Below are positions 1-64,000 of a stretch of DNA of 64,000 nucleotides, piece by piece. This DNA comes from an uncultured Eubacteriales bacterium. Lineage in GTDB: Bacteria > Bacillota > Clostridia > Oscillospirales > CAG-272. The DNA is taken from the NCBI GenBank assembly GCA_900546635.1, contig URDS01000004.1, positions 69 through 64,068 of the forward strand, written 5' to 3'. How positions within the stretch are numbered: the first letter of the stretch is position 1; every line of letters starts with the position of its first letter. Made by a program: the position numbers and the translations under genes. The notes below the pieces were generated by a model that did not search any database, had not been told where the DNA came from, and saw only the letters and a list, made by a program, of their open reading frames with translations.

Positions 1-71
1 CACAGGTCCGCCTTGTAAACGTATTTGATTTGCAATTTTTATCTTTATCAACAAGCTGAATTGATAAGCTG

Positions 72-104
72 AAAATGCGTTCGGTATACACCGAACGCAT
101 TTTT
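72..104 (-). terminator. Hairpin terminator downstream of the abrB-like gene (bidirectional shape)
   Basis: Perfect inverted repeat AAAATGCGTTCGGT-ATAC-ACCGAACGCATTTT with A/T runs on both flanks. Confidence 0.6.
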
Positions 105-165
105 GAGTTTATTTTATTTTACTTAAACTTTGAATTTTGCTTTTGTCAGACCCAATTGCGCCGCT

Positions 166-417
166 TTATTTCGTATCTCCCTTTGCCAGTTTTTTTCTGC
201 ACGCGCGGCATACGTTTTTATCCTGAAAAAGCGTTAAATTCTCTTTGCCGCCGCAGAACAAACAACTCGGCGCATATTTCGCCAGAATAATATTTTCCCC
301 ATCGACGTAAATTTCAATATCGTCTCCGGTAGCAATTTCAAGTCTTTTACGCAATTCAATGGGTAGGACAATACGGCCGAGACCGTCAATTTTTCTAACA
401 ATTCCGGTGGATTTCAT
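166..417 (-). CDS. AbrB/SpoVT-family transition-state regulator paralogue with a C-terminal CxxC...CxxC tail
   Basis: The N-terminus MKSTGIVRKIDGLGRIVLPIELRKRL...IEIYVDGENIILAKY is the swapped-hairpin AbrB DNA-binding domain. The tail is SCLFCGG..NVCRACRKK. A GAGAGGAAGAG RBS lies upstream. Confidence 0.85.
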   Translation of the reverse strand: MKSTGIVRKIDGLGRIVLPIELRKRLEIATGDDIEIYVDGENIILAKYAPSCLFCGGKENLTLFQDKNVCRACRKKLAKGDTK

Positions 418-631
418 AAACTCTTCCTCTCGTGTATGTACAATTTACAGAAACTCGAATTGTCAGTAATATACTACCAGTAATTGGCAGATTTGTCAAG
501 CTTTTTTAACGAAAAAAATAAAAAATTGTTTTCAAACCGTACTAAAAACACAATTGTGTGCTTTTTTGTAGTCTGTTGCTCTTTTAAAAAAAGCCGCGGC
601 GAGCAAAATACAAGGTTATTTTGCCGAAAAA

Positions 632-898
632 TTAATTTTTTGAAGTCAAAATCCGGAATCGAATCGCAGTGCGTTCTTCGCCGTTGATTTCGATTTCTTC
701 AAATACCGGCTGCGTGTATAAGGAGATTCCAACCGGTGCAAGGAATCCGGAAGCAATCGCAATGGCTTTAATGCTTTGATTGACCGCACCCGCGCCGATT
801 GCCTGAATTTCCGCCTCCGAATCTTCGCGAATGGCTGCCGCCAGGGCGCCGGCTACAGAGTTGGCGCTGGATTTAGACGAGACTTTCAATACGTTCAT
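632..898 (-). CDS. spoVS: Stage V sporulation protein S
   Basis: 88 aa. MNVLKVSSKSSANSVAGALAAAIRE..EIQAIGAGAVNQSIKAIAIASGF...INGEERTAIRF is near-colinear with B. subtilis SpoVS. A GGAGGA RBS is present. Confidence 0.93.
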   Translation of the reverse strand: MNVLKVSSKSSANSVAGALAAAIREDSEAEIQAIGAGAVNQSIKAIAIASGFLAPVGISLYTQPVFEEIEINGEERTAIRFRILTSKN

Positions 899-1026
899 GT
901 TTCTTCCTCCGTTTTTAATAGATTCTGGTATGTTGCTGTGATAAAGATATACCGTTCTTATGCCAGAAGTATAACAGGGAATTGTGATAGAAAAATGAAG
1001 TTTAGCGAAATTTTTGGAAAACCCGT

Positions 1027-1791
1027 TTACTGCAAAAAAGGCTCGATACGTTCAACCTTATTTTCGGCGAGCGTAAGGATGGCGCCGCGCAAATGAATGT
1101 CTCCGTCCGCCGGAATAAATTTTTGCGGCAGGCCGGTTAAAAACCGTTTTAAAATTACGGATTTGTCGGTACCGAGAATACCGCCCGACGGCCCGCACAT
1201 TCCGAGGTCCGTAATATAGGCCGTGCCGCCCGGCAGAATTTGCGCATCGGCGGTCTGCACATGCGTATGTGTGCCGAATACGGCGGTTACGCGCCCGTCA
1301 AGATAATAGCCGAGCGCTTCTTTTTCCGCTGTGGATTCCGCATGAAAGTCCACCAAGGCAAAGTCGAATTTTCCGTTTTCACGGCGCAGAATACGGTCTG
1401 CTGAGTCAAAGGGACTTGCGTAGGCGTCAAGCGACATCATGCCGAGCAGATTCAGAATCAGTACCCGGACGCCGCGGCATTCAAAAATCGTGCTTCCGAC
1501 GCCGGGGGCGGCATCCGAGCAGTTTGCGGGGCGCAGCAGGCAGGGGGAGTCATCCAGCATACTATACAGGGAGCGGTTATGAAAAGTATGGTTGCCGCCG
1601 GTGAGAATATCGACGCCGTAATTTAAAAGATTTTCTGCATCTTCGGCGGACAGCCCCATAATGTCGCCTGCATTTTCACCGTTTGCCACGACCATGTCGA
1701 TCATCCGGTCGCGGCGGAGCGTCCACAGCGTCTTTCCGAGATATTCAATCGTTTTTCTGCCGACAATGTCGCCGAGCAATAAAATTTTCAT
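1027..1791 (-). CDS. ymdB: YmdB-family metallophosphoesterase (2',3'-cyclic-nucleotide phosphodiesterase, TIGR00282-like)
   Basis: Motifs MKILLLGDIVG, ANGENA, GGNHTF, DFHAE.T.EK, GTHTHVQTAD and AYITDLGMCGP. It sits directly downstream of rny, as in Bacillus. Confidence 0.9.
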   Translation of the reverse strand: MKILLLGDIVGRKTIEYLGKTLWTLRRDRMIDMVVANGENAGDIMGLSAEDAENLLNYGVDILTGGNHTFHNRSLYSMLDDSPCLLRPANCSDAAPGVGSTIFECRGVRVLILNLLGMMSLDAYASPFDSADRILRRENGKFDFALVDFHAESTAEKEALGYYLDGRVTAVFGTHTHVQTADAQILPGGTAYITDLGMCGPSGGILGTDKSVILKRFLTGLPQKFIPADGDIHLRGAILTLAENKVERIEPFLQ

Positions 1792-2014
1792 AAATGTTTC
1801 TCTTTCTGTTTTATCTTCATCATTGCGTAAGCGGGGGAGAGAAAAAACAAAAACTGTTTTACAAAACGGCGCGCAAAAACGGAAATTTTCCGCGGATTTT
1901 CGGCGGCCGTCCGTAAAACAGCTTTTGGAATATACATATAGGAATCTATCGTCAGGCCGCAGCCGGAAAACGCTTCACCAACTCTATGTATATATAATGA
2001 AACTAACGTAGTGT

Positions 2015-3562
2015 TTATTTTGCAAAATCCACCGTTCGGCTTTCACGAATCAAATGCACTTTGATCTGTCCCGGATAATCCAGTTCGCTTTCAATCTTGG
2101 AAGCGATTTCGTGCGCCAAAATGGTCATTTGGTCGTCGGAAATCTGTTCGGGTTTTACCATGACACGAATTTCACGTCCGGCCTGAATTGCATAGGTCTT
2201 TTCCACACCGGCAAAATCGTTTGCCAGTTCCTCCAGCTTCTGGAGACGTTTGATGTAATTTTCGAGATCCTCGCGTCGTGCGCCCGGTCTTGCCGCCGAG
2301 ATGGCGTCCGCGGCCTGCACGATGAATGCGATGATGGATTCCGCTTCCACATCACCGTGATGCGCTTCAATCGCATTGATGATCTCTTTGGATTCTTTGT
2401 GCTTTCTGGCTACTTCCACACCAAGCTGGATATGCGAACCCTCCGCTTCCTGTGTGAGCGCTTTGCCGATGTCATGAAGAAGTCCCGCGCGCTTTGCAGA
2501 CGTGCTGTCCGCGCCGAGTTCGTCGGCTATGATGCCGGAAAGAATGGAAACCTCAATAGAATGACGGAGTACGTTTTGGCCGTAGCTTGTACGGTATTTG
2601 AGCCGGCCCAGCAGTTTGATAACTTCGGGATGCAGCCCGTGCACACCGGTTTCAAAGGTGGCTTTTTCACCGGCCTGCTTGATGGAGGCATCCACTTCCT
2701 TGCGGGCTTTTTCCACCATTTCTTCGATTCTGGTGGGGTGGATACGTCCGTCCGAGATCAGTTTTTCCAGCGCGATCCGGGCGATTTCACGCCGTACCGA
2801 ATCAAAGCCAGAAATGGTGATGACCTCAGGCGTGTCGTCGATGATCAGATCGACGCCGGTCAGGGTTTCGATTGCGCGGATGTTTCTGCCCTCGCGACCG
2901 ATGATACGTCCCTTCATATCCTCGTTCGGAAGCTGTACCGTCGAGATGGTGATCTCGCCGACATGATCGGCCGCGCATCGCTGAATGGCAAGTGAGAGGA
3001 TGTTTTTCGCCCGCTCATCTGCTTCTTCTTTGAATTGTTCATCAAAATGTGAGATTTTCAGTGCTTTTTCATGGGTCAGTGCCGTCTCTACGCGAGATAA
3101 TAGCTCGTCTTTCGCCTGTTCTTTGGTAAAGCCCGCAATGCGTTCGAGCACTGCGAGGTGTGAATCGAGCGTTTTTTGAATCTCGTCGCGGAGCGTTTCT
3201 GTTTCCTTGATTTTCTGGTTCAGAAGTTCGTTCTTTTTCTCAATCGCGTCGGTTTTTGAGTCAAGTGTTTCTTCTTTTTGCTGAATTCTGCGTTCAAGCC
3301 GGGAGACTTCTTTGCGGCGTTCTTTGAGTTCATTTTCCGATTCGGTTTTGTTTTTCAGAATTTCCTCTTTCGCCTCAAGCAAAGCTTCCTTCTTTTTGCT
3401 TTCCGCCGTTTTGATGGCGTCTTCAACAATTTTTGCCGCCTGCTCCTCCGCGCTGCCGATTTCTTTTTCGGCAACTTTCTTGCGGTAAGCTGCGCCGATC
3501 AGCGCGCCCAGCAGCAATCCCACAACCAAGGCGATGGCACCGACCGTAATGTAAATTCCCAT
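2015..3562 (-). CDS. rny: Ribonuclease Y (N-terminal TM, coiled coil, KH and HD domains)
   Basis: KH segment [29 protein letters not shown] and HD segment [18 protein letters not shown] place the start at the internal ATG ([10 protein letters not shown]) because AAGGAGG lies 8 nt upstream. The ORF-track start at 3622 has no RBS. Confidence 0.93.
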
Positions 3563-3652
3563 TACAATCGTACCTCCTTGTAAAGTTTCAGGGGAATATG
3601 TAATTTGGGAGCCGTGTCGCATACCATGGCTACCGTATATTTACACAAATTT

Positions 3653-3682
3653 ATTATATAACATTTCCCTGGCCGGTGTCAA
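3653..3682 (-). promoter_or_regulatory. Candidate sigma-A promoter for rny
   Basis: The minus strand reads TTGACA-18 nt-TATAAT, about 90 nt upstream of the rny start. Confidence 0.5.
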
Positions 3683-3979
3683 GTGATATCCGGCAGAAAA
3701 TCAAAAATTGAAAAGCTGAATATGTTGCGTCAACCGGTAATATTTGTAGATATTTTCCCTTGGAGAATCGGGGTGTATATGTTAAAATCAATTGAAAGTA
3801 AAAACGTAAAAATATGCAGTTGATTCTGATTTCAACGATATTGCTTCTGCTCAAAAGTCTTCCGCTCTGTCTGAATATTTTTCATCAGCATTCCATAATT
3901 TCGATCGTCAATAATACCGTTGGCGTGACTGTCAAACGGCATTCACATTTTTCCCGGTGTGTATTGATGTGCAGTTGCC

Positions 3980-4798
3980 TTAATGGGTATGGTTTTCTTT
4001 TTGAAAGGCGGAGGGGCTCATGCCGGTCTGGCGCACAAAGTTCTGATAAAATCCCGCGTAGGTGCTAAAGCCGCACTGGGCGCAGACCTCGGCGGGCGCC
4101 AATCCTTCTCTGAGCAAGGCTTTGGCAAGCGAAATGCGTTTTGTTAAAATATAGCTGTGTACCGTGGCACAGGCGTAGTTTTTAAACTGCCGCAAAAGAT
4201 GGTATTTACTGATAAAAAACCGTTCGGCGATCTCCTCCAGGGACAGGTCCCGGGTAAAGTTTGCGTTGATGTAGCGAATGATCTCCCCCATACGGCGGTT
4301 GTCGCCTGCATCTGCGGGAAGGGCGGCATCCATATATTTTCCAAGATGCAGCAGTAACAATGTTACCGTTGCATCTCGTGTCAGCACCCCTGCTTCATCC
4401 GCGGTCAGTTGCAGCATGCTTTGCATCATACGGCCAAAGTCCCCATCGTTTTTTCCTAAAGAGATCCGATAGCTTTTGCTCTCCCGTCCCACAAAACTGT
4501 TCGGCGCGCGGCTGAGCAGCCGTTTGCAGTAATCTACCGAAAGGGTGAGGACCATACGCTCGTAAACGATCTTTTCGTTCACTGTCACCAATCGGTGCAG
4601 TTTGCCCGGCGGGATGACCAGCACATCTCCGGACACCAAAGAATAGCTTTCGTCTTCAATATAATACTGCACCTCTCCCGACAAAAAATATAATATTTCA
4701 TAATCGTCGTGGGTGTGAAAGTTAAAAGTGCGGTTTTTTTGGATAACCATATGATCGAGATGAAAATGCAGATCATTTACCCCGGATGTTTTCCGCAT
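3980..4798 (-). CDS. AraC-family transcriptional regulator (N-terminal cupin sensor plus C-terminal dual HTH)
   Basis: Cupin signature FHTHDDYEILYFLSGEV...GDVLVIPPGKLH. The C-terminal AraC HTH is LSLEEIAERFFISKYHLLRQFK...GFSTYAGFYQNFVRQTGMSPSAF. The start is set at the ATG 11 nt after AGGAG. Confidence 0.88.
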   Translation of the reverse strand: MRKTSGVNDLHFHLDHMVIQKNRTFNFHTHDDYEILYFLSGEVQYYIEDESYSLVSGDVLVIPPGKLHRLVTVNEKIVYERMVLTLSVDYCKRLLSRAPNSFVGRESKSYRISLGKNDGDFGRMMQSMLQLTADEAGVLTRDATVTLLLLHLGKYMDAALPADAGDNRRMGEIIRYINANFTRDLSLEEIAERFFISKYHLLRQFKNYACATVHSYILTKRISLAKALLREGLAPAEVCAQCGFSTYAGFYQNFVRQTGMSPSAFQKENHTH

Positions 4799-4914
4799 AT
4801 GGCATTTCACTCCTTTTTATTATCATATAGCAATTTTTTTAATAGTTCAAGCAATTTTACAAATTTACATTCAAAATCTTTCTGTTATACTAAAGGTATA
4901 CAGGAGGAAAATCC

Positions 4915-5769
4915 ATGGCGAAATTTGTTTTAAGCGCCTTTGCCGACGAGGCGGGCAAAGACTTGACAGCGCAGATCGACGCACTCAAGCGCAACGACAT
5001 TTCCCATATGGAGATCCGGGCGGTGAACGGTGTCAACATCTGTAAAACGCCGCTGAAAACCGTGGCGGAATATAAAAAACAGCTGGATGCGGCAGACATT
5101 CGCGTAATGACCGTTGGTTCCCCCGTCGGAAAGGTAAAGTTGACGGATAACTATGAAGAACATGTGGCCATGTTTTTACATACCTTGGGCGTTGCCCGTA
5201 TTTTAGAAGCCAAGCGCATCCGCATGTTTTCCATGTTTACCGACACACCCGAAGCCCACGAAGGCATTGTATTGGCCAAGCTGGAAGAGATGCTGGACAT
5301 TGCCAAGGGCACTGGTGTGACTTTGTACCACGAAAACGAAAAGGGCATTTACGGTGACACCGACACACGAGTGGCCAGACTGACGAATGCGTTCAAAGGA
5401 CGAATGGAATTTATCTTTGATCCCGCCAACTTTATTCAGTGCGGCGTAAAGCCCATAGAAGCCTATGCCAGGCTGAAAGACAGCATCGGTTATTTTCACA
5501 TTAAGGATGCATTGGCCGCCACCGGCAGTGTGGTCCCCGCAGGAAAGGGAGATGGCAGCATCGGCGACATTCTCAGTGATTTTGCCCGGACGCATGAAAA
5601 TGTAATGCTCACCGTTGAACCCCATTTGAAAAGTTTTGCAGGCATTCAAGACCCCGTCAGCATGAAAGCGGAAAAGGAGACCCTTTACAAGGACAACAAC
5701 GAATCCTTCGATGTAGCGGTAAAGGCGCTGAAAAATATTTTAGAGGAAAGAGGATTGAGTTATGAATAA
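4915..5769 (+). CDS. Sugar phosphate isomerase/epimerase family protein (xylose-isomerase-like TIM barrel)
   Basis: 284 aa with a typical AP_endonuc_2-like pattern (ISHMEIR, LYHENEKG, FIFDPANF, FHIKD...VEPHL). RBS is CAGGAGG. Confidence 0.75.
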   Translation: MAKFVLSAFADEAGKDLTAQIDALKRNDISHMEIRAVNGVNICKTPLKTVAEYKKQLDAADIRVMTVGSPVGKVKLTDNYEEHVAMFLHTLGVARILEAKRIRMFSMFTDTPEAHEGIVLAKLEEMLDIAKGTGVTLYHENEKGIYGDTDTRVARLTNAFKGRMEFIFDPANFIQCGVKPIEAYARLKDSIGYFHIKDALAATGSVVPAGKGDGSIGDILSDFARTHENVMLTVEPHLKSFAGIQDPVSMKAEKETLYKDNNESFDVAVKALKNILEERGLSYE

Positions 5770-6940
5770 ATTAAGAGTTGCCGTTATTGGCATCGGCAAT
5801 ATGGGCTCCGCCCATGCCAAGCACATTGCAGACGGCTGTGTCAAGGACATGCAGCTGACCGCCGTTTGCGACACCGACCCGGCAAAGCTGGACTGGGCTA
5901 AGGAAAAACTGCCCGACGTAACACAATACACCGATTGTCACAAACTGTTGGACGATCACATTTGTGACGCCATTGTAATCGCCACCCCGCATTATGACCA
6001 TCCCGTCATCGCCATTGAAGCCTTTAAAAAGGGCTATCATGTATTGAGTGAAAAGCCAGCGGGCGTTTACACCAAAAAGGTTCGGGAAATGAATGAAGCT
6101 GCCCGAAAGAGCGGCAAGACCTTTGCCTTGATGTACAATCAGCGCACGAATCCTTTATATCAAAAGGTGAGAGAAATGGTGCAGGGCGGCGCCATCGGCG
6201 TCCCGAAACGGCTGGTATGGATCATTACCAACTGGTACCGCACCCAGGCCTATTATGACAGCGGCGCATGGCGCGCCACCTGGGCGGGTGAAGGCGGCGG
6301 CGTACTGCTCAACCAGTGCCCCCACAATCTGGATCTGTGGCAATGGATCTTCGGCATGCCCAAAAGTATTACCGCAAAATGCTCGGTGGGCAAATATCAC
6401 GACATTGAAGTTGAGGATGATGTAACCATCACCGCCGAGTATGAAAACGGCGCTTCAGCCTGCTTTATCACCACCACGGGCGAATTTCCCGGAACCAACC
6501 GTCTGGAGATCTCAGGTGACAGAGGCAAGGTGGTCATTGAAGGAAAAGAGATGACTTTTTACAAATTGGAGATACCGGAACGGACGGTTAACGCTACCAG
6601 CAAAAAAAGCTTTGACAAGATTCCCTTTACTGTGGAAAAAACGGTGGTGGAGGACAGCGGCACCGCCCATGTGGGCATCTTGCAGAACTTTACCAATCAT
6701 ATTCTCTACGGCGAGGCGTTGATTTCCTCCGGTTATGAGGGCATCAACGGGCTGACCATTTCAAACGCCGCTTTTCTGTCGGATTGGTTGGGCAAAGAGA
6801 TCAATTTGCCCATGGACGAGGATCTGTTCTATACGTTGTTGCAGGAGCGCATTAAGACCTCCAAGCACAAAACCGCAGCATCTTCTGGCATTGAGGACTT
6901 GTCCGGCACTTATAACGAGCGGTGGCAAGGCAAGGCGTAA
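5762..6940 (+). CDS. Gfo/Idh/MocA-family NAD(P)-dependent oxidoreductase
   Basis: N-terminal Rossmann motif LRVAVIGIGNMGSAH and the EKP motif (VLSEKPAG). It overlaps the upstream gene by 8 nt. Confidence 0.88.
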   Translation: MNKLRVAVIGIGNMGSAHAKHIADGCVKDMQLTAVCDTDPAKLDWAKEKLPDVTQYTDCHKLLDDHICDAIVIATPHYDHPVIAIEAFKKGYHVLSEKPAGVYTKKVREMNEAARKSGKTFALMYNQRTNPLYQKVREMVQGGAIGVPKRLVWIITNWYRTQAYYDSGAWRATWAGEGGGVLLNQCPHNLDLWQWIFGMPKSITAKCSVGKYHDIEVEDDVTITAEYENGASACFITTTGEFPGTNRLEISGDRGKVVIEGKEMTFYKLEIPERTVNATSKKSFDKIPFTVEKTVVEDSGTAHVGILQNFTNHILYGEALISSGYEGINGLTISNAAFLSDWLGKEINLPMDEDLFYTLLQERIKTSKHKTAASSGIEDLSGTYNERWQGKA

Positions 6941-6954
6941 GAGAGGTATTCACT

Positions 6955-7707
6955 ATGATGATAGGCGCGCAATTATATACAGTCAGAGACTACTGCAAGG
7001 ATCCCGATTCTCTTGCTGAAACTTTAAAAAAAGTAGCCGATATCGGCTATACAGCCGTGCAGCTTTCCGGCGCCTGCGCCGTGGAGGCCGAATGGTTAAA
7101 AAACGAGTTGGATAAAAACGGACTGATCTGTCCGCTTTCCCACACCGCCGCCAGCCGTATTTTAACTGAAACCGAGGCGGTAGCTGCCGAGCACGACATC
7201 TTTGGCGCAGCGTATGTAGGACTGGGGATGTATCCGTTCCATAAACCGGAAAACGGCAACAGTTATGCCGATTTCCTTGCAAAGTACCGCCCCGTTTCCA
7301 AAAAGCTGAAAGCGCTCAATAAATACTTTATGTATCATAATCATGCGATCGAGTTTATGAAGGATGACGGCAGACGCATCCTGCAAAAGATCGCTGAGGA
7401 TTTCCCCGCTGACGAGTTGGGCTTTACACTGGACACCTACTGGGTACAAGTGGGCGGCGGCGATCCCGCGTGGTGGCTGGAAACGCTTAGCGGCAGAGTG
7501 CCCTGCATCCATCTCAAGGACCAGGGCTACGGTCCCACTATGCTTCCCATCGGTGAGGGGAATCTGAACTGGGAGCGCATCTTTGCGGCGGCCGAAAAGG
7601 CGGGCACTCAATATATGTTCGTCGAGCAGGATAAATGCAACGGCGAGGATCCGTTTGCCTGCCTTGCACGCAGCTATGACTATCTGCGATCCAGAGGATT
7701 TAAATAA
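6955..7707 (+). CDS. Sugar phosphate isomerase/epimerase family protein (xylose-isomerase-like TIM barrel), second copy
   Basis: IGAQLYTVRD..., YHNHAIEF, FTLDTYW, IHLKD, MFVEQD. The start is set at ATG 6955, 8 nt after GAGAGG. The ORF-track start at 6922 overlaps the previous gene and has no RBS. Confidence 0.8.
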   Translation: MMIGAQLYTVRDYCKDPDSLAETLKKVADIGYTAVQLSGACAVEAEWLKNELDKNGLICPLSHTAASRILTETEAVAAEHDIFGAAYVGLGMYPFHKPENGNSYADFLAKYRPVSKKLKALNKYFMYHNHAIEFMKDDGRRILQKIAEDFPADELGFTLDTYWVQVGGGDPAWWLETLSGRVPCIHLKDQGYGPTMLPIGEGNLNWERIFAAAEKAGTQYMFVEQDKCNGEDPFACLARSYDYLRSRGFK

Positions 7708-7900
7708 TACAAAAGAAACGAGGTGTTTTATGCTCCGAAACCCATGACCTGCATGAGCAGTGACCGGGGCGGGGCAATGTATGTTTCCCGTAAAAATGAC
7801 CGCCTCGAACTGCACAAAAGTCGTTTTACTGCCAAAACATCTTGTTCAAAATATGATTCACAAAATATCTATTCATTTGACAAAACACGTGAGGGAAAAC

Positions 7901-8640
7901 ATGAATACTGTTATAACGTATGATAAATTGAGACAATTTACCTACTCCAATGACCTTATTTGCGTGAAACCGATAAAAGGTATTGTCCTTTCATTTATGG
8001 GACTCGGTAAGGCCGGTATGTTTCATGAGGACGATCATTTGGCGAGATTTTACGCCGAAAAGGGAATTATTTACCTCATTCCATACAATAATCCGTGGGC
8101 TTGGATGAATCGTCAGGCGGTCCGCGGTATACCGATGAAATCATAGACGTGCTGATAGAGCATTACAATCTTACCGATAATATCCCGATCGTTTCAACCG
8201 GAGGAAGTATGGGCGGACAGTCCGCTTTGGTCTATATGGTATACGCAAAGCGTACCCCTGCAGCCTGTGTAGCAAACTGTCCTGTCTGCGATCTTGTTTA
8301 TCATTATACCGAAAGATTTGATTTGCCGCGTACGCTGTACAGCGCATTTTACAACGAAGACGGCGATATAAATGCAGTGCTGGAAAAGGCGTCTCCGTTG
8401 CATCTTGTAAATCGTATGCCCAAATCTAAATATTATATCTTTCATTGTTATAATGATTCGGCGGTCAATATTCATAAGCATTCAAAGCCTTTGGTTCAAT
8501 TGATGAAGGACAACGGATATGACATTACATATGAGATTGTTCCCGACCGAGAGCACTGTGACCTTCCGGACGAAATAAAGGACAAGTATACTGCCCGTAC
8601 GGTGGAGGCGATCGAAGGAAATCAAGGCTGTCCTATTTAA
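7901..8640 (+). pseudogene. Alpha/beta-hydrolase (esterase/peptidase S9-like) split by a single frameshift near 8110-8125
   Basis: ORF 7760..8146 (real start probably ATG 7901 after GAGGGAA) ends ...PYNNPWAWMNRQAVRGIPMKS*. ORF 8095..8640 continues in another frame with ..RYTDEIIDVL... and carries the nucleophile elbow GGSMGG plus candidate Asp (YNDSAV) and His (DREHC). The second ORF has no RBS of its own. Confidence 0.7.
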
Positions 8641-8985
8641 AGATGAGAAAAGAGATTTAATATGTTTCAATCGTAAAAGCCGTCCTGTCAGCCGATCAGA
8701 CGGCTTTGCGCAGTTTTGCCGGCTGTTCGGTCGTGCACGCTTTTCCAGAAAATTTTATCGTTTTTAAATCGTTGGGAAAATGCTTTCAGAGAATCTGCGA
8801 AATCGGAAGTCGTCTTTAAGACAGACGCAAACAGGAAATGAATTGTATCAAAATACGGTCTTGCAAATTTCGGCAAATACGTGTATGATAAAAAGCGCAG
8901 AAAAAACGAGACGCTGCGTTTTTTTGCGTTTTGCCGCCGGATGAGTGGCAAGCGAACACGGATTTTTAAGAGGGGGAGTGCTGCT

Positions 8986-9858
8986 GTGGAGAAAAAACGG
9001 ATCCGGCGCGTTGCCGCGCTGCATGATTTATCCGGATTCGGGCGCTGCGCGCTGACCGTTGTGATTCCCACGCTTTCGGCCATGGGGGTACAGGTTGTAC
9101 CGCTGCCGACGGCGCTTTTGTCTACGCATACGGGCGGATTTGACGATTATTATTTTCAGGATCTCAGCGATTCGATGGAAAAAATCGCGGCGCACTGGGA
9201 GGCGCTGGATCTGCGTTTTGATGCAATTTATACGGGATTTTTGGCGTCCGCCGCACAGTGCGAGCTAATCAAACGCTTTAACCTGCGCTTTGGGGGCGGG
9301 GATACGATGGTTTTGGTCGATCCCGTATTCGGGGACGACGGCGCGCTGTATTCCGCGTGTACGCCGGAGCTTGTACACGGGATGTATGCCCTTTGCGCGC
9401 AGGCGGACAGCATTGTGCCGAATTTAACGGAAGCCTGTATGCTGTGCGGACGGCCTTTTGAAGATACGGCGGCGATGTCCCAGCGCGCGCTGACCGAATA
9501 TGTCACAAGACTTTTATATGAGCTTGCCGAAATCGGGCCGAAAAAGGTTGTGATCACCGGGATTGCCGCGGGCGGGGACAATGTCGTGACTGCCGGATTG
9601 GATCGGTCGGGGGCGTCCTTGGATCACACGCCGTTTTTTGTGAGCCTCAAACGGATCGGCGGGGCGTATCCGGGAACGGGCGAACTGTTTGCAAGCGTTA
9701 TGCTCGGCAAACTGCTGTCCGGCGCGTCGTTTCCCTCCGCCGTAACGGCGGCGAGCGCGTTTGTCCGGGATGTGATTGATTTTTCCACGGGATTTGATAC
9801 GCCGAGGCGCGAGGGCGTCGCGCTTGAACCTTGCCTGCACAGACTTTCCGAGCTTTGA
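8986..9858 (+). CDS. pdxK: Pyridoxal/pyridoxine/pyridoxamine kinase
   Basis: VAALHDLSGFGRCALTVVIPTLSAMGVQVVPLPTALLSTHTGGF is typical of the ribokinase-fold PdxK/PdxY. A GTG start at 8986 lies 7 nt after GGGGGAG. Confidence 0.8.
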   Translation: MEKKRIRRVAALHDLSGFGRCALTVVIPTLSAMGVQVVPLPTALLSTHTGGFDDYYFQDLSDSMEKIAAHWEALDLRFDAIYTGFLASAAQCELIKRFNLRFGGGDTMVLVDPVFGDDGALYSACTPELVHGMYALCAQADSIVPNLTEACMLCGRPFEDTAAMSQRALTEYVTRLLYELAEIGPKKVVITGIAAGGDNVVTAGLDRSGASLDHTPFFVSLKRIGGAYPGTGELFASVMLGKLLSGASFPSAVTAASAFVRDVIDFSTGFDTPRREGVALEPCLHRLSEL

Positions 9859-9861
9859 TAA

Positions 9862-11619
<1,758 letters not shown>

Positions 11620-11643
11620 TTGAAAAAGCGAAAATTTGAATGG

Positions 11644-11695
11644 CAGCTTCATATGCCGGGCGCTTGAAAACGCCCGGCATATGAAGCTGTTTTTA
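11644..11695 (+). terminator. Rho-independent terminator of pyrG
   Basis: A 19-bp perfect stem CAGCTTCATATGCCGGGCG / CGCCCGGCATATGAAGCTG followed by TTTTT. Confidence 0.9.
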
Positions 11696-12002
11696 CATGT
11701 AATTATATAACCAAAGAAAAAATATGTTTTGCGCTACTAAAACCGCGGCTTTCCGCTTTTGCCGGGAGCGCGGCTTTGCAAAACCGGCCGGATGGTTTTT
11801 CCGCGCGGCTTTGTCCTTGTCCGCATGTATTCGCGTTTGTGCGCCCGTCTTGCACCAAAAACGCTCTTCCGCAATACAATGAAAATAGAAAAGTATCAAA
11901 GCGTGTCATAATTTACCTGCAAAAAATTTTTCCGCAATGTTTAAAATTTGCGTGATGCTGGGAAAAATAGTGATACCGAAATAATTTGCGGAGAGTGATA
12001 AA

Positions 12003-12365
12003 ATGAGTGTGCGGCGCGGAGATATTTTTTACGCCGACTTAAGCCCGGTTGTCGGGTCTGAGCAAGGCGGTTTGCGTCCTGTCCTGATTGTGCAGAACGA
12101 TGTGGGCAATAAGTACAGTCCGACGGTTATAGCCGCGGCGATCACGAGCAAAATGAGCAAAACACATTTGCCCACACATATTGACATATATGCGGACAAG
12201 GTCGGACTGCAAAAAGATTCGGTCGTCCTGCTGGAACAGATACGTACAATCGATAAACGGCGCCTGAAAGAAAAAATGGGGCACTTGGACGACGATGTAA
12301 TGAATCAGGTGAACAATGCGATCTCGATCAGCTTCGGTCTCGGCGGGGGCGGCGCAACCGGCTGA
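12003..12365 (+). CDS. mazF: MazF/EndoA (PemK-family) mRNA interferase toxin
   Basis: [43 protein letters not shown]....LPTH...[17 protein letters not shown] is nearly colinear with B. subtilis EndoA (NdoA). It adds a Gly-rich C-terminal tail. Confidence 0.92.
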
Positions 12366-12449
12366 TTTTTTGTATATGCCTGCGCTTTGAGGCGTGACGG
12401 GGCGTATATGCGCCCCATTGTCGAAGAGCCTTGACTTTTCGACGGCCTC

Positions 12450-12482
12450 GGCGGCGGATTGTATCCGCCGCTTTTCTGTTTC
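12450..12482 (+). terminator. Hairpin terminator downstream of mazF
   Basis: GCGGCGGA-TTGTA-TCCGCCGC followed by TTTTCTGTTT. Confidence 0.65.
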
Positions 12483-12710
12483 ATCGCCTTTTTGACGTGG
12501 GGGCGGCGGATGTTATTCAAAATGAATCTGTGAAAACCTCTTGCTTTTTGCTGACAGGTGCGATACAATATGTTCAGGATTTAACAAATCGGATTTGGCT
12601 TTTGTCTTGTGTCAAACGGACTTTCGCGCCGCTTTCCATATGTCCGTGTTTTATGGTCCGGCAGTTTGGAAAAACGATCAATAAAAATTTTAAAATACAG
12701 GAGAGAGACT

Positions 12711-13640
12711 ATGGCACTTGTAACCACAAAAGAGATGTTTAAAAAGGCGTACGAGGGCGGTTATGCCATCGGTGCGTTCAACATCAACAATATGGAGATT
12801 ATTCAGGCGATCACCGAGGCGGCTGAAGAACTTCGTTCTCCGGTAATTCTTCAGGTTTCGGCGGGCGCAAGAAAGTACGCCAAGCACGAGTATCTGGTGG
12901 CGCTTGCGCAGGCGGCTATCAAGGATACGGGCGTGGATCTTGCGCTGCATCTTGACCACGGCGCGGACTTTGAAATCTGCAAGGCCTGCATCGACGGCGG
13001 ATTTACGTCGGTGATGATCGACGGTTCGCATCATAGCTTTGAGGATAATGTCGCGCTGACCAAACAGGTTGTAGACTATGCGCATGCGCACGGCGTCGTC
13101 GTCGAAGGCGAACTCGGCAAACTTGCCGGTATTGAGGATGACGTGAAAGTTGCGGCGGACGACGCGATGTATACCGATCCCGGCGAGGTTGAAGAATTTG
13201 TTTCCCGCACCGGCGTAGATTCGCTCGCCATTGCTATTGGTACCAGTCACGGCGCTTATAAGTTCAAGGGCGAACCCAAACTGCGCTTTGATATTCTGGA
13301 GGATATTTCGCACCGCCTGCCCGGTTTCCCGATCGTTTTGCACGGCGCTTCGAGCGTGATTCCCGAACTGGTGGAGGAGATCAACGCATGCGGCGGCAAT
13401 CTGGACGGGGCGCGCGGCGTACCGGAGGAACTGCTGCGCCGTGCGGCTTCCATGGCCGTTTGCAAGATCAACATTGACTCGGATATCCGTCTTGCCATGA
13501 CCGCGGGTATTCGCCGTGTCATGAAAAACCAGCCTGAGGTATTTGACCCCAGAACCTATCTTACGGTCGGCCGTGACGAAGTCAGAAAGATGGTCCGGCA
13601 TAAGATTGAGACGGTACTTGGCTCCGCAAACACGCTTTAA
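12711..13640 (+). CDS. fba: Class II fructose-1,6-bisphosphate aldolase
   Basis: MALVTTKEMFKKAYEGGYAIGAFNINNME..., LHLDHG, GELG and SHGAYKF motifs. ATG 12711 follows GGAGAGAGA. Confidence 0.96.
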   Translation: MALVTTKEMFKKAYEGGYAIGAFNINNMEIIQAITEAAEELRSPVILQVSAGARKYAKHEYLVALAQAAIKDTGVDLALHLDHGADFEICKACIDGGFTSVMIDGSHHSFEDNVALTKQVVDYAHAHGVVVEGELGKLAGIEDDVKVAADDAMYTDPGEVEEFVSRTGVDSLAIAIGTSHGAYKFKGEPKLRFDILEDISHRLPGFPIVLHGASSVIPELVEEINACGGNLDGARGVPEELLRRAASMAVCKINIDSDIRLAMTAGIRRVMKNQPEVFDPRTYLTVGRDEVRKMVRHKIETVLGSANTL

Positions 13641-13661
13641 TTCTGATTTTGATTTGAAAGG

Positions 13662-13694
13662 AAAGCTGCGGCAGATTTTATTGCCGCAGCTTTT
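13662..13694 (+). terminator. Rho-independent terminator of fba
   Basis: AAAGCTGCGGCA-GATTTTAT-TGCCGCAGCTTTT. Confidence 0.85.
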
Positions 13695-13706
13695 ATACAT
13701 AGAATT

Positions 13707-14417
13707 ATGAAGTACAGTGAAAAAGTAAAAATCTACGGACAGGACGTGGATATGAACGGGATTCTGCGGCCGGCGTCTCTTTTAGCCATGCTGGAGGATG
13801 CCGGATCGCATCAAATGGCGGCTTATCCGCCCAGCAACGACGACCTTTTGAAAAGAGGCATGGTGTTTATCGCCAGCCGGATTGTCATGCAAATTTATCA
13901 AAATGTGCCGGACGGCGCGGAGGCGGAGGCGGTTACATGGGGAAGCGACGGACGCGGCGTGACGCATAACCGATGTTATCAACTGAACTGGAACGGGGAA
14001 GCGGCGGCGAAAGTGTTTTCTTCCTGGGCGCTTGTCCGCCTTGCCGACCGCAGTCTTGTGCGGTTCGGCGAGATTCAGCACGCGTTTGAGACCGAACCGC
14101 CGCTTGTGATAGATCTGCCGCTGCGCGTACGCATGCCGAGAAGCGAAGAATTTGAGCAGGTCGGAGAGCGTCCGGTCTACTTCAGCGATGCGGACGGCAA
14201 CGGACATATGAACAATACAAAATATATCTCCATGCTCTGCGATTTTGTTCCGGGGATTGAGAAGCGCGCTTTGCGCGGGATCAACATCAGCTATATGGCG
14301 GAAGCGCCGTATGGGGATGTGCTCTCTGTCTTTTGCAAAGAAGACGGCGACAGTTTTTATTTTAAGACGGTGCGCCGGGACGGAAAAGTCAACTGCGAAG
14401 CGGTTTTGTATTTTTAA
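13707..14417 (+). CDS. Acyl-ACP thioesterase family protein (double hot-dog fold)
   Basis: 236 aa. YGQDVDMNGILRPASLLAMLEDAG... and a second half ...DADGNGHMNNTKYISM are typical of FatA/B-like bacterial acyl-ACP thioesterases. Confidence 0.75.
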   Translation: MKYSEKVKIYGQDVDMNGILRPASLLAMLEDAGSHQMAAYPPSNDDLLKRGMVFIASRIVMQIYQNVPDGAEAEAVTWGSDGRGVTHNRCYQLNWNGEAAAKVFSSWALVRLADRSLVRFGEIQHAFETEPPLVIDLPLRVRMPRSEEFEQVGERPVYFSDADGNGHMNNTKYISMLCDFVPGIEKRALRGINISYMAEAPYGDVLSVFCKEDGDSFYFKTVRRDGKVNCEAVLYF

Positions 14418-14475
14418 CGGCACGGTGCGGCCGGGTTCGCGCCGACTTCCGGAAATTTTATATTCGGCGGACATT

Positions 14476-14510
14476 TGCGGCGCGTTTTGCGCCGCACGTT
14501 TGTTCTTTCT
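14476..14510 (+). terminator. Hairpin terminator after the thioesterase gene
   Basis: TGCGGCGC-GTTTT-GCGCCGCA followed by a T-rich run. Confidence 0.55.
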
Positions 14511-14677
14511 CGCAAATTGCATTTTTGCCGTCAAAAAACAGGAAAAATTCGGTTAAAAAATTCCGAAAAATTTTTGTTTTCAGAGAGGAATTTCCATGGG
14601 TGTTTCGACTAATTATAGAAAGCGTTAGAGCTTCTTCAAAAAAGTATTAACATTTCTTAAAATTTCATGAGAATATA

Positions 14678-14706
14678 TTGACGGCAAACATCGGACGTGT
14701 TATAAT
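14678..14706 (+). promoter_or_regulatory. Candidate sigma-A promoter of the 14.7-22.1 kb operon
   Basis: TTGACG-17 nt-TATAAT, about 55 nt upstream of the first permease start. Confidence 0.65.
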
Positions 14707-14760
14707 TGCTGTATTATTCAGGATAGAACAGTGACATGTGGAAAAAGGAGGAAATGCGCG

Positions 14761-15642
14761 GTGAAAAAAATCAGGCGGGATAAGCGCGAGCGTATCGAGC
14801 GCGCCAAGACCTCGCTGTTTATAGCGCCCTCTTTTATTGGCGCGGCGGTTTTCTTTATTTTGCCGTTTTTAGTGGTCGGCTATTATTCATTGATCGACAA
14901 CCCGATCAATCAGGAATTTGTAGGCATTGAAAATTATAAATACCTTTTGCAGAACAGCGCGTTTCGTTCGGCGGTGAAAAATACGGCTGTCTTTTCTGGA
15001 ATCGCAGTTCCGCTTGCGGTTGTGATTCCGCTTCTTTTTGCGGTGCTGCTGATGCGGAAAATGCCGTGCGCTTCGCTTTTTAAAACCATTTTAATCAGTC
15101 CCTTGATGGTGCCGACCGCTTCTGTTGTGCTGATCTGGGAAGTGCTTTTTCATTATGACGGCACGGTGAATCATTTCTTGTCCGCGTTCGGCATTGATCC
15201 AATCGACTTTTTTAAATCCAAATATGCCGTGGTCATTATCGTCTGCCTGTTTCTTTGGAAAAATATCGGATACAATATGATTCTGTTCATGGCGGCGCTT
15301 GCCAATATCCCGAAAGACATCACCGAAGCGTGTATGCTTGACGGCGCGGGACCGGTTCGGGTATTCTGGAAAATCAAACTGCCCTACATATCCTCAACGG
15401 TTCTGTTCGTAACGATTTTGTCTTTAATCAATTCGTTTAAAATTTTCCGTGAGGTTTACCTGATGACAGGTAATTATCCGTATAATACGCTTTACATGCT
15501 GCAGCATTTTATGAACAATACGTTTATCCAGTTGGATTATCAAAAATTGTCCGCCGCTGCGATCCTGATGTGCGCGGTGATGATTGTGCTGATCGGCGTG
15601 CTGTTCTTCATTGACAGCAAGTTTGGGAAGGATGTGGAATGA
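14761..15642 (+). CDS. Carbohydrate (CUT1-type) ABC transporter permease, MalF-like
   Basis: Six predicted hydrophobic spans and the EAA-loop motif ALANIPKDITEACMLDGAGPVRVFWKIKLP. I prefer the GTG start at 14761, 9 nt after AAGGAGG. The ORF-track start is 14731. Confidence 0.88.
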   Translation: MKKIRRDKRERIERAKTSLFIAPSFIGAAVFFILPFLVVGYYSLIDNPINQEFVGIENYKYLLQNSAFRSAVKNTAVFSGIAVPLAVVIPLLFAVLLMRKMPCASLFKTILISPLMVPTASVVLIWEVLFHYDGTVNHFLSAFGIDPIDFFKSKYAVVIIVCLFLWKNIGYNMILFMAALANIPKDITEACMLDGAGPVRVFWKIKLPYISSTVLFVTILSLINSFKIFREVYLMTGNYPYNTLYMLQHFMNNTFIQLDYQKLSAAAILMCAVMIVLIGVLFFIDSKFGKDVE

Positions 15643-16550
15643 GAGTGTCTGTACGCAAGAAGTTTCGGTCGGTGCGGCAGGGCACGGCTACCGCAATCAT
15701 CTTCCTGTTTTTCCTCGGCGTATGCATTGTATTCATTATGCCCACGCTTTTGACGTTTACCAATTCGTTGATGTCCAAAACCGAAATCGCGGCCAACTAC
15801 GGGCATGTGTTTGAAAGCGTATCCGGCGATGCCAAAACCTATGTCTCCGGCGACACCAATTTGAAGTTGATTCCGGATATGGTTGTTTTCGACCAGTATG
15901 AAAATGTACTCTTTAAAAACCCGCAGTATCTTCTGAAATTTTGGAACTCGATGATTTTGACGGTGCCTATCGTCGTGTTTCAGATTTTTGTTGCCTTACT
16001 TGCCTCATATGGCTTTGCCCGTTTTTCGGGAAAGCTCAGAAGTATCGTGTTTTTTACCTATGTGATTTTGATGCTGATGCCCTATCAGGTCACGCTGGTG
16101 CCGAATTATCTGGTTTCCGAGTGGCTCGGACTTTTGGATACGCGCCTTGCGATCATATTGCCGGGTATATTTTCACCCTTTGCGGTCTTTATACTCACCA
16201 AGTTTATGCGGCGAATCCCATATGCGATTATTGAGGCCGCAAAGCTGGACGGCGCGGGCGAAATCCAGATGTTTTTCCGCATCTGTCTGCCGATGTCCAA
16301 GGGAATTATCTATTCGGTTGCAATTTTGATTTTCATTGACTATTGGAATATGGTCGAGCAGCCGCTTGTTTTGATTAAAAACACGGATTTGCATCCGTTG
16401 TCGGTGTTCTTGTCTCAGATCAACACCGGAGATTCGGCGCTCGCTTTCGCGGTGGCCAGTATATATATGATTATTCCGATTCTCACGTTTTTGTACAGTG
16501 AGGATTATATCGTCGAGGGCGTCGCTTACGCCGGCGGCGTAAAGGGATAG
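15639..16550 (+). CDS. Carbohydrate (CUT1-type) ABC transporter permease, MalG-like
   Basis: EAA loop IPYAIIEAAKLDGAGEIQMFFRICLP. A 4-nt ATGA overlap with the upstream permease suggests translational coupling. Confidence 0.9.
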   Translation: MRVSVRKKFRSVRQGTATAIIFLFFLGVCIVFIMPTLLTFTNSLMSKTEIAANYGHVFESVSGDAKTYVSGDTNLKLIPDMVVFDQYENVLFKNPQYLLKFWNSMILTVPIVVFQIFVALLASYGFARFSGKLRSIVFFTYVILMLMPYQVTLVPNYLVSEWLGLLDTRLAIILPGIFSPFAVFILTKFMRRIPYAIIEAAKLDGAGEIQMFFRICLPMSKGIIYSVAILIFIDYWNMVEQPLVLIKNTDLHPLSVFLSQINTGDSALAFAVASIYMIIPILTFLYSEDYIVEGVAYAGGVKG

Positions 16551-16563
16551 GAGAGAGGTATTT

Positions 16564-18621
16564 ATGGAAGAGAAAAACAAACGGGGTTGGATTAAAAACG
16601 TCATCATTATTTTTCTTGTCGTTATGCTTTTGCTGACCCTATTTTCAAATACGATTATGAATCGCTCTCTGCCGGAGGTCGCGGTACAGTCCGCTGAAAG
16701 CGGTACGATTACGACGCAGGTGAAACTGAGCGGAACGGTCAGCGCCAATCAGACGCGGGAGATTTCGCTTGAAAATGCGCGCAAGGTGGATTCGGTACTT
16801 GTCCGCCGCGGAGACTATGTGGAGCGCGGCACGGTGCTTGCGACGCTGGTTGTGGGCGAGAGCAATGAGATTTTCGATGCCGAAATCGCGCTCAAACGTC
16901 TGGAAATCGAATATAAGCAGCTTTTGCTTGAAAGCGAGGACACCCTGATCGCCACGCGCTATGAATTGGAGGATAAGCAAAAGGAACTCGCGACGCTTCA
17001 GACATACATAGACGGTTACGGTGATCTTGAAACGGTCAAAAACAATTATCAGGCGCAGATTGATTTGATTCAGTTGGCGATTAAAGATTTGGATGAAAAG
17101 ATCGAATCGCTTGACAAGCAGCTGAGCAAGCTGACCGATTCGGGCTATACCGATATGAGTAAACTCAATCAGGCCATCGAAGAGGCGAAAGACGCGGTCA
17201 GCGATGCGGAATCCGCCTATAATTCGGCCAAGCGTGCCGCGCAGAAAGCGCAGACGGTTTACAACAATTCAAGCACGGTATATGGGGCGGCGGAACAGGA
17301 TTATGACGATGCGGTCGATGCGCGCAAAGACATAGAATCCAGTATCGAAACGCTGGGAACGCAGCTTGACAAGCTGAAAGAAGATCTTGCGACGATTCAG
17401 GAGCAGATTGACGCGCTGGTACCTCCCGGTCCGGATGCGACGGAGGAAGAGATCGCGGAATACAATCGGAAAAAGGCTGAACTGACCGATAAAAAAAGTG
17501 AGAAGAATGCGCAGATTCGCGATAAAAATGAGGAGATTACAAACAAAAAATCCGAGTTGAAGGACGCGAAAACGGCGGAATCCGATGCGCTTGAAAGCTT
17601 TAATTCTGCGGGTACCGCCATGAACACGGCGCATGCCAATTATACCAGCGCAAAGAGCGCAAAAGACAGCGCGGAGTCCTCGTATAAAGCGGCAAAGAAA
17701 CAGCTTGAAGATTTAAACGAGGGTTGGGAGTATGCGCTTTTGTCTTCCCGCAAGGAAGAAATCGAGGCGGAAAAGAAAGAAAAAGGCGAGCAGGTAGAGG
17801 AGCTTCAAAAGCAGTTGGATACGGTGATTGAAAAAATGCCGAAAACGCTGGAGGAGGCCGAAAATGAAAAGGTACAGCTGACGCGCAGCATCGAAAGTCT
17901 GGAATCTACCATTCGCCGGACCGAAGCAAACGAAGAGATCAACGGTCAGACCGAAGCGCTGGATATGGAAATCAAGCGTTCGGAAATTGACCGCAAAAAA
18001 GCAGAGATTGCCAAGTTAAAGGAGAAAGTGACTTCCACGGAAATCAAAGCGACGGTCAGCGGCACGATAAACAGTGTCAATATCGCTGCGGGCGATGAAG
18101 TGGAGGCAGGGCAGACTGTATTTGAAATTATTATGACCGATCAGGGTTATACGATGGAATGCAGCGTGACCAACGCGCAGGCGTCGAGACTCAGTGTAGG
18201 TCAGGAGGCCGAGGTTCAATATTATTATTGGGGTACAAAGCCGTCCGTCCGCATTTCCGCGATTAAGAATGATCCGAACAATTCGGGCAAGGGCAAATTG
18301 GTCACGTTCACCGTGGAGGGCGACATCAGCGACGGAACCAATTTGACCATTACGGTCGGAAGCCGCGGTTCCAGCTATGATACCATCGTGCCCAACAGCG
18401 CCATCCGTGAGGATTCCGAGGGCAAATTTGTATTGCTGGTTGTTTCAAAGCCGTCTCCGCTCGGAAACCGCTTCTTTGCGGAACGCAAAAATGTAGAGGT
18501 TCTGGCTTCGGATGCAACCAAGAGCGCGATTGACGCTACGCTGTCGTGGGGTGATTACATCATTACCAATTCTTCTGTGCCGATTTCGGACGGTATGCAG
18601 ATTCGGATGAGCGAAAAATAA
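16564..18621 (+). CDS. HlyD/MacA/YknX-type membrane-fusion (periplasmic adaptor) protein with a very long coiled-coil insert
   Basis: N-terminal TM (IIIFLVVMLLLTLF). Lipoyl half 1 is GTVSAN..VLVRRGDYVERGTVLATL. About 390 aa follow that are heptad-like and rich in E/K/A/L/Q. Lipoyl half 2 is IKATVSGTINSVNIAAGDEVEAGQTVFEI. A beta-barrel and membrane-proximal domains complete the protein. Confidence 0.8.
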   Translation: MEEKNKRGWIKNVIIIFLVVMLLLTLFSNTIMNRSLPEVAVQSAESGTITTQVKLSGTVSANQTREISLENARKVDSVLVRRGDYVERGTVLATLVVGESNEIFDAEIALKRLEIEYKQLLLESEDTLIATRYELEDKQKELATLQTYIDGYGDLETVKNNYQAQIDLIQLAIKDLDEKIESLDKQLSKLTDSGYTDMSKLNQAIEEAKDAVSDAESAYNSAKRAAQKAQTVYNNSSTVYGAAEQDYDDAVDARKDIESSIETLGTQLDKLKEDLATIQEQIDALVPPGPDATEEEIAEYNRKKAELTDKKSEKNAQIRDKNEEITNKKSELKDAKTAESDALESFNSAGTAMNTAHANYTSAKSAKDSAESSYKAAKKQLEDLNEGWEYALLSSRKEEIEAEKKEKGEQVEELQKQLDTVIEKMPKTLEEAENEKVQLTRSIESLESTIRRTEANEEINGQTEALDMEIKRSEIDRKKAEIAKLKEKVTSTEIKATVSGTINSVNIAAGDEVEAGQTVFEIIMTDQGYTMECSVTNAQASRLSVGQEAEVQYYYWGTKPSVRISAIKNDPNNSGKGKLVTFTVEGDISDGTNLTITVGSRGSSYDTIVPNSAIREDSEGKFVLLVVSKPSPLGNRFFAERKNVEVLASDATKSAIDATLSWGDYIITNSSVPISDGMQIRMSEK

Positions 18622-18632
18622 GGAGGTCGGCT

Positions 18633-19625
18633 GTGAAGAAACGGGTACTGGTTTTTGGCGTCCTTATGGCGGTGTTTCTTGCGCTCGCGTTTTCGCTCGG
18701 CGCCGCTCGGCGTTCTGTGACGGCGGGGTATGACCGTGACTTTGCGGCGGACCGTTTTCGGGGGACGAATACAAATAAGTATACGCAGCTTTCTCTCTAT
18801 TGTACCGAGCAGGATTATCTGACGCCCGACGGCATGATGGCGATTAAAAATTCGATTGAATCCGGACTTACGGCCGAAAGTCTGCCGACCGCGGGAAATT
18901 ATCTGCTTTGCGCGTCGGTTGAAAAAGATGTGACCATTGCGCGGGATCAGAATACAGTTAATGCGATTGCGACGGTTTATTTCGGGGATTATTTCGGTCT
19001 GCATCCTGAGATCCCGCAGACCGGCGGCTATCTTGATGAGTCGGACGCAACCACCGAGTTCTGCGCGATTGATGATTTTGCGGCGTGGCGGCTGTTCGGC
19101 TCGGTCGATGTATGCGGGATGGATTTGGAGATCAACGGAAAATTTTACACAATTTCCGCGGTGTTGACTGCCGATCGAAGCACGTATTCTGAATATTACG
19201 GCATCACGCCCAGGGTTTATATTTTATATAATTCTGCGGCAATGCGAAATCAAAATTTGACTTTTACATCGCTTGAGGCTGTTTTGCCGGATCCGATTAC
19301 GGATTTCGGCCGGGATTTATTTGCTTCCGCAACTTCCGCTTACGGCGAGGAGGTCGTCGTCAATCATGAACGGTTTACGCCGCTCCGCCTGTGGGAAAAG
19401 ATCAAGGGAATGACGGCGCTCGGTGTCATGACCGGGGCGTCGTATCCATATTATGAAAACGTGTCGCGCATTATGGAAACCAAATGCGCCATGCTGCTGA
19501 CCTTTGAAGCGGTATCGTGGATATTGACTGCGGCGATGTTGATTTGTCTTGCCGTATCTGTTTTTCGTCCGCTTCTCAGACGGTATCATGAAAAACGAAG
19601 AGCGCGTAAAATACACGCATTTTAA
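18633..19625 (+). CDS. Two-TM membrane protein with a MacB-periplasmic-core-like domain and no FtsX domain
   Basis: GTG start 7 nt after AAGGAGG. TM1 is VLVFGVLMAVFLALAF. The extracytoplasmic segment VYFGDYFGL....IDDFAAWRLFGSVDVCGMDLEINGKFYTISAVL...RVYILYNSA resembles MacB_PCD. There is a single C-terminal TM and then a basic tail. Confidence 0.6.
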   Translation: MKKRVLVFGVLMAVFLALAFSLGAARRSVTAGYDRDFAADRFRGTNTNKYTQLSLYCTEQDYLTPDGMMAIKNSIESGLTAESLPTAGNYLLCASVEKDVTIARDQNTVNAIATVYFGDYFGLHPEIPQTGGYLDESDATTEFCAIDDFAAWRLFGSVDVCGMDLEINGKFYTISAVLTADRSTYSEYYGITPRVYILYNSAAMRNQNLTFTSLEAVLPDPITDFGRDLFASATSAYGEEVVVNHERFTPLRLWEKIKGMTALGVMTGASYPYYENVSRIMETKCAMLLTFEAVSWILTAAMLICLAVSVFRPLLRRYHEKRRARKIHAF

Positions 19626-19636
19626 GGAGGAACAGA

Positions 19637-22072
19637 ATGAAGAAAATTGTCAGGATTATCAGCTTTGTATTGGCCGCGCTGTTGGCGCTTTCGGTTTTGG
19701 CTGCTTGCGGCGGCGGGAAGAAAATGCCCGAAAAGCAGGTGGTTGACCATGTGTATAAGTACAACCAGACAAAGCTTGTGACCGTGGAAGAGCCGGATTG
19801 GTCGAATGAGGAAGAGTTCAACGGGTATACATATTTGTCTAATAACTCTATCGGAGAGAGCGGTTTTTGCTATGTGCTGCAAAGCGTGGATAAGGATCAC
19901 AAAACCACATCCACGGTTGCCTATATCGGAACCTATGACGGTACGGAGGTCACGGAAATTCCGATAGACTTGGCGAATGATGAAAACAACAGCGCCTACA
20001 TGAATAACATTTTGGTGTTGGATAACGGTCTTGCTGTTTTTATCAATGAAAGTAAACAGGTGGGTGATCCGGAAACCCCTTTCTGGGAGCAGTATTATTA
20101 TCTGTATTTTTATGATTTTGACGGGAAGCTCACCGGTACGGTAGATTTGAAAAAAGCTTTCGATGTCAGCGGCGAAAATTCTTATTTCTATGTGAATACG
20201 ACGCTGACCGACGGCACGGATCTGTATTTAACCTGCAATACGGATAAGGCTGAATATAACAATAAATTGGTACGCCTCGGCATGGACGGCACGGTTAAAA
20301 ATGCGTATGCGCTGCTGCCGGAGGGGACCGACGGGTATATCAACAGCATTTATTTTATCGGTGATTCTGAGATCTGCTATACGTATGAGAGCTACGGTTC
20401 GGATACGTATACGACGGTCTGCAAGCGCTATAATTTTGAAACCGGCGCACAGTCGGAGGTGAATACCGGGGATCTCGGACGTCAGTTCTCCTATAGTTCA
20501 TTCGGCGGCAACGGCGGTGCATATTATTCCGACAATTCCGGTATTTATAAAGTGGATCTCGATACCGGCGCGAAGACCGAACTGATGAACTACATCAATT
20601 CCGATTATATTTATAATTACGGTAATTTCTGCGCGCTGGGCGACGATCGGTTTGCGTCCCTGACACGCGAGTACAAGGATAACAAGACCACGCTGTATGT
20701 GAATACTTTTGAAAAAGTACCGGAAAGCGAGCTTACGCCGAAATATTTGATTACGGTTGCGTCGGCGGGTTATGCATACGATTTTCAGGAGCAGATCGTA
20801 AAGTTTAACCTTGCCAGTGAAGAATATCGCATTCAATATGTCGATTATTCTCAGTACAATACCGATGAGGATTATACTGCGGGCAAGACAAAGCTGAACA
20901 ATGATATTCTGGCCGGCAATGTCCCGGATGTACTCATTTCCGATTCGGAATTTTCGGTATCCAAATACGTCAATAAAGGACTGTTTAAGGATCTCTATAC
21001 CTATTTGGACAATGATCCCGAACTTTCCAGAGATGACTTTTTAGGGAATATCCTTGAGGCTTGTGAAATCGGCGGAAAATTGTATGAGATTCCGACCAGC
21101 TTCGTTGTGATGGGACTTATGGGCGGCAAGGAGAAAATCGGCGAGTTTGCAAATTTGACGATGCCTGAGTTTGCCGCAAAGGTGGCTGCATTGCCGGAGG
21201 AAGTGTCCTTCTTCCGCGCGGGCGAAGTTTCAAGAGCCAATATGCTGCAGATGCTTGTGTATCTGGGCTATACGAATTTTATCGATACGGCGACCGGAAA
21301 GTGCAACTTCAACAACGATGATTTTAAAGCAATCCTGGAATATGTAAATACACTGCCCGAAAAGTCTCGGTGGGAAGATGAAAATTATAATCCCGATGAT
21401 TTTGACTGGGACGCTTATAACAATGCGTTTAAAGAGGGCAAAGCGATAGCGGAAATGACTACGCTTGATTCTTTCTATGCTTTCGAGAATCAGTCTTACA
21501 ATTTCGGCAGTATGGAATTGGATTTCATCGGCATGCCTTCGCCTGACCGCGACGGTTATGTCTTTACCAATGCCAATCTGAAATTCCTTGTCAGTGCGAA
21601 GAGTCCGCTGGCGGATGAGGCTTGGAATTTTGTCAAGCTGTTCTTTGAGGATTCGTATCAGACAGAGAGTTCTTGGGCGTTTTCGGTAACAAAGGACGGA
21701 TTTGAACAGCAGAAACAGAAGGCTTTGGATGAAATTAAACGGCGCGAGGAAGAAAAGAAAGAGCAGGAAGATTCCGATATCGAAATTTCACCTCGCACCA
21801 AAGAAGTTGCCGTTACCGACGCTGTAATCGGCGGCGGTGGAATTGCGATTGAACCCGGTTGGGGAAATGATCGCAGAGAGATGACCGCAGAGGATGTGGA
21901 GCGCATTGCGGAGATCGCAACCGGTGTACGTAAACAGCTCGTTTATGATGAAAATGTATACAATATCATCAGCGAGGAAGCATCGGCTTATTTTGCGGGG
22001 AAAAAGAGCTTGGCCGAGGTTGCGTCTTTGATTGAAAATCGCGTACAAACCGTAATCAGCGAATCCAGATAA
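19637..22072 (+). CDS. 811-aa lipoprotein: beta-rich N-terminal domain fused to a family-1-like extracellular solute-binding domain
   Basis: Signal peptide plus lipobox LSVLAAC-GGG. Residues ~25-360 are Y/T/G/D-rich beta-type repeats. Residues ~370-811 resemble sugar SBPs (YLITVASAGYAYDF...DILAGNVPDVLIS...). RBS is AAGGAGG. Confidence 0.75.
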   Translation: MKKIVRIISFVLAALLALSVLAACGGGKKMPEKQVVDHVYKYNQTKLVTVEEPDWSNEEEFNGYTYLSNNSIGESGFCYVLQSVDKDHKTTSTVAYIGTYDGTEVTEIPIDLANDENNSAYMNNILVLDNGLAVFINESKQVGDPETPFWEQYYYLYFYDFDGKLTGTVDLKKAFDVSGENSYFYVNTTLTDGTDLYLTCNTDKAEYNNKLVRLGMDGTVKNAYALLPEGTDGYINSIYFIGDSEICYTYESYGSDTYTTVCKRYNFETGAQSEVNTGDLGRQFSYSSFGGNGGAYYSDNSGIYKVDLDTGAKTELMNYINSDYIYNYGNFCALGDDRFASLTREYKDNKTTLYVNTFEKVPESELTPKYLITVASAGYAYDFQEQIVKFNLASEEYRIQYVDYSQYNTDEDYTAGKTKLNNDILAGNVPDVLISDSEFSVSKYVNKGLFKDLYTYLDNDPELSRDDFLGNILEACEIGGKLYEIPTSFVVMGLMGGKEKIGEFANLTMPEFAAKVAALPEEVSFFRAGEVSRANMLQMLVYLGYTNFIDTATGKCNFNNDDFKAILEYVNTLPEKSRWEDENYNPDDFDWDAYNNAFKEGKAIAEMTTLDSFYAFENQSYNFGSMELDFIGMPSPDRDGYVFTNANLKFLVSAKSPLADEAWNFVKLFFEDSYQTESSWAFSVTKDGFEQQKQKALDEIKRREEEKKEQEDSDIEISPRTKEVAVTDAVIGGGGIAIEPGWGNDRREMTAEDVERIAEIATGVRKQLVYDENVYNIISEEASAYFAGKKSLAEVASLIENRVQTVISESR

Positions 22073-22115
22073 ATCCCGGCAAAAAACTGAAAAAGCATTG
22101 TATTTTTGACACAAC

Positions 22116-22150
22116 AGACAGCCGCCGAAATTCGGCGGCTGTCTCGGCTT
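22116..22150 (+). terminator. Rho-independent terminator of the 14.7-22.1 kb operon
   Basis: AGACAGCCGCCGAA-A-TTCGGCGGCTGTCT followed by CGGCTTTT. Confidence 0.8.
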
Positions 22151-22259
22151 TTGCCGTGATTTTCCGTCGCGGCTTCGCTTAGCACAATGTTGCAGATGTT
22201 ATACGGATATGGTAGAATATGGTGTAAACAAACAATTTGCAAAATGGGGGCAAAAAATT

Positions 22260-23141
22260 ATGAACAGGTTCAAGATCGCTCTGCTGCAAACAGCGCCGTG
22301 CGGTACGGTAAATGAAAATTTAAAAAAAGGCGTCGCCATCTGTAAAGACGCGAGAAAAATGGGCGCCGACCTTGCACTTTTCCCCGAAATGTGGAGCAAC
22401 GGATACAATATATACAATCGGCCTATTGAGGAATGGAAAGCCGAAGCGATTCCCGCCGACGGTGATTTTATAAACACGTTTGCCCGTCTTGCAAAAGAAC
22501 TGAATATGGCAATCGGCATTACCTTATTGGAACAATACGGAGCGCATTTGCGAAATACAATGGTTCTATTTGATCGGTTCGGAGAACGCAAACTGACCTA
22601 TGCTAAGGTACACACCTGCGATTTTGACGTGGAACGGAATCTCACGCCGGGCGAAGATTTTTATGTCACTGCCCTGAATACAGCCTGCGGGGAAGTAAAG
22701 GTCGGCGCCATGATTTGTTATGACCGGGAATTTCCGGAAAGCGCCAGAATTTTGATGTTGAAAGGCGCGGAGCTTATTCTGGTTCCGAATGCTTGCCCTA
22801 TGGAAATAAACCGCCTTTCACAGCTTCGCGGCAGAGCATATGAAAATATGTTGGCCATCGCTACCTGCAACTATCCTGAAACCGTTCCCGATTGTAACGG
22901 CGGTTCAAGTGTGTTTGACGGCGCGGTCTATCTGCCCGGTGCGGACGGTTCGCGGGATACCTGTATTTTGCAGGCGGACGGAAAAGAGGGAATTTATATT
23001 GCCGAACTTGATTTGGAACAACTTCGCTGTTATCGTGAAAACGAAGTACACGGCAATGCGTATCGGCACCCGAAAAAATACAGACTTTTAATCGATACCA
23101 AAATCGAAAGTCCGTTTGTCAGAGACGATTATCGGGAGTAA
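22260..23141 (+). CDS. Carbon-nitrogen hydrolase (nitrilase superfamily) protein
   Basis: E-K-C triad context: LALFPEMW (Glu), YAKVH (Lys), GAMICYDREFPE (Cys). The start MNRFKIALLQ follows GGGGG. Confidence 0.85.
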   Translation: MNRFKIALLQTAPCGTVNENLKKGVAICKDARKMGADLALFPEMWSNGYNIYNRPIEEWKAEAIPADGDFINTFARLAKELNMAIGITLLEQYGAHLRNTMVLFDRFGERKLTYAKVHTCDFDVERNLTPGEDFYVTALNTACGEVKVGAMICYDREFPESARILMLKGAELILVPNACPMEINRLSQLRGRAYENMLAIATCNYPETVPDCNGGSSVFDGAVYLPGADGSRDTCILQADGKEGIYIAELDLEQLRCYRENEVHGNAYRHPKKYRLLIDTKIESPFVRDDYRE

Positions 23142-23183
23142 AAGACGGGTTTGCTCCGCTTTTTCCGTTCTTTATAAAAAATC

Positions 23184-23226
23184 AAAAAGCATCGCAGCCG
23201 AACATAGATCGGCTGCGATGCTTTTT
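23184..23226. terminator. Bidirectional hairpin terminator between convergent genes
   Basis: An 18-bp stem AAAAAGCATCGCAGCCGA / TCGGCTGCGATGCTTTTT with A- and T-runs on both sides. Confidence 0.85.
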
Positions 23227-23296
23227 CAGCTTTATAAATTTCAGTCGAATTTCGCTTGCTTCAGACTTCGGTTGCTTTTTTAGGCAGGGGAATCCC

Positions 23297-24898
23297 TTAG
23301 GATAATACCATTGCGGCGGGGAGAAAATTTTTGCCCTTCTTTGTGAAGACCAGCAGAATTGTGTTTTCCTGCTCGCTTGTACCGACAAAATTTTTCAGCG
23401 TTGCGGTGTAGGATACCTCGCAGGTAAACGTATTGTCGTCGTAGGAGGTGAAATTGGTCGCTTCGATTTTATCCAGCGTCATCGTTTGCGGCGCAATGTA
23501 CATATATCCGATATAGGAGCGCTTCAGATTTGTATAGAGGGGGCTTGGGTAGCGGGTCAGCGCCAGCACAGCGTCCAGATTTGCCTGCGTGTTGCGGTAT
23601 CCCTGCGTGGTATAGTGCAGGTAAGCCTTTACATAGTCAACGGCTTGAGTTTCATAGGTTTGACGCAGATCTTCGCTTTCCGGGAAAACGCAGGCAAAGC
23701 GTCCGGTCTCGCCGTCCGAAACGACGCGGAGCGAAATACCGTTTATTTGCGCCGTGAATACGGGCGGCACATACAGATCGCAAAGGGTATATTCGTTTGC
23801 AGTCGGCGGCGCGCTCAACTCGGCAAATTCGGATTTCCACAGGGCGTCGAAAGCGGTAATTTTATCGTCTGAAAGCGCCATGCCGTCTGCATACACGGCG
23901 GCGCCTGCGGGTGCAAGCAGTGTATAATCGGCGGTGGGCGGCGCGAAGCGCAAGTTTTCCGCACCCTGCTCGGCAGAGAGCGGTGTTTCTCCGAGTACGG
24001 CTGTGATTTCTGCGTCTCCGTATACCGTGTTGACTGTATACGTGCACATGGCGACGGTATTTCCAAGCGCGTCCGGCGACGTTTGGCCGGTCTCACTTTG
24101 GAATACATCGGTGACGCGCACGCCGCCGATACGAACGACCGCTTCGCTCGGCGCCGTGATGGAGACGGTATGCAGTTTCGCCACCGGATAATCGTACAGC
24201 CGATCCCAATTTCCGCTGCCGGTCAGTACGGTTCCGTCTAATGTGACTTCAATGTCGGGCTCCAAAATGAAGTCCTCTATCCGATAGCTGCAAAACAGGT
24301 CGGCGGCGCCGAACGCGGTAAACGCGCTGTGCGTTTCTAAATAGGCGTCGTCCACCTCTTGTTCGCCGATGCGGATTTTCGCTCCGGCGGGGACAATCAG
24401 ACATAACGGGCGCTTAGTCAAAAGCTCCGGCGCGACGAGTTCCGCTTTTTGAACCAAATAAGGGCGGAAGCCGAACAGGCCGCTTTTTTCACCGAGTTCC
24501 AAGGTGATCCGCAGAAGTTTTTCATCGCCGCTGCTGATGAGATAAACCGGGTTTTCGTACGTGTATTCCCGAATCAGTTTGGAATAGGTCAGATTTTCCG
24601 AAGAAAAATCTGCGGCCAGCCGTTTTGCCGCTTCATCGGCGGGTTCAAATAGATTCTGCCGATCGGGATGCGCTTCAAGCAGAAGCCGGTGAAATTCGGT
24701 TTCGCCGAGCGAATCGATATAGCGTTCAATGGTGTAAAAAGGCTGCGACGCCTCAAACTGCGCCATAACGCACCACATAACGGCGCAGCAGATCAAAATC
24801 AAACCAAGCCAAATCAGGGCGTAAATACATAGCTTTCGTGCAAATGATGAAAGCCGTTTCGTTTTTTGAGTGGATTGTTCGGACATATGCATTCTCAC
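23297..24898 (-). CDS. Membrane-anchored hypothetical protein (single N-terminal TM, large extracytoplasmic region)
   Basis: 533-aa ORF with TM LCIYALIWLGLILICCAVMWCVM. I recognise no family motifs. Its start region (GTG 24898, ATG 24892 or ATG 24886) overlaps the stop of the upstream gene. Confidence 0.6.
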   Translation of the reverse strand: MRMHMSEQSTQKTKRLSSFARKLCIYALIWLGLILICCAVMWCVMAQFEASQPFYTIERYIDSLGETEFHRLLLEAHPDRQNLFEPADEAAKRLAADFSSENLTYSKLIREYTYENPVYLISSGDEKLLRITLELGEKSGLFGFRPYLVQKAELVAPELLTKRPLCLIVPAGAKIRIGEQEVDDAYLETHSAFTAFGAADLFCSYRIEDFILEPDIEVTLDGTVLTGSGNWDRLYDYPVAKLHTVSITAPSEAVVRIGGVRVTDVFQSETGQTSPDALGNTVAMCTYTVNTVYGDAEITAVLGETPLSAEQGAENLRFAPPTADYTLLAPAGAAVYADGMALSDDKITAFDALWKSEFAELSAPPTANEYTLCDLYVPPVFTAQINGISLRVVSDGETGRFACVFPESEDLRQTYETQAVDYVKAYLHYTTQGYRNTQANLDAVLALTRYPSPLYTNLKRSYIGYMYIAPQTMTLDKIEATNFTSYDDNTFTCEVSYTATLKNFVGTSEQENTILLVFTKKGKNFLPAAMVLS

Positions 24899-25905
24899 TT
24901 TACCAGAATCGCGGTGGCGACGACACGCTCACCGTAAACGTATGCGCTGTTTGTGACATTTTCTCCCTCGTAGATCATCAGCGAGGAGGAACCGCCGTCA
25001 AGATTTGTCGCGTTGACGGCGCCAAATTCCAGAAAAATCTCTACCAGGTCATCCAGCGTCGCGCCCAGTGAATCGACGCTGCGTCCGTTGACAACCAAAA
25101 GCAGAATTGCGCCGTCCTCGCGCTGGCCGATCGCCGTTCGGGGATTTAAGCCGCCGCCGAGCGCGGAGCGCTCGTTTTGCGGCGTGCCGTTGATAATCAG
25201 CGCGGGGCCGTAGGAAGCGGCATATTGTACGCCGCGGTCGAGCGCGCTTTGCGCGGTCATACGGCCGACGTGCAAAAGACCGTCCGCGTCGATACCGGCC
25301 AGCGAATAATAGGACCCCGGATTGCCCCAGAGAAGTTCTCCCTCATAGATTACGATCCCGTCCGGGATGCCGCCTGTGCCGGAGCCATTCGGATCGTAAA
25401 ATCCGCCGGCGTTGGTTCCGGCGACGGCGCCGTATTCTTCGATCATTTTATGTACGGTAAGTCCGCGTTTGCCCTCGCCGAAGCCGTTTGGCGGAATGCC
25501 GACAAAGACACGGGTCGGATCTTCAATCACCATCATTTTTCCGTAATAGGTGCCGCCCCGCACGTCATGAATTTCGATTCCGCTTTGCGTTTTTTCGGTA
25601 TTGCCGCCGATTGGAAGATCGTCGGTGTAGTCCTCGCGGGACGGAAGCTGAATCATGGAGGCGACGATCTCGACATCGGTTGCTTCTTCTGTGCGTGAAA
25701 TCATATCCTCGATTTTGTCATTGCTCATGTACAGCCGGGGGATGAACTTTGCGGCGCTTGTTTCCATTAAGGAGGTCACAAGCAGTTTCCCTGCATAAGA
25801 GGAGGGACCGTAGATCATCACCCCGATTACGCTGTAAAGGAGCAGAAACAGAAAAAAGAGCGTGCACAGCACGACAGTCGTAATTTTTAAAAGGCGCTGC
25901 TTCAT
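24895..25905 (-). CDS. Phosphodiester glycosidase family protein (NAGPA-like, DUF2233)
   Basis: N-terminal TM. Motifs AVAGTNAGGFYDPNGSG..PDGIVIYEGELLWG, RTAIGQREDGAILLLVVNGR and ATNLDGGSSSLMIYEGE. The start is set at MKQRLL, 8 nt after GGAG. Confidence 0.75.
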   Translation of the reverse strand: MKQRLLKITTVVLCTLFFLFLLLYSVIGVMIYGPSSYAGKLLVTSLMETSAAKFIPRLYMSNDKIEDMISRTEEATDVEIVASMIQLPSREDYTDDLPIGGNTEKTQSGIEIHDVRGGTYYGKMMVIEDPTRVFVGIPPNGFGEGKRGLTVHKMIEEYGAVAGTNAGGFYDPNGSGTGGIPDGIVIYEGELLWGNPGSYYSLAGIDADGLLHVGRMTAQSALDRGVQYAASYGPALIINGTPQNERSALGGGLNPRTAIGQREDGAILLLVVNGRSVDSLGATLDDLVEIFLEFGAVNATNLDGGSSSLMIYEGENVTNSAYVYGERVVATAILVK

Positions 25906-26269
25906 TTCAAACTCCTGCATAAACCGGCTCACCCTGTCGCGGCGGTGCAATGGGACTTAAAGGGTACGGAAAAAGGGCAAATCCATGCTTCCGACGGCAG
26001 AGATCGCTGTATTTCATCCATTATACCATTTTTTATAAGCGGTTGACAATAAAATCCGACAGAATTTTTTACAATATTTATTGTGTGCGGATTTCAAGAC
26101 GGATGTGTGACAGAAACTTGTGGCAATTGTGAAAAAACGACATAAACGCTTTGGGATTTTCGTTGAATTTGTTCATTGCGAAACCGCCCTTGAATTGGTA
26201 AAATAGATTGTAAACCATTTTGGGGAAATTTCCCGAAAAATTAAAAATGGGTCAATCGGAGGAAAACAA

Positions 26270-27520
26270 ATGAAGAAACTGCTTGCATTCGTTTTGGTAG
26301 CCGTCATGCTGCTTGCGTTCGCCGCCTGCGGTGAACAGGGTACGAATGTGCCGGAAGACTTTAAAGTCGGTGTGGTTCTGCTCGGCGATGAGACCGAGGG
26401 GTATACGTTGGCACATATAAACGGCATTAAGGCTGCCGCCAAGGCGCTCGGCCTTGCTGACAATCAGATTATCTGGAAGTACAAAGTAGAAGAAAATGCG
26501 AAATGCAAAGATGCGGCCGAGGAACTGGCCGACGAGGGCTGCAATATTATTTTCTCCAACAGCTATGGTCACCAGACATACATGGTTCAGGTTGCCGAGG
26601 AATTTAAGGATATTACCTTTGTGGCTATGACGGGTGACTTTGCCGCAATTTGCGGACTTGACAATCTGAAAAATGCATTTACAAATGTTTATGAGTCCCG
26701 CTATGTTTCGGGCGTCGTTGCCGGCTTGAAAGTAAAGGAACTGCTGGACAACGGCACGCTGAAGCCGGAGACCACTCCGAACAATTTTGATGCGGACGGC
26801 AATGTGAAAATCGGTTACGTCGGTGCATTCAACTATGCAGAGGTCGTTTCCGGTTATACCGCATTCTTCCTCGGCATTCAGTCGGTAGTACCGAACGTGA
26901 CGATGGAAGTCAATTATACCGACTCGTGGTTTGACATTGCGAAAGAGGGGGCTGCCGCCGAGGCTTTGATGGCGAACGGCTGCGTAATTATCGGCCAGCA
27001 TGCCGACTCTACCGGCGCGCCTGCGGCAGTGGAAAAAGCTGCTAAGAACGGTACGCTCGCGTATTCTATCGGATACAACATCGACATGCTTCCCACGGCG
27101 CCTACCGTTGCGCTGACTTCTGCAACCAATGACTGGTCTGTATACTACACTTATGCGATCGGCGCTGCGATGCGCGGCGAAGAGGTTGTTGTTGACTGGG
27201 CGCATGGCTATGATCAGGGCGCTGTTGGTATTACGACGCTCGGCGCTTCCTGCGCGCCCGGCACGGCTGAATATGTTGACGGTGTTGTTGCTAAGTTGAA
27301 GAGCGGCGAACTCAAAGTATTTGATACCGACACGTTCACGGTCGGCGGCGCCAAGATTACGACCAACATTGTCGATCTCTCTTATATGGATTATTCGACT
27401 ATGACGCCGATTTATACCGGTGAAAAGGTTGAGACGATTGTGGACGGCGCATTTGCGGAATCCACATTCAGAAGCGCGCCTTACTTTGCACTTCGTATTG
27501 ACGGCATTGTTGAGAAATAA
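26270..27520 (+). CDS. BMP-family (PnrA/Med-like) ABC transporter substrate-binding lipoprotein, probably for nucleosides
   Basis: Lipobox LAFAAC. Also KVGVVLLGDETEGYTLAHINGIKAA and GAFNYAEVVSGYTAFFLGIQSV. It is followed by the cognate dual-ATPase and two permease genes. Confidence 0.85.
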   Translation: MKKLLAFVLVAVMLLAFAACGEQGTNVPEDFKVGVVLLGDETEGYTLAHINGIKAAAKALGLADNQIIWKYKVEENAKCKDAAEELADEGCNIIFSNSYGHQTYMVQVAEEFKDITFVAMTGDFAAICGLDNLKNAFTNVYESRYVSGVVAGLKVKELLDNGTLKPETTPNNFDADGNVKIGYVGAFNYAEVVSGYTAFFLGIQSVVPNVTMEVNYTDSWFDIAKEGAAAEALMANGCVIIGQHADSTGAPAAVEKAAKNGTLAYSIGYNIDMLPTAPTVALTSATNDWSVYYTYAIGAAMRGEEVVVDWAHGYDQGAVGITTLGASCAPGTAEYVDGVVAKLKSGELKVFDTDTFTVGGAKITTNIVDLSYMDYSTMTPIYTGEKVETIVDGAFAESTFRSAPYFALRIDGIVEK

Positions 27521-27630
27521 TTTTTGAGTTTGAATACGCAAAGGGAAGCTTATTTACGGCTTCCCTTTGTGAGTTTTCAGTATTTCCCTGGTAAAATCAG
27601 GTAAGAAGATGAAAGGGGCAGTTCGCCGAT

Positions 27631-29187
27631 ATGGAATATGCCATTCGGCTCCAAAATCTCACCAAGACTTTTGGCGATGTCGTTGCAAACAAAAATGTTT
27701 CGCTGAATGTGCGCCGCGGAGAAATACTTTCTCTGCTTGGTGAAAACGGGAGCGGTAAAACTACGCTTATGAATATGCTGTCGGGAATTTATTATCCCGA
27801 CGCAGGAGAAATTTACATAGCCGGGAAGCCTGTCGATATTCGGTCGCCGAAAGATGCGCTGGCGCTGGGGATCGGCATGATTCATCAGCATTTTAAACTG
27901 GTGGATGTATTCACCGCGGCGGAAAACATTGTGCTCGGCCTGAATGAAAAGGGCGGTTTTGATCTTGCTGCGGCCGGTCGGAGGATCCGCGACATCTGCG
28001 ATCGTTACGGCTTTGATATTGATCCTGAGCAAAAAGTGTATGATATGTCGGTTTCGCAGAAGCAGACGCTGGAGATTGTAAAGGTACTTTACCGCGGAGC
28101 GGATATTTTGATTCTGGACGAGCCTACCGCTGTTCTGACCCCGCAGGAAACCGAAAAACTGTTTTGCGTAATGCGCAATATGAAAAAAGACGGCAAGGCC
28201 GTCGTTATCATTACGCATAAGCTTCATGAGGTTTTGGCGGTGTCTGACCGAGTTTCCATTTTGCGCCGGGGCGAATATGTCGGAACGGTCAATACCGCGG
28301 AGACAAACGAGCTTGCTCTGACGGAAATGATGGTCGGCAAAAAGGTGACGCTGAATATTGAGCGTCCCGCACCGCAAAATCCGGTGAAGCGGCTTGAAAT
28401 CCGCAATCTTTCCTGCTATAACGCGGAGGGGATCAAAACGCTGGAAGACGTCTCTTTGGATGTTTACGGCGGAGAGATTCTCGGAATTGCCGGGGTATCC
28501 GGCAGCGGCCAGAAAGAATTGCTTGAGTCTATAGCCGGTCTGCAGGAAACGGCGCCGGACAGCAGCATTGCCTTTTACGCGCCCGGACAGGAATCGAAAA
28601 TGCAGCAGCTTGTCGGTCTGACGCCGAAAAAAATCAAAGAATTTGGCATTTCGCTTTCATTTGTTCCGGAGGACAGACTGGGTATGGGACTTGTCGGTTC
28701 CATGGGTATGGCCGACAATATGATGCTTAAGAGCTATGAGACGGGGCATTCGTTCTTTACACAGCGCCGTGCGCCGAAAAGGCTTGCCGAAACGATTAAG
28801 GACGAACTCGAAGTCGTTACGCCCGGCATCAATACGCCGGTACGCCGGCTTTCGGGCGGCAATGTGCAAAAGGTGCTGGTCGGCCGCGAGATCGCCTGCG
28901 CGCCGACTGTATTGATGACGGCATACGCGGTACGCGGGCTGGATATTAACACCTCATATACGATTTACCATTTGCTCAATGAGCAGAAAAAACAGGGCGT
29001 CGCCGTGATTTATGTCGGAGAAGATCTGGATGTGCTGATCGAACTCTGCGACCGCATTTTGGTACTTTGCGGCGGCCGGGTGAGCGGTGTTGTGGACGCG
29101 CGCGAGACGACAAAAGAAAAAGTCGGCCTTTTGATGGCGACAAAGAGCAGAAAGGAGTCTGAGTCCAATGACGAAAACTGTCACTGA
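27631..29187 (+). CDS. ABC transporter ATP-binding protein with duplicated ATPase domains (nucleoside/sugar type)
   Basis: Walker A GENGSGKTT, signature VSQKQTLEI, Walker B ILILDEPT. The second half carries GVSGSGQKE and LSGGNVQKV. Confidence 0.92.
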   Translation: MEYAIRLQNLTKTFGDVVANKNVSLNVRRGEILSLLGENGSGKTTLMNMLSGIYYPDAGEIYIAGKPVDIRSPKDALALGIGMIHQHFKLVDVFTAAENIVLGLNEKGGFDLAAAGRRIRDICDRYGFDIDPEQKVYDMSVSQKQTLEIVKVLYRGADILILDEPTAVLTPQETEKLFCVMRNMKKDGKAVVIITHKLHEVLAVSDRVSILRRGEYVGTVNTAETNELALTEMMVGKKVTLNIERPAPQNPVKRLEIRNLSCYNAEGIKTLEDVSLDVYGGEILGIAGVSGSGQKELLESIAGLQETAPDSSIAFYAPGQESKMQQLVGLTPKKIKEFGISLSFVPEDRLGMGLVGSMGMADNMMLKSYETGHSFFTQRRAPKRLAETIKDELEVVTPGINTPVRRLSGGNVQKVLVGREIACAPTVLMTAYAVRGLDINTSYTIYHLLNEQKKQGVAVIYVGEDLDVLIELCDRILVLCGGRVSGVVDARETTKEKVGLLMATKSRKESESNDENCH

Positions 29188-30289
29188 AGCATCTCACCGA
29201 GAGCCTTTCATTCGGTTGGCTCGCCGCGACGCGGTTCCTTTCTGGAAAAAGATGGCGGTGCGTGTCATTGCGGTGCTGTTGGCGCTCGTGGTTGCGGCGC
29301 TCTTCCTGTATTTTGTGACCGGACTGAATCCGATTGAAGTCTACAAAACGATGTTCAAGGGCTCATTTGGCTCGAAGCGGAAGATTTTTACCACGCTGCG
29401 CGATATGTCCACGCTGCTCTGCGTGGGTATTGCGCTTGCGCCCGCGTTTAAAATGCGCTTTTGGAATATCGGCGGCGAGGGGCAGATCCTGATGGGGGCG
29501 CTTGCGTCCGCCATCTGTATGATTTATCTCGGCAATCGGGTTCCCGCATGGCAGCTTTATACGGCCATGGCGCTCTTTAGTATTTTTGCAGGCGCGCTGT
29601 GGGCGTTTTTCCCGGCGTTTTGCAAATCCAAATGGAATACAAACGAAACGCTGTTCACATTGATGATGAATTATGTGGCGATTCAGATCGTGGCTTGCTT
29701 TACCAACATTATGCGCGGTCAAAATTCTTCAATGGGACAGATCAACCAGACGACTCGTGCGGGATGGTTTCCGAAAGTATTCGGGTATACGTTTACGATC
29801 AACATTATTGTGGTTGCCGTTTTAATGCTGCTGATGTTTTTATATTTGCGGTACAGCAAGCACGGATATGAAATTTCCGTCGTCGGCGAAAGCGAGAATA
29901 CGGCGCGGTATGCGGGCATCAATGTGCGGAAAGTTATGATTCGCACGATGCTGATTTCGGGCGCTATCTGCGGGATTTGCGGATTTCTGATCGTTGCGGG
30001 GCGCGACTACGCAATCTCGACTACAACGGCGGGCGGTTCCGGCTTTACGGCGATTATCGTTGCCTGGCTTGCAAAATTCAATACGTTTTATATGGCGCTG
30101 ATTTCGTTTATTTTGACGTTTCTCGGCAACGGTGCGGAGCAGATCGCGTCTGACTTTAAGCTGAACGAATTTGCGTCGGATATTGTAACCGGCATCATAC
30201 TGTTTTTTATTCTCGGCAGCGAATTTTTTATCAATTATAAGATTATTTTCCGCGGCAAACAGCACGGAGCGAAAGAGGTGCGATCATGA
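29168..30289 (+). CDS. ABC transporter permease (BPD_transp_2 type), first subunit
   Basis: Polytopic membrane protein with NIGGEGQILMGAL typical of RnsC/NupB-like permeases. It overlaps the ATPase gene. Confidence 0.85.
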   Translation: MTKTVTEASHREPFIRLARRDAVPFWKKMAVRVIAVLLALVVAALFLYFVTGLNPIEVYKTMFKGSFGSKRKIFTTLRDMSTLLCVGIALAPAFKMRFWNIGGEGQILMGALASAICMIYLGNRVPAWQLYTAMALFSIFAGALWAFFPAFCKSKWNTNETLFTLMMNYVAIQIVACFTNIMRGQNSSMGQINQTTRAGWFPKVFGYTFTINIIVVAVLMLLMFLYLRYSKHGYEISVVGESENTARYAGINVRKVMIRTMLISGAICGICGFLIVAGRDYAISTTTAGGSGFTAIIVAWLAKFNTFYMALISFILTFLGNGAEQIASDFKLNEFASDIVTGIILFFILGSEFFINYKIIFRGKQHGAKEVRS

Positions 30290-31278
30290 TTGAAAATCTG
30301 GTAGCCTGGATTCTGCGCGCCGTGTCGTTCGGAACCATTATTATGTATGGCTGCATGGGTGAAACCATCACCGAAAAATCGGGGAATTTGAATCTGGGCG
30401 TGCCCGGAATCATGTACCTCGGCGGCTTTGCGGGCTTCGCGGGCGCATATTATTATGAGGAACTGGTTGCGGAGCCGAACGCGGCGCTCTGTATTTTGAT
30501 TGCGGTCGCATGCGGATTTCTGGCGGCGGCGTTTGGCGGATTGATTTTCAGCTTTTTGACGATCACGCTGCGCGCCAATCAGAATGTGACCGGTCTTGCG
30601 CTCACGACATTCGGCATGGGCGTGGCTAATTTCTTCGGCGTGATGATTTTAAATGGAGGAACGGCGGTGAAGGCGGATTTCGCCAATACGGTATTCACTG
30701 CGAAAATTCCATATCTTTCTTCTCTCGGCTTTATCGGGCAGACCGTGTTTTCCTATGGTTTTTTGGCGTACGCCGCGATTTTGCTTGCCGTGTTTTTGCG
30801 CTTTGTTTTAAATCGTACCCGCGTAGGCCTGAATCTGCGCGCGGTCGGCGAGAATCCGGCGACAGCGGATGCCGCGGGAATCAGTGTGGTCAAATATAAA
30901 TATCTGGCTACCTGTCTCGGCGCCGGAATCTCCGGTCTCGGCGGACTTTATTATGTGCTTGATTTCAACAGCGGCATCTGGGCGACATCCGGGGAAATTG
31001 AGGCGCTTGGCTGGCTGGCGGTTGCGCTGGTTATCTTTACGGTTTGGAGACCGGTCAACGCGATTTGGGGCGCGTATCTTTTCGGTATGCTCTATTGGCT
31101 GTATCAGTATTTGCCGAATATTTTGGGCTTTAAAATTACAAATTATATGACCGATCTTGTCCGTATGGTGCCTTATGTGGTGACAATCGTTGTCTTGATT
31201 GTGACCAGCTTCCGCAAAAAGCGGGAGAGTCAGCCGCCGCAGAGTCTCGGTCTTGCCTATTTCCGCGAAGAGCGGTAA
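30286..31278 (+). CDS. ABC transporter permease (BPD_transp_2 type), second subunit
   Basis: Polytopic. It carries NLGVPGIMYLGGFAG and has a 4-nt overlap with the previous permease. Confidence 0.85.
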   Translation: MIENLVAWILRAVSFGTIIMYGCMGETITEKSGNLNLGVPGIMYLGGFAGFAGAYYYEELVAEPNAALCILIAVACGFLAAAFGGLIFSFLTITLRANQNVTGLALTTFGMGVANFFGVMILNGGTAVKADFANTVFTAKIPYLSSLGFIGQTVFSYGFLAYAAILLAVFLRFVLNRTRVGLNLRAVGENPATADAAGISVVKYKYLATCLGAGISGLGGLYYVLDFNSGIWATSGEIEALGWLAVALVIFTVWRPVNAIWGAYLFGMLYWLYQYLPNILGFKITNYMTDLVRMVPYVVTIVVLIVTSFRKKRESQPPQSLGLAYFREER

Positions 31279-31299
31279 ATGCGGGATACTATGAAAGTA

Positions 31300-31343
31300 A
31301 AAAAGCAACGGCTTTTTGAGAGAATCAAAAAGCCGTTGCTTTT
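31300..31343. terminator. Bidirectional hairpin terminator
   Basis: AAAAGCAACGGCTTTTT-GAGAGAA-TCAAAAAGCCGTTGCTTTT between convergent genes. Confidence 0.85.
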
Positions 31344-31372
31344 ATCGGTTAAACTTTTATATTGGGGTCGGA

Positions 31373-31786
31373 TTAAAACCAAATATGCACGCTGAAGCTT
31401 TTTTGACAGCGCGGACAGCGCACAGAGTGATTCCCGCGGCGTATAGGCAGCCGGAGAATGGATTTGCAGTACCGGCATTTCCGGTACCGACAGACTTTGC
31501 GATCTCGAATACGGTCGCGGGTCAGCTTGAAAAAGCTTTTGACTTTGGCAAAGATACTGAGAAATTTTCGATTCTCTTCGCGGCGCTGGTAAATGTTCTT
31601 GGAAAAGTAGCGAAAAAGCGCCCAGATCAAAAGGGCATCCGCCGCAATCAGCAAAATAGTAGAATGTACAAATGTGTTGATGAAACCGAGTCCTAAAAAA
31701 ACGATCAGCAGCGTGTAATAAAGCGGGTCCGCGCCATATCTGCCGTACATAAACCGATTAAATCGGTCAAGCAGTCTGCGAAACAT
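31373..31786 (-). CDS. Small membrane protein with a C-terminal Cys4 zinc-ribbon
   Basis: The start is set at MFRRLLDRF (CAT at 31784-31786, preceded by GGGAGTGA). It has two hydrophobic spans and then CRYRKCRYC...RCPRC. The longer ORF-track form (to 32080) would overlap the divergent flavin reductase gene. Confidence 0.6.
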   Translation of the reverse strand: MFRRLLDRFNRFMYGRYGADPLYYTLLIVFLGLGFINTFVHSTILLIAADALLIWALFRYFSKNIYQRREENRKFLSIFAKVKSFFKLTRDRIRDRKVCRYRKCRYCKSILRLPIRRGNHSVRCPRCQKSFSVHIWF

Positions 31787-31867
31787 ATTATCACTCCCAG
31801 TTATATAGAATAACACGGCAATAAGAAGATTATATAGTCTACAGGTGAAAATGCGGTGAAATGCAGA

Positions 31868-31896
31868 TTGACAATTTTCGATTTGATGTGTACAAT
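31868..31896 (+). promoter_or_regulatory. Candidate sigma-A promoter for the flavin reductase gene
   Basis: TTGACA-17 nt-TACAAT, 30 nt upstream of ATG 31926. Confidence 0.65.
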
Positions 31897-31925
31897 AAAT
31901 ATGGGTTTCGGAAAAGGGGGAGCAA

Positions 31926-32579
31926 ATGGCAAAACAGATTTGGAAAGGCGGCGCGCTTTTGGCGCCTCTGCCGGCGGTGCTTGTCACATCGGGTACAATG
32001 GACGAGGCGAATATAGCGACCGTGGCATGGACAGGGATTGTCAATACAATTCCGCCGAAAACATATATTTCATTGCGCAAAAGCCGTTATAGCTTTGAAC
32101 TGATTCAGCAAAGCGGTGAATTTGCTATCAACCTGACGAGCGCGGATATGGTTCGCGCCGTGGATTACTGCGGCATCTATACCGGAAGAAAGGTCGATAA
32201 ATTTAAAAAGTGTAATTTGACCAAGGTACCCGCCAGCCAAATTTCCGCGCCGCTTCTCGGTGAAAGTCCGCTCAGCCTTGAATGCCGGGTGACCGAGCAA
32301 AAGGAACTCGGCACGCATGTTTTGCTGCTTGCGGATATTGTGGCCACGGACGTGGAGGATACGCTTTTGGACAAGAACGGGAAACTGGATCTTGCGCGCG
32401 CGCATCTTGCGGCATTTGCGCACGGTGAATATTTTGAACTCGGTCGCCGTATCGGCCGTTTCGGATTTTCGGCGGCTGGAAAAAAATCATTGCATACCGC
32501 GGGACAGGGAAGCGCGCCTGCTGTTCGCGGCGGAACAGCGCGCACGAAAAATTTAAAAAAGACGGGCGGCAAAAAGTGA
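31926..32579 (+). CDS. Flavin reductase-like (FMN-binding split-barrel) protein with a basic C-terminal tail
   Basis: LLAPLPAVLVTSGTMDEANIATVAWTGIVNTIPPKTYISLRKSRYSFELIQQSGEFAINL matches the Flavin_Reduct fold pattern. Confidence 0.8.
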   Translation: MAKQIWKGGALLAPLPAVLVTSGTMDEANIATVAWTGIVNTIPPKTYISLRKSRYSFELIQQSGEFAINLTSADMVRAVDYCGIYTGRKVDKFKKCNLTKVPASQISAPLLGESPLSLECRVTEQKELGTHVLLLADIVATDVEDTLLDKNGKLDLARAHLAAFAHGEYFELGRRIGRFGFSAAGKKSLHTAGQGSAPAVRGGTARTKNLKKTGGKK

Positions 32580-32597
32580 GCCGGGAAAGGACATAAC

Positions 32598-33011
32598 ATG
32601 AATTTTGATTTTTCAGGCGTCGGTACAGTGTGTTTCGGCGGCATGGATTTTATGTTTAACGTGTTTCCGATTTTGTTTGGCGTACTGTTTTGCTTTATCC
32701 TTGGCGTATTTATTGCTGTTTTTGCGGGCGGAATCAGGCAGTGGAATCGGAACAACCATTCGCCGGTGCTGACCGTCGCGGCAACGGTTGTGGCAAAACG
32801 GGTAAATGTCAGCACTTCGCATCACCATCACGGCAGCGGGAGCATGGGACATACGTCCACGTCGTCCTCTTATTATGTTACCTTTGAGGTGGAAAGCGGC
32901 GACCGTATGGAACTTTCCATGAGCGGTGAGGAGTACGGTCTGCTGATTGAGGGAGACACGGGGCGCTTGACGTTTCAGGGGACGCGCTTTAAAGGATTTG
33001 ACCAGACTTGA
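32598..33011 (+). CDS. DUF2500-like small membrane protein
   Basis: One TM, then ...YYVTFEVESGDRMELSMSGEEYGLLIEGDTGRLTFQGTRFKGF, the typical DUF2500 C-terminal pattern. Confidence 0.6.
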   Translation: MNFDFSGVGTVCFGGMDFMFNVFPILFGVLFCFILGVFIAVFAGGIRQWNRNNHSPVLTVAATVVAKRVNVSTSHHHHGSGSMGHTSTSSSYYVTFEVESGDRMELSMSGEEYGLLIEGDTGRLTFQGTRFKGFDQT

Positions 33012-33257
33012 TTTCAACCTTTTTCCGGCGTTGCTTTTGCAAAATGTTTTATAGGTACGCGGATTTTGTTTCCCGGCATGATAGACGCTTTTCCATAGGT
33101 TAAACATCTTAGTTTTGAAAATGGCAAGTATAAGAAGCGGACGCATAGCGCCCACTTCCTCTATTTTTTATAGAAAAATTGCGCGATAGTCGTGCGGCAT
33201 GGAAAAGGGAACCATAGATATAAAAAGTTCGGCATATAGAAGCGCGGGCGCTTACAA

Positions 33258-34799
33258 TTACATCAAGGGGGCAAATACGCGCAGAAAATCCTGGATCAAG
33301 CGTTTTCCAAAACTTCCCCGGCAATCTTTGACCGTCATTTCACGGCTGCATGAAATCGTATGCAGAAAGTCGTCTCGCACCGCATTCACCACCGAACCGC
33401 CGTAAAAACAGGCCCCGGATTCAAAATGCAGATATAAGCTGCGAAAGTCAAGATTCGCGGATCCGACCGCCGCCACACTGTCATCCGAAACAAATGTTTT
33501 TGCATGGACAAATCCGCGTGAATATTCATAAATTCGCACGCCGGCTGCAAGCAGTTCGCGATAATAGGAGCGCGTCGTCATGTGCACATACCATTTGTCC
33601 CCGATACAGGGCGTCAAAATCCGAATATCCACGCCTCCTTTCGCCGCGGCAACCATTGCGCCGAGCATCGGTTCGTCTAAAATTAGATACGGTGTACAGA
33701 TGTAAATATAACGATGCGCGGCATAAAGCAGTCTTAGGTAGACGCCGGCCGCGATATATTCTCCGTCCAGAGGAGAAGCCGCATAGGGTTGGACAAAACC
33801 GCATTCCAATCCGCATTCCGAGCTTTGTTCATCCGCCGCCGGGCAAAAATCCGCCAAATTTTCCTGTGTGCCCGTAAGCGCAGACCACATTTCCAAAAAC
33901 ATCATTGCAAAGCTCAAGGCCGCCCGCCCCGATACAAAAACGGCTGCATCCTTCCAATGTCCGTGTTTTTCCAGCGCATTGATATACTCGTCGGCTATGT
34001 TGATTCCGCCCGTAAAAGCAACCCGTCCGTCAATCGCCACGATTTTGCGGTGGTCACGGTTATTCTGAAGGGAAGAAAATACCGGAAGAAACGGATTGAA
34101 GACACAGCATCGTATACCCGCCTCCGCCATTTGCTTTGAAAAGCGTTTAGGCAAAAGAAAAAAACAACCGAAATCATCATAAATCAGGCGCACGTCTACC
34201 CCGGCGCGAGCCTTATTCTTCAGGATTTCAAAAATCGAATCCCACATCTGTCCGGGTTCCACAATAAAATATTCGAGAAAAATATATTTTTCCGCTTTGG
34301 AAAGCTCTTCGAGCAGTTTTTCGAGTTTTTTCTCTCCGGGCGAAAGATACAAGGCGCGGCAGCCGCCGTATATGGGGTAGCCTGCGTTTCGCTCCAGATA
34401 AGAAATCAGCGTACAATATGCCGGAAATTGGGAACAGGCTTGCAAATTCCCGGAATGCGTGTTCGTCAGATATTGCTGTGAACGAACTTTTGCCGCGGCC
34501 AGTCTGCGGCGCATCCGTACAGCGGCGCTCTGAAGACGGTATAAAAGATAAAACAATCCGCCGAAAGCAGGAAATAATAAAATCAGTGTTGTCCAAGTCA
34601 GTTTATACGCGCTTTTATCCTGTCCCGCAATTACAAATACGGCGACAGCAAAGCTCATCATGCGCAGTGCGGCGCGTATCGATACCGAATACAGACTCCC
34701 GCTGACAAGCGCATATACTGCAAACAAAAGTTGAAAAAGCAGCAAAAGAATTACCGCAAGCCGTTGTCCGATTCTGCGCGGCCGTCCACGTTTTTTCAT
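33258..34799 (-). CDS. cls: Cardiolipin synthase (two PLD/HKD domains)
   Basis: HKD motifs HRKIVAIDGRVAFTGGINIAD and VHAKTFVSDDSVAAVGSANLD, plus N-terminal TM helices. An AAGGAG RBS is present. Confidence 0.93.
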   Translation of the reverse strand: MKKRGRPRRIGQRLAVILLLLFQLLFAVYALVSGSLYSVSIRAALRMMSFAVAVFVIAGQDKSAYKLTWTTLILLFPAFGGLFYLLYRLQSAAVRMRRRLAAAKVRSQQYLTNTHSGNLQACSQFPAYCTLISYLERNAGYPIYGGCRALYLSPGEKKLEKLLEELSKAEKYIFLEYFIVEPGQMWDSIFEILKNKARAGVDVRLIYDDFGCFFLLPKRFSKQMAEAGIRCCVFNPFLPVFSSLQNNRDHRKIVAIDGRVAFTGGINIADEYINALEKHGHWKDAAVFVSGRAALSFAMMFLEMWSALTGTQENLADFCPAADEQSSECGLECGFVQPYAASPLDGEYIAAGVYLRLLYAAHRYIYICTPYLILDEPMLGAMVAAAKGGVDIRILTPCIGDKWYVHMTTRSYYRELLAAGVRIYEYSRGFVHAKTFVSDDSVAAVGSANLDFRSLYLHFESGACFYGGSVVNAVRDDFLHTISCSREMTVKDCRGSFGKRLIQDFLRVFAPLM

Positions 34800-34913
34800 A
34801 TGCCAGTCTCCTTGCGCCCATTCATCATTTCGTTTTATTGTGCACAGAAAAGGGCAAAAATACCCGTCCCAATAAAAGCCGAAGTATGGGCGCGCAGCCG
34901 ATGAAAAAAGAAA

Positions 34914-34946
34914 GAACCCACCGCGCCGTTTTGTCGTGGTGGGTTC
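34914..34946 (-). terminator. Hairpin terminator after the sialidase-like gene
   Basis: GAACCCACC...GGTGGGTTC stem with a T-run on the minus strand. Confidence 0.65.
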
Positions 34947-34995
34947 AGTTTTGTTGATGCGCGCCTGAAAGCTTTTTTGCAGGATGAACCGAGAA

Positions 34996-37731
34996 TCAGT
35001 TTACATAATTCATGGCTTCAAACAAATCATCCGAGAAAGCAATCCACGCGATATCCACTCCGTCATGGATCGGCGCCTGCGCAGAATTGAACGGATCCAA
35101 ACGCATGGATTTCAGCGTACCGCTGTACAGGGAAAAGGCGGAAAAATCAACGAGATAGGTATGCCACTCGCCGTCATCCTCAATATCCAGCGTATACTGA
35201 GCAGCTTCGGAATAGGCCATTTCCGCCATATCGCCCGCACAGAAATAAAACCCGATGGACGGCGGAACCGCTCCGCTGCTGTGCGCACGGGCGCGGATCA
35301 GCATATATTTATGGCTATCCGCATTTAGACTGCCATACCGAAGCGTAACAAAAGGATCATGACTGTCCGTAATACTTAAGTTTACGCACTGATCGGCGGA
35401 ATGAAACGATACCTCCAGTTCGTTTTCGGCTGTAAACAATCCGGAAACGCTGTCGGATTTGTCAAACACATAAAGCGCCTGCGGCATTTCCGAATCCTTT
35501 TCGGGCGGATCAGCCACGGCATGCGCGGCGGCCTTGCCCGGCGCCAGGGAATCCGCCGAACCGCCGTCCTCAAACATCAAATCCAGCCAGGTAGAAGCAT
35601 CATAGGCGTCCAAGCCCTCAAGGATGTCTTGTGCCATTGTACCGTCCGCATCCGCATTGTTCAGCATCAAATTGATCTTCAGACCCCGACGGCCGGAAAT
35701 ACCGAGCGCTGCCATGTCGGCTTCGATTTCAGTTACAATCCCGCCTTCCTTGCCTGAAATCACAGAGGAAGCATACGTAAAACCGGAAGCAACCACTTCA
35801 TATGCCTTTCCCGCGCCGTATTCCAGAATAACATCGCCCGAAGCATCGATTCGGAACCGATAATATTTTCCGGCGGTATCGGCAATATAAATAAACGAAG
35901 CATCTTGTTCGGTCAGGCTTTCATCACGGCGTTCCACCAGCAGATACAGCCGGCTGCCGTTATGCGCCGCGCGTACCGAGGCCTGTGCCTGAGAAGAACT
36001 TCCGATGAACAGCGCCTCCTTGATGTCCGCCCAATCCAAAGAATTTTTGCCGTCTGTAACAATGGATTTACGAGGCGCTTGAATTGCATGATTCAAATAT
36101 AAATTTTCGAGCAGAATCGAATTTTTTGTGCCGGATACCGGAAAAACAGCGGTCAAACGGTTGTTGCCGGTCACCTCGATCGCCCCCCAATAGCCGGGAT
36201 ACCGGAATACGGTAACTTCTTCGCCGAAGCTGCGCGCGTCTCCGTCGCCGACGCGCAAAACCATGCTTCGGCTGTTTTTTCCGTAGGCAAGAACCGTTTC
36301 GCCGGTGGGCATTTTGACGATATACGGCCCCGCGCCCGAAAACATATTGTCTTGTCTGTCTGACGGGCCGGTTTGATCAAACGCCACCGTTTCCGACCAT
36401 GCGGCATCCGAATGGATCACGGAAATACGGAAATTTTTATCGGGCATTTTGGATTCACAGACCACTGCGAGCGTGCCGTCATACAATTCCGTGCCGACAC
36501 TCATCTGATCCGTAAAGCTTGGGCTTCCTTCCACATCCAAAACATATTGCTGGAAAATAAGGCGCGCTTGCCACGGCGCAGCCGATACTTCCGGCAGCCA
36601 GGTGTACCCCCCGTCGGTTGAGCACACCATGGCGGTGCCGGTGGAATTTCGATCTGTTTTGGCGCCCCAATATTCAATTCCCGGTGAAACCTGTGTAAAA
36701 TATACCTGGATTTCTCCATTGGAAAGCTCTTGAATTGAAGGTTCCCAATTCACGCCCGTATATATGGACTGCGGCTCTCCCCATGAACGTCCACCGTTCG
36801 TCGAACGGCGAAGGTAAATTCCGGCCAACTCCGGATGATTTAAATAGCCTTTGTTTGCGCGATAGGATACGACTGTGAGAATATCGCCGTTTGACAGAAC
36901 CTCGGCATCGCAGTTCACAAAATAGGTCGTGTCCGTTCCGGTATCGGTGTAATCACAGGGGAACTTATATTGTGAAGCATTGTACAATACCTGCGGCGCC
37001 TCCCAGTGAACAAGATCATCGCTGAAAGAATAATAAATATGAGGGCCGAACGATCCGTATTGCCAGAACATGATATAACTGCCATCATTTTTTTGCTTGA
37101 TTCGAGGATACTGCGCTTTGTCATAGCGTGCCTGACCGGTAGTCGCGGAGGAAAGCTCTATCAGCGAACGCATATCCGCTTCGATATAAGCGGGCGTATC
37201 CGCTTTGGCATGCGAGTTTTCTTCTATATAGGTGTTTAGGGCGGAAAGCTTTGTCAGAACCGCCTTTCCGTCCGTGTCCGAGACGCCGGCAGTAATGGTT
37301 GCCGTACTCGTTGCGCCGTCCCATGAAACGGACGCGCCGAGCGCCTCCACCACAAAGCGCACCGGCAGATATGTGCGGGAATTTTCTATAAACGCGGGCG
37401 CATCCAGCGCTTTTGCCTCCCCGTTGATTACAGCCGTCTCTGCACCGATGGTGATTTTAATTTCGGTCTCGCCGCTTGTGACGGTAGCCGTACTTGTTGC
37501 GCCGTCCCACGAAACAGATGCGCCCAGGTTTTCGGCGACAAAGCGCACCGGCAGCATCGTGCGGTCATGGCGAATGATCGGCGCCGCGTCGAGCGTCTTG
37601 GCTTCTCCGTTGACGTAACCGTTCATATCGCCGATCGTCATTTTGATTTCAACAGATTCGGCCGCTGCGGCTGAAATCCACAGGGCGCAAGTCACGATCA
37701 GCAAAATCGCAAATGTGAAAAATTTTTTCAT
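34996..37731 (-). CDS. Secreted BNR/Asp-box (sialidase-like) glycoside hydrolase with two N-terminal copper-amine-oxidase-like stalk domains and a C-terminal CBM9-like region
   Basis: Signal peptide MKKFFTFAILLIVTCALWISAAAA. Two ~60-aa repeats end LPVRFV.E.LGASVSWDGATSTAT. Asp-boxes are STNGGRSW and STDGGYTW. The start is set at the ATG after GGGGGAA. Confidence 0.75.
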   Translation of the reverse strand: MKKFFTFAILLIVTCALWISAAAAESVEIKMTIGDMNGYVNGEAKTLDAAPIIRHDRTMLPVRFVAENLGASVSWDGATSTATVTSGETEIKITIGAETAVINGEAKALDAPAFIENSRTYLPVRFVVEALGASVSWDGATSTATITAGVSDTDGKAVLTKLSALNTYIEENSHAKADTPAYIEADMRSLIELSSATTGQARYDKAQYPRIKQKNDGSYIMFWQYGSFGPHIYYSFSDDLVHWEAPQVLYNASQYKFPCDYTDTGTDTTYFVNCDAEVLSNGDILTVVSYRANKGYLNHPELAGIYLRRSTNGGRSWGEPQSIYTGVNWEPSIQELSNGEIQVYFTQVSPGIEYWGAKTDRNSTGTAMVCSTDGGYTWLPEVSAAPWQARLIFQQYVLDVEGSPSFTDQMSVGTELYDGTLAVVCESKMPDKNFRISVIHSDAAWSETVAFDQTGPSDRQDNMFSGAGPYIVKMPTGETVLAYGKNSRSMVLRVGDGDARSFGEEVTVFRYPGYWGAIEVTGNNRLTAVFPVSGTKNSILLENLYLNHAIQAPRKSIVTDGKNSLDWADIKEALFIGSSSQAQASVRAAHNGSRLYLLVERRDESLTEQDASFIYIADTAGKYYRFRIDASGDVILEYGAGKAYEVVASGFTYASSVISGKEGGIVTEIEADMAALGISGRRGLKINLMLNNADADGTMAQDILEGLDAYDASTWLDLMFEDGGSADSLAPGKAAAHAVADPPEKDSEMPQALYVFDKSDSVSGLFTAENELEVSFHSADQCVNLSITDSHDPFVTLRYGSLNADSHKYMLIRARAHSSGAVPPSIGFYFCAGDMAEMAYSEAAQYTLDIEDDGEWHTYLVDFSAFSLYSGTLKSMRLDPFNSAQAPIHDGVDIAWIAFSDDLFEAMNYVN
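37287..37656 (-). repeat. Intragenic tandem duplication encoding the two stalk (Cu_amine_oxidN1-like) domains
   Basis: The two protein repeats share LPVRFV-E-LGASVSWDGATSTAT-T-G. The DNA blocks GTACTCGTTGCGCCGTCCCATGAAACGGACGCGCC and GTACTTGTTGCGCCGTCCCACGAAACAGATGCGCC are near-identical. Confidence 0.8.
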
Positions 37732-37950
37732 TTTGGGTTCCCCCGCTTTCATGGTTGGATTTCAAGATTCAAAAAACGCAATCCACGTTTGGTTTCGGTA
37801 ACAGGATTCTGTTTTTATTATACGGTTCGGTCGTATTTTCCACAAGATGAAAAAAGAAGAATTTTTTCATCCGATTTTACCTGTTTGAACATAAAAAATC
37901 CGATATGCTCGAAAAGAGACATATCGGATTTTAAAATTCAGTATCGTTGC

Positions 37951-38208
37951 TCAGTCGCTGACGTACGGAATCAGCGCCATTTGTCTTGCGCGCTTTACCG
38001 CAATTGTAAGCTGACGCTGATGAACAGCGCAGGTACCCGAAATTCTTCTGGGCAGAATCTTAGAGCGCTCGCTGACCAGTTTCTTCAGTCTTACAGTATC
38101 TTTGTAATCAATATAATCGATTTTGTCCGCACAGAAGAGACAAACTTTCTTCTTTTTCCGCATCGGGCGGAACGGACGCTGAGCGTTTTCGGTTGTTTTG
38201 TTATCCAT
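37951..38208 (-). CDS. rpsR: 30S ribosomal protein S18
   Basis: [63 protein letters not shown]. Confidence 0.96.
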
Positions 38209-38267
38209 TGAATACGTAACCCCGTCTTTGAATCCAGACTTTCCTTTCTAAAAATTTACCGCCATGT

Positions 38268-38732
38268 TTAGAACGGCAGACCGTCATCCTCGGATACGGT
38301 CTCAAATTTCGGCGCCGCCGCATCCGTATTGGAATATGAGGGCGTAGAGTAAGCATCCGGCATATATTGCGCGCCGCCGGCAGTCCCCGTAGAATCCGAT
38401 TTGTTTTCCACAAAGCCCACTTCGTCGGCTACAACCTCGGTCACATACCGTTTGTTGCCCTGATTATCCGTATAGCTGCGGCTCTGGATCGAACCGCATA
38501 CCAATATAGGCTTGCCTTTTTTAAAATAGCGTGAAACGAACTCAGCTGACTGACGCCAGGCCACAATACTGATAAAATCAGCGGTTTGCTGACCGTCCGC
38601 CGCATTTTTACTCTGGTATCTGCGATTTACCGCGATCGTAAACGTCACGACCGATATACCCGACTGCGTTTGCTTCAGTTCCGGGTCAGCGGTCAGATTC
38701 CCGATCAAAATTGCCTTATTTAAGCTTGCCAT
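38268..38732 (-). CDS. ssb: Single-stranded DNA-binding protein
   Basis: MASLNKAILIGNLTADPELKQTQSGISVVTFTIAVNR OB-fold region and an acidic C-terminal tip DDGLPF. Confidence 0.96.
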   Translation of the reverse strand: MASLNKAILIGNLTADPELKQTQSGISVVTFTIAVNRRYQSKNAADGQQTADFISIVAWRQSAEFVSRYFKKGKPILVCGSIQSRSYTDNQGNKRYVTEVVADEVGFVENKSDSTGTAGGAQYMPDAYSTPSYSNTDAAAPKFETVSEDDGLPF

Positions 38733-38762
38733 ACTCGCGCCTCCTTTCCGTCTACTTCAAAC

Positions 38763-39080
38763 TTACGCCTTGGATTTTGCTTTTTTCTGCTCAAGCCGAA
38801 TCACGATGCCGCGCATGATGTTTTCATCAATGTTATAGCGGCGCTCAAGTTCGGCCGGGAAATCGGGTGCGCTTGTGAAATTCACAAGAACATAATATCC
38901 CTCCGGAATGTCATTGATCGGATACGCAAGTCTGCGCTTGCCCCACTCATTGACTTCCACAATGCTTCCGCTTTCCGCGATCAGCGCCGTGAACTTTTCT
39001 ACCGTTGCTTTAACGGCCTCTTCGCTGATGGTCGGGTTTACGATGAACATGGTTTCGTAGGAATGAACTGCCTTTTCCAT
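38763..39080 (-). CDS. rpsF: 30S ribosomal protein S6
   Basis: YETMFIVNP...EEAVKATVEKF..., WGKRRLAYPI and GYYVLVNF. RBS is TAAGGAGG. Confidence 0.95.
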   Translation of the reverse strand: MEKAVHSYETMFIVNPTISEEAVKATVEKFTALIAESGSIVEVNEWGKRRLAYPINDIPEGYYVLVNFTSAPDFPAELERRYNIDENIMRGIVIRLEQKKAKSKA

Positions 39081-39202
39081 CTGTTACACCTCCTTATGGA
39101 CTGATGGCCGTGCGTTAGCGCACAGCAAGGGGGTAGGGTTAACAATATTTTGGTCAACCTATACCATTTAGTGATTTTAACACAATACGCAGATTTTGTC
39201 AA
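39081..39202 (-). promoter_or_regulatory. rpsF promoter (TTGACA-17-TAAAAT, 39174-39202) plus a ~85-nt structured 5' leader, a possible S6:S18 autoregulatory leader
   Basis: The minus strand reads TTGACAAAATCTGCGTATTGTGTTAAAAT. The leader contains the hairpin GTGCGCTAACGCAC just upstream of the RBS. Confidence 0.5.
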
Positions 39203-39331
39203 GAAAATCTTTAAATATTCTGTAAAGCTCTTGTCCTGACCGACAGTATATGATAGAATGGTACTGAAATCTGGTTCTGTCGGAATCGTACGATCTCAAG
39301 CAAAAAAAATCTACAGATTTTCGGAGGCCTA

Positions 39332-39976
39332 ATGGGAACCCTGTATCTGATCAGGCACGGGCAAAGCGAGGGAAACATAAACGGCGGTTTTGCCGGGCGT
39401 ATGGATTATCCGCTGTCCGCGCTCGGAAAAAAACAAGCGCAAATGACGGCAGATTTTTTATGTCGCGAGCAGATTGACGCCGTTCTTTCCAGTCCGCTTT
39501 CCCGCGCTTATAACACGGCGCTTCCGATCGCCAAACAGCGCGGTCTGCCTATACTGCGGCGGGAAGAATTATCGGAAATGGATTTCGGCGATTGGGAGGG
39601 ACTGACGCCCAAAGAGGTTGCGCTCAAATATCCCGGCTCCATTGATATTTGGAAAGATGAACTGTACAAAACGGTTTGTCCCGGCGGCGAAACGCTGCGG
39701 GCGTGTTTTGAACGCGCAAAGCGGGCGATTTGCACAATCGCCGAAGAATATGCCGGTAAAACCGTTTGTGTCGTATCGCACGGTGCACTGCTCAAAAATA
39801 TGCTCTGCTTTTTACATAATTTGCCGGTTGAACGTATTCAGGACATCTCCTGGGCAAACAACGCGTCCGTGACCAAGCTGATTTACAAAAACGGGGCGTT
39901 TCAAATTGAATATGAAAATTACAGCGAACACATGGGTGAATATGTCACCGGTGTGTCCGGCGAACTTCAAAAATAA
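39332..39976 (+). CDS. Histidine phosphatase family protein (phosphoglycerate mutase/CobC-like)
   Basis: LYLIRHGQSEGN catalytic RHG motif and a later SHGALL motif. Confidence 0.88.
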   Translation: MGTLYLIRHGQSEGNINGGFAGRMDYPLSALGKKQAQMTADFLCREQIDAVLSSPLSRAYNTALPIAKQRGLPILRREELSEMDFGDWEGLTPKEVALKYPGSIDIWKDELYKTVCPGGETLRACFERAKRAICTIAEEYAGKTVCVVSHGALLKNMLCFLHNLPVERIQDISWANNASVTKLIYKNGAFQIEYENYSEHMGEYVTGVSGELQK

Positions 39977-40054
39977 AATCAACCGATTCACTTGACGAAA
40001 TGAAAATTTTGTCGTACAATGAAAGTGTAAAAATAAGTAAAATGAGGTTTTAAA

Positions 40055-40330
40055 ATGAAGAAATATATCGCGCTTTTTATCATTGTTCTGCTTGCCTTTT
40101 CGCTGTTCTGCTCGCCTGTTTTGGCTGCGGACGGCGAGATAATCGATTATACACAAATTACAAAGCCGGAAATTGCCGGGCAATTGACGCTTTCGGATGT
40201 GCAGAACACGTTAAAAGCGATGGTAAGCGGAAGCTACACGGACCAAGCATGGCGGTTTGATGCTGACGGCGACGGTTTTTTGCGGATAAACGATATGCTT
40301 CTGCTCATGCGCGGCCTGTCAAACAAATGA
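40055..40330 (+). CDS. Small secreted protein consisting only of a signal peptide and a dockerin/EF-hand-like segment
   Basis: Signal peptide MKKYIALFIIVLLAFSLFCSPVLA. Ca-loop-like DADGDGFLRINDMLLLMRGL is preceded by the helix LTLSDVQNTLKAMV. Confidence 0.55.
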   Translation: MKKYIALFIIVLLAFSLFCSPVLAADGEIIDYTQITKPEIAGQLTLSDVQNTLKAMVSGSYTDQAWRFDADGDGFLRINDMLLLMRGLSNK

Positions 40331-40344
40331 ATTATTGCAAGCAG

Positions 40345-40380
40345 AATCCCCCCGCTTTTTGCGGAGGGATTTTTGTTTTA
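40345..40380 (+). terminator. Hairpin terminator
   Basis: AATCCCCCCGC-TTTTT-GCGGAGGGATT followed by TTTGTTTT. Confidence 0.7.
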
Positions 40381-40480
40381 GAGCGCATTTTACAATTATA
40401 AATATACTTGGAAATAAACCTGCCGTTTGCGCAATTTTCTCATACTGCCCGTAAATGCCCCAGCGGGCAAGACCGTAAAA

Positions 40481-42163
40481 TCAGTGTACCAAATGCCGTT
40501 TGATTTTTTTCGTCGTTGTTTTCTCAAATTCGGTATTGCGCACTTCGATTGCGCGTATCTGCTTGTATCCCACGAGCCGCTTGTTCATCCGATTGATCTC
40601 CTCTTTGAGCTTTGCTGAAATTTCTTCCGTTGTAGCGCCTTGAGGAAATCTGGAAAAATCGGGGTAGATGATCGCGGTCAGCGTGATGCTGTCGCCCTCA
40701 TTTGAGGTACGTCCGACGACGACGCTTTCCGCAATTTGTTCAACGCTTTCCAGATATTCTTCGATTTCTTCGGGAAATACGTTTTTACCGTTCTCAAGTA
40801 CAATAACGGACTTCTTGCGTCCGGTAATGTAGATATATCCGTCATCATCCAGATAGCCGACGTCGCCGGTTCGGAAGTAGCCGTCGCTCGTAAACACGGC
40901 GTCTGTCGCTTCCGGATCTTCATAATATCCCAGCATGACGTTTTTGCCTTTGACGCAGATTTCACCTACCGTATAGCCGTATTCATTGATCTCGCTGCCG
41001 TCGATATAGACTTTACATCCCGGCACTGCCGGTCCCACCGAACCCGGCTTGGAGTGGTAATAGACATCCACCGAAATCAGCGGGGAACACTCGGTAATGC
41101 CGTAGCCTTCCCATACATTGATGCCAAGCGAACGGAAATCCTGCGCAATATCCTGATTGAGCGGTGCGCCGCCGCAGATGATTTTGCGCAGTCGTCCGCC
41201 GAAAGCGGCTATGATTTCTTTAAAGAGTATACGGCGCGCATCCAGTCCGAGCGCGAAGGCGCGGTCGGAAATGGACATCATTTTGCGAACAAAAGTTTCT
41301 TTGTTTTTTTTGCGGATTTCATCCCATATTTTCTTGTCCATCGTATTCAGGAACAGGGGAACCAGGACGAGCGCTGTCGGGCGGAATTTCGCAAAATTCC
41401 GCATGACGTGGCGCAAAGAATCGTTTATAGCAATTTCACATCCGTAATTTACCGCCGCAAGCGAGCAGCATAATTCATACGTATGGTGAATCGGAAGAAC
41501 GGAAACCAGAACGTCCTCCGGATAAAAATCCACGGTTTCACAGGCTGAGTTTATAGAGGTACAGATGTTTTTCTCAGAAAGCATAACGCATTTGCTGGTT
41601 CCGGTTGTCCCCGAAGTGAAAAGCATGACGGTCATGCGGTTTAAATCAGCGGGTGCGGGCGGATCATATGGACGCTCCGCGCCGATACCGATCAGTGTGT
41701 CCATGGTGTTTGAATACATATTTTTTTCGGGTTCGGATTCCATCGGAATGAATGTAATTTCCGGATGCCTTTTGGCCATATCTGCAAATTTGGTTTCAAA
41801 AAGCGGGGAAAATACGATGACCTGCGCGCCGCTGCGTTTCAGAAAATTTTCAATCTCGGAGAGCGCAAGCTCTTTATCCAAAGGAATGGCAATACCGCCG
41901 TAGGCGATCGTTGCGAGGTAGGCGATATACCATTTCGGTGAGGATTCTCCGATAATGGCAACGCGCTTTTTTGCAAGTCCGGAACGGCGAAGGCCGGTTC
42001 CAAAGGCTTTGATTTTGTCAGCTAACGCCGTATAGGAAATCGTCTGAATCTCTCCGTCTCGGTCGAAATAATCAAAAACCGTTTTGCTTCCTTTATCATA
42101 CATCAAAGAAATCAGATGTTTAATATGATTGATTTTCGTAAATCTGCGCTCAGTTTTTTTCAT
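40481..42163 (-). CDS. AMP-dependent long-chain fatty-acid--CoA ligase (FadD-like)
   Basis: AMP-binding motif MLFTSGTTGTSKCVMLS. Also GYGITE, FRTGDVGYLDDDGYIYITGRKK and the C-terminal KIKR. Confidence 0.88.
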   Translation of the reverse strand: MKKTERRFTKINHIKHLISLMYDKGSKTVFDYFDRDGEIQTISYTALADKIKAFGTGLRRSGLAKKRVAIIGESSPKWYIAYLATIAYGGIAIPLDKELALSEIENFLKRSGAQVIVFSPLFETKFADMAKRHPEITFIPMESEPEKNMYSNTMDTLIGIGAERPYDPPAPADLNRMTVMLFTSGTTGTSKCVMLSEKNICTSINSACETVDFYPEDVLVSVLPIHHTYELCCSLAAVNYGCEIAINDSLRHVMRNFAKFRPTALVLVPLFLNTMDKKIWDEIRKKNKETFVRKMMSISDRAFALGLDARRILFKEIIAAFGGRLRKIICGGAPLNQDIAQDFRSLGINVWEGYGITECSPLISVDVYYHSKPGSVGPAVPGCKVYIDGSEINEYGYTVGEICVKGKNVMLGYYEDPEATDAVFTSDGYFRTGDVGYLDDDGYIYITGRKKSVIVLENGKNVFPEEIEEYLESVEQIAESVVVGRTSNEGDSITLTAIIYPDFSRFPQGATTEEISAKLKEEINRMNKRLVGYKQIRAIEVRNTEFEKTTTKKIKRHLVH

Positions 42164-42641
42164 GATCGTTATCCTTTTTTGAAAGTTTATTAAGAAAGGC
42201 TGCGGGGGAAAATTTTTGAACCGCGTTGAAAATTCGTGTCACAAGCGAAGCTTCCGAATTGGTCAGTACGCCCATAAATCCGGAAAAATATTCTTCCTCT
42301 GCGTGCTGAAGTTTTTCTATGATCGGATCTGCCTGCTTTGTCAGGTGGATTGTAAGACTGCGGCGATCCAAACTGCTCGGTTCTGTAAAAATGTATCCTT
42401 TTTGCCGCAGTGATTCGACAGCCTGACTGATATTTCCTTTTGAAATGTTTGAGGCTTCGCTGATGGCCGTGACCGTATTGTTTTCGGGGGTTGCGGTCAG
42501 TGCGAGAAGCACATCGGTTTCATTGAGTGAAAACCCATCCGTCTCGATTGCGTGATGGCAGTGTGAGCGCATGGATTTTCCGAGGCTCATCAGCTTGGTG
42601 AAAATTTCGTATGGCTTAAAGCGTAAATTGTTTTGTCCCAT
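42150..42641 (-). CDS. MarR-family transcriptional regulator
   Basis: Winged HTH LNETDVLLAL....VTAISEASNISKGNISQAVESLRQKGYI...DRRSLTIHLT. It overlaps the fadD-like gene by 14 nt. RBS is GGGAGGGAG. Confidence 0.85.
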   Translation of the reverse strand: MGQNNLRFKPYEIFTKLMSLGKSMRSHCHHAIETDGFSLNETDVLLALTATPENNTVTAISEASNISKGNISQAVESLRQKGYIFTEPSSLDRRSLTIHLTKQADPIIEKLQHAEEEYFSGFMGVLTNSEASLVTRIFNAVQKFSPAAFLNKLSKKDNDHEKN

Positions 42642-42964
42642 GGCTCCCTCCCGTTCCGTTTAAAAATGTTTTATTCGGAAATGTTTTAAACGAAACTATT
42701 TTATCACGTGTTTTTTTGCCTGTCAAGCATTTTTGAAAAATAGTACAGAGGATATGGCCGGTTGAAAAACCATTGCTGCGCATCGCAGGAAAAAGTTGCT
42801 TTGAAAGGGGACTTTTGTGATCGGCGTTTGGCTGCAACAGAGTATTTTTTATCCGCAATATCTGTCTGCGCGCCTGAAAAAGGACAACTTTTTTTATGAG
42901 CGCATAGTTCGTCTGTTTGAATCATAGAATTTAGCAAACAGAATTTTGATCAAAGGAGAATTTT

Positions 42965-44512
42965 ATGAGACCCGAAAACAGCGAAAAGAAAGAATTTGTG
43001 CTGTCCGGAAAAAATACGGCACAGCGTATCCAAAGCGGCGGCAATGTTTTATTTGAGAGCGGCGGAGAATTTATTTTGCCGGATTATATGCCCAAAGTTC
43101 AGAAAGTGCTGCGTCTGGAAGCGCGCGCGCTGCCACCCGCACAGTATATAAGCGGGAGCGAGGCGCAGATGTCGGGCAGTGTGCTGCACACGCTGATTTA
43201 TCTCGGTGAGGAGGGCGAGGTCAGCGCCACTGTATTGCCTTCCAAATATGATTTCAGCATCCCGCTGACCGAAGGGCAGACGCCTCAGGTTTCGGCGAAT
43301 GCCGAAGTGGATTCGGTTACGTATCGTCTGAGCGCTCCGCGAAAAATCAATATACGCACGCATTTGCGTTCTCAGCCCTGTATGTATACGCGGGAGGAGA
43401 TTTCAGAGGAACAGGCGCCGGCAGAGATCCCCGGTTTGCATAAATTATACAGCGAGTTTGACGGAATGGACACGCTGCTGACGCGCGCACAGGATGTGGA
43501 GCTTTCGGATTCTATTGAACTCAGCGGAAAAACGGAGATCAAGCCGCTTTGGTGCGGTGCGACTGCGGCTGTAACGGATGCGCGTGCGGCTGACGGCGGC
43601 GTCGGTGTACGCGGAGATGCTTATGTTAAGGTACTTATTTTAGAAGCGGGCGCACCGAAAATGCTGCAAAAGAAAATTCCGTTTGACGCATTTTTGGATG
43701 CTGACGTTCAAAAGGGAACGACGGCCGCTGCTTCGGCGCGGGTTATTTCCACCGAGGCCGGCGTTTCGGCAGACAACTCCAGTTTAATGCTTGAGGTCAT
43801 TTTGAGTATTGAGGGCAGAGCGGATCAACCGAAAAAGATTCGGGCGGTAACCGATGCGTTTTCGGAGACGGCGGAAGGGAAGATCGAGCACCGTCCCCTG
43901 GCAACCGATCGGCTTCTGTTCTCCCGCTGCGGCGTTTATGATATAGGCGGCAGTGTGGCAAGAAGCGCCGCCGGCGCTTCCGATGCCACTTCAATACTGG
44001 ATACTTCGGGTGAAGCGAGAGTAGAAGAGGCCTCGGCGCGTGAGGGAAAAGTTTCGGTTTCGGGACGCTGCGCCATGAATGCGATTTATATGACGGAAAG
44101 CGGAGAATCTTCGGGCGAATTTACAATTCCGTTTAAACTGTCTTTTGACTGCGAGACGCCGAGCGGAACGGAAGTTATGGTTGAGGTCGTGCTTGTAAAC
44201 GCGCGCGGTCGTTTGGACGGGGACAATTTGGTTTGCGACGGGGAGATTGCGCTTTGTATGCGCGTACTCCGGCGCGGAGAAGCGCAGGTCGTGGGAAAAA
44301 TTGATTTTTCCGCGCCGAAGCACTATGAGAAAAACACGCATCCTTTGTGTTTGATTTATCCGAAAGGCGAAAGTTTGTGGACGCTCTCCAAACAGTATCA
44401 CGTTGCGCCGGAGGCATTGGCCGCTGTAAACGGACTGAACATTTCGGAGGAAGCGTATACGGATGTTCAGGCGCTCGAAAATGCGCATGTATTGATGCTG
44501 GAACTGAGGTAG
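42965..44512 (+). CDS. DUF3794-type protein with a C-terminal LysM domain (sporulation-associated family in Clostridia)
   Basis: The C-terminus LIYPKGESLWTLSKQYHVAPEALAAVNGL is a LysM motif. The upstream repetitive beta-rich region with PDYMPKVQKVLR is typical of DUF3794. RBS is AAAGGAG. Confidence 0.6.
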   Translation: MRPENSEKKEFVLSGKNTAQRIQSGGNVLFESGGEFILPDYMPKVQKVLRLEARALPPAQYISGSEAQMSGSVLHTLIYLGEEGEVSATVLPSKYDFSIPLTEGQTPQVSANAEVDSVTYRLSAPRKINIRTHLRSQPCMYTREEISEEQAPAEIPGLHKLYSEFDGMDTLLTRAQDVELSDSIELSGKTEIKPLWCGATAAVTDARAADGGVGVRGDAYVKVLILEAGAPKMLQKKIPFDAFLDADVQKGTTAAASARVISTEAGVSADNSSLMLEVILSIEGRADQPKKIRAVTDAFSETAEGKIEHRPLATDRLLFSRCGVYDIGGSVARSAAGASDATSILDTSGEARVEEASAREGKVSVSGRCAMNAIYMTESGESSGEFTIPFKLSFDCETPSGTEVMVEVVLVNARGRLDGDNLVCDGEIALCMRVLRRGEAQVVGKIDFSAPKHYEKNTHPLCLIYPKGESLWTLSKQYHVAPEALAAVNGLNISEEAYTDVQALENAHVLMLELR

Positions 44513-44633
44513 TCGGATTTTTTCAGCGTGTTAAAATACATGTAAAAATTTCCAACATGTTTTTCTGCCGTTCGGTCAAACTATAGATGAGCGGAAACGC
44601 TTGACTCAAAATTTTGAGAAGAGGTAGAAAAAG

Positions 44634-44843
44634 ATGGTCATTGACAGAATAGCACTTATCCTGGTCATCATCGGAGCGCTGAATTGGGGCTCTATCGGTC
44701 TGTTCAGTTTTGATGTGGTTGCATGGATTTGCGGTGGTCAAGCGGCTATGGTCAGCCGTATTGTATATACTTTGGTCGCGCTTGCGGGTATTTGGTGCAT
44801 ATCCCTTATATTCCGTCCGCGTGAGGAAAGTGTACGAGAATAA
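44634..44843 (+). CDS. DUF378 small membrane protein
   Basis: IALILVIIGALNWGSIGLFSFDVVAWICGG....IVYTLVALAGIW is the DUF378 signature. Confidence 0.8.
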   Translation: MVIDRIALILVIIGALNWGSIGLFSFDVVAWICGGQAAMVSRIVYTLVALAGIWCISLIFRPREESVRE

Positions 44844-44865
44844 AGCAGAATGCTTTGACTTTTGA

Positions 44866-44920
44866 AAAAAGACGGCAAGGACAGCATGAAAACACATGCT
44901 GTCCTTGCCGTGCATTTTTT
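44866..44920. terminator. Bidirectional hairpin terminator
   Basis: A 17-bp stem ACGGCAAGGACAGCATG / CATGCTGTCCTTGCCGT flanked by A6 and T6 runs. Confidence 0.85.
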
Positions 44921-44941
44921 ATTCAAAAGGATATGCCTCGT

Positions 44942-45853
44942 TTATTTTGTATCACCGGATGTTTCTTTATCCGGATTTGACTGTTTTTTTTCAGGTACAT
45001 AATGCCGAATTAACGCCTGTGTGCCGAGTTCGCCGTCGCCATTTTCTTTTAGCGACAGATAATTTGCAAGCGCCTGATTTAAAATTTCCAGATTCAGGCC
45101 TGACGCCGCCGCTTCATTTGCGGCAAGCCGCATATCTTTGACAAAATGTTTGATGAAAAAGCCGGGCGCGAAATCGTCCGCTAAAATTTTCGGCCCGAAA
45201 GTTTCAAGCTGTCGGCTGCCTGCGGCGCCGGTGGACACCGAGCGCAGCAGCGTTTCCAGATTGAGATTTTTGGCCTTTGCGTAGGCGAGCGCTTCGCATA
45301 CGCCGGAGAGCGTTCCCGCGATGATAATTTGATTTGCAAGCTTTGCGTGTTGTCCGCTGCCCGCCGCGCCCTGATAGTTTATGTTTGTGCCCATGGCCGA
45401 AAACAGCGGCATACAGGCTTCAAAGTCGGCTTGCGTTCCCCCGCAAAGAATGGAGAGGGTTCCGTTTTTTGCGCCTGTATCGCCGCCGGTGACCGGTGCG
45501 TCGATGACGTGGAACCCCCTTTCGCTTCCTATGGCGAAAAGACGCTCGGCAAGCTCCGGACTGCTGGTGGTCATATCGATCAGATAGGCACCTTTCGGGG
45601 CGCTGTCAAAAATATGACCGGCGCCGAGGTAAACATCCTCTACATCCTGCGGGAAGCCGACGATGGTGATAACGGCGTCGCAGTCTTTTACACATTCTTT
45701 GATGGTTTCATGAAAAATGGCGCCCTGTTCAATCAGCGAAAGCGCTTTTTCTTTGCGCCGCGCAAAAATATGCACCTCAAAACCCGCGCGCAGTAAGTTC
45801 GCGGCCATGGAGGTCCCCATAATTCCGATGCCGATAAATCCTATTTTTCTCAT
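44942..45853 (-). CDS. NAD(P)-dependent beta-hydroxyacid dehydrogenase (3-hydroxyisobutyrate/2-hydroxy-3-oxopropionate reductase family)
   Basis: MRKIGFIGIGIMGTSMAANL Rossmann motif, DAPVTGG and GAGSGQHAKLANQ. Confidence 0.88.
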   Translation of the reverse strand: MRKIGFIGIGIMGTSMAANLLRAGFEVHIFARRKEKALSLIEQGAIFHETIKECVKDCDAVITIVGFPQDVEDVYLGAGHIFDSAPKGAYLIDMTTSSPELAERLFAIGSERGFHVIDAPVTGGDTGAKNGTLSILCGGTQADFEACMPLFSAMGTNINYQGAAGSGQHAKLANQIIIAGTLSGVCEALAYAKAKNLNLETLLRSVSTGAAGSRQLETFGPKILADDFAPGFFIKHFVKDMRLAANEAAASGLNLEILNQALANYLSLKENGDGELGTQALIRHYVPEKKQSNPDKETSGDTK

Positions 45854-45989
45854 CTGTTGAACGCTCCTTTTCGGTTTGATTTTGAATTTTTACAGATGTC
45901 ATTATTATACCGGATTTTATTCGTTCGGTCAATGGCCGTTTTTTCTGTGAAAAAAACAGGTAAAATTTTATAAAAATAAAACAATCCCC

Positions 45990-46018
45990 TTGACAAGCTC
46001 GTTTGCATGTGCTACAAT
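45990..46018 (+). promoter_or_regulatory. Consensus sigma-A promoter driving the T-box leader
   Basis: TTGACA-17 nt-TACAAT. Confidence 0.8.
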
Positions 46019-46039
46019 GACAGAAAATTGATAAGCACC

Positions 46040-46302
46040 TTATAAACCTATGACGAAGAGTAGTACTTTCCGTACAGACGTTTCAGAGAGCCGCAGACGG
46101 TGGAATTGCGGTAACGGCGGCGGTTGGGAATGGACTTCCGAGGGCAAACTGAGCCGAATTTCGGTTAGGGGAGACGGTTGCGGCCGTTATACCGCGTGTG
46201 TATGATTGTACACAAATGAGCGCGCACGCTTGTGCGAATTTGGGTGGTACCGCAGGGTTGATGTTCCTGTCCCATTTTGTTGGGGCGGGACTTTTTTATT
46301 TT
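46040..46302 (+). promoter_or_regulatory. T-box riboswitch leader with a tryptophan (UGG) specifier
   Basis: Stem I elements in order are the GA/K-turn-like TGACGAAGAGTAGTA, the AG bulge AGAGAG, the distal-loop GGTGGAA, and the specifier-loop 3' side GAA-TGG-A-CTTCCGAGG (TGG at 46131-46133). The T-box sequence AATTTGGGTGGTACCGCAGG lies at ~46237-46256. The terminator CCTGTCCC-ATTTTGTT-GGGGCGGG plus TTTTTT lies at 46266-46297. Confidence 0.85.
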
Positions 46303-46439
46303 GCTGAAAAAATGAATTTTGATTTTTACGGAGGAATATCGATATGCGCAGCAAGACAAAACGATGGCGTGCGTTCGGAATCAGCGACGTTTTACCTATC
46401 ATAAAATTTTAAAATTATATTTGGAAAGAAGAGATTACA

Positions 46440-47432
46440 ATGAAAAACATAATCAGAAAGATTTCGTTTGTTTTGGCTTTGATGCTTATGGCCGGGCTGT
46501 GTTTTACGGGCTGCGGTGACAATGCTGGTGTCAAGAAGGTCGGCATTATTCAATTCATGCCGCATTCGTCGCTTGATAACTGTTGTCAGGGGATAAAAAA
46601 TGTACTCGAAGCGAAGGAAATTGCATATGAGGTTCAGATCGGTTCTTCTACGTCTCCCGTAGATGACTGCCAGAGCTATGCGGCGCGTATGGCGTCGAGC
46701 GGCGACTATGATTTGATTATCGCGATTGCAACGCCGGCGGCAACGGCGGCATATTCGGCGGTGCGCAGCGCGTCCTCCGATATTCCGGTCATCTTCTGCG
46801 CGGTTTCCGACCCGGTTGCCGCAAAGCTTGTGCAGTCGCTGGAGGCGCCCGGCAACAACTGCACGGGAACGGCGGATACCTTTGATATTCCGCAGCAGGT
46901 TGCCATGATTCACGCATTTCAGCCTCAACTGACAAAACTCGGCGTGATTTATACCACGACCGAGCCGAACTCGCTCTCTCAGCTTGAGACGCTGAAAACG
47001 GAAGCCGGTAAAGTCGGCATCGAGATTGTGTCCATGGGCATTAACGATGCGACCGAATTGCCGACTGTTGTTGCCAACCTGCTTCCCAAAGTGGAGGCGG
47101 TGACCAACCTGACCGACAACAATGTGGTGGACAATATGACGACCTTGCTGGAGCAGGCGGCGTCGGCCGGTATTCCGGTATACGGGTCGGAGATTGAGCA
47201 GGTCAAAAAAGGCTGCGCGGCCGCCGCGTCTTTAGATTATGTTGCCCTCGGTGAAAAGACAGCCGATATGGCGCTGGCCGTTCGCGGCGGACAGAGCGCG
47301 GCCAATATGCCTGTTATGATCATTGCGGACAGCACGCCGGTTGTGAATCCGGATGTGCTGGCAAAATTAGAGATTACATTGCCCGCCGCATATGCTTCGG
47401 CTGAGCAGGTCGGCATGGACGCTGCAAACTGA
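46440..47432 (+). CDS. ABC transporter substrate-binding lipoprotein (ABC_sub_bind/PF04392-like), probably tryptophan-related
   Basis: Lipobox LCFTGC. KVGIIQFMPHSSLDNCCQGI..., AIATPAATAA and VIFCAVSDPV are typical of this family. It lies immediately downstream of the Trp T-box. Confidence 0.8.
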   Translation: MKNIIRKISFVLALMLMAGLCFTGCGDNAGVKKVGIIQFMPHSSLDNCCQGIKNVLEAKEIAYEVQIGSSTSPVDDCQSYAARMASSGDYDLIIAIATPAATAAYSAVRSASSDIPVIFCAVSDPVAAKLVQSLEAPGNNCTGTADTFDIPQQVAMIHAFQPQLTKLGVIYTTTEPNSLSQLETLKTEAGKVGIEIVSMGINDATELPTVVANLLPKVEAVTNLTDNNVVDNMTTLLEQAASAGIPVYGSEIEQVKKGCAAAASLDYVALGEKTADMALAVRGGQSAANMPVMIIADSTPVVNPDVLAKLEITLPAAYASAEQVGMDAAN

Positions 47433-47503
47433 CTCGAATGTTATTTAGCAGGCTGCACGAAATTCATTTTTCTGATGGTTCTGCCGTTTAAGGAGCGCGT
47501 GTT

Positions 47504-48424
47504 TTGGAAATTGTCAACATAATCAAAATTGTCCTGGAAGAGGGGGCAAAATATGCTATCCTCGCCATCGGCGTATACTTAACCTACAGCATTCTGGATT
47601 TTCCGGATTTGAGCGTGGACGGAACCTTCCCGCTTGGGGCTATTGTGTCGGTCGTGCTGATTCTGCACGGCGTTGATCCGTGGCTCAGTCTGCTTGCCGC
47701 GTTTGCGGCCGGCTGCGCGGCGGGCGCCGTGACCGGTGTATTGCATGTCAAGCTCGGCATACGTCCGCTGCTTTGCGGCATTCTGATGTTCACAGCGCTT
47801 TTGTCGGTGAATCTGGTGATTGTGAAACTCGGCACCGGCGGTCAGTCGATCGCGTCTATTTTCGGCATGACGACGATTTTCACCGGTCCGGCCGTTTCGT
47901 TTCTTCCGAATACAATCGGCGGCGTTGTTATCAAAAAGCTGATTGTTTTAATTGTCATTGTCGCATTGCTGAAAGTCGCCGCCGACTGGTACCTGAAAAC
48001 GAAATCCGGCTTGCTGCTGCGTGCGACGGGCGCAAATGAGCAGTTTGTCACCATGCTTGCGCGAAATCCGGGTGCGTCCAAGATTTTGGGACTGGCTCTC
48101 GGCAACGGACTTGCCGCGCTTTCAGGCGCGGTCGTCGCACAGGCAAACGAGTCGGCAAATACCGCGATGGGAACGGGTATGGTGGTGTTCGGACTTTCGA
48201 GCGTGATTATCGGAATCAGCCTGTTTGGCAGACTGCGGTGGATGAAGCCGACGACGATGGTAATCATCGGTACAATTCTCTATAAAGGCTGCTTGCAGAT
48301 TGCGGTTTCGCTCGGTCTTCCCTCGGATTATAATAAGCTGTTGATGGCGGTTCTGTTTGTTGCCGCGCTGATGCTGAGCAGTCTGCTCAAACGAAAGGGG
48401 GGCGCCGGACGTGCTGACGCTTGA
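47504..48424 (+). CDS. ABC transporter permease (partner of the PF04392-type binding protein)
   Basis: Polytopic membrane protein. A TTG start lies 8 nt after AAGGAG. DFPDLSVDGTFPLGA is typical of this permease family. Confidence 0.82.
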   Translation: MEIVNIIKIVLEEGAKYAILAIGVYLTYSILDFPDLSVDGTFPLGAIVSVVLILHGVDPWLSLLAAFAAGCAAGAVTGVLHVKLGIRPLLCGILMFTALLSVNLVIVKLGTGGQSIASIFGMTTIFTGPAVSFLPNTIGGVVIKKLIVLIVIVALLKVAADWYLKTKSGLLLRATGANEQFVTMLARNPGASKILGLALGNGLAALSGAVVAQANESANTAMGTGMVVFGLSSVIIGISLFGRLRWMKPTTMVIIGTILYKGCLQIAVSLGLPSDYNKLLMAVLFVAALMLSSLLKRKGGAGRADA

Positions 48425-49184
48425 AAAGATTACCAAAACGTTCAATCCGGGCACGCCGGACGCCTGTACGCTGTTTGACGGATTTGATCTGACCGTGGAA
48501 AACGGGGAATTTGTATCGGTCATTGGTTCCAACGGCAGCGGGAAAACCACGCTTTTGAATTTCATCTGTGGGACGCTTGCGCCCGATTCGGGACGGATTC
48601 TGTTTGATGACCGCGACATAACCAAACTCTGCGAATACCGCCGCGCCAAGCGGATCGGACGGGTGTTTCAGGACCCCAAAGCGGGTACCTGCGCCAATTT
48701 GACCATTTTGGAAAATATGGCGCTTGCCGACAACAAGCACGGTATGTTCGGTCTCGGCCGCGGAATCAATAAAAAGCGGATCGACGTGTATCGCGGATTA
48801 CTTGAGGAGTGCGGTCTCGGCCTTGAAAACCGCATGAACGCGCCGGTCGGCAGTCTCAGCGGCGGTCAGCGCCAGGCGCTTGCGCTGGTGATTGCCAATA
48901 TGACCGATGTGCGGCTTCTGATTTTGGATGAGCACACGGCGGCGCTGGATCCCAAGTCGTCGGAAATCGTGATGCACTTGACCGATCGGTTTGTCAAGAA
49001 AAGCAAGATCACAACGCTCATGGTGACGCACAATCTGCGGTTTGCCGTAGAATACGGCACACGCCTGATTATGATGCATGCGGGCAAATGCGTCGTGGAT
49101 ATCCGGGGCGAGGAAAAGAAAAACGCGCGCGTGGACGATCTGTTGAAAATCTTTAATGAAATCAGCATTGAAACCGGGAACTGA
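48411..49184 (+). CDS. ABC transporter ATP-binding protein
   Basis: Walker A GSNGSGKTT, signature LSGGQRQALAL, Walker B LLILDEHTAALD. A GTG start overlaps the permease end. Confidence 0.9.
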   Translation: MLTLEKITKTFNPGTPDACTLFDGFDLTVENGEFVSVIGSNGSGKTTLLNFICGTLAPDSGRILFDDRDITKLCEYRRAKRIGRVFQDPKAGTCANLTILENMALADNKHGMFGLGRGINKKRIDVYRGLLEECGLGLENRMNAPVGSLSGGQRQALALVIANMTDVRLLILDEHTAALDPKSSEIVMHLTDRFVKKSKITTLMVTHNLRFAVEYGTRLIMMHAGKCVVDIRGEEKKNARVDDLLKIFNEISIETGN

Positions 49185-49205
49185 GAAAACGTAAAAATTT
49201 AATAT

Positions 49206-49251
49206 AAAAAACGGCCTGCTACATGTATCGGAAAATCAGCAGGCCGTTTTT
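49206..49251. terminator. Bidirectional hairpin terminator
   Basis: AAAACGGCCTGCT...AGCAGGCCGTTTT between convergent genes. Confidence 0.85.
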
Positions 49252-49314
49252 GATCGGCGAATAGATTTTTTCAGCGCAATGCTTTTCGTGAAAAAAATGT
49301 TTGTGCAAGTTAGG

Positions 49315-51333
49315 TCAACGTTGTTCTATCCAGACCAGCCGAGCGCTGCGTCGGCTGATAAGCTGAAAGTTCGTTCCGCTGAGCAGTTCATGACCGGGAA
49401 CCATACAAGTTTCGTTGCTGTCCGCGTCCGTCAGGCAATAGGTATGCTGCGGCTGCGCATAGGGAAGCGCAACGTTCAGGACGTTCTCTGAGCAATCCTC
49501 CATACGAAACAGCAGTATCAATCCTTTTTCCGTTTCAGAATCGTAAAAGCTATAGGCGGTAAATCCGCTTTTGTCATTTTGATTATGCCAAGGAGTAAGC
49601 ACATAAAAGTCCTTTAACAGATAGGGATTTACCCGTTTCCATTCTTTCAAACCGAAACGCAGGATGTCAAAATCCTGATCCGGATCCTGCGCAAACTGTG
49701 AGTCTATATTCAGGATCGGCAGATAAGAGGCTCGCCAAGTATAGATGTCGCTGCGGCCGGTCGGCGCCAATTGTCTTAGCTTTTCTTTTGTGTTGGCGCC
49801 GCAGAAAGGAATCCATTTGTTAAAGGCGGTAGTCATGGATAGACGCAGCGCGGTGGAGGTTCGGTCGCTGTCGCTTCGCAGGATCGGAACCGCTCTGCGC
49901 ATGGATTCGAGATCGTTTCGTCCACCACCGCTGGCGCAGGAGTCCACGAAACGATCGCCGCCATAGCTGGAGGTGCAGGCGATAATATCGTCCCACATTT
50001 TGTAATGGTTCTGAATAAATTTACATTCTGTGATACCTTTTCTCTTCTCTCCCTCCTGCGCGTCTAAAAATTCCCAAAGAACCGCCGGATCGCTGTTGTT
50101 ATCTTCGCGGTACATTTCCACTTTGTTTTCACGAAGCACTTTGCATATTCGTTCGGTGATCCATCGCAGGCAGTCCGGATCTCCGATATTATTGGAAATC
50201 GCGCGGCTTCCCGGCCGGCGGATCGCCCATTGCATCTGATAGCCGTATCGTGCCGCCAATGATTCCGGGTCGGTCACTCGTTCCGGTTCAAACCACATGA
50301 GCGTTTTCATCTCGTGCCGGCGGGCAAATTCGGTGGACTCCAGAAAACTGTTTCCCGGCCATTTTTTCGGATCCAGTTCCCAAGTACCCACCGTACCCCA
50401 CCAATCGCTTTCGGGGCTGGAGCCGTCCGGGGCTATATACCAGCCGGCGTCAAACCAGCGATAGTCCACCTTGATGTCTTCCGCTATCATCTTCTCCAAA
50501 GAGGGACACCAGGTGGAATATCTCTCCGAAATACTGCCGTCGGAGTTCGGCAGGCCGGTGTCGGAGGCAAGGCAGCAGGTAGAAAACGGCTCAAGCGTTT
50601 TCCCGGAGGCGTCGGCGGTCGGCAGGTTCCAATGGAGGAACCAACTGCGCCAGTAGTTGGTGGCATAGTTTTCATTCCGCAACGTATAAGGCGCCGCCAC
50701 AAACAGCGCGGTGCGAATTTGTTCCCCGGGTTTTAAGCAGGCGCAGAGGTTATTTACCGAGCGGGCGGCGTACGTCGTGATATGTCCGTCAAATCGAAAA
50801 TCCGCAGTCCATGTGCCCGCCCAGCCAATGGCCAGCATAACGCCGCCGTTTCCGTACTCCAGGTTGAAATAGGGAAATTGAATGTGTGTTGCGCGTCCTG
50901 TATCGGAAACGAAATGTACGGGCAGAGTTTCGAGGTCATAGCTGTAGGGCTGATATAAATTTGCGTGATCGCCTAAGATGCCTTTCAGGACCGGGCGTTC
51001 GCCTTTAAATTGCAGACGACTTTCCGGTTTTTCCAAAAGGTCGCTGTCCCAAGAAGAAATATTTTCAAACCATACGGTCCATTCAAAGGCGCCGTAGTCG
51101 GAATAAAAAGCGGTATCTAATGTAATTTTGAGGGTATTTTTCAATATCCAGCTTTGCTTCGTCGTCTCTTTTCCCGCCTGCGCGCAGGTATGGTCGCGAA
51201 GTTTCTGCATATTTTTCCCAAAGCCATGGTAATGCTGTCCCGCATAGAAAAAAGAAAAAGGAAATGTTTCGGGTTGCGCAAGCAGAGAGCGGTACCATTT
51301 TTCCGCCTCCGAATTTGCATAGCACTGTGTCAT
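49315..51333 (-). CDS. Glycoside hydrolase, GH36-like alpha-galactosidase family (tentative)
   Basis: 672 aa and cytoplasmic (no signal peptide). KVDYRWFDAGWY, KVEMYREDNN and DSCASGGGRNDLE resemble the GH36 K-W-D-M-N and C-S-G-G-G-G-R-x-D catalytic regions. RBS is AAGGAGGAG. Confidence 0.55.
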   Translation of the reverse strand: MTQCYANSEAEKWYRSLLAQPETFPFSFFYAGQHYHGFGKNMQKLRDHTCAQAGKETTKQSWILKNTLKITLDTAFYSDYGAFEWTVWFENISSWDSDLLEKPESRLQFKGERPVLKGILGDHANLYQPYSYDLETLPVHFVSDTGRATHIQFPYFNLEYGNGGVMLAIGWAGTWTADFRFDGHITTYAARSVNNLCACLKPGEQIRTALFVAAPYTLRNENYATNYWRSWFLHWNLPTADASGKTLEPFSTCCLASDTGLPNSDGSISERYSTWCPSLEKMIAEDIKVDYRWFDAGWYIAPDGSSPESDWWGTVGTWELDPKKWPGNSFLESTEFARRHEMKTLMWFEPERVTDPESLAARYGYQMQWAIRRPGSRAISNNIGDPDCLRWITERICKVLRENKVEMYREDNNSDPAVLWEFLDAQEGEKRKGITECKFIQNHYKMWDDIIACTSSYGGDRFVDSCASGGGRNDLESMRRAVPILRSDSDRTSTALRLSMTTAFNKWIPFCGANTKEKLRQLAPTGRSDIYTWRASYLPILNIDSQFAQDPDQDFDILRFGLKEWKRVNPYLLKDFYVLTPWHNQNDKSGFTAYSFYDSETEKGLILLFRMEDCSENVLNVALPYAQPQHTYCLTDADSNETCMVPGHELLSGTNFQLISRRSARLVWIEQR

Positions 51334-51595
51334 TATACGCTCCTCCTTATTCGTTTTGCAGTTTTTTCGATATATTTTTGCTTTTCATAAGCGCTTTGCA
51401 TTGCTCTCTTATGGATGATTGTAATTATACTATTTCAATTCTAAAAGTCAAGAAATACAGCGGCGTATTCCCGAATAAAAGCGCATTTTGTCTGTGTAAA
51501 CGTCGGCGTGTTTCGGCGGTCTCTTTACGCCGTATTGTCTTTTTGCAATTTCGGTGGATGCGGCGATGGATTTTTTAGAAAATTTGACAAAGCTC

Positions 51596-51624
51596 TTGAC
51601 AAACAGCGGGCGTTGTGCTACTAT
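51596..51624 (+). promoter_or_regulatory. Candidate sigma-A promoter of the amino-acid ABC operon
   Basis: TTGACA-17 nt-TACTAT. A second TTGACA lies 12 nt upstream. Confidence 0.55.
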
Positions 51625-51687
51625 ACTATCAGTTTAGCGTGCTAAAGTGATAAAAACAAAAATTTATGCATTCGGAGGAATTATCTC

Positions 51688-52488
51688 ATGAAAAAAATTA
51701 CGGCGGCTTTTCTTGCCGCGCTTATGCTGCTCTTTGTATTTGCATCCTGCGGTCAGAACAACGATCAAAAGGTCGTAACGGTCGGATATACGCTCTATGA
51801 GCCGATGAACTATCTGGATGACAACAATGAACTGATCGGTTTTGATACTGAGCTTGCCAAGGCTGTTTTTGAGGGACTCGGCTATCAGGTCGTTTTCAAA
51901 GAGATCGAGTGGTCCAATAAGTACACCGATCTCGCGGCGAAGAACGTTGACTGTCTGTGGAACGGCTTTACGGCAAACTGTGCGGACGACGACGGCGTGC
52001 AGAGAAGTGAAAAAGTTGATTTTTCCTATAATTATATGATCAATCAGCAGGCTGTTGTGGTCAAGGCGGACATTGCGTCCGAGGTGACGGGCGCGGATTA
52101 TTTTAAAGATAAAATCGGATATGCCGAGGCCGGTTCTGCGGGCGCTTCCTATGCGGACTCTGCTTTTGAGGGCGCTAAGATCATGGATGCTATCAAACAA
52201 ACCGAGGCGATGATGGAAGTGAAGAGCGGTTCCGCTACGTTTGCGGTGGTGGATGTTCTGCTTGCAAAGAGCATGGTCGGTACAGGTGATTATGCGGATC
52301 TTGCCATTGTAGACAGTCTGACGAGCGACCCGGAGTATTATGCAATCGGATTTGAAAAGGGCAGCGATCTGACGGCCAAGGTCAATGCGCAGCTTGAAAA
52401 GCTTGCGGCTGACGGTACGATTAAAAAATTGGCTGAAAAGTACGGCCTTGAGAATGCGGCGATTCTGGATTTTGCCGATCAAAAATAA
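51688..52488 (+). CDS. Polar amino-acid ABC transporter substrate-binding lipoprotein (SBP family 3)
   Basis: Lipobox VFASC. Also VTVGYTLYEPMNYLDDNNELIGFDTELAKAV and DCLWNGFT. Confidence 0.88.
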   Translation: MKKITAAFLAALMLLFVFASCGQNNDQKVVTVGYTLYEPMNYLDDNNELIGFDTELAKAVFEGLGYQVVFKEIEWSNKYTDLAAKNVDCLWNGFTANCADDDGVQRSEKVDFSYNYMINQQAVVVKADIASEVTGADYFKDKIGYAEAGSAGASYADSAFEGAKIMDAIKQTEAMMEVKSGSATFAVVDVLLAKSMVGTGDYADLAIVDSLTSDPEYYAIGFEKGSDLTAKVNAQLEKLAADGTIKKLAEKYGLENAAILDFADQK

Positions 52489-52506
52489 AATTTACGGAGA
52501 GCTTGA

Positions 52507-53196
52507 ATGTCTTTTTGGCAGGTAACCCTCTATTTATTGGAGGGCTTTAAGCTGACTCTGCTTTTGTTTGCGCTGACGCTTGTGTTGGCCTTGCCGCTCG
52601 GACTTGTGGTTTCGTTTTGTTCGATGAGTCGGTTTCGGCCTGTCAAGGCAGTGACAAAAGTACTTGTGTGGATGATCCGCGGCGTGCCGCTTATGCTCCA
52701 GATTTTCATTATTTATTATGTTCCCGGCTTTTTCGGATACAATCTTTTTGCAAAGGTAGATCTCTATTTTCTGCTTACATATGACATTGAGAATACCGGG
52801 CGCTTTGTGGCGGTGACGATTGCTTTTGTCATCAATTATGCCGCGTATTTTTCCGAAATTTTCCGCGGCGGCATCGAGAGCATTTCGCAGGGGCAGTATG
52901 AGGCCGGCCAGGTGCTTGGGCTTTCCAAATCCCAGATCTTCACCAAGATTATTTTAAAGCAGGTCATCAAGCGGATTGTGCCGCCGATGAGCAACGAAAT
53001 CATTACGCTGGTCAAAGATACGGCGCTTGCAAATGCGATTTTGGTTTCCGAGATCATCATGCAGGCGAAGAAGCTGGCGGCGCAGGCCATGATTTGGCCG
53101 CTGTTTTATACGGGCGTATTCTATCTGCTGTTTGTCGGCGTGCTGACGCTGCTTCTCGGCAAATTGGAAAAAAAGCTGAATTATTTCAAAGGGTAA
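52507..53196 (+). CDS. Amino-acid ABC transporter permease (His/Glu/Gln/Arg/opine family)
   Basis: RGVPLMLQIFIIYY and the EAA-type loop YFSEIFRGGIESISQGQYEAGQVLGLS. Confidence 0.9.
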   Translation: MSFWQVTLYLLEGFKLTLLLFALTLVLALPLGLVVSFCSMSRFRPVKAVTKVLVWMIRGVPLMLQIFIIYYVPGFFGYNLFAKVDLYFLLTYDIENTGRFVAVTIAFVINYAAYFSEIFRGGIESISQGQYEAGQVLGLSKSQIFTKIILKQVIKRIVPPMSNEIITLVKDTALANAILVSEIIMQAKKLAAQAMIWPLFYTGVFYLLFVGVLTLLLGKLEKKLNYFKG

Positions 53197-53200
53197 CGGT

Positions 53201-53986
53201 ATGTTTTTTGAAGTCAGACATTTTGTCAAGAGCTTCGGTTCCGCTTCGGTCCTTCGTGGGATTGATTTTGAACTGGAACGCGGGAAGGTGCTGTGTATTA
53301 TCGGTTCCTCCGGAAGCGGGAAAACCACGCTCCTCCGGTGTATGAACTTTTTGGAAACGCCGGATACCGGTGAGATGTACATTGACGGCGTTCGGATTTA
53401 CGATGCCGCCGCCGACCGCGACCTCAGCGATGCGGAGCTTCGCCGGAAACGTCTGCATTTCGGATTGGTTTTTCAGCAGTTCAATTTGTTCCCGCAGTAT
53501 ACAGTGCTTGAAAACGTGACGCTCGCGCCGAAGTTGGCGGCGCAGGGGCGTCCGGAGTATAAGGCGAACAGAAAGAATATACTGGCGAAATTGGATGCGG
53601 ACGGCAGGGCGCTTCTTGACAGCGTGGGACTTTTGCAAAAGGCGGCGTCCTATCCGTGTGAATTGTCCGGCGGACAGCAGCAGCGTGTGGCGATTGCCCG
53701 CGCGCTTGCTCTGGAGCCGGAGATTCTCTGCTTTGACGAGCCTACGAGCGCGCTGGATCCCGAACTTACGGGCGAGGTGCTGCGGGTAATTAAGGGGCTT
53801 AAAGGACAGGATCGCACGATGATCGTCGTAACGCATGAAATGGAATTTGCCCGGCATGTGGCGGATACCGTCATGTTTATGGCGGACGGCGTGATTGAGG
53901 AAATCGGCGCGCCGGAAGAAATTTTCGGCAATCCGAAGAGCGAAAAGACCAGAGCTTTTTTAAAGCATTCATTGGAAAAAATATAA
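53201..53986 (+). CDS. Amino-acid ABC transporter ATP-binding protein (GlnQ-like)
   Basis: Walker A GSSGSGKTT, FQQFNLFP, signature LSGGQQQRVAIARAL, Walker B ILCFDEPTSALDPE. Confidence 0.93.
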   Translation: MFFEVRHFVKSFGSASVLRGIDFELERGKVLCIIGSSGSGKTTLLRCMNFLETPDTGEMYIDGVRIYDAAADRDLSDAELRRKRLHFGLVFQQFNLFPQYTVLENVTLAPKLAAQGRPEYKANRKNILAKLDADGRALLDSVGLLQKAASYPCELSGGQQQRVAIARALALEPEILCFDEPTSALDPELTGEVLRVIKGLKGQDRTMIVVTHEMEFARHVADTVMFMADGVIEEIGAPEEIFGNPKSEKTRAFLKHSLEKI

Positions 53987-53988
53987 AA

Positions 53989-54033
53989 GATAAAGGAAAG
54001 AAGCGGGAAATCCGCTTCTTTCCTTTATCTTTA
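53989..54033. terminator. Bidirectional hairpin terminator
   Basis: GATAAAGGAAAGAAGCGG-GAAAT-CCGCTTCTTTCCTTTATC. Confidence 0.85.
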
Positions 54034-54051
54034 TCCGGAAATACCGGCGTT

Positions 54052-54774
54052 TTATTTTGTAAAATATGTATCGACCGCGTCCGCAATGGCGGATGCAAAC
54101 TGCGCCTGCCACGTGTCGTCGGCCAGCCGCGCGGCGTCGTTTTCATTGGTGATGAAGCCGCTTTCAATCAGCACAGAGGGCGCTGTGGTTTTGTAGAGCA
54201 CCGTAAAACAATCCTGCCCGCGCATGTCACGCAGAATCACCTGCTTGTCATCGGGAAAAGCGGCATCAAATGTTTTCTTAAAGGTTTGCGCAAAGTAGAG
54301 ATCGAGGTTTGTGGAATACGGGGTATCTACCGGATAATAGATCCGGGCTCCGTATACCGACGGATCGGACGGAAAGGAATCGCAGTGAATCGAAATGAAA
54401 AGATCCGCCGGATTGGCATTGGAAAAGTCTGCCCGTTCGCTCGGACTGTAGGTGTCTTTTCCGTCGTCATATTCGGTTTCGGGCTGGGTTTTTCCGTCGT
54501 GCGTCATGAGAACGGTATATCCGCGGTCTGTGAGCAGCTTTGCCAGCTTACTGGTAATCATAAAATTGATATCCGCTTCGGTCAATGCGCCGAGGTTTTC
54601 CTCGTTCAGCGCGCCCGTGTCCGACAGTCCGTGTCCGCTGTCCAAAACGACGCATAAAATACCGTCTGCAATCGCGGCGTCGTAAGCGGAGGGCTGACGG
54701 CCGCCGTCACAGGAAAGCAATATGGACAAAAGCAATACAGAGAGCGGCAGAATATACCTGAAAATTCTTTTCAT
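54052..54774 (-). CDS. N-acetylmuramoyl-L-alanine amidase (Amidase_3), lipoprotein
   Basis: Lipobox LLSC. Also VVLDSGHG, LFISIHCDS and SVLIESGFITNENDAARL. Confidence 0.88.
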   Translation of the reverse strand: MKRIFRYILPLSVLLLSILLSCDGGRQPSAYDAAIADGILCVVLDSGHGLSDTGALNEENLGALTEADINFMITSKLAKLLTDRGYTVLMTHDGKTQPETEYDDGKDTYSPSERADFSNANPADLFISIHCDSFPSDPSVYGARIYYPVDTPYSTNLDLYFAQTFKKTFDAAFPDDKQVILRDMRGQDCFTVLYKTTAPSVLIESGFITNENDAARLADDTWQAQFASAIADAVDTYFTK

Positions 54775-54850
54775 TCAATCACCTCATCATTATCATACAG
54801 GTTTCGTCAATCTTTGTCAAGCGTCGAATACGCAAATTTTGCCAAAGTGG

Positions 54851-54894
54851 TTGACAGTTGCCGCAAGGTATGTTATCATGACTGTACTAATACA
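54851..54894 (+). promoter_or_regulatory. Candidate promoter (TTGACA-17-TATCAT) with an adjacent near-palindrome TGTACTAATACA, a possible GntR/YtrA operator
   Basis: -35 at 54851-54856 and -10 at 54874-54879. The 12-nt imperfect palindrome (10 of 12 positions self-complementary) lies at 54883-54894, with a GT..AC core as in GntR operators. Confidence 0.45.
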
Positions 54895-54921
54895 AATAAT
54901 ACGGTTTAAGGAGGCGTTCAT

Positions 54922-55314
54922 GTGAGCTTAATTTATGTAGATCTTCGCAGCCGTACGCCGATTTTTGAGCAGATCATCGAATGTGTGCGTGATCTTGTCA
55001 TTCGCGGTATTTTGCAGCCGGATGAGCATTTGCCCTCTGTCCGCGTTTTAGCGGCTGAGCTTGCAATCAATCCGAATACGATTCAGAAGGCATATGGTGA
55101 ACTGGAGCGGCAGGGCGTCATTTATTCTTTGGCAGGCCGCGGGAATTTTGTTGCCTCGGATATTTCCGCGCTGACGGGAAGCCATCATGAAAAGCTGCTG
55201 CTGAATATTCAGGACAGCATCAAGGCGGCCGGAGATTACGGAGTCGAACGCTCAAGGGTTGAGCAAACGGTTGCGAAGGCGCTTGCGGCCTTTGGAGGAG
55301 GGAACAGAACATGA
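54922..55314 (+). CDS. GntR-family transcriptional regulator, YtrA subfamily (short C-terminal domain)
   Basis: LPSVRVLAAELAINPNTIQKAYGELERQGVIYSLAGRGNFV winged HTH. 130 aa. A GTG start lies 7 nt after AAGGAGG. Confidence 0.88.
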   Translation: MSLIYVDLRSRTPIFEQIIECVRDLVIRGILQPDEHLPSVRVLAAELAINPNTIQKAYGELERQGVIYSLAGRGNFVASDISALTGSHHEKLLLNIQDSIKAAGDYGVERSRVEQTVAKALAAFGGGNRT

Positions 55315-56210
55315 TCCAGATCAGCAATATCACAAAGTATTATGACAAAGTAAAATCGCTCGATTCGGTAACAGCCACGATCAAGGACGGTTCGATTTTC
55401 GGTCTTGTCGGTTCCAACGGCTCCGGAAAATCCACTTTACTGCGTATCATGAGCGGTATTTTCCGCGCAGACGGCGGGGAAGTTTTATACGACGGCGAAA
55501 ATGTCTATGAGAATGTGAAGCTGAAAAATAAGCTTGTGTATCTCTCGGATGACCAGTATTTCCTTTCAAGTTCAACCATCGACGATATGGCCAATTTGTA
55601 TGCGTCGATTTACGCGGATTTTTCCCGTGAGGACTATGCGCGTCTCCTCGATTTGTTCGGCTTGGATCGCTTCCGTAAAATTTCGACTTTTTCAAAAGGT
55701 ATGCAGAAACAGACGGCGATTTTGCTCGGACTTTCCGCAAGGCCGCAGTATTTGCTCTGCGATGAAACCTTTGACGGTTTGGATCCGGTGATGCGGCGAA
55801 TGGTCAAGCGTCTGTTTGCCGATGCGGTGGAGAGCAGGGGCATGACGGCGATTATCGCTTCACACAACCTGCGTGAACTTGAGGACATTTGCGATCACAT
55901 CGGCCTTTTGCATAAGGGCGGTATTTTGTTTGAAAATGAAATCGACAGCTTAAAGGAAAACATCTATACGGCGCAGGCGGCATTTTCAAGAAAAATAGAA
56001 ATTGAGGAAATCGCGCGCCTCGGAACGGTGTCTATCAAACAGCGGGGCAGTATGGTGACCGCGGTAATACGCGGGAGCGAGGATGATGTACGTGCAAAAA
56101 TGCAGACGCTGGCGCCGGATTTCCTTGAGATTATTCCGCTGACGCTGGAGGAAATCTTCATCAGTGAAATGGAGGAGAGGGGCTATGACTACTCAAAAAT
56201 TGTTTTCTGA
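55311..56210 (+). CDS. ABC transporter ATP-binding protein (ABC-2/YtrB-like)
   Basis: Walker A GSNGSGKST, signature-like FSKGMQKQTAI, Walker B LLCDETFDGLDP. ATGA overlap with the GntR gene. Confidence 0.9.
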   Translation: MIQISNITKYYDKVKSLDSVTATIKDGSIFGLVGSNGSGKSTLLRIMSGIFRADGGEVLYDGENVYENVKLKNKLVYLSDDQYFLSSSTIDDMANLYASIYADFSREDYARLLDLFGLDRFRKISTFSKGMQKQTAILLGLSARPQYLLCDETFDGLDPVMRRMVKRLFADAVESRGMTAIIASHNLRELEDICDHIGLLHKGGILFENEIDSLKENIYTAQAAFSRKIEIEEIARLGTVSIKQRGSMVTAVIRGSEDDVRAKMQTLAPDFLEIIPLTLEEIFISEMEERGYDYSKIVF

Positions 56211-58353
56211 ACGGTTGCTTGACGGTAAGCTCATCGGGAATTTGACTCGCCGCCGGCTTCCGCATGTGTTGGTTGCGTTCCTGGTCAATTTTTTCACGAC
56301 TTCCGTGCCGCTGATGATGACGCGCAGGGAATTTTCGCCTGATATTTACACGCAGGCGCAGATTTTTGAGAATGCAGATTCGGTTCTGCGTTTGATCCTT
56401 TCGATCAATCTGGTATTTATGTTTGCGCTGGGCATATATTTTGGCGTTGTCACCATGCACTACATGATGAAGCGGCGGAGCGCGCAGTTTTGGCATGCGC
56501 TTCCGCAGCGGCGCGAAACGCTGTATTTTTCCAGCTTGGTTTCCGCTCTGATTGCCGCCGCGATCGGCGCGCTTATAAATCTGCTGATTTTGCTTGTGCT
56601 TCTTTCCGTCTATTCGCTGCTTGGCGCGGCGGTCATGAATTTATTTTGGCTTTTGCTCTTTAAGAATATCGTATTCTTTCTTGCGGCTTATGCGGTCACG
56701 GTCTTTGCCGGCAGCTTTTCGGGCGGCAGTGTGGTTCAGGTACTCATGAGTTTGGTCATTCAGTTCTATCCGCTGGTGGTTTATTTCGGGATGGTCATGC
56801 TGCGTTCCGCCTATGCGGTTTATTATGACATGGACTACTATTTTTCAAAGCGCGTTTTGTCGTGGCTGTCTCCGGCGGCGTACGCTGCGGTACATTATGA
56901 AGACGGACTTTCCGTATTTTCTCTGGTTTGCGCCGTTTTGGCCATTGCCGCGCTTATACTCGGAACGGCGGTGATTTACCGACGCCGCGCAATCGAAAAT
57001 ACGGAAAAAACGATTGTGTTCAAACGCCTCGGAACGGTTATCAAATACCTGCTTCTGTTTGTCATAACGATTTTTACGGGTCTGTTTTTCCATGCGATTA
57101 CTTCGGAATCGAATCTGCTCTGGATGATATTCGGTTTTATTTCGGGGGCGCTGCTGGGCTCCATGCTCTTGAATACGATTTTACACAAAACACCGAAAGC
57201 CATGTTTCACGGCTTCCGCGGCCTGACGGCATTTTCGGTTGGCTTTGCGCTGTATTTTATCATCTTCGGCGTGGATGTTTTGAAAATGGACGAATATGTT
57301 CCGGATGCGGATGCAATATCCTATGCGGAGATTACGGTGAATAACATTTCATTTGAGGATCGACGGTTTGACGATCCGGAACTGCTCGAAACGCTGTCCG
57401 AACTGCTCAAAAATACGGTTGAATTTGACGCTCAAAATCTGCTGAATCCGTATGATCGGGATATTGCGGTTTTCCGAATTTCAGCGGTGATGCATACAAA
57501 GCTTGGTATTCCGATTGCGCGGGAATATTTTATTTCCAAAGCCGTTCAGAAAACACAGCCTTTTTTGGAACGGTATGCAAACGATCCGCGTCTGAACGCG
57601 CTGCTTTATGAGATTGACCCGATGCTTGAAAAGTATGGGAACGCGCTTCGCATGTCTTTTTCCGTGCGAAAAAACGGAGAGTATACCCAGTTTGAAGCGC
57701 CGGTGTCAGAATTTTTGGCGTTGTATCGCGCGGAGCTCGGCGTGCTGGATTATGACCGTCTGCGCTGTCCGTCTCTCGGAGAAGTGGAATTTTATTCTCC
57801 GAGCGTGATGAATACAAATCCGAATTCTGCTGCTTTTCCAACGCATGTAAATGATGTGTGGAATGCGTTCAGAAAGATTTCCTTGACCACGTATCCGCTG
57901 TATGCGGACATGGAGCGCACGATTGCCTGGCTGGAAGCGCAGATAAAGTCCTTCGCCGGTACGGATGCAGAGATAGAGAATCGGGATGAAAACCGGATTA
58001 CCGGCGGTTTGCTTTTGGATACTTCCGAGTTGGTGCCGGCTTCGGATCCGGAAAACAATGCGTCGTATACGTATGGGGTGACTGAACAATATTGCCTAAA
58101 TTATGGTTCGACAGCGCTGGATGCTAAGGAAGCGCAGCGGCTTTACGATGCATACGGCGCTGCCGGGCAGGTCAGCTACGGTTTGACCTCCGCGTTTTTG
58201 GAGATTGATACGACCCAGCTGCTGGTCGTGTTTTGGAATGGCTATACGTTGGAGAAAACGACGGGGACAGACGGTGAGGAAGCTGTCGTTGCAGATCAAG
58301 AAACAAAGAGGGGATACTACGAAACTGTCTTTGTTCCGCTTGTACGAAAATAA
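56185..58353 (+). CDS. Large integral membrane protein (ABC-2-like permease N-half plus ~350-aa C-terminal soluble domain), putative partner of the upstream ATPase
   Basis: Multiple hydrophobic spans over residues ~30-370, then a non-hydrophobic domain. The start is set at ATG 56185 after GGAGGAGAGGGG. Confidence 0.6.
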   Translation: MTTQKLFSERLLDGKLIGNLTRRRLPHVLVAFLVNFFTTSVPLMMTRREFSPDIYTQAQIFENADSVLRLILSINLVFMFALGIYFGVVTMHYMMKRRSAQFWHALPQRRETLYFSSLVSALIAAAIGALINLLILLVLLSVYSLLGAAVMNLFWLLLFKNIVFFLAAYAVTVFAGSFSGGSVVQVLMSLVIQFYPLVVYFGMVMLRSAYAVYYDMDYYFSKRVLSWLSPAAYAAVHYEDGLSVFSLVCAVLAIAALILGTAVIYRRRAIENTEKTIVFKRLGTVIKYLLLFVITIFTGLFFHAITSESNLLWMIFGFISGALLGSMLLNTILHKTPKAMFHGFRGLTAFSVGFALYFIIFGVDVLKMDEYVPDADAISYAEITVNNISFEDRRFDDPELLETLSELLKNTVEFDAQNLLNPYDRDIAVFRISAVMHTKLGIPIAREYFISKAVQKTQPFLERYANDPRLNALLYEIDPMLEKYGNALRMSFSVRKNGEYTQFEAPVSEFLALYRAELGVLDYDRLRCPSLGEVEFYSPSVMNTNPNSAAFPTHVNDVWNAFRKISLTTYPLYADMERTIAWLEAQIKSFAGTDAEIENRDENRITGGLLLDTSELVPASDPENNASYTYGVTEQYCLNYGSTALDAKEAQRLYDAYGAAGQVSYGLTSAFLEIDTTQLLVVFWNGYTLEKTTGTDGEEAVVADQETKRGYYETVFVPLVRK

Positions 58354-58392
58354 AAGCGGACGGTAGATGTTCAAATATCAACGGAGGCATGT

Positions 58393-59796
58393 ATGCATGA
58401 CTTTTTGCAGTTTGTTCTCGGACTGCTTGAGCGTGGGGTGGGATTGGCCGTCGCTGCGGTTGCGGCCGGCTGTCTGATTTTTGCAGTTGTCTATTTTATT
58501 TTTCGGGTAAAGACAAAGGGAACAAAAAAATTTCCGTGGGGAAAAGCGATTGCGGCGCTGATGCTGGTCGGATATACCGCGATTTTGCTCTACGCAACGC
58601 TTTTGCGGTATTCCAGCGGCGCTTTCGGTACGAACTTTCATTTGTTTCGCGCGTGGAGAGAGTCATGGAACAGTTGTTCTCTGCAAAATTGGCTGAATGT
58701 GCTTTTAAATGTGGCGTTGTTTATCCCGCTCGGCATTTTGCTCCCGCTGCTGACAAAACGGCTTAGAAAATGGTATGCGCTCCTGGCGATTGGGTTTGGG
58801 ACCTCGCTTTGCATTGAACTTGTTCAGTATGCTACCGGTCGTGGAATGCTGGATGTGGACGATTTGTTTGCGAATACCCTCGGCTGTATTCTCGGATACT
58901 GTATCGTCATGGCGGTTTTGTCTTTGTTTTGCAGAAAAGGAAAATCTTTCAAAAAGTGCCTTGCTTATTTGGCGTATCCGGCGGCGTTTGCTGTTGCGCT
59001 TACCGGCCTTTATGCGGGCTATCATCTGAAAGAATACGGCAATCTGGAAGAATCTCCGATTTTTACGGCCAATACAAAGGGCGTCGTATGGAATTTAGCG
59101 TATGAGTTGGACGACACCGTGACCTCCGTCCCGGTTTATCGCACCGAGCCTTTAAACAAAACGACTTGTGACAAGTTTGGCGCCGAGTTTGCCGCAAATG
59201 CAAAAATCACATTTTCGGATGCGTATTATTACGATCATACCACTATTTTTGCAAATCATTCGACGGGCGACTTCTTAAACGTAAACTATTATGATCGCAG
59301 TTATGATTACACGCTTGGAAAAGATGCGCAGGTACCGGACGGTAAACCGGTTGATGAGGCGTTTCTGCGGGAAATTCTGAATGGGTACGGCATTCATATC
59401 CCAAAGATGGCCGAGTACAGCGATGACGGAGAGGGGCGTTATACTTTTACGGTGAACATGCAGCCGACAGACGGCGGATTTATAGACGGTACGCTTACTT
59501 GCCGATGCGACAAAGACGGCACGGCTTTAAGAAATGTAACCAACAAACTTGTGACGCTTGCGTATTATAAGGACGCGCCTGTTCTTACGCAGTCCGCGGC
59601 TTACAAACAGCTTTGCAAAGGAAAATTTGCAAACGGAGATCGCTTTGAATACTATGCGCCAAGGCAGGTTTCTGTGTTGTCCTGCACGCAGGAATATCGC
59701 ATGGATACAAAGGGATTCTATCGGCCGGTATATGTATTTGATGTCGTGCTGGACGGCGAAACCTGTGATAAAATTGTCATGCCCGCCGGAAAATAG
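58393..59796 (+). CDS. VanZ-like membrane protein with a ~260-aa C-terminal extracytoplasmic extension
   Basis: NVLLNVALFIPLGILLP...GTSLCIELVQYATGRGMLDVDDLFANTLGCILGY is the VanZ signature. It is followed by another TM and a soluble domain. Confidence 0.75.
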   Translation: MHDFLQFVLGLLERGVGLAVAAVAAGCLIFAVVYFIFRVKTKGTKKFPWGKAIAALMLVGYTAILLYATLLRYSSGAFGTNFHLFRAWRESWNSCSLQNWLNVLLNVALFIPLGILLPLLTKRLRKWYALLAIGFGTSLCIELVQYATGRGMLDVDDLFANTLGCILGYCIVMAVLSLFCRKGKSFKKCLAYLAYPAAFAVALTGLYAGYHLKEYGNLEESPIFTANTKGVVWNLAYELDDTVTSVPVYRTEPLNKTTCDKFGAEFAANAKITFSDAYYYDHTTIFANHSTGDFLNVNYYDRSYDYTLGKDAQVPDGKPVDEAFLREILNGYGIHIPKMAEYSDDGEGRYTFTVNMQPTDGGFIDGTLTCRCDKDGTALRNVTNKLVTLAYYKDAPVLTQSAAYKQLCKGKFANGDRFEYYAPRQVSVLSCTQEYRMDTKGFYRPVYVFDVVLDGETCDKIVMPAGK

Positions 59797-59854
59797 CCGG
59801 AATGCGAGCTTTGATTGTTCACTGTAAAAATGGGAATTTTCTATTACACGTTAC

Positions 59855-59898
59855 AAAAAGGATGCGAAAACGGTTGTGCCGTTTTCGCATCCTTTTTT
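59855..59898. terminator. Bidirectional hairpin terminator
   Basis: AAAAAGGATGCGAAAACGG-TTGTG-CCGTTTTCGCATCCTTTTTT. Confidence 0.88.
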
Positions 59899-59905
59899 GA
59901 CTTCG

Positions 59906-60877
59906 TTACAGTAAGCCGCGGAGAATTCGTTTCATTTCTTCGGCGTCGGTGGCCGTGTGCAGACGTCCGCGCGCCGCTGCGGCTCCCTCCATATTGTGAA
60001 TGTACTGCGCCGTTTGACGGCGCGCTTCGGCGATCGCCGTGCGCTCCGGCTTGGTGTCAAGCATCAGTTCAAGATGCTGCACAGCCGTTTCGATTCTTTC
60101 TTCGGGCGTCGGCGGGGTATAGCGCTTTTTTTCCATCATGGCGGAAATTTCATTGAAAATCCAGGGATTTCCCATTGCGCCGCGGGCAATCATGATTCCG
60201 TCACAGCCGGTGACATCCAGCATGCGGAACGCGTCGTCAGCCGAGAAAATATCGCCGTTGCCGACCACCGGAATTTTGACAGCTTTCTTGACTTTGGCAA
60301 TGATCGAGAGATCGGCGCGGCCGCTGTACATTTGCTTGCGTGTGCGTCCGTGAACGCAGATCATGGATGCGCCGGCGGCTTCCAGCGCTTTTGCCATTTC
60401 GGGGGCGTTTTTCTGTGTATCGTCAAAGCCGGCGCGTATTTTGACGGTGACGGGCAGATGTGTGGCAGCCCGGACGGAGGCAACGATTTTTTCGGCAAGC
60501 GAAATGTCGCGCATCAGTGCGCACCCCTCGCCGTTTGAGACGATTTTCCGAACGGGGCAGCCCATATTGATGTCAATGGCAGAGGGAATACGGACATAGC
60601 TTGCCAGTGTCCCTTCGGAGATGCGTTTGGCCGCCTCGGCCATAAAATCCGGCTTTGAGCCGAACAACTGAACGGCGATTGGCAACTCATCCGGGTCAAA
60701 TTCTGCAAGAAGCGGTGTTTTTTTATCGCCGTAACAGATTGCGGCCGCACTGATCATTTCGGTACAGAGATATTCGGCGCCGTGTGCGCGGCAGATTTTG
60801 CGGAACGCACGATCGCTGACCCCGGCCAGCGGCGCGAGGCAAAGTCCGTGCGGAATGTCGATGGTTTCGATTTTCAT
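59906..60877 (-). CDS. dusB: tRNA-dihydrouridine synthase
   Basis: LCLAPLAGVSDRAFRKICRAHGAEYLCTEMISA, DINMGCP, VTVKIR and MIARGAMGNPWIF. The start is set at MKIETIDIP. The 70-codon N-terminal extension in the ORF track has no support. Confidence 0.9.
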   Translation of the reverse strand: MKIETIDIPHGLCLAPLAGVSDRAFRKICRAHGAEYLCTEMISAAAICYGDKKTPLLAEFDPDELPIAVQLFGSKPDFMAEAAKRISEGTLASYVRIPSAIDINMGCPVRKIVSNGEGCALMRDISLAEKIVASVRAATHLPVTVKIRAGFDDTQKNAPEMAKALEAAGASMICVHGRTRKQMYSGRADLSIIAKVKKAVKIPVVGNGDIFSADDAFRMLDVTGCDGIMIARGAMGNPWIFNEISAMMEKKRYTPPTPEERIETAVQHLELMLDTKPERTAIAEARRQTAQYIHNMEGAAAARGRLHTATDAEEMKRILRGLL

Positions 60878-61078
60878 AGTTTCCTGTTTGTTTCGGCGTT
60901 TGGCGCTAAAGGCACGTATTGCCGATTCCGAAAAATAGAATTTTATTTCATGGTACCATTTCTTCCTTTTTATGTCAACTTTATTACCAATTATTTTTAC
61001 TTTCTTTCTTTTTTCTCCTGTGATAAAATATTGATAGTCCTTAATCGGGGAGGATATTTGTAAAAGGAGAAAACAAGT

Positions 61079-62017
61079 ATGAAAAAACAACTCACAATTG
61101 CGTTTTCACTGGCTGCAATATCCGCCGCACTTGCACTGGGCTCTTCTGCACTTGACGGCGGCCAGGTACATGTGAAAACGACGCTGAATGTTCGGACGGA
61201 ACCGAGTATTGGATCGACAGTGAAAGCTTCGCTGTATGACGGACAGGTTATCACGCTGCATGACAAGACGGGAAACTGGTGGCATATTGAGTACGGCGAC
61301 GGTTTGTATGGCTATGCCTCCGCATCGTACATACAGGCGCTGGGTCTGCCGGTCGCGACTGTGCAAACGAATGGATCGAACTTAAACGTGCGCAGCGGGG
61401 CGGGGTTGGGCTATTCGGTAAAAGGAAAACTGAAAAACGGCGAGACTGTGCTTTGCCTCGGTACATACGGAAATTTCATCAAGGTGCTTTATAACGGAAA
61501 TTCGGTGGGATATGTGGCCTCGCAGTATCTTGCGGTGTCCAAAGATACCCTGGCCGAACCGATAAATCTCAGCGTAACTTCGTATAAGCAGTATGACAGC
61601 CGCTGGGCGCGTCTGACGCTGCCGGGCAGCGGGGAGAGCCTGCGTACGCACGGATGCGCGGTCACAGCGCTTGCCATGACCGAGAGCTATCGCCGCGGTA
61701 CAACCGTAACGCCGGGGGATATTTTGCAAAGCGAAAAATTCACATCAACCGGTGCGATTTACTGGCCGGCCGGTTATAGCGTCGGGAAAGCGACCGATGT
61801 ATCGTTTTTGCATGCCAATTTAGCGGCGGGCAAACCGGTTATCGTACATGCGAAGAAAGCGAACGGTTCGATGCATTTTGTCGTTGTGTACGGTTATACG
61901 GGCGAGGGATTGGATACAAAGAATTTTAAAGTTCATGATCCCGGATCCGAAACCCGTACAACGCTTGCGGATTTTTATGCCGTGTATCCGTATATTGTTA
62001 AAACACTTGTTTATTAA
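61079..62017 (+). CDS. Secreted protein with two bacterial SH3 domains and a C-terminal C39-like cysteine peptidase domain
   Basis: Signal peptide. SH3b-like LNVRTEPSIGSTVKASLYDGQVITL...WWHIEY..GYASASYI and LNVRSGAGLGYSVKGKLKNGETV. The C-terminal SYKQYDSRWA...THGCAVTALAM...MHFVVVYGY is a peptidase_C39_2-like pattern. Confidence 0.7.
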   Translation: MKKQLTIAFSLAAISAALALGSSALDGGQVHVKTTLNVRTEPSIGSTVKASLYDGQVITLHDKTGNWWHIEYGDGLYGYASASYIQALGLPVATVQTNGSNLNVRSGAGLGYSVKGKLKNGETVLCLGTYGNFIKVLYNGNSVGYVASQYLAVSKDTLAEPINLSVTSYKQYDSRWARLTLPGSGESLRTHGCAVTALAMTESYRRGTTVTPGDILQSEKFTSTGAIYWPAGYSVGKATDVSFLHANLAAGKPVIVHAKKANGSMHFVVVYGYTGEGLDTKNFKVHDPGSETRTTLADFYAVYPYIVKTLVY

Positions 62018-62041
62018 ATTTTGTCCGTTCTCCGTCTGTTG

Positions 62042-62071
62042 AAAAAGTCCGGCTTTGAGCCGGGCTTTTTC
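62042..62071 (+). terminator. Hairpin terminator
   Basis: AAAGTCCGGC-TTTGA-GCCGGGCTTTTT. Confidence 0.75.
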
Positions 62072-62189
62072 TGCATAATATGGTAAAATAAAATTATAAA
62101 CGACTTCGTGTATTTATCTCCATTTGTGCGGGATTATCTCCGTTTAATCTGTGGATTCTTATCGTGAGAATATCGGTGGTCTTATGTAA

Positions 62190-62567
62190 AAAAAGCCAAA
62201 GGATGGGTGGGCGACGCTTTTAGACGATGATAGCGCGGCAAAAATTATTTCTCTATTAAATAATAGAAATTTTTGCAAAGCACTTTCAACAATTATCAAA
62301 GCAAATATGACTTCGTTTACATTTTCATCCCTATGCCACACTTGCAAAATAGAACAGACAAGCGAGTTTAAGGATGTACTGTTATCGAGTGGATTTTTTG
62401 ATGTGAAATCGGTAAAGATTGATGAAAACGATATGGAAATTTATGATTTTAGACAATCTCAGCGTTTATTTCTGATTTTTGCAATTTTACAATACGCAAA
62501 AGAATTTGCGAATTACAAGGAAAGATGTTATTATTACTTTGGCGATTCTAACTTTTTGAAAGAATAA
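62190..62567 (+). other. AT-rich open frame without a usable start upstream of ATG 62307; a possible 5'-truncated gene remnant or small hypothetical gene
   Basis: The frame is open from the stop at 62187-62189 to TAA 62565-62567. I found no ATG, GTG or TTG before ATG 62307 and no RBS at 62307. A hairpin CCGCCTG-CCACTG-CGGGCGG follows at ~62576-62595. Confidence 0.25.
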
Positions 62568-62677
62568 AACTATGCCGCCTGCCACTGCGGGCGGAATTAA
62601 AATTTTTATAAAATTCATCGAATCAAATCCAAAATTTGCGACTTATAGGTGAAAGCTTGGGGGGAGACGATACAAAT

Positions 62678-64000
62678 ATGAATCAAGAAATCAATAATTA
62701 CGTAGAGTATCTGTTCACTCTTGCTTTGCGTAAGTGCGGAGATATGCACGATGCCGAGGACTTAACACAAGATACATTATTTGCCGCTTATCAATATCTT
62801 TATAGAGGCGGCGAAATAACCAATATGAAATATTGGCTCGCCTCAACGCTTTCTCACAAATGGAATGATAAATTGAGAAAGAAATATAGGCTTCCGATTG
62901 TCAGCATTGAAGCTTACGGTGACACAACGGAGGACATTGCGGACGATTGTGAAGATTGTCGTCCTTGTGCCGAGGAAGTTCGGCGCGAGGTGGCGTATTT
63001 GGCTAAGCTATACCGCGAAGTTATTGTTTTGCATTATATGCAGGGAATGAAGGTGGATGAAATAGCGGCAAAACTTGGCATTCCCAAGGGTACGGTTCTA
63101 TCAAGATTATCGACAGGCAGAGAGCAGATACGGAAAGGATTTGATGAAATGGAAATTTACGAAAAACATAGCTATAAGCCTGAACGCTTAGACGTTGTTT
63201 GTCACGGGTATCAAGGTTTTCATGACGAGCCTTGGTCGCTTGTCGCAAATGATATGATGAGACAAAACATTTTGATTATTGCTTATGAGAAGCCTGTTTC
63301 CGTTGTCGAAATTTCCAAAGCTCTTGGCATACCGACTGCCTATGTGGAGGCGGCGGTTAACGACCTTGTAAAATCCGAGCTTATGGCAAGAGTTGGCAGC
63401 AAGGTATTTACCGACTTCATGATAACAACTCCCGAACAAAAGCTTCATGGGTTGGATGCGGAAATTGACTTAGTAGAACGAAACTATTCTGCGCTTATGT
63501 CCTTGGTCAATGAATATCTGTGTGAATTAGACTTACAGCTTATTGTTAGGCGTCTCACAGAAAGCAAGCAAAAGAAACTCAAATATTATTTTTTGCTACA
63601 TCTGTTCTCACACGCTATTTATGTAGCAACACAACGAATTGTGCCGTCAAAGGAAGAATATCCCGTTCGTCCGGATGGCGGCAGATGGATTGCGATAGGC
63701 TCTCGCTATCCTGAGGATTTTGATTTTAGCTCTTACCGCTTCGGGCAGTATTGCTACGGCGGTGAACGAGGAACATATTGGGAGTATTTTTTAGGCTCTA
63801 AATCAATAAATTTGAGGGTATATGATACACAACCCGACTTGAACTTATATCAGCACGGCAAAGTAGAGCTTAGCGACGATAATCTTTCGAAACTCTTATA
63901 TATCATATCAAGGCAAATCCCTTTTGAAGCGACAGGATTTAATATGATGTTTTGCGAGGATATACCGCATCTTGTTAAATGCGGTATACTTGGCAAGAGT
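62678..64000 (+). CDS. ECF-type sigma-70 family sigma factor with a long C-terminal extension (partial; it runs off the window)
   Basis: It is absent from the ORF track because no stop falls inside the window. ATG 62678 follows GGGGGGAG. My translation is MNQEINNYVEYLFTLALRKCGDMHDAEDLTQDTLFAAYQYL (region 2) ... EVIVLHYMQGMKVDEIAAKLGIPKGTVLSRLSTGREQIRKG (region 4), then more than 270 further codons in the same open frame to position 64000. Confidence 0.8.
   Translation, partial: MNQEINNYVEYLFTLALRKCGDMHDAEDLTQDTLFAAYQYLYRGGEITNMKYWLASTLSHKWNDKLRKKYRLPIVSIEAYGDTTEDIADDCEDCRPCAEEVRREVAYLAKLYREVIVLHYMQGMKVDEIAAKLGIPKGTVLSRLSTGREQIRKGFDEMEIYEKHSYKPERLDVVCHGYQGFHDEPWSLVANDMMRQNILIIAYEKPVSVVEISKALGIPTAYVEAAVNDLVKSELMARVGSKVFTDFMITTPEQKLHGLDAEIDLVERNYSALMSLVNEYLCELDLQLIVRRLTESKQKKLKYYFLLHLFSHAIYVATQRIVPSKEEYPVRPDGGRWIAIGSRYPEDFDFSSYRFGQYCYGGERGTYWEYFLGSKSINLRVYDTQPDLNLYQHGKVELSDDNLSKLLYIISRQIPFEATGFNMMFCEDIPHLVKCGILGKS

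Follow-up and report, generated by a model that had tools for sequence, protein, structure and literature searches.

The locus studied here, in a 64-kb window (the whole stretch of DNA that was analysed), carries one operon that combines a CUT1 importer with two components which have elsewhere been seen only in drug-efflux pumps. This raises the question of whether the five gene products work as one machine and, if so, in which direction.

A single five-gene transcription unit

A check of the open reading frames placed ORF1 to ORF5 at positions 14761-22072, tightly packed and all on the plus strand (as are all features given below). The end of ORF1 and the start of ORF2 share 4 nt (ATGA), and the gaps ORF2/ORF3, ORF3/ORF4 and ORF4/ORF5 measure 13, 11 and 11 nt. 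A predicted sigma-70/sigma-A-type promoter (TTGACG-17-TATAAT, with the extended -10 TG) at 14678-14706 was the top-scoring site in a consensus scan of the 11 kb from 13000 to 24000, with 11 of 12 positions matched. Downstream of ORF5 lies a probable intrinsic terminator (22116-22156), whose GC-rich stem of 13 bp (22116-22144) has no mismatch and leads into UCGGCUUUUGCC. This 71-nt fold has a minimum free energy of -33.1 kcal/mol (z = -5.7), which none of 200 shuffled sequences equalled; an interrupted T tract explains why the consensus terminator scan passed over the hairpin. Inside the unit, the scan of the operon region detected no convincing promoter or terminator; terminator-like matches there were weak and not above chance (20, versus 14.2 ± 4.0 in shuffled sequences), and no Rfam element was present within 12000-24000. 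The single unit with one promoter and one strong terminator proposed in the first-pass annotation was therefore upheld.

The GTG at 14761 is the likelier start of ORF1, with the ribosome-binding site AAAGGAGGAA 8 nt upstream; the GTG at 14731, from which the mechanically called ORF runs (14731-15642), has no such site. ORF3 is preceded by GGAGAGAGG. The earlier statement that every ORF has a GGAGG-type site holds for ORF4 and ORF5 (AAGGAGG in both) but was slightly overstated, because ORF2 carries only GGAAGGA; this gene is probably translationally coupled to the one upstream.

Importer-type permeases and the missing ATPase

ORF1 (14761-15642) encodes a MalF/UgpA-like CUT1 permease and ORF2 (15639-16550) a MalG/UgpE-like one, each with about six transmembrane (TM) helices and a BPD_transp_1 match (E 8e-12 and 2e-10, respectively). 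The EAA loops, ...DITEACMLDGAG... in ORF1 and ...AIIEAAKLDGAG... in ORF2, are both present as originally quoted. ORF1 scored 119 bits with the UgpA model and ORF2 matched the GlcU, UgpE and MalG models, the closest models for the pair being UgpA/UgpE, GlcT/GlcU and MalF/MalG.

As had been pointed out, none of the five genes encodes an ABC ATPase, and no MalK-type ATPase was found anywhere in the 64-kb window. In about one fifth of the related loci retrieved (about 17 of 80; see below), a nucleotide-binding-domain (NBD) gene lies directly 3' of the counterpart of ORF4, and all four of those sampled showed the MalK/MsmX architecture (ABC_tran + OB_MalK + TOBE_2). Since some relatives encode a MalK-type ATPase at this position, the engine is taken to be of importer type, which also supports the initial assumption of an unlinked MsmK/MsmX-type ATPase. 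The CUT1 MalFGK2-MalE-type importers of Firmicutes likewise combine a pair of EAA-loop permeases of the BPD_transp_1 family with a lipoprotein solute-binding protein (SBP) of sugar-binder fold and, often, an unlinked ATPase (MsmX/MsmK); shared use of MsmK is documented in Clostridia-class bacteria (PMC12838199).

A membrane-fusion protein and a MacB-type ectodomain

ORF3 (16564-18621) encodes a 685-aa MacA-like membrane-fusion protein (MFP). HlyD_3 and Biotin_lipoyl_2 exceeded the Pfam cut-offs, RND_mfp scored 92.6 bits (cut-off 94.9), and the family profile matched MacA best (E 2e-10), followed by LipC, HlyD, EmrA and AcrA. The HMM searches thus place this protein among the MFPs, in agreement with its first description as a HlyD/MacA-type adaptor. 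An N-terminal TM anchor (aa 13-31, 16600-16656; the only TM by hydropathy) precedes an alpha-helical hairpin inserted between two lipoyl half-domains (aa ~101-485, 16864-18018). The C-terminal lipoyl half, beta-barrel and membrane-proximal part follow (aa 486-685, 18019-18618), with HlyD_3 matching at 494-588 and RND_mfp at 417-682. The insert of ~380 aa would reach ~27 nm if fully extended, and is considerably longer than the hairpin of MacA or Spr0693. Enriched in E, A, K and L, it yielded coiled-coil family matches and contains prolines only at 287, 288, 290 and 426; its tip is likely VPPGPD (aa 286-291, 17419-17436). In a comparison with 19 mostly distant relatives, the TM and juxtamembrane segment (aa 11-40) was the most conserved part (73% identity) and the hairpin was conserved at 13-14%; the membrane-proximal C-terminus (residues 601-685) was 52% conserved. 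Insert length ranged from 135 to 511 aa in 74 relatives, and no conserved tip motif was found in their hairpins.

ORF4 (18633-19625) encodes a truncated MacB-type subunit consisting of TM1 (aa 5-23), an ectodomain with the fold of the MacB periplasmic core domain (PCD; aa ~30-272, 18720-19448, by profile and Foldseek) and a long stalk/TM2 helix (aa 273-329). Hydropathy gives two TM helices; TM3, TM4, the coupling helix and the NBD are absent. ORF4 itself has no Pfam match; MacB_PCD was found in its homologues, and an FtsX domain in none of its relatives. All significant matches of the family profile in the PDB (E <= 0.01) were MacB PCDs (best 7e-5), YknZ being a weak further match (E 0.66). 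The AlphaFold model (pLDDT 84.6) retrieved MacB (5gko and 5nik_J), Spr0695 (5xu1) and the YknZ ectodomain (5f9q) as top Foldseek matches (E 1e-9 to 1e-7). These results bear out the TM-PCD-TM layout noted at first. The PCD-only form of 330-400 aa is a family in its own right: a search of 1.84 billion representatives gave 615 clusters at 50% identity with E <= 1e-30, and one that started from a Roseburia member gave 1313 clusters at 90% identity. The family has invariant motifs such as PY.EN ahead of TM2.

A large lipoprotein with an oligosaccharide-binder fold

ORF5 (19637-22072) encodes an 811-aa lipoprotein binding protein, whose signal peptide (nt 19637-19708) ends in the lipobox LAAC with an invariant C24. 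An N-terminal all-beta domain (aa ~40-360, 19754-20716) makes it about twice as large as the usual CUT1 SBP. In the AlphaFold model (pLDDT 85.3) this domain has about 23 strands, which we interpret as some six sets with about four in each, and it is probably a beta-propeller. No Pfam family was found in it; its relatives gave weak propeller-family matches (Mala_s_1-like, Reg_prop, DUF5122), and the N-terminal half is poorly conserved beyond close relatives. The C-terminal half (aa ~369-811, 20741-22069) is an oligosaccharide-type SBP domain, in which SBP_bac_1 is limited to residues 412-675. It matched CbpC (7x0o) by sequence (E 1e-6) and again by Foldseek (2e-15), followed by binders of cycloalternan, maltose/trehalose, chitin-oligosaccharide and xylo-oligosaccharide, consistent with the sugar-SBP-like C-terminus recognised earlier.

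Conservation of the gene block

A PCD-based scan of species-representative genomes detected the permease-permease-MFP-PCD block with one to three large SBP genes in at least 544 genomes, and hundreds of Clostridia species from gut and rumen share this gene set. In the 80 loci retrieved, the four genes were adjacent and co-oriented wherever the contig was long enough, with one exception. The reverse search took the permease as its starting point, used a second, independent collection of metagenomes, and found MFP-PCD directly downstream in 55 of the 56 evaluable loci; the remaining locus contains N bases and its ORFs were dropped by the ORF filter. The order is thus very widely conserved in related genomes, and adjacency persists in lineages where PCD identity drops to 23-32%. 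SBP genes adjoin most modules with enough flanking sequence, shifting between upstream and downstream positions in up to three copies, and one possible PCD-SBP fusion protein exists. The flanking genes vary: no family occurs in more than 6 of ~76 loci, and no conserved glycoside hydrolase or regulator was found in these flanks. Our module is surrounded by housekeeping genes, and an independent metagenome-assembled genome (MAG) holds the same contig at 99% identity.

In distant members, identity is ~28% for the PCD and SBP, ~33% for the MFP and 59-62% for the permeases (medians of 59% for ORF1 and 62% for ORF2), which make up a tight, dedicated clade that hardly ever occurs apart from MFP-PCD. 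As the permeases and the TM/juxtamembrane part of the MFP are conserved while the hairpin, PCD and SBP have diverged, the parts appear to be coupled at the level of the membrane; a specific contact within it is suggested by the MFP helix being as conserved as the permeases.

Comparison with known systems

No description of the five-gene system and no characterised homologous locus was found in the searchable literature, in line with the first impression that it was not a described system. No described CUT1 system includes an MFP or MacB-PCD subunit, and this module, unlike such systems, lies outside glycan-utilisation loci and has no regulator. With regard to MacAB-TolC, Spr0693-0694-0695 of S. 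pneumoniae and YknWXYZ of Bacillus, the nearest match of ORF3 is MacA, with Spr0693 matched as well, and the ORF4 ectodomain with its two flanking helices matches MacB, Spr0695 and YknZ. The Gram-positive MacAB relatives show that an MFP ring can function where there is no outer membrane (PMC5768738; PMC8277102). In contrast to these pumps, our module lacks the FtsX domain (TM2-TM4), the coupling helix and the MacB-type NBD, its membrane engine is importer-type with SBPs, and its hairpin insert has ~380 aa (135-511 aa in the family).

Two further systems are functional analogies. In Mce and MlaE/YrbE-type systems, an ABC importer is permanently joined to a multimeric, largely helical tunnel, hexameric and envelope-spanning, which carries substrate across the envelope to the permease. 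These families (MCE domains, MlaE-fold permeases) are unrelated to MFP, PCD and MalFG-fold permeases, and their substrates are lipids, in mycobacteria and diderms. The alginate 'superchannel' of Sphingomonas sp. A1 (AlgM1M2SS-AlgQ1/Q2) is a CUT1-type, SBP-dependent ABC importer that is specialised for a polymer instead of a short oligosaccharide and is assisted by additional envelope structures; the system is Gram-negative, lacks MFP and PCD components, and has unrelated accessory parts.

A proposed single machine, and its direction

A single unit is favoured because of the tight packing, the one promoter and terminator, the adjacency in both search directions and the variable flanks. The engine is read as an importer because of the EAA loops, the adjoining SBP genes, the cis MalK-type NBDs and the oligosaccharide-binder-like ORF5. 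An importer of an oligosaccharide-like substrate with a wall-spanning MFP/PCD superstructure is hence our preferred reading, plausible but short of probable. Against it, every characterised MFP and MacB-type PCD acts in export or extraction (PMC8277102), and ORF4 has no coupling helix or NBD contact, so that it is hard to see how ATP hydrolysis would drive it. Glycan-utilisation loci do not typically have such a housekeeping setting without conserved glycoside hydrolase or regulator, and one relative (L079) has the MFP and PCD-only pair behind a genuine MacB-type permease and a short NBD, with no MalFG-type permeases. It is also not evident why a conduit would be needed, given that peptidoglycan lets ordinary oligosaccharides pass by diffusion.

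The export or extraction role of the characterised MFPs and PCDs, the L079 arrangement and the housekeeping setting favour an exporter or extractor, which we consider unlikely. MFP-PCD would then be the working end as in MacAB, with the MFP tube as the route by which a glycolipid, polysaccharide or peptide that is toxic or destined for the wall or surface is expelled or passed outward from the outer leaflet or the inner zone of the wall; TM contacts would transmit the conformational cycle of the MalFGK-type engine, and the large SBPs would be substrate donors or acceptors instead of import receptors. ORF4 keeps all the elements (TM1-stalk-PCD-stalk-TM2) that carry mechanotransmission in MacB, but it has no NBD-coupling element. 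Moreover, no type I ABC system (BPD_transp_1, EAA-loop, SBP-dependent, MalK-energised) is known to export, the SBPs accompany most modules and are duplicated in the manner of importer receptors, and the cis ATPases carry MalK regulatory domains of the kind usual in sugar importers.

Two independent systems sharing an operon, an ORF1/ORF2/ORF5 importer and a separate wall-spanning ORF3/ORF4 structure (passive channel, spacer, sensor, or partner of an unlinked MacB-type ABC transporter), would be co-transcribed merely for the sake of co-regulation. L079 and a gene order that leaves the two pairs as separable blocks fit this proposal, which we nevertheless regard as rather improbable in view of the adjacency despite diverged PCDs and differing flanks, the dedicated permease clade, the conserved MFP helix and the position of the cis MalK gene after the PCD gene and not after the permeases.

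More improbable still is an FtsEX-like accessory of wall remodelling or signalling, in which the PCD-like ectodomain would relay the transporter state to the long coiled-coil protein, for local opening of the wall or control of an unlinked hydrolase or kinase during transport. EnvC, PcsB and CwlO are examples of long coiled-coil proteins to which FtsX-type ectodomains bind. The ORF3 profile weakly matched an EnvC-like metallopeptidase chain (8i6o_E, E 0.0016), and one stretch of ORF3 itself is weakly M23-like or lipoyl-like (E 0.018, below cut-off). Weak coiled-coil matches are, however, compositional; ORF3 is a complete MFP (split lipoyl, beta-barrel, membrane-proximal part) and carries neither a hydrolase nor a LytM domain, the FtsX TM domain and an FtsE-type ATPase are missing from ORF4, and no conserved hydrolase or kinase gene lies nearby. 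Finally, a decaying MacB remnant in an arrangement due to accident of genome or assembly, suggested by the sub-threshold Pfam scores of ORF4 and the loss of half the MacB permease, is effectively refuted by the size of its family, the invariant motifs, the confident model and the independent MAG.

Under the preferred importer reading, we infer a complex in which ORF1-ORF5 would form a single binding-protein-dependent MalFGK2-type (CUT1, type I) ABC importer, with its MalK/MsmX-type ATPase encoded elsewhere in the genome and with two extracytoplasmic subunits, taken over from MacAB-type pumps, as permanent parts. ORF4 (TM1-PCD-TM2) would sit beside the permeases as the docking base for the MFP; ORF3, anchored through its highly conserved TM helix, would oligomerise into a ring of inferred stoichiometry, by analogy with MacA, YknX and Spr0693. 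Its helical arms of roughly 180 residues would build a tube or scaffold of ~27 nm, and so be long enough to cross the Gram-positive wall. Along this superstructure, glycan chains may be led or held on their way from the outside of the wall to its inner zone, where ORF5 (propeller + SBP) would capture them and hand them to ORF1/ORF2 for ATP-driven uptake.

Organisation of the operon and its surroundings

The five ORFs of the module lie on the forward strand (14731/14761-22072) and are tightly packed, with a 4-nt overlap between ORF1 and ORF2 and junctions of 13, 11 and 11 nt between the remaining genes. No ribosome-binding site precedes the mechanical start of ORF1, GTG 14731. GTG 14761 carries the sequence AAAGGAGGAA 8 nt upstream (window 14731-14763) and is most likely the start codon rather than GTG 14731. 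A GGAGG-type ribosome-binding site had been ascribed to every gene in the first-pass annotation; GGAG-type sites were indeed found at ORF3, ORF4 and ORF5, but that of ORF2 is weaker. Translation of ORF2 is probably coupled to that of ORF1. A promoter-like site with a TG extension (TTGACG-17-TATAAT, 14678-14706) is the top site within 11 kb, and a perfect 13-bp GC-rich hairpin is located downstream of ORF5 (22116-22144), where the folding energy reaches -33.1 kcal/mol over a 71-nt stretch (z = -5.7 against shuffled sequence). Terminator-like matches inside the operon are weak, and their frequency does not exceed that of shuffles. No Rfam family, riboswitch or leader RNA was detected in 12000-24000 at E <= 0.1, and the GC content of the operon (47.6%) is like that of the rest of the window (48.9%). 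The natural reading of these signals is that the five genes form a single transcription unit.

A PemK/MazF-type toxin gene (12003-12365) precedes the module, together with genes for a class II FBP aldolase and an acyl-ACP thioesterase (all within 12003-14417), and the same three genes are found before the module in the related loci L001 and L002 (ORF4 52% identical). On the reverse strand, a NAGPA-type phosphodiester glycosidase gene (24895-25950) overlaps by 4 nt the gene of a 533-aa protein with no Pfam match (23297-24898), which is followed by a terminator with an 18-bp stem (23226-23184). Further genes encode a 918-aa protein with two Cu_amine_oxidN1 domains and no other assignment (34996-37752, reverse strand) and a SipL/SPOCS-domain protein (42965-44512). 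The latter is a marker of spore-coat morphogenesis, and its presence indicates that the host is a spore-forming monoderm.

The importer components

BPD_transp_1 was matched by both ORF1 (45.7 bits) and ORF2 (41.3 bits), the cut-off being 26.4. The best NCBIfam models for the two proteins were UgpA/UgpE, GlcT/GlcU and MalF/MalG, every score remaining under the equivalog cut-off. About six TM segments apiece and an intact EAA coupling loop were seen in both translations, so that the pair has the predicted make-up of a CUT1 type I importer, with two BPD_transp_1 subunits and the cytoplasmic EAA loop.

The lipoprotein encoded by ORF5 has the lipobox LAAC, in which C24 is invariant, and matched SBP_bac_1 over residues 412-675 (44.4 bits, cut-off 26). 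A dedicated sugar-class SBP, as expected of CUT1 systems, is therefore present, and the N-terminal 360 aa are extra to it. In the structural model (pLDDT 85.3) an all-beta N-terminal domain of about 23 strands (residues ~40-360) is followed by the SBP half. The arrangement of the modelled strands in about six groups of about four suggests a propeller; this domain matched no Pfam family, and its relatives give weak propeller matches. Foldseek searches with the full model returned matches mostly to the SBP half, which resembles CbpC and the cycloalternan, maltose/trehalose, chitin-oligosaccharide and xylo-oligosaccharide binders.

The membrane-fusion protein

ORF3 has one N-terminal TM helix by hydropathy (aa 13-31). 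Biotin_lipoyl_2 was matched by two stretches, the top one at 74-95, and the second lipoyl half is marked by Biotin_lipoyl at 491-522. HlyD_3 was matched at 494-588, and RND_mfp at 417-682 with 92.6 bits, against a cut-off of 94.9. A family profile of 20 members retrieved E. coli MacA first (2e-10), then LipC, HlyD, EmrA and AcrA. Judged by sequence, ORF3 has all the parts of an MFP: an anchor, a lipoyl domain split by a hairpin, a beta-barrel and a membrane-proximal domain. The lipoyl halves are separated by a helical insert of ~380 aa (101-485), rich in E, A, K and L, whose only prolines are those of VPPGPD at its exact midpoint (286-291) and P426. This insert would form a two-helix hairpin with arms of ~180 residues, equivalent to ~27 nm if the hairpin is straight and rises 1.5 Å per residue. 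By analogy with MacA, YknX and Spr0693, ORF3 may assemble as an oligomeric (hexameric) ring or tube.

The PCD-only subunit

No Pfam family was matched by ORF4 alone, which stays below the reporting threshold; its homologues carry MacB_PCD (PF12704). When the ORF4 family profile was compared with the PDB, all the significant matches (E <= 0.01) were MacB PCDs, the best at 7e-5, and YknZ was obtained at 0.66. In the AlphaFold model (pLDDT 84.6), TM1 leads into an ectodomain of mixed alpha/beta structure, which is followed by a helix of 57 residues comprising stalk and TM2. Foldseek placed MacB, Spr0695 and the YknZ ectodomain first (E 1e-9 to 1e-7), then YbbP, LolC/LolE and HrtB. The most conserved motif, YPYYEN, lies directly before the stalk/TM2 helix. 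ORF4 accordingly has one feature of the MacB/FtsX (type VII) permeases, a PCD between TM1 and TM2. These two are its only TM segments, and since the protein stops 17 residues after TM2, it lacks TM3 and TM4 (the FtsX domain), the coupling helix and an NBD.

The FtsX domain and a cognate NBD define the MacB/FtsX permeases, and ORF4 has neither. No match to FtsX was found in ORF4 or in five longer relatives, and there is no MacB/LolD-type NBD in the operon; the NBDs adjacent to its relatives are MalK-type, except at locus L079. Longer PCD proteins from Lachnospiraceae were considered as full MacB permeases and discarded, as they contain MacB_PCD only and no FtsX.

The PCD-only family is large. 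At E <= 1e-30 it comprises 615 clusters at 50% identity among 1.84 billion representatives, with a typical length of 330-400 aa, and its members are named 'ABC transporter permease' or 'hypothetical protein' in databases. One member, P0253, bears a C-terminal HAD-hydrolase domain (residues 361-540), presumably cytoplasmic. Another, the 1086-aa P0284 (L086:1506-4766), joins MacB_PCD (11-211) to SBP_bac_1 (711-970) and is preceded by an MFP-sized gene. It may be a real fusion or the product of a lost stop codon or frameshift; found once, on a metagenome contig of 4.8 kb, it carries little weight as evidence.

Distribution and conservation of the module

One important question is whether the five genes belong together outside this genome. 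Gene order was scored by comparing all stop-to-stop ORFs of related loci, most of them from MAGs, with the five window proteins. The same order, with the SBP gene duplicated, was found around an ORF4 homologue of 52% identity. In a Ruminococcus flavefaciens MAG (ORF4 homologue 26% identical) all five genes recur in unchanged order amid different surroundings, and an Oscillospiraceae MAG (30%) has the same genes with the SBP gene first. An ORF4-profile scan of one genome per GTDB species revealed a relative in at least 544 species, and 80 loci were inspected. These span Oscillospiraceae, Lachnospiraceae, Christensenellales, Ruminococcus, Roseburia, Acetatifactor, Pseudobutyrivibrio, Peptococcaceae and Maledivibacter halophilus, and include the window's own contig (L006, 'uncultured Eubacteriales bacterium' MAG, 99% identity). 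The permease-permease-MFP-PCD block was adjacent and co-oriented in every locus that was long enough, with the exception of L079. One to three SBP genes per locus, encoding 770-900 aa, are placed upstream, downstream or on both sides.

The reverse test was done with ORF2 as query in a separate metagenome collection, which gave 562 relatives, and 80 loci at 59-82% identity were kept. MFP and PCD genes lay directly downstream in 55 of the 56 loci whose downstream sequence extends for 3.3 kb or more. The sole miss, L101, was discarded as an exception, because N bases had been removed by the ORF filter and the SBP gene stands at the expected distance. The gene order, whose absence from related genomes would have counted against the proposal, was found from both the PCD and the permease side. 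On one metagenome contig two complete modules follow each other in tandem. Duplication of the large SBP gene is common: two or three copies stand in tandem, or the permease-MFP-PCD block has copies on either side (L001:11074-16155, L008, L021, L022, L029 and many of L087-L166).

Clustering of ~900 flanking ORFs yielded no flanking family present in more than 6 of ~76 loci, and in the window, as in a Roseburia locus, the adjacent genes are housekeeping ones (e.g. FBP aldolase, SHMT, HflX). The wide conservation of order, with variable flanks, indicates that the module is self-contained and strongly selected as a unit. A search seeded with a Roseburia PCD returned MAG-derived names only; two cultured organisms were encountered among the carriers, Maledivibacter halophilus M1 and a Pseudobutyrivibrio isolate.

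In distant loci the permeases keep 59-62% identity to those of the window, against 28-33% for the other proteins (MFP 33% over the whole protein, PCD 28%, SBP 28%). Within the MFP the conservation is uneven. The TM helix and juxtamembrane segment (aa 11-40; window 16594-16683, …FSNTIMNRSLPEV) are 73% conserved in distant relatives, far above every soluble domain of ORF3, which is unusual for a simple membrane anchor, and the membrane-proximal C-terminus is 52% identical to that of the window. The hairpin is only 13-14% identical, with frequent indels; its insert varies from 135 to 511 aa in the family (median ~310), and no conserved motif was found at its tip among the relatives. An anchor conserved like the permeases argues for a specific intramembrane contact, and a distal tube that evolves freely and varies in length speaks against a conserved outer partner on which it docks. 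Such a variable tube fits a spacer or a tube tuned to each envelope.

The ATPase

No MalK-type ATPase was found in the operon or in the 64-kb window, where the NBDs are short or duplicated and non-MalK; that of the host genome is presumably encoded elsewhere. A complete Bmp/PnrA-type ABC importer is encoded a few kb downstream of the module (26270-31278; Bmp lipoprotein, double-NBD ATPase, BPD_transp_2 permease and, at 30286-31278, a putative second permease ORF). The ATPase of this importer is of another type than MalK and probably does not energise the module. A 299-aa ABC ATPase gene overlaps the start of the gene of a 729-aa protein (55311-58353), which has no Pfam match and may be an unclassified ABC permease. 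An NBD gene immediately follows the PCD gene in ~17 of the 80 related loci, and the four cis NBDs scanned all have ABC_tran, OB_MalK and TOBE_2, the MalK/MsmX architecture of sugar importers. This indicates that the engine of the module is of the importer type. Unlinked MsmK ATPases shared by CUT1 systems are documented in Clostridia-class bacteria (PMC12838199). Apart from the host's own ATPase, which is not seen within the window, the module agrees with CUT1 importers in structure.

Proposed function and alternatives

In textbooks, MFPs and periplasmic domains of the MacB type mark a system as an exporter. The partners of the MFP superfamily (MacA, HlyD, AcrA) are exporters (MacB-type/type IV ABC, RND, MFS), whereas the conserved partners of the module MFP are MalFG-type permeases and SBPs, with a MacB-type partner at L079 only. 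We class the module as a putative SBP-dependent ABC importer whose accessory pair is without precedent, and it is highly probable that all five proteins act together on the importer-type engine. The complete proposal, drawn from computational evidence throughout, is an oligosaccharide-type importer that permanently bears a MacA/MacB-derived extracytoplasmic superstructure, and we give it a little under an even chance. ORF4 would provide the platform missing from a MalFG-type transporter, ORF3 would assemble on it and extend across the wall as a long helical tube or scaffold, and ORF5 would capture the ligand near the membrane and hand it to the permeases. How the subunits oligomerise and touch, what is transported and in which direction are likewise inferred. 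Only tentatively do we suggest that this is the first MFP-dependent importer, in which a MacA-like tube on the PCD platform crosses the Gram-positive wall and feeds long glycans to a MalFGK-type importer. Such a system would correspond, in a monoderm, to the 'selfish' SusCD/TonB uptake route or to Mce tunnels.

The order of genes at L079 (2048-8178, Lachnospiraceae MAG) bears on the alternatives, this being the only locus at which the MFP and the PCD-only protein follow genes other than those of MalFG-type permeases. The pair is preceded there by a MacB-type permease (MacB_PCD and FtsX, 350 aa), a 446-aa protein with no Pfam match and a 220-aa NBD, and a DDE transposase gene lies upstream (266-1726). 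L079 could reflect the ancestry of the pair or a rearrangement.

That the module is an exporter or extractor built on an importer engine is unlikely. In favour of this reading, every known MFP and PCD system exports (PMC8277102), L079 shows a MacB-type association and the gene context is not catabolic; the SBPs, the MalK regulatory domains and the lack of NBD coupling in ORF4 all speak against it. Tripartite efflux and type I secretion employ a TolC-like outer-membrane factor in a diderm envelope. No gene for such a factor is present in the module or conserved nearby, the hosts are Clostridia, the window encodes the spore-coat protein SipL, and the hairpin tip shows no conserved motif. Two independent systems that happen to be co-transcribed would agree with L079 and with the fact that no contact between the two sets is shown, but we regard this as improbable, because the association holds in both search directions and the MFP TM helix is conserved. 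An FtsEX-like accessory for wall remodelling or signalling is suggested by the binding of coiled-coil partners by FtsX-type ectodomains; ORF3 is, however, a complete MFP with no hydrolase domain, which leaves this role very doubtful. Gene decay or an assembly artefact, to which the position of ORF4 under the Pfam thresholds might point, is scarcely credible for a large family with invariant motifs and a confident model.

No description of an importer equipped with an MFP or a PCD was found in the open-access full-text literature. PMC12838199 was retrieved as a candidate and rejected, the match being to strain names ('MACB1018') only. In a 2021 review of tripartite pumps, the only partners given for Gram-positive MFPs are ABC transporters of the MacB type, in YknWXYZ and Spr0693-0695 (PMC8277102; PMC5768738). 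An MFP/PCD pair wired to an SBP-dependent, MalK-energised importer would alter the rules of ABC annotation and classification, and Gram-positive MFPs would, if this is true, gain a function unrelated to efflux. The module also offers a concrete way to study MFPs in bacteria without an outer membrane, and a natural experiment on whether another ABC fold can drive a MacB-type ectodomain or merely holds it in place. Should the superstructure really act as a conduit, the module would represent a new category of uptake machine, one that spans the wall and is common among the Oscillospiraceae and Lachnospiraceae of gut and rumen. Its carriers are abundant Clostridia of these habitats, most of them uncultured, and wall-spanning uptake would bear on how they compete for glycans.

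What the first reader, a model, noticed from the sequence alone, without database searches (positions are those of the whole stretch)
16867..18036. Membrane-fusion protein with an exceptionally long (~390-aa) coiled-coil insert
Seen: about 390 consecutive residues lie between the two lipoyl half-motifs (..RGDYVERGTVLATL.. and ..ATVSGTINSVNIAAGDEVEAGQTVFEI..). They are almost free of Pro and Gly, rich in E/K/A/L/Q/D, and heptad-like (for example EIALKRLEIEYKQLLLE and KAEIAKLKEKV). One Pro-containing stretch (DALVPPGPDATEEE, near aa 280-293) sits near the middle, where a hairpin turn would be expected. Known: adaptor proteins fold this insert into an antiparallel alpha-hairpin whose length sets the reach of the assembled tube. 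From memory, the inserts of AcrA/MacA-type adaptors are much shorter. Inference: at ~1.5 Angstrom rise per residue, a two-helix hairpin of ~190 residues per arm would extend roughly 25-30 nm. That is enough to traverse a thick Gram-positive wall. This is geometry only, not measured.
Basis: partly seen in the sequence, partly recalled or inferred. Interest (0 to 1): 0.6.

Follow-up and report, generated by a model that had tools for sequence, protein, structure and literature searches.

The report
Long-hairpin adaptor in hybrid ABC importer
The gene encodes a MacA-like membrane adaptor with a predicted helical hairpin about 27 nm long, and it always sits inside a sugar-importer-type operon, next to a protein that looks like half of a MacB efflux permease, a combination I could not find described.

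Summary
Window 16867-18036 encodes residues 102-491 of a 685-aa HlyD/MacA-type adaptor (16564-18621, + strand). This stretch is Pro/Gly-poor, heptad-periodic and lies between the two lipoyl halves.

AlphaFold2 models it as two long helices (101-284 and 294-487) joined at the PPGP turn. The distal part overlays solved two-helix hairpins. Insertions in close relatives occur as mirrored pairs in both arms. An extended hairpin of about 27 nm is therefore supported.

"Exceptional" is only partly right. The hairpin is more than twice as long as any solved adaptor hairpin mentioned in the papers I read. However, family inserts run from 205 to 582 aa. Long adaptors form a second size class in Clostridia, and this genome's other adaptor has a 386-aa insert.

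The context is the real surprise. In all 76 related loci the adaptor sits between two MalFG-type importer permeases and a 2-TM protein. That protein is the TM1-periplasmic domain-TM2 part of MacB. A roughly 800-aa beta-propeller/solute-binding lipoprotein is also present, and sometimes a MalK-type ATPase.

The genome lacks TolC and BamA. My best reading is a wall-spanning adaptor of a hybrid ABC uptake machine. The function is inferred, not shown.

The parts
14678..14706 (+). Promoter-like site upstream of the five-gene operon (TTGACG, 17-nt spacer, TATAAT, with TG extension)
   Evidence: It matches 11 of 12 consensus positions. A terminator-like hairpin at 14476-14496 closes the upstream gene. 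This is a consensus match only.
14731..15642 (+). perm1: ABC importer-type permease (303 aa, about 6 TM), MalF/UgpA-like
   Evidence: Pfam BPD_transp_1 scores E 8e-12. The best NCBIfam hits are UgpA, GlcT and MalF, all below their equivalog cut-offs. TM scan. The gene is present directly upstream of the adaptor gene in 70 of 76 related loci.
15639..16550 (+). perm2: second importer-type permease (303 aa, 6 TM), MalG/UgpE-like; its start overlaps the perm1 stop by 4 nt
   Evidence: Pfam BPD_transp_1 scores E 2e-10. NCBIfam hits are GlcU, UgpE and MalG. Synteny.
16564..18621 (+). Adaptor (membrane-fusion protein), 685 aa, MacA-like
   Evidence: Family assignments (MacA 5nik_D and 9qgy_G at E 4e-10, with the TM helix included in the match). 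AlphaFold2 model has mean pLDDT 84.2. Foldseek's best hits are EmrA, AcrA, MacA, MexA and BesA, at E 3e-11 to 1e-8.
16600..16656 (+). Adaptor N-terminal TM helix (aa 13-31) with a conserved juxtamembrane motif
   Evidence: Hydropathy scan; AlphaFold2 helix 8-34. Residues 1-45 are the most conserved region of the protein, with 0.73 of 72 rows sharing the commonest residue, against 0.29 in the insert.
16864..17415 (+). Hairpin arm 1 (aa 101-284), with breaks at 124-126 and 189-197
   Evidence: AlphaFold2 helices 101-123, 127-188 and 198-284. pLDDT is above 90 from about residue 140.
17416..17442 (+). Hairpin turn (aa 285-293, LVPPGPDAT)
   Evidence: This is a non-helical stretch in the model. 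It holds the only Pro cluster of the insert. Indels in relatives are mirrored about residue 288.
17443..18024 (+). Hairpin arm 2 (aa 294-487), with breaks at 387 and 424-428
   Evidence: AlphaFold2 helices 294-386, 388-423 and 429-487. Residues 199-399 overlay the RipA coiled-coil hairpin at rmsd 3.3 A over 193 residues.
18040..18609 (+). C-terminal lipoyl half, beta-barrel and membrane-proximal domain (aa 493-682)
   Evidence: Pfam HlyD_3 at 494-588. AlphaFold2 strands run from 493 to 682. VIA alignments to BesA, AcrA and MexA span model residues 34-685.
18633..19625 (+). u330: 2-TM protein equivalent to TM1, periplasmic core domain and TM2 of a MacB-type permease, with no FtsX TM3-4 and no ATPase domain
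   Evidence: TM helices at 5-23 and 293-311. Of 40 family members, 39 hit Pfam MacB_PCD at E <= 0.1, the best at 1.2e-12; the window's own copy does not hit on its own. The family profile matches MacB periplasmic-domain structures at E 2e-8. The AlphaFold2 model has pLDDT 88.5 and pTM 0.81. Foldseek's best hits are Spr0695, A. baumannii MacB and E. coli MacB at E 7e-11 to 2e-10 over about 338 columns. The gene follows the adaptor gene in 74 of 76 loci.
19637..22072 (+). SBP811: lipoprotein (lipobox LAAC, Cys24) with an N-terminal beta-propeller (about aa 30-400) and a family-1 solute-binding domain (about aa 405-811)
   Evidence: Pfam SBP_bac_1 at 412-675, E 3e-11. The N-domain profile matches propeller structures: designed Cake/Bagel propellers at E 7e-12 and PQQ-type propellers at E 1e-6. 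Signal peptide and lipobox. A homologue lies beside the module in 67 of 76 loci.

Best explanation
The 390-residue stretch is the alpha-helical hairpin of a MacA-like adaptor protein. The protein is anchored by one N-terminal TM helix. Its lipoyl, beta-barrel and membrane-proximal domains sit near the membrane. Two antiparallel helices of about 185-194 residues each (101-284 and 294-487, turning at PPGP 287-290) project away from it. If the two joints are straight, the hairpin is about 27 nm long.

The adaptor is not part of an efflux pump. It is a fixed subunit of a conserved five- or six-gene module with these parts:
- two MalFG-type importer permeases;
- the adaptor;
- a 2-TM protein that is the TM1-periplasmic domain-TM2 part of MacB;
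- a large beta-propeller/solute-binding lipoprotein;
- a MalK-type ATPase, encoded in the operon in some species and elsewhere in this genome.

Inferred mechanism: the adaptor oligomerises as MacA does and docks on the MacB-like outer domain of the 2-TM protein. Its conserved TM segment contacts the membrane subunits. The long hairpins form a tube or stalk that reaches through the wall of this monoderm bacterium and links the binding-protein-dependent importer to the cell surface.

Shown here: domain identities, the hairpin prediction and the gene linkage. Inferred: oligomeric state, contacts, direction of transport and substrate.
For: Family and fold:
- Pfam and NCBIfam assignments.
- MacA is the best adaptor match in the PDB at E 4e-10, just behind a compositional SMC coiled-coil hit.
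- Foldseek's best hits are EmrA, AcrA and MacA at E 3e-11 to 1e-8.

Hairpin:
- The AlphaFold2 model has mean pLDDT 84.2, above 90 over about residues 140-440. It shows helices 101-284 and 294-487 with a turn at 285-293.
- Residues 199-399 overlay the RipA two-helix hairpin at rmsd 3.3 A over 193 residues.
- Residues 102-480 align with the PrgA stalk (349 residues, Z 15.9, rmsd 10.7), and residues 96-491 with the Rad50 coiled coil (374 residues).
- Mirrored indels: all 13 close relatives with an insertion at residue 175 (+6, +14 or +21) also carry +7 at residue 403. The mirror of 175 about residue 288 is 401. The larger arm-1 insertions add +7, +12 or +15 at residue 420.
- The 2 relatives without the arm-1 insertion have a net change of 0 at 400-403.
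- Heptad periodicity is reached by 0 of 2000 shuffles.

Module:
- perm1-perm2 lie directly upstream in 70 of 76 loci. The other 6 are cut at the contig start.
- u330 lies downstream in 74 of 76 loci.
- The large solute-binding protein is adjacent in 67 of 76 loci, and the other 9 each have a cut flank.
- An ATPase follows u330 in 11 of 76 loci. All 4 of the 4 tested are MalK-type.
- u330 is a MacB TM1-PCD-TM2 unit.

Genome:
- There is no OEP/TolC and no Omp85 in a genome that is 98.5% complete.
- One stand-alone MalK-type ATPase lies on contig C44.
- The adaptor's TM and juxtamembrane segment is its most conserved part, 0.73 against 0.29 for the insert.
Against: - No contact, oligomer or transport was tested. 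The complex predictor was unavailable.
- The base of the hairpin (residues 100-130 and 450-490) has pLDDT of only 65-78. The helix breaks in the model are only partly mirrored: 189-197 faces 387, but 124-126 and 424-428 do not face each other.
- Overlays of the whole insert on long coiled coils have rmsd 10-19 A, so the hairpin is bent or jointed.
- A simple Pro/Gly turn finder placed the turn within 0.4-0.6 of the insert in only 15 of 72 family members.
- A family-wide test for mirrored Pro/Gly sites was weak: 70 of 283 sites against 59.7 +/- 6.4 expected, reached by 127 of 2000 randomisations.
- Three indels have no mirror partner: 238-4, 321-7 and 190+4.
- Peptidoglycan is generally considered porous to small solutes (recalled, not from a call), so the need for an uptake tube is unclear.
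- A 90-kDa binding protein could not enter a MacA-like funnel (inference).
- Genes flanking the module are mixed housekeeping genes. Only 1 glycoside hydrolase was found among 73 neighbours, so they give no hint of the substrate.
Confidence: 0.5

Rival explanations
1. The adaptor and u330 act as a strut or scaffold, not a conduit. The long hairpins would hold the wall away from the membrane, or fence off a periplasm-like space, so that the bulky propeller/solute-binding lipoproteins can reach the transporter. Nothing would travel through the hairpins.
For: The binding protein is unusually large at 811 aa, with an added beta-propeller. Some loci carry 2-3 paralogous binding proteins that all need access. 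The hairpin sequence is poorly conserved (0.29) and varies in length from 205 to 582 aa, as expected for a spacer. Adaptor lengths tend to agree within a genome: 692/739, 716/720, 490/315, 576/514, 743/591, and 553 against 572-624. That is only 6 genomes, which are not independent.
Against: Every solved relative (MacA, AcrA, EmrA, HlyD) forms a closed tube; this is a property of those families as reviewed in PMC5985334, passages read. No evidence here separates a tube from a set of pillars.
Confidence: 0.2
2. It is an expulsion device of the MacAB kind. The adaptor and u330 would push a substrate such as a peptide, lipid or glycan outward from the membrane surface, and the importer-type subunits would serve as the motor or as a sensor.
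For: Both the adaptor and u330 are closest to MacA and MacB, which work outward. This genome also has a classical long-hairpin adaptor-MacB operon on contig C76.
Against: u330 has no FtsX TM3-4 and no ATPase domain. The only linked ATPase is MalK-type. The linked permeases and binding protein belong to families known only as importers (established knowledge of type I ABC importers).
Confidence: 0.1
3. It is a mechanotransmission device like FtsEX with EnvC, PcsB or RipC. Conformational changes of the ABC complex would be passed through the MacB-like domain and the coiled coil to act on the wall, for example by controlling a hydrolase.
For: u330 has the MacB/FtsX-type outer domain. The hairpin overlays the coiled-coil hairpin of the peptidoglycan hydrolase RipA at rmsd 3.3 A. 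One related locus has an amidase gene next to the module (L016).
Against: No hydrolase domain is found in the adaptor or in the conserved module. The amidase neighbour occurs in 1 of 73 neighbours examined. Similarity between coiled coils says little about function.
Confidence: 0.08
4. It is an ordinary efflux adaptor whose neighbours are coincidental, or the insert is not an extended hairpin at all.
For: The protein is annotated by sources simply as an HlyD-family efflux adaptor. AlphaFold2 gives pTM of only 0.41.
Against: The gene order is conserved in every one of 76 loci where the flanks allow it, down to 30% identity. In 11 loci the adaptor and u330 genes lie between the permease genes and the MalK gene. 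Extended-hairpin overlays and mirrored indels argue against a compact fold.
Confidence: 0.04

Closest known systems
MacA adaptor of MacAB-TolC (E. coli), and the Gram-positive MacAB-like systems Spr0693-0695 (S. pneumoniae) and YknWXYZ (B. subtilis)
   Same: It shares the N-terminal TM anchor, the split lipoyl domain with an inserted alpha-hairpin, the beta-barrel and the membrane-proximal domain. MacA is the best adaptor match in the PDB. The neighbouring u330 has the MacB TM1-periplasmic domain-TM2 fold.
   Different: The hairpin has about 190 residues per arm, or about 27 nm, against a 70 A MacA stem (PMC5985334, passage read). The partner has no FtsX TM3-4 and no MacB ATPase. The linked ABC subunits are importer-type. 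The genome has no TolC.
EmrA (Aquifex aeolicus) and HlyD, the longest solved adaptor hairpins
   Same: Both have extended two-helix hairpins inserted in the lipoyl domain. EmrA is Foldseek's best hit at E 3e-11.
   Different: The EmrA coiled coil is 127 A long (highlights of PMC4158417, seen in the listing). The hairpin here is predicted to be more than twice that. EmrA and HlyD serve MFS or type IV ABC exporters together with TolC.
MalFGK2-MalE and other CUT1 binding-protein-dependent sugar importers (UgpABCE, MsmEFGK)
   Same: The module has two BPD_transp_1 permeases and an SBP_bac_1 binding lipoprotein. The ATPase is MalK-type, with OB_MalK and TOBE domains. It is encoded inside the operon in 11 of 76 loci and as a stand-alone gene in this genome.
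   Different: I know of no CUT1 system with an adaptor and a MacB-like subunit (recalled), and five literature searches found none. The binding protein is about twice the usual size and carries a beta-propeller.
Mce1 fatty-acid importer of mycobacteria
   Same: It is an ABC importer with an elongated helical needle long enough to span the envelope (abstract of bioRxiv 10.1101/2022.12.08.519548). It sets a precedent for uptake through a long protein tube.
   Different: The proteins are unrelated: MCE domains with a needle built from their C-terminal helices, not a lipoyl/beta-barrel adaptor. This is an analogy only and was not tested here.
PrgA surface-exclusion protein (Enterococcus) and the RipA / FtsEX-partner coiled coils
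   Same: These are long antiparallel two-helix coiled coils of Gram-positive envelopes. They give the best VIA overlays of the insert: PrgA at Z 15.9 over 349 residues, RipA at rmsd 3.3 A over 193 residues.
   Different: Those stalks carry an enzyme or adhesin domain. Here the hairpin returns to the lipoyl domain and has only a short loop at its tip. The similarity lies in the coiled coil alone.

Membership tests
Periplasmic adaptor / membrane-fusion protein (HlyD-MacA-AcrA superfamily) | Membrane anchor at the N-terminus (TM helix or lipid) | tested here: met
   A TM-like segment at 13-31. AlphaFold2 helix 8-34. The profile match to MacA includes its TM region.
Periplasmic adaptor / membrane-fusion protein (HlyD-MacA-AcrA superfamily) | Lipoyl (barrel-sandwich hybrid) domain split by an alpha-helical hairpin | tested here: met
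   Pfam Biotin_lipoyl_2 at 74-95 and Biotin_lipoyl at 491-522. Model residues 63-523 overlay biotin carboxyl carrier protein at rmsd 1.6 A over 71 residues, skipping the insert. The helices are at 101-284 and 294-487.
Periplasmic adaptor / membrane-fusion protein (HlyD-MacA-AcrA superfamily) | Beta-barrel and membrane-proximal domains | tested here: met
   Pfam HlyD_3 at 494-588, E 4.5e-12. Strands run from 493 to 682 in the model. BesA, AcrA and MexA align over model residues 34-685.
Periplasmic adaptor / membrane-fusion protein (HlyD-MacA-AcrA superfamily) | Score above the curated NCBIfam cut-off for TIGR01730 RND_mfp | tested here: not met
   The score is 92.6 bits against a cut-off of 94.9. 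This is a marginal miss, probably because the long insert splits the match. The Pfam cut-offs for HlyD_3 and Biotin_lipoyl_2 are passed.
MacAB-type (type VII ABC) tripartite or bipartite pump | Partner permease with 4 TM helices (MacB_PCD plus the FtsX domain) and a MacB-type ATPase | tested here: not met
   u330 has only TM1, the periplasmic domain and TM2. It has no Pfam FtsX domain. Family members are mostly 330-400 aa. The linked ATPase is MalK-type. A true MacB operon exists elsewhere in this genome, on contig C76.
MacAB-type (type VII ABC) tripartite or bipartite pump | Outer-membrane exit duct (TolC / OEP) | tested here: not met
   No OEP and no Omp85 match in the genome, which is 98.5% complete. 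The diderm control genomes do match.
CUT1-type binding-protein-dependent ABC importer (MalFGK2-like) | Two BPD_transp_1 permeases plus a family-1 solute-binding protein | tested here: met
   The arrangement is conserved in related loci.
CUT1-type binding-protein-dependent ABC importer (MalFGK2-like) | MalK-type ATPase (ABC_tran + OB_MalK + TOBE) | tested here: met
   There is none in this operon. One stand-alone gene lies on contig C44. The ATPase is encoded directly after u330 in 11 of 76 related loci, and 4 of the 4 tested are MalK-type. That this particular ATPase powers these permeases is inferred.
CUT1-type binding-protein-dependent ABC importer (MalFGK2-like) | Import of a sugar or other solute | not testable with these tools
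   No substrate can be named. The nearest solved binding protein is CbpC at E 1e-6.

The most novel reading that the evidence does not exclude
This is a previously undescribed class of Gram-positive uptake machine. A binding-protein-dependent type I ABC importer has recruited a MacA-like adaptor and a MacB-derived half-permease. Together they build a protein tube of about 15-40 nm through the cell wall. The hairpin length would be tuned to the envelope of each species. Substrates captured at or beyond the wall surface would be led to the transporter without loss. It would be a monoderm counterpart of envelope-spanning importers such as Mce1.
Probability: 0.25. Interest if true: 0.85.

Novelty: new variant of a known kind. 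Interest (0 to 1): 0.62.

Why it matters
Adaptor proteins are understood as connectors of efflux pumps to an outer-membrane duct. Their role in bacteria without an outer membrane is still an open question, raised for example in PMC5985334 (passage read).

Here an adaptor with a very long hairpin is genetically locked to an importer in at least 655 confirmed stretches of species-representative genomes, mostly from gut and rumen Clostridia MAGs. It comes together with a stripped-down MacB domain. If these proteins form one complex, it would show that the MacA/MacB docking module can be reused outside efflux.

The natural length series of 205 to 582 residues gives a direct way to test whether hairpin length tracks wall thickness. 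The system may also matter for how abundant, poorly studied gut anaerobes acquire nutrients.

Tried and rejected
- Complex prediction (adaptor with u330) was not available, so binding remains untested.
- The first structure job failed and two retries were deferred. It ran.
- A Pro/Gly "turn finder" did not locate a central turn across the family. Only 15 of 72 members fell within 0.4-0.6 of the insert. The arm lengths it produced were meaningless (r = -0.78) because the turn was misplaced.
- The family-wide mirrored Pro/Gly test was not significant, reached by 127 of 2000 randomisations.
- BLASTP of u330 against this genome's FtsX permease showed nothing (E 2.5). Only the family profile and the fold revealed the MacB relationship.
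- The search for longer, fused forms of u330 found none (weak evidence). One 1089-aa representative (P0198) is u330 run together with the binding lipoprotein, probably a read-through or a gene-calling merge.
- No riboswitch or known RNA lies in 14300-22300. The only match is one weak sRNA hit below its gathering score.
- Genes flanking the module gave no substrate clue.
- The notes of earlier scans held nothing on this.
- Literature searches found no description of an adaptor or MacB-like domain inside a binding-protein-dependent importer operon. These searches cover only open-access full texts and bioRxiv.
Full report
**The observation.** The + strand ORF 16564-18621 encodes a 685-aa protein. 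The flagged nucleotides 16867-18036 are residues 102-491. Pfam finds the two halves of a lipoyl domain on either side (Biotin_lipoyl_2 at 74-95, Biotin_lipoyl at 491-522) and HlyD_3 at 494-588. NCBIfam RND_mfp scores 92.6 bits, just under its cut-off of 94.9.

The 390 residues between the halves hold 4 Pro and 10 Gly. They are rich in E, K, A, L and D. Their heptad periodicity was reached by none of 2000 shuffles. The only Pro cluster (P287, P288, G289, P290) lies at the midpoint.

**Is it an extended hairpin?** Three lines of evidence agree, and two checks were weak.

- *The model.* An AlphaFold2 model was built on 72 family sequences (mean pLDDT 84.2, pTM 0.41). It has helices 101-123, 127-188 and 198-284, then a non-helical stretch at 285-293, then helices 294-386, 388-423 and 429-487. 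pLDDT is above 90 for about residues 140-440 and 65-78 at the base.
- *The overlays.* Residues 199-399 overlay the two-helix hairpin of RipA at rmsd 3.3 A over 193 residues. They also overlay colicin, YscO and dynein-stalk hairpins at 3-6 A. The whole insert aligns with long antiparallel coiled coils: PrgA over 349 residues (Z 15.9, rmsd 10.7) and Rad50 over 374 residues (rmsd 15.7). This fits an elongated, somewhat jointed hairpin and not a folded bundle. No coordinates were available to me, so I could not measure the end-to-end length directly.
- *Mirrored indels.* Sixteen sequences of at least 45% identity were aligned, that is the window protein and 15 relatives. Every one of the 13 relatives with an insertion at residue 175 (+6, +14 or +21) also has +7 at residue 403. 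The mirror of 175 about residue 288 is 401. The larger arm-1 insertions are balanced by +7, +12 or +15 at residue 420. The 2 relatives without the arm-1 insertion have none in arm 2. A deletion at 272 pairs with one at 301, whose mirror is 304. Insertions at 277-300 sit at the tip and need no partner. Three small indels have no partner.
- *Weak checks.* A Pro/Gly turn finder found a central turn in only 15 of 72 members. A family-wide test for mirrored Pro/Gly sites gave 70 of 283 against 59.7 +/- 6.4 expected, reached by 127 of 2000 randomisations.

With 184-194 residues per arm at about 1.5 A per residue (a textbook value), the reach is about 27-29 nm if the joints at 189-197/387 and near 124-126 and 424-428 are straight.

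**Is the length exceptional?** It is exceptional against solved structures. The MacA stem is 70 A (PMC5985334, passage read) and the EmrA coiled coil is 127 A (PMC4158417, highlights seen in the listing).

It is not exceptional against its own relatives. Across 72 family members the insert runs from 205 to 582 aa, with a median of 373. In a sample of 300 Clostridia genomes, 200 have an HlyD_3 match. The 150 best matches lie in open frames with a median of 448 aa. There is a second peak at 550-650 aa: 45 of 150 are 550 aa or more, 24 are 600 or more, and 6 are 690 or more, against 692 for this gene. The other 445 matches were not listed.

The ESM Atlas lists many Bacillota adaptor clusters of 488-743 aa. 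This genome has only one other adaptor, on contig C76. It has a 386-aa insert with AAPEPDE at its midpoint and is followed by an ordinary MacB-type ATPase and FtsX permease.

In six genomes that carry both kinds of adaptor, the frame lengths tend to agree: 692/739, 716/720, 743/591, 576/514, 553 against 572-624, and 490/315. This is suggestive. The sample is small and the genomes are not independent.

**The context.** A promoter-like site at 14678-14706 (11 of 12 consensus positions) follows a terminator-like hairpin. It precedes five tightly packed genes, separated by a 4-nt overlap and by gaps of 13, 11 and 11 nt:

- two BPD_transp_1 permeases, closest to UgpA/MalF and UgpE/MalG;
- the adaptor;
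- a 330-aa protein with no Pfam hit of its own, called u330 here;
- an 811-aa lipoprotein with SBP_bac_1 at 412-675.

u330 has TM helices at 5-23 and 293-311. Of 40 family members, 39 match Pfam MacB_PCD. The family profile matches MacB periplasmic domains in the PDB at E 2e-8. Its AlphaFold2 model (pLDDT 88.5, pTM 0.81) is matched by Foldseek to Spr0695, A. baumannii MacB and E. coli MacB at E 7e-11 to 2e-10. The match covers about 338 columns, that is TM1, the periplasmic domain and TM2.

So u330 is half of a MacB permease, without TM3-4 and without an ATPase. The family is large: 702 clusters at 50% identity score E <= 1e-30, and most members are 330-400 aa long.

The N-terminal 400 residues of the lipoprotein are a beta-propeller. 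The family profile matches designed and PQQ-type propellers at E 7e-12 to 1e-6.

**Conservation of the module.** Of these, 655 were confirmed as relatives of the adaptor. They come almost entirely from Oscillospiraceae, Eubacteriales and Clostridia MAGs, plus the cultured Yeguia hominis. In the 76 loci fetched:

- perm1-perm2 lie directly upstream in 70. The other 6 start at the contig edge.
- u330 lies directly downstream in 74. One of the other two is cut, and one has only about 310 nt left.
- A large propeller/solute-binding lipoprotein lies beside the module in 67. The other 9 each have a cut flank. Some loci carry 2-3 paralogues.
- An ATPase gene follows u330 in 11. All 4 of the 4 examined are MalK-type, with ABC_tran, OB_MalK and TOBE_2 domains.

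In those 11 loci the adaptor and u330 genes lie between the permease genes and the ATPase gene of one importer. This genome has a single stand-alone MalK-type ATPase on contig C44.

The distribution is patchy. The u330 profile hits 11 of 300 sampled Clostridia genomes, in 5 of 178 genera, and none of the 10 genomes from the same order. Flanking genes are heterogeneous housekeeping genes.

The adaptor's cytoplasmic tail, TM helix and juxtamembrane segment form its most conserved region, at 0.73 against 0.29 for the insert. This suggests a conserved partner in the membrane. The MacB-linked paralogue lacks this motif.

**The envelope.** The genome is 98.5% complete and has no TolC/OEP and no Omp85 match, while the diderm control genomes do match. 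The hairpin therefore cannot be bridging to an outer membrane.

**Interpretation.** The domain identities, the hairpin prediction and the gene linkage are shown. The rest is inferred by analogy with MacAB. In that model the adaptor oligomerises and docks on the outer domain of u330, and its hairpins form a tube or stalk of about 27 nm through the wall. This would serve a binding-protein-dependent importer.

A precedent for import through a long protein needle exists in Mce1 (abstract of bioRxiv 10.1101/2022.12.08.519548), although the proteins are unrelated. The rival readings are a spacer or scaffold role, outward expulsion, and FtsEX-like mechanotransmission. None of these can be excluded.

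**Prior description.** Five searches of open-access full texts and bioRxiv found no description of such a module. The reviews I read discuss Gram-positive adaptors only with MacB-type partners: PMC8277102 section 5.7.2 and PMC5985334 passages.

**Verdict.** The finding is real and the hairpin reading is supported. The claim of uniqueness is overstated. The more notable result is the conserved hybrid of importer, MacA-like adaptor and MacB-half protein.

Noticed in passing
G000 contig C76 (L006: 2940-7086): This is a second long-hairpin adaptor (727 aa, 386-aa insert, AAPEPDE at the insert midpoint). It lies in a classical operon with a MacB-type ATPase (233 aa) and an FtsX permease (418 aa). 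It is the only other adaptor in the genome.
   Followed up: partly
L007: 4271-5929 and 13859-14464: In the closest distinct relative (84% identical adaptor), the module is flanked on both sides by serine recombinase/resolvase genes. Together with the patchy distribution (11 of 300 class genomes, none of 10 in the same order), this hints that the module moves horizontally.
   Followed up: no
P0198 (1089 aa): This is a representative protein in which u330 runs straight into the lipoprotein signal peptide and the propeller/solute-binding protein. It is either a real fusion or a merged gene call.
   Followed up: partly
window 12003-12365 (+): This 120-aa ORF begins [13 protein letters not shown].., which looks like a MazF/PemK-type toxin of a toxin-antitoxin pair. 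That judgement is by recalled resemblance only and was not tested.
   Followed up: no
window 62001-64000: GC content drops to 0.39, against 0.45-0.54 elsewhere in the window.
   Followed up: no
L012, L039, L067, L073, L074: Several related loci carry two or three paralogous propeller/solute-binding lipoprotein genes beside one set of permeases. This would fit several ligands feeding one transporter.
   Followed up: no
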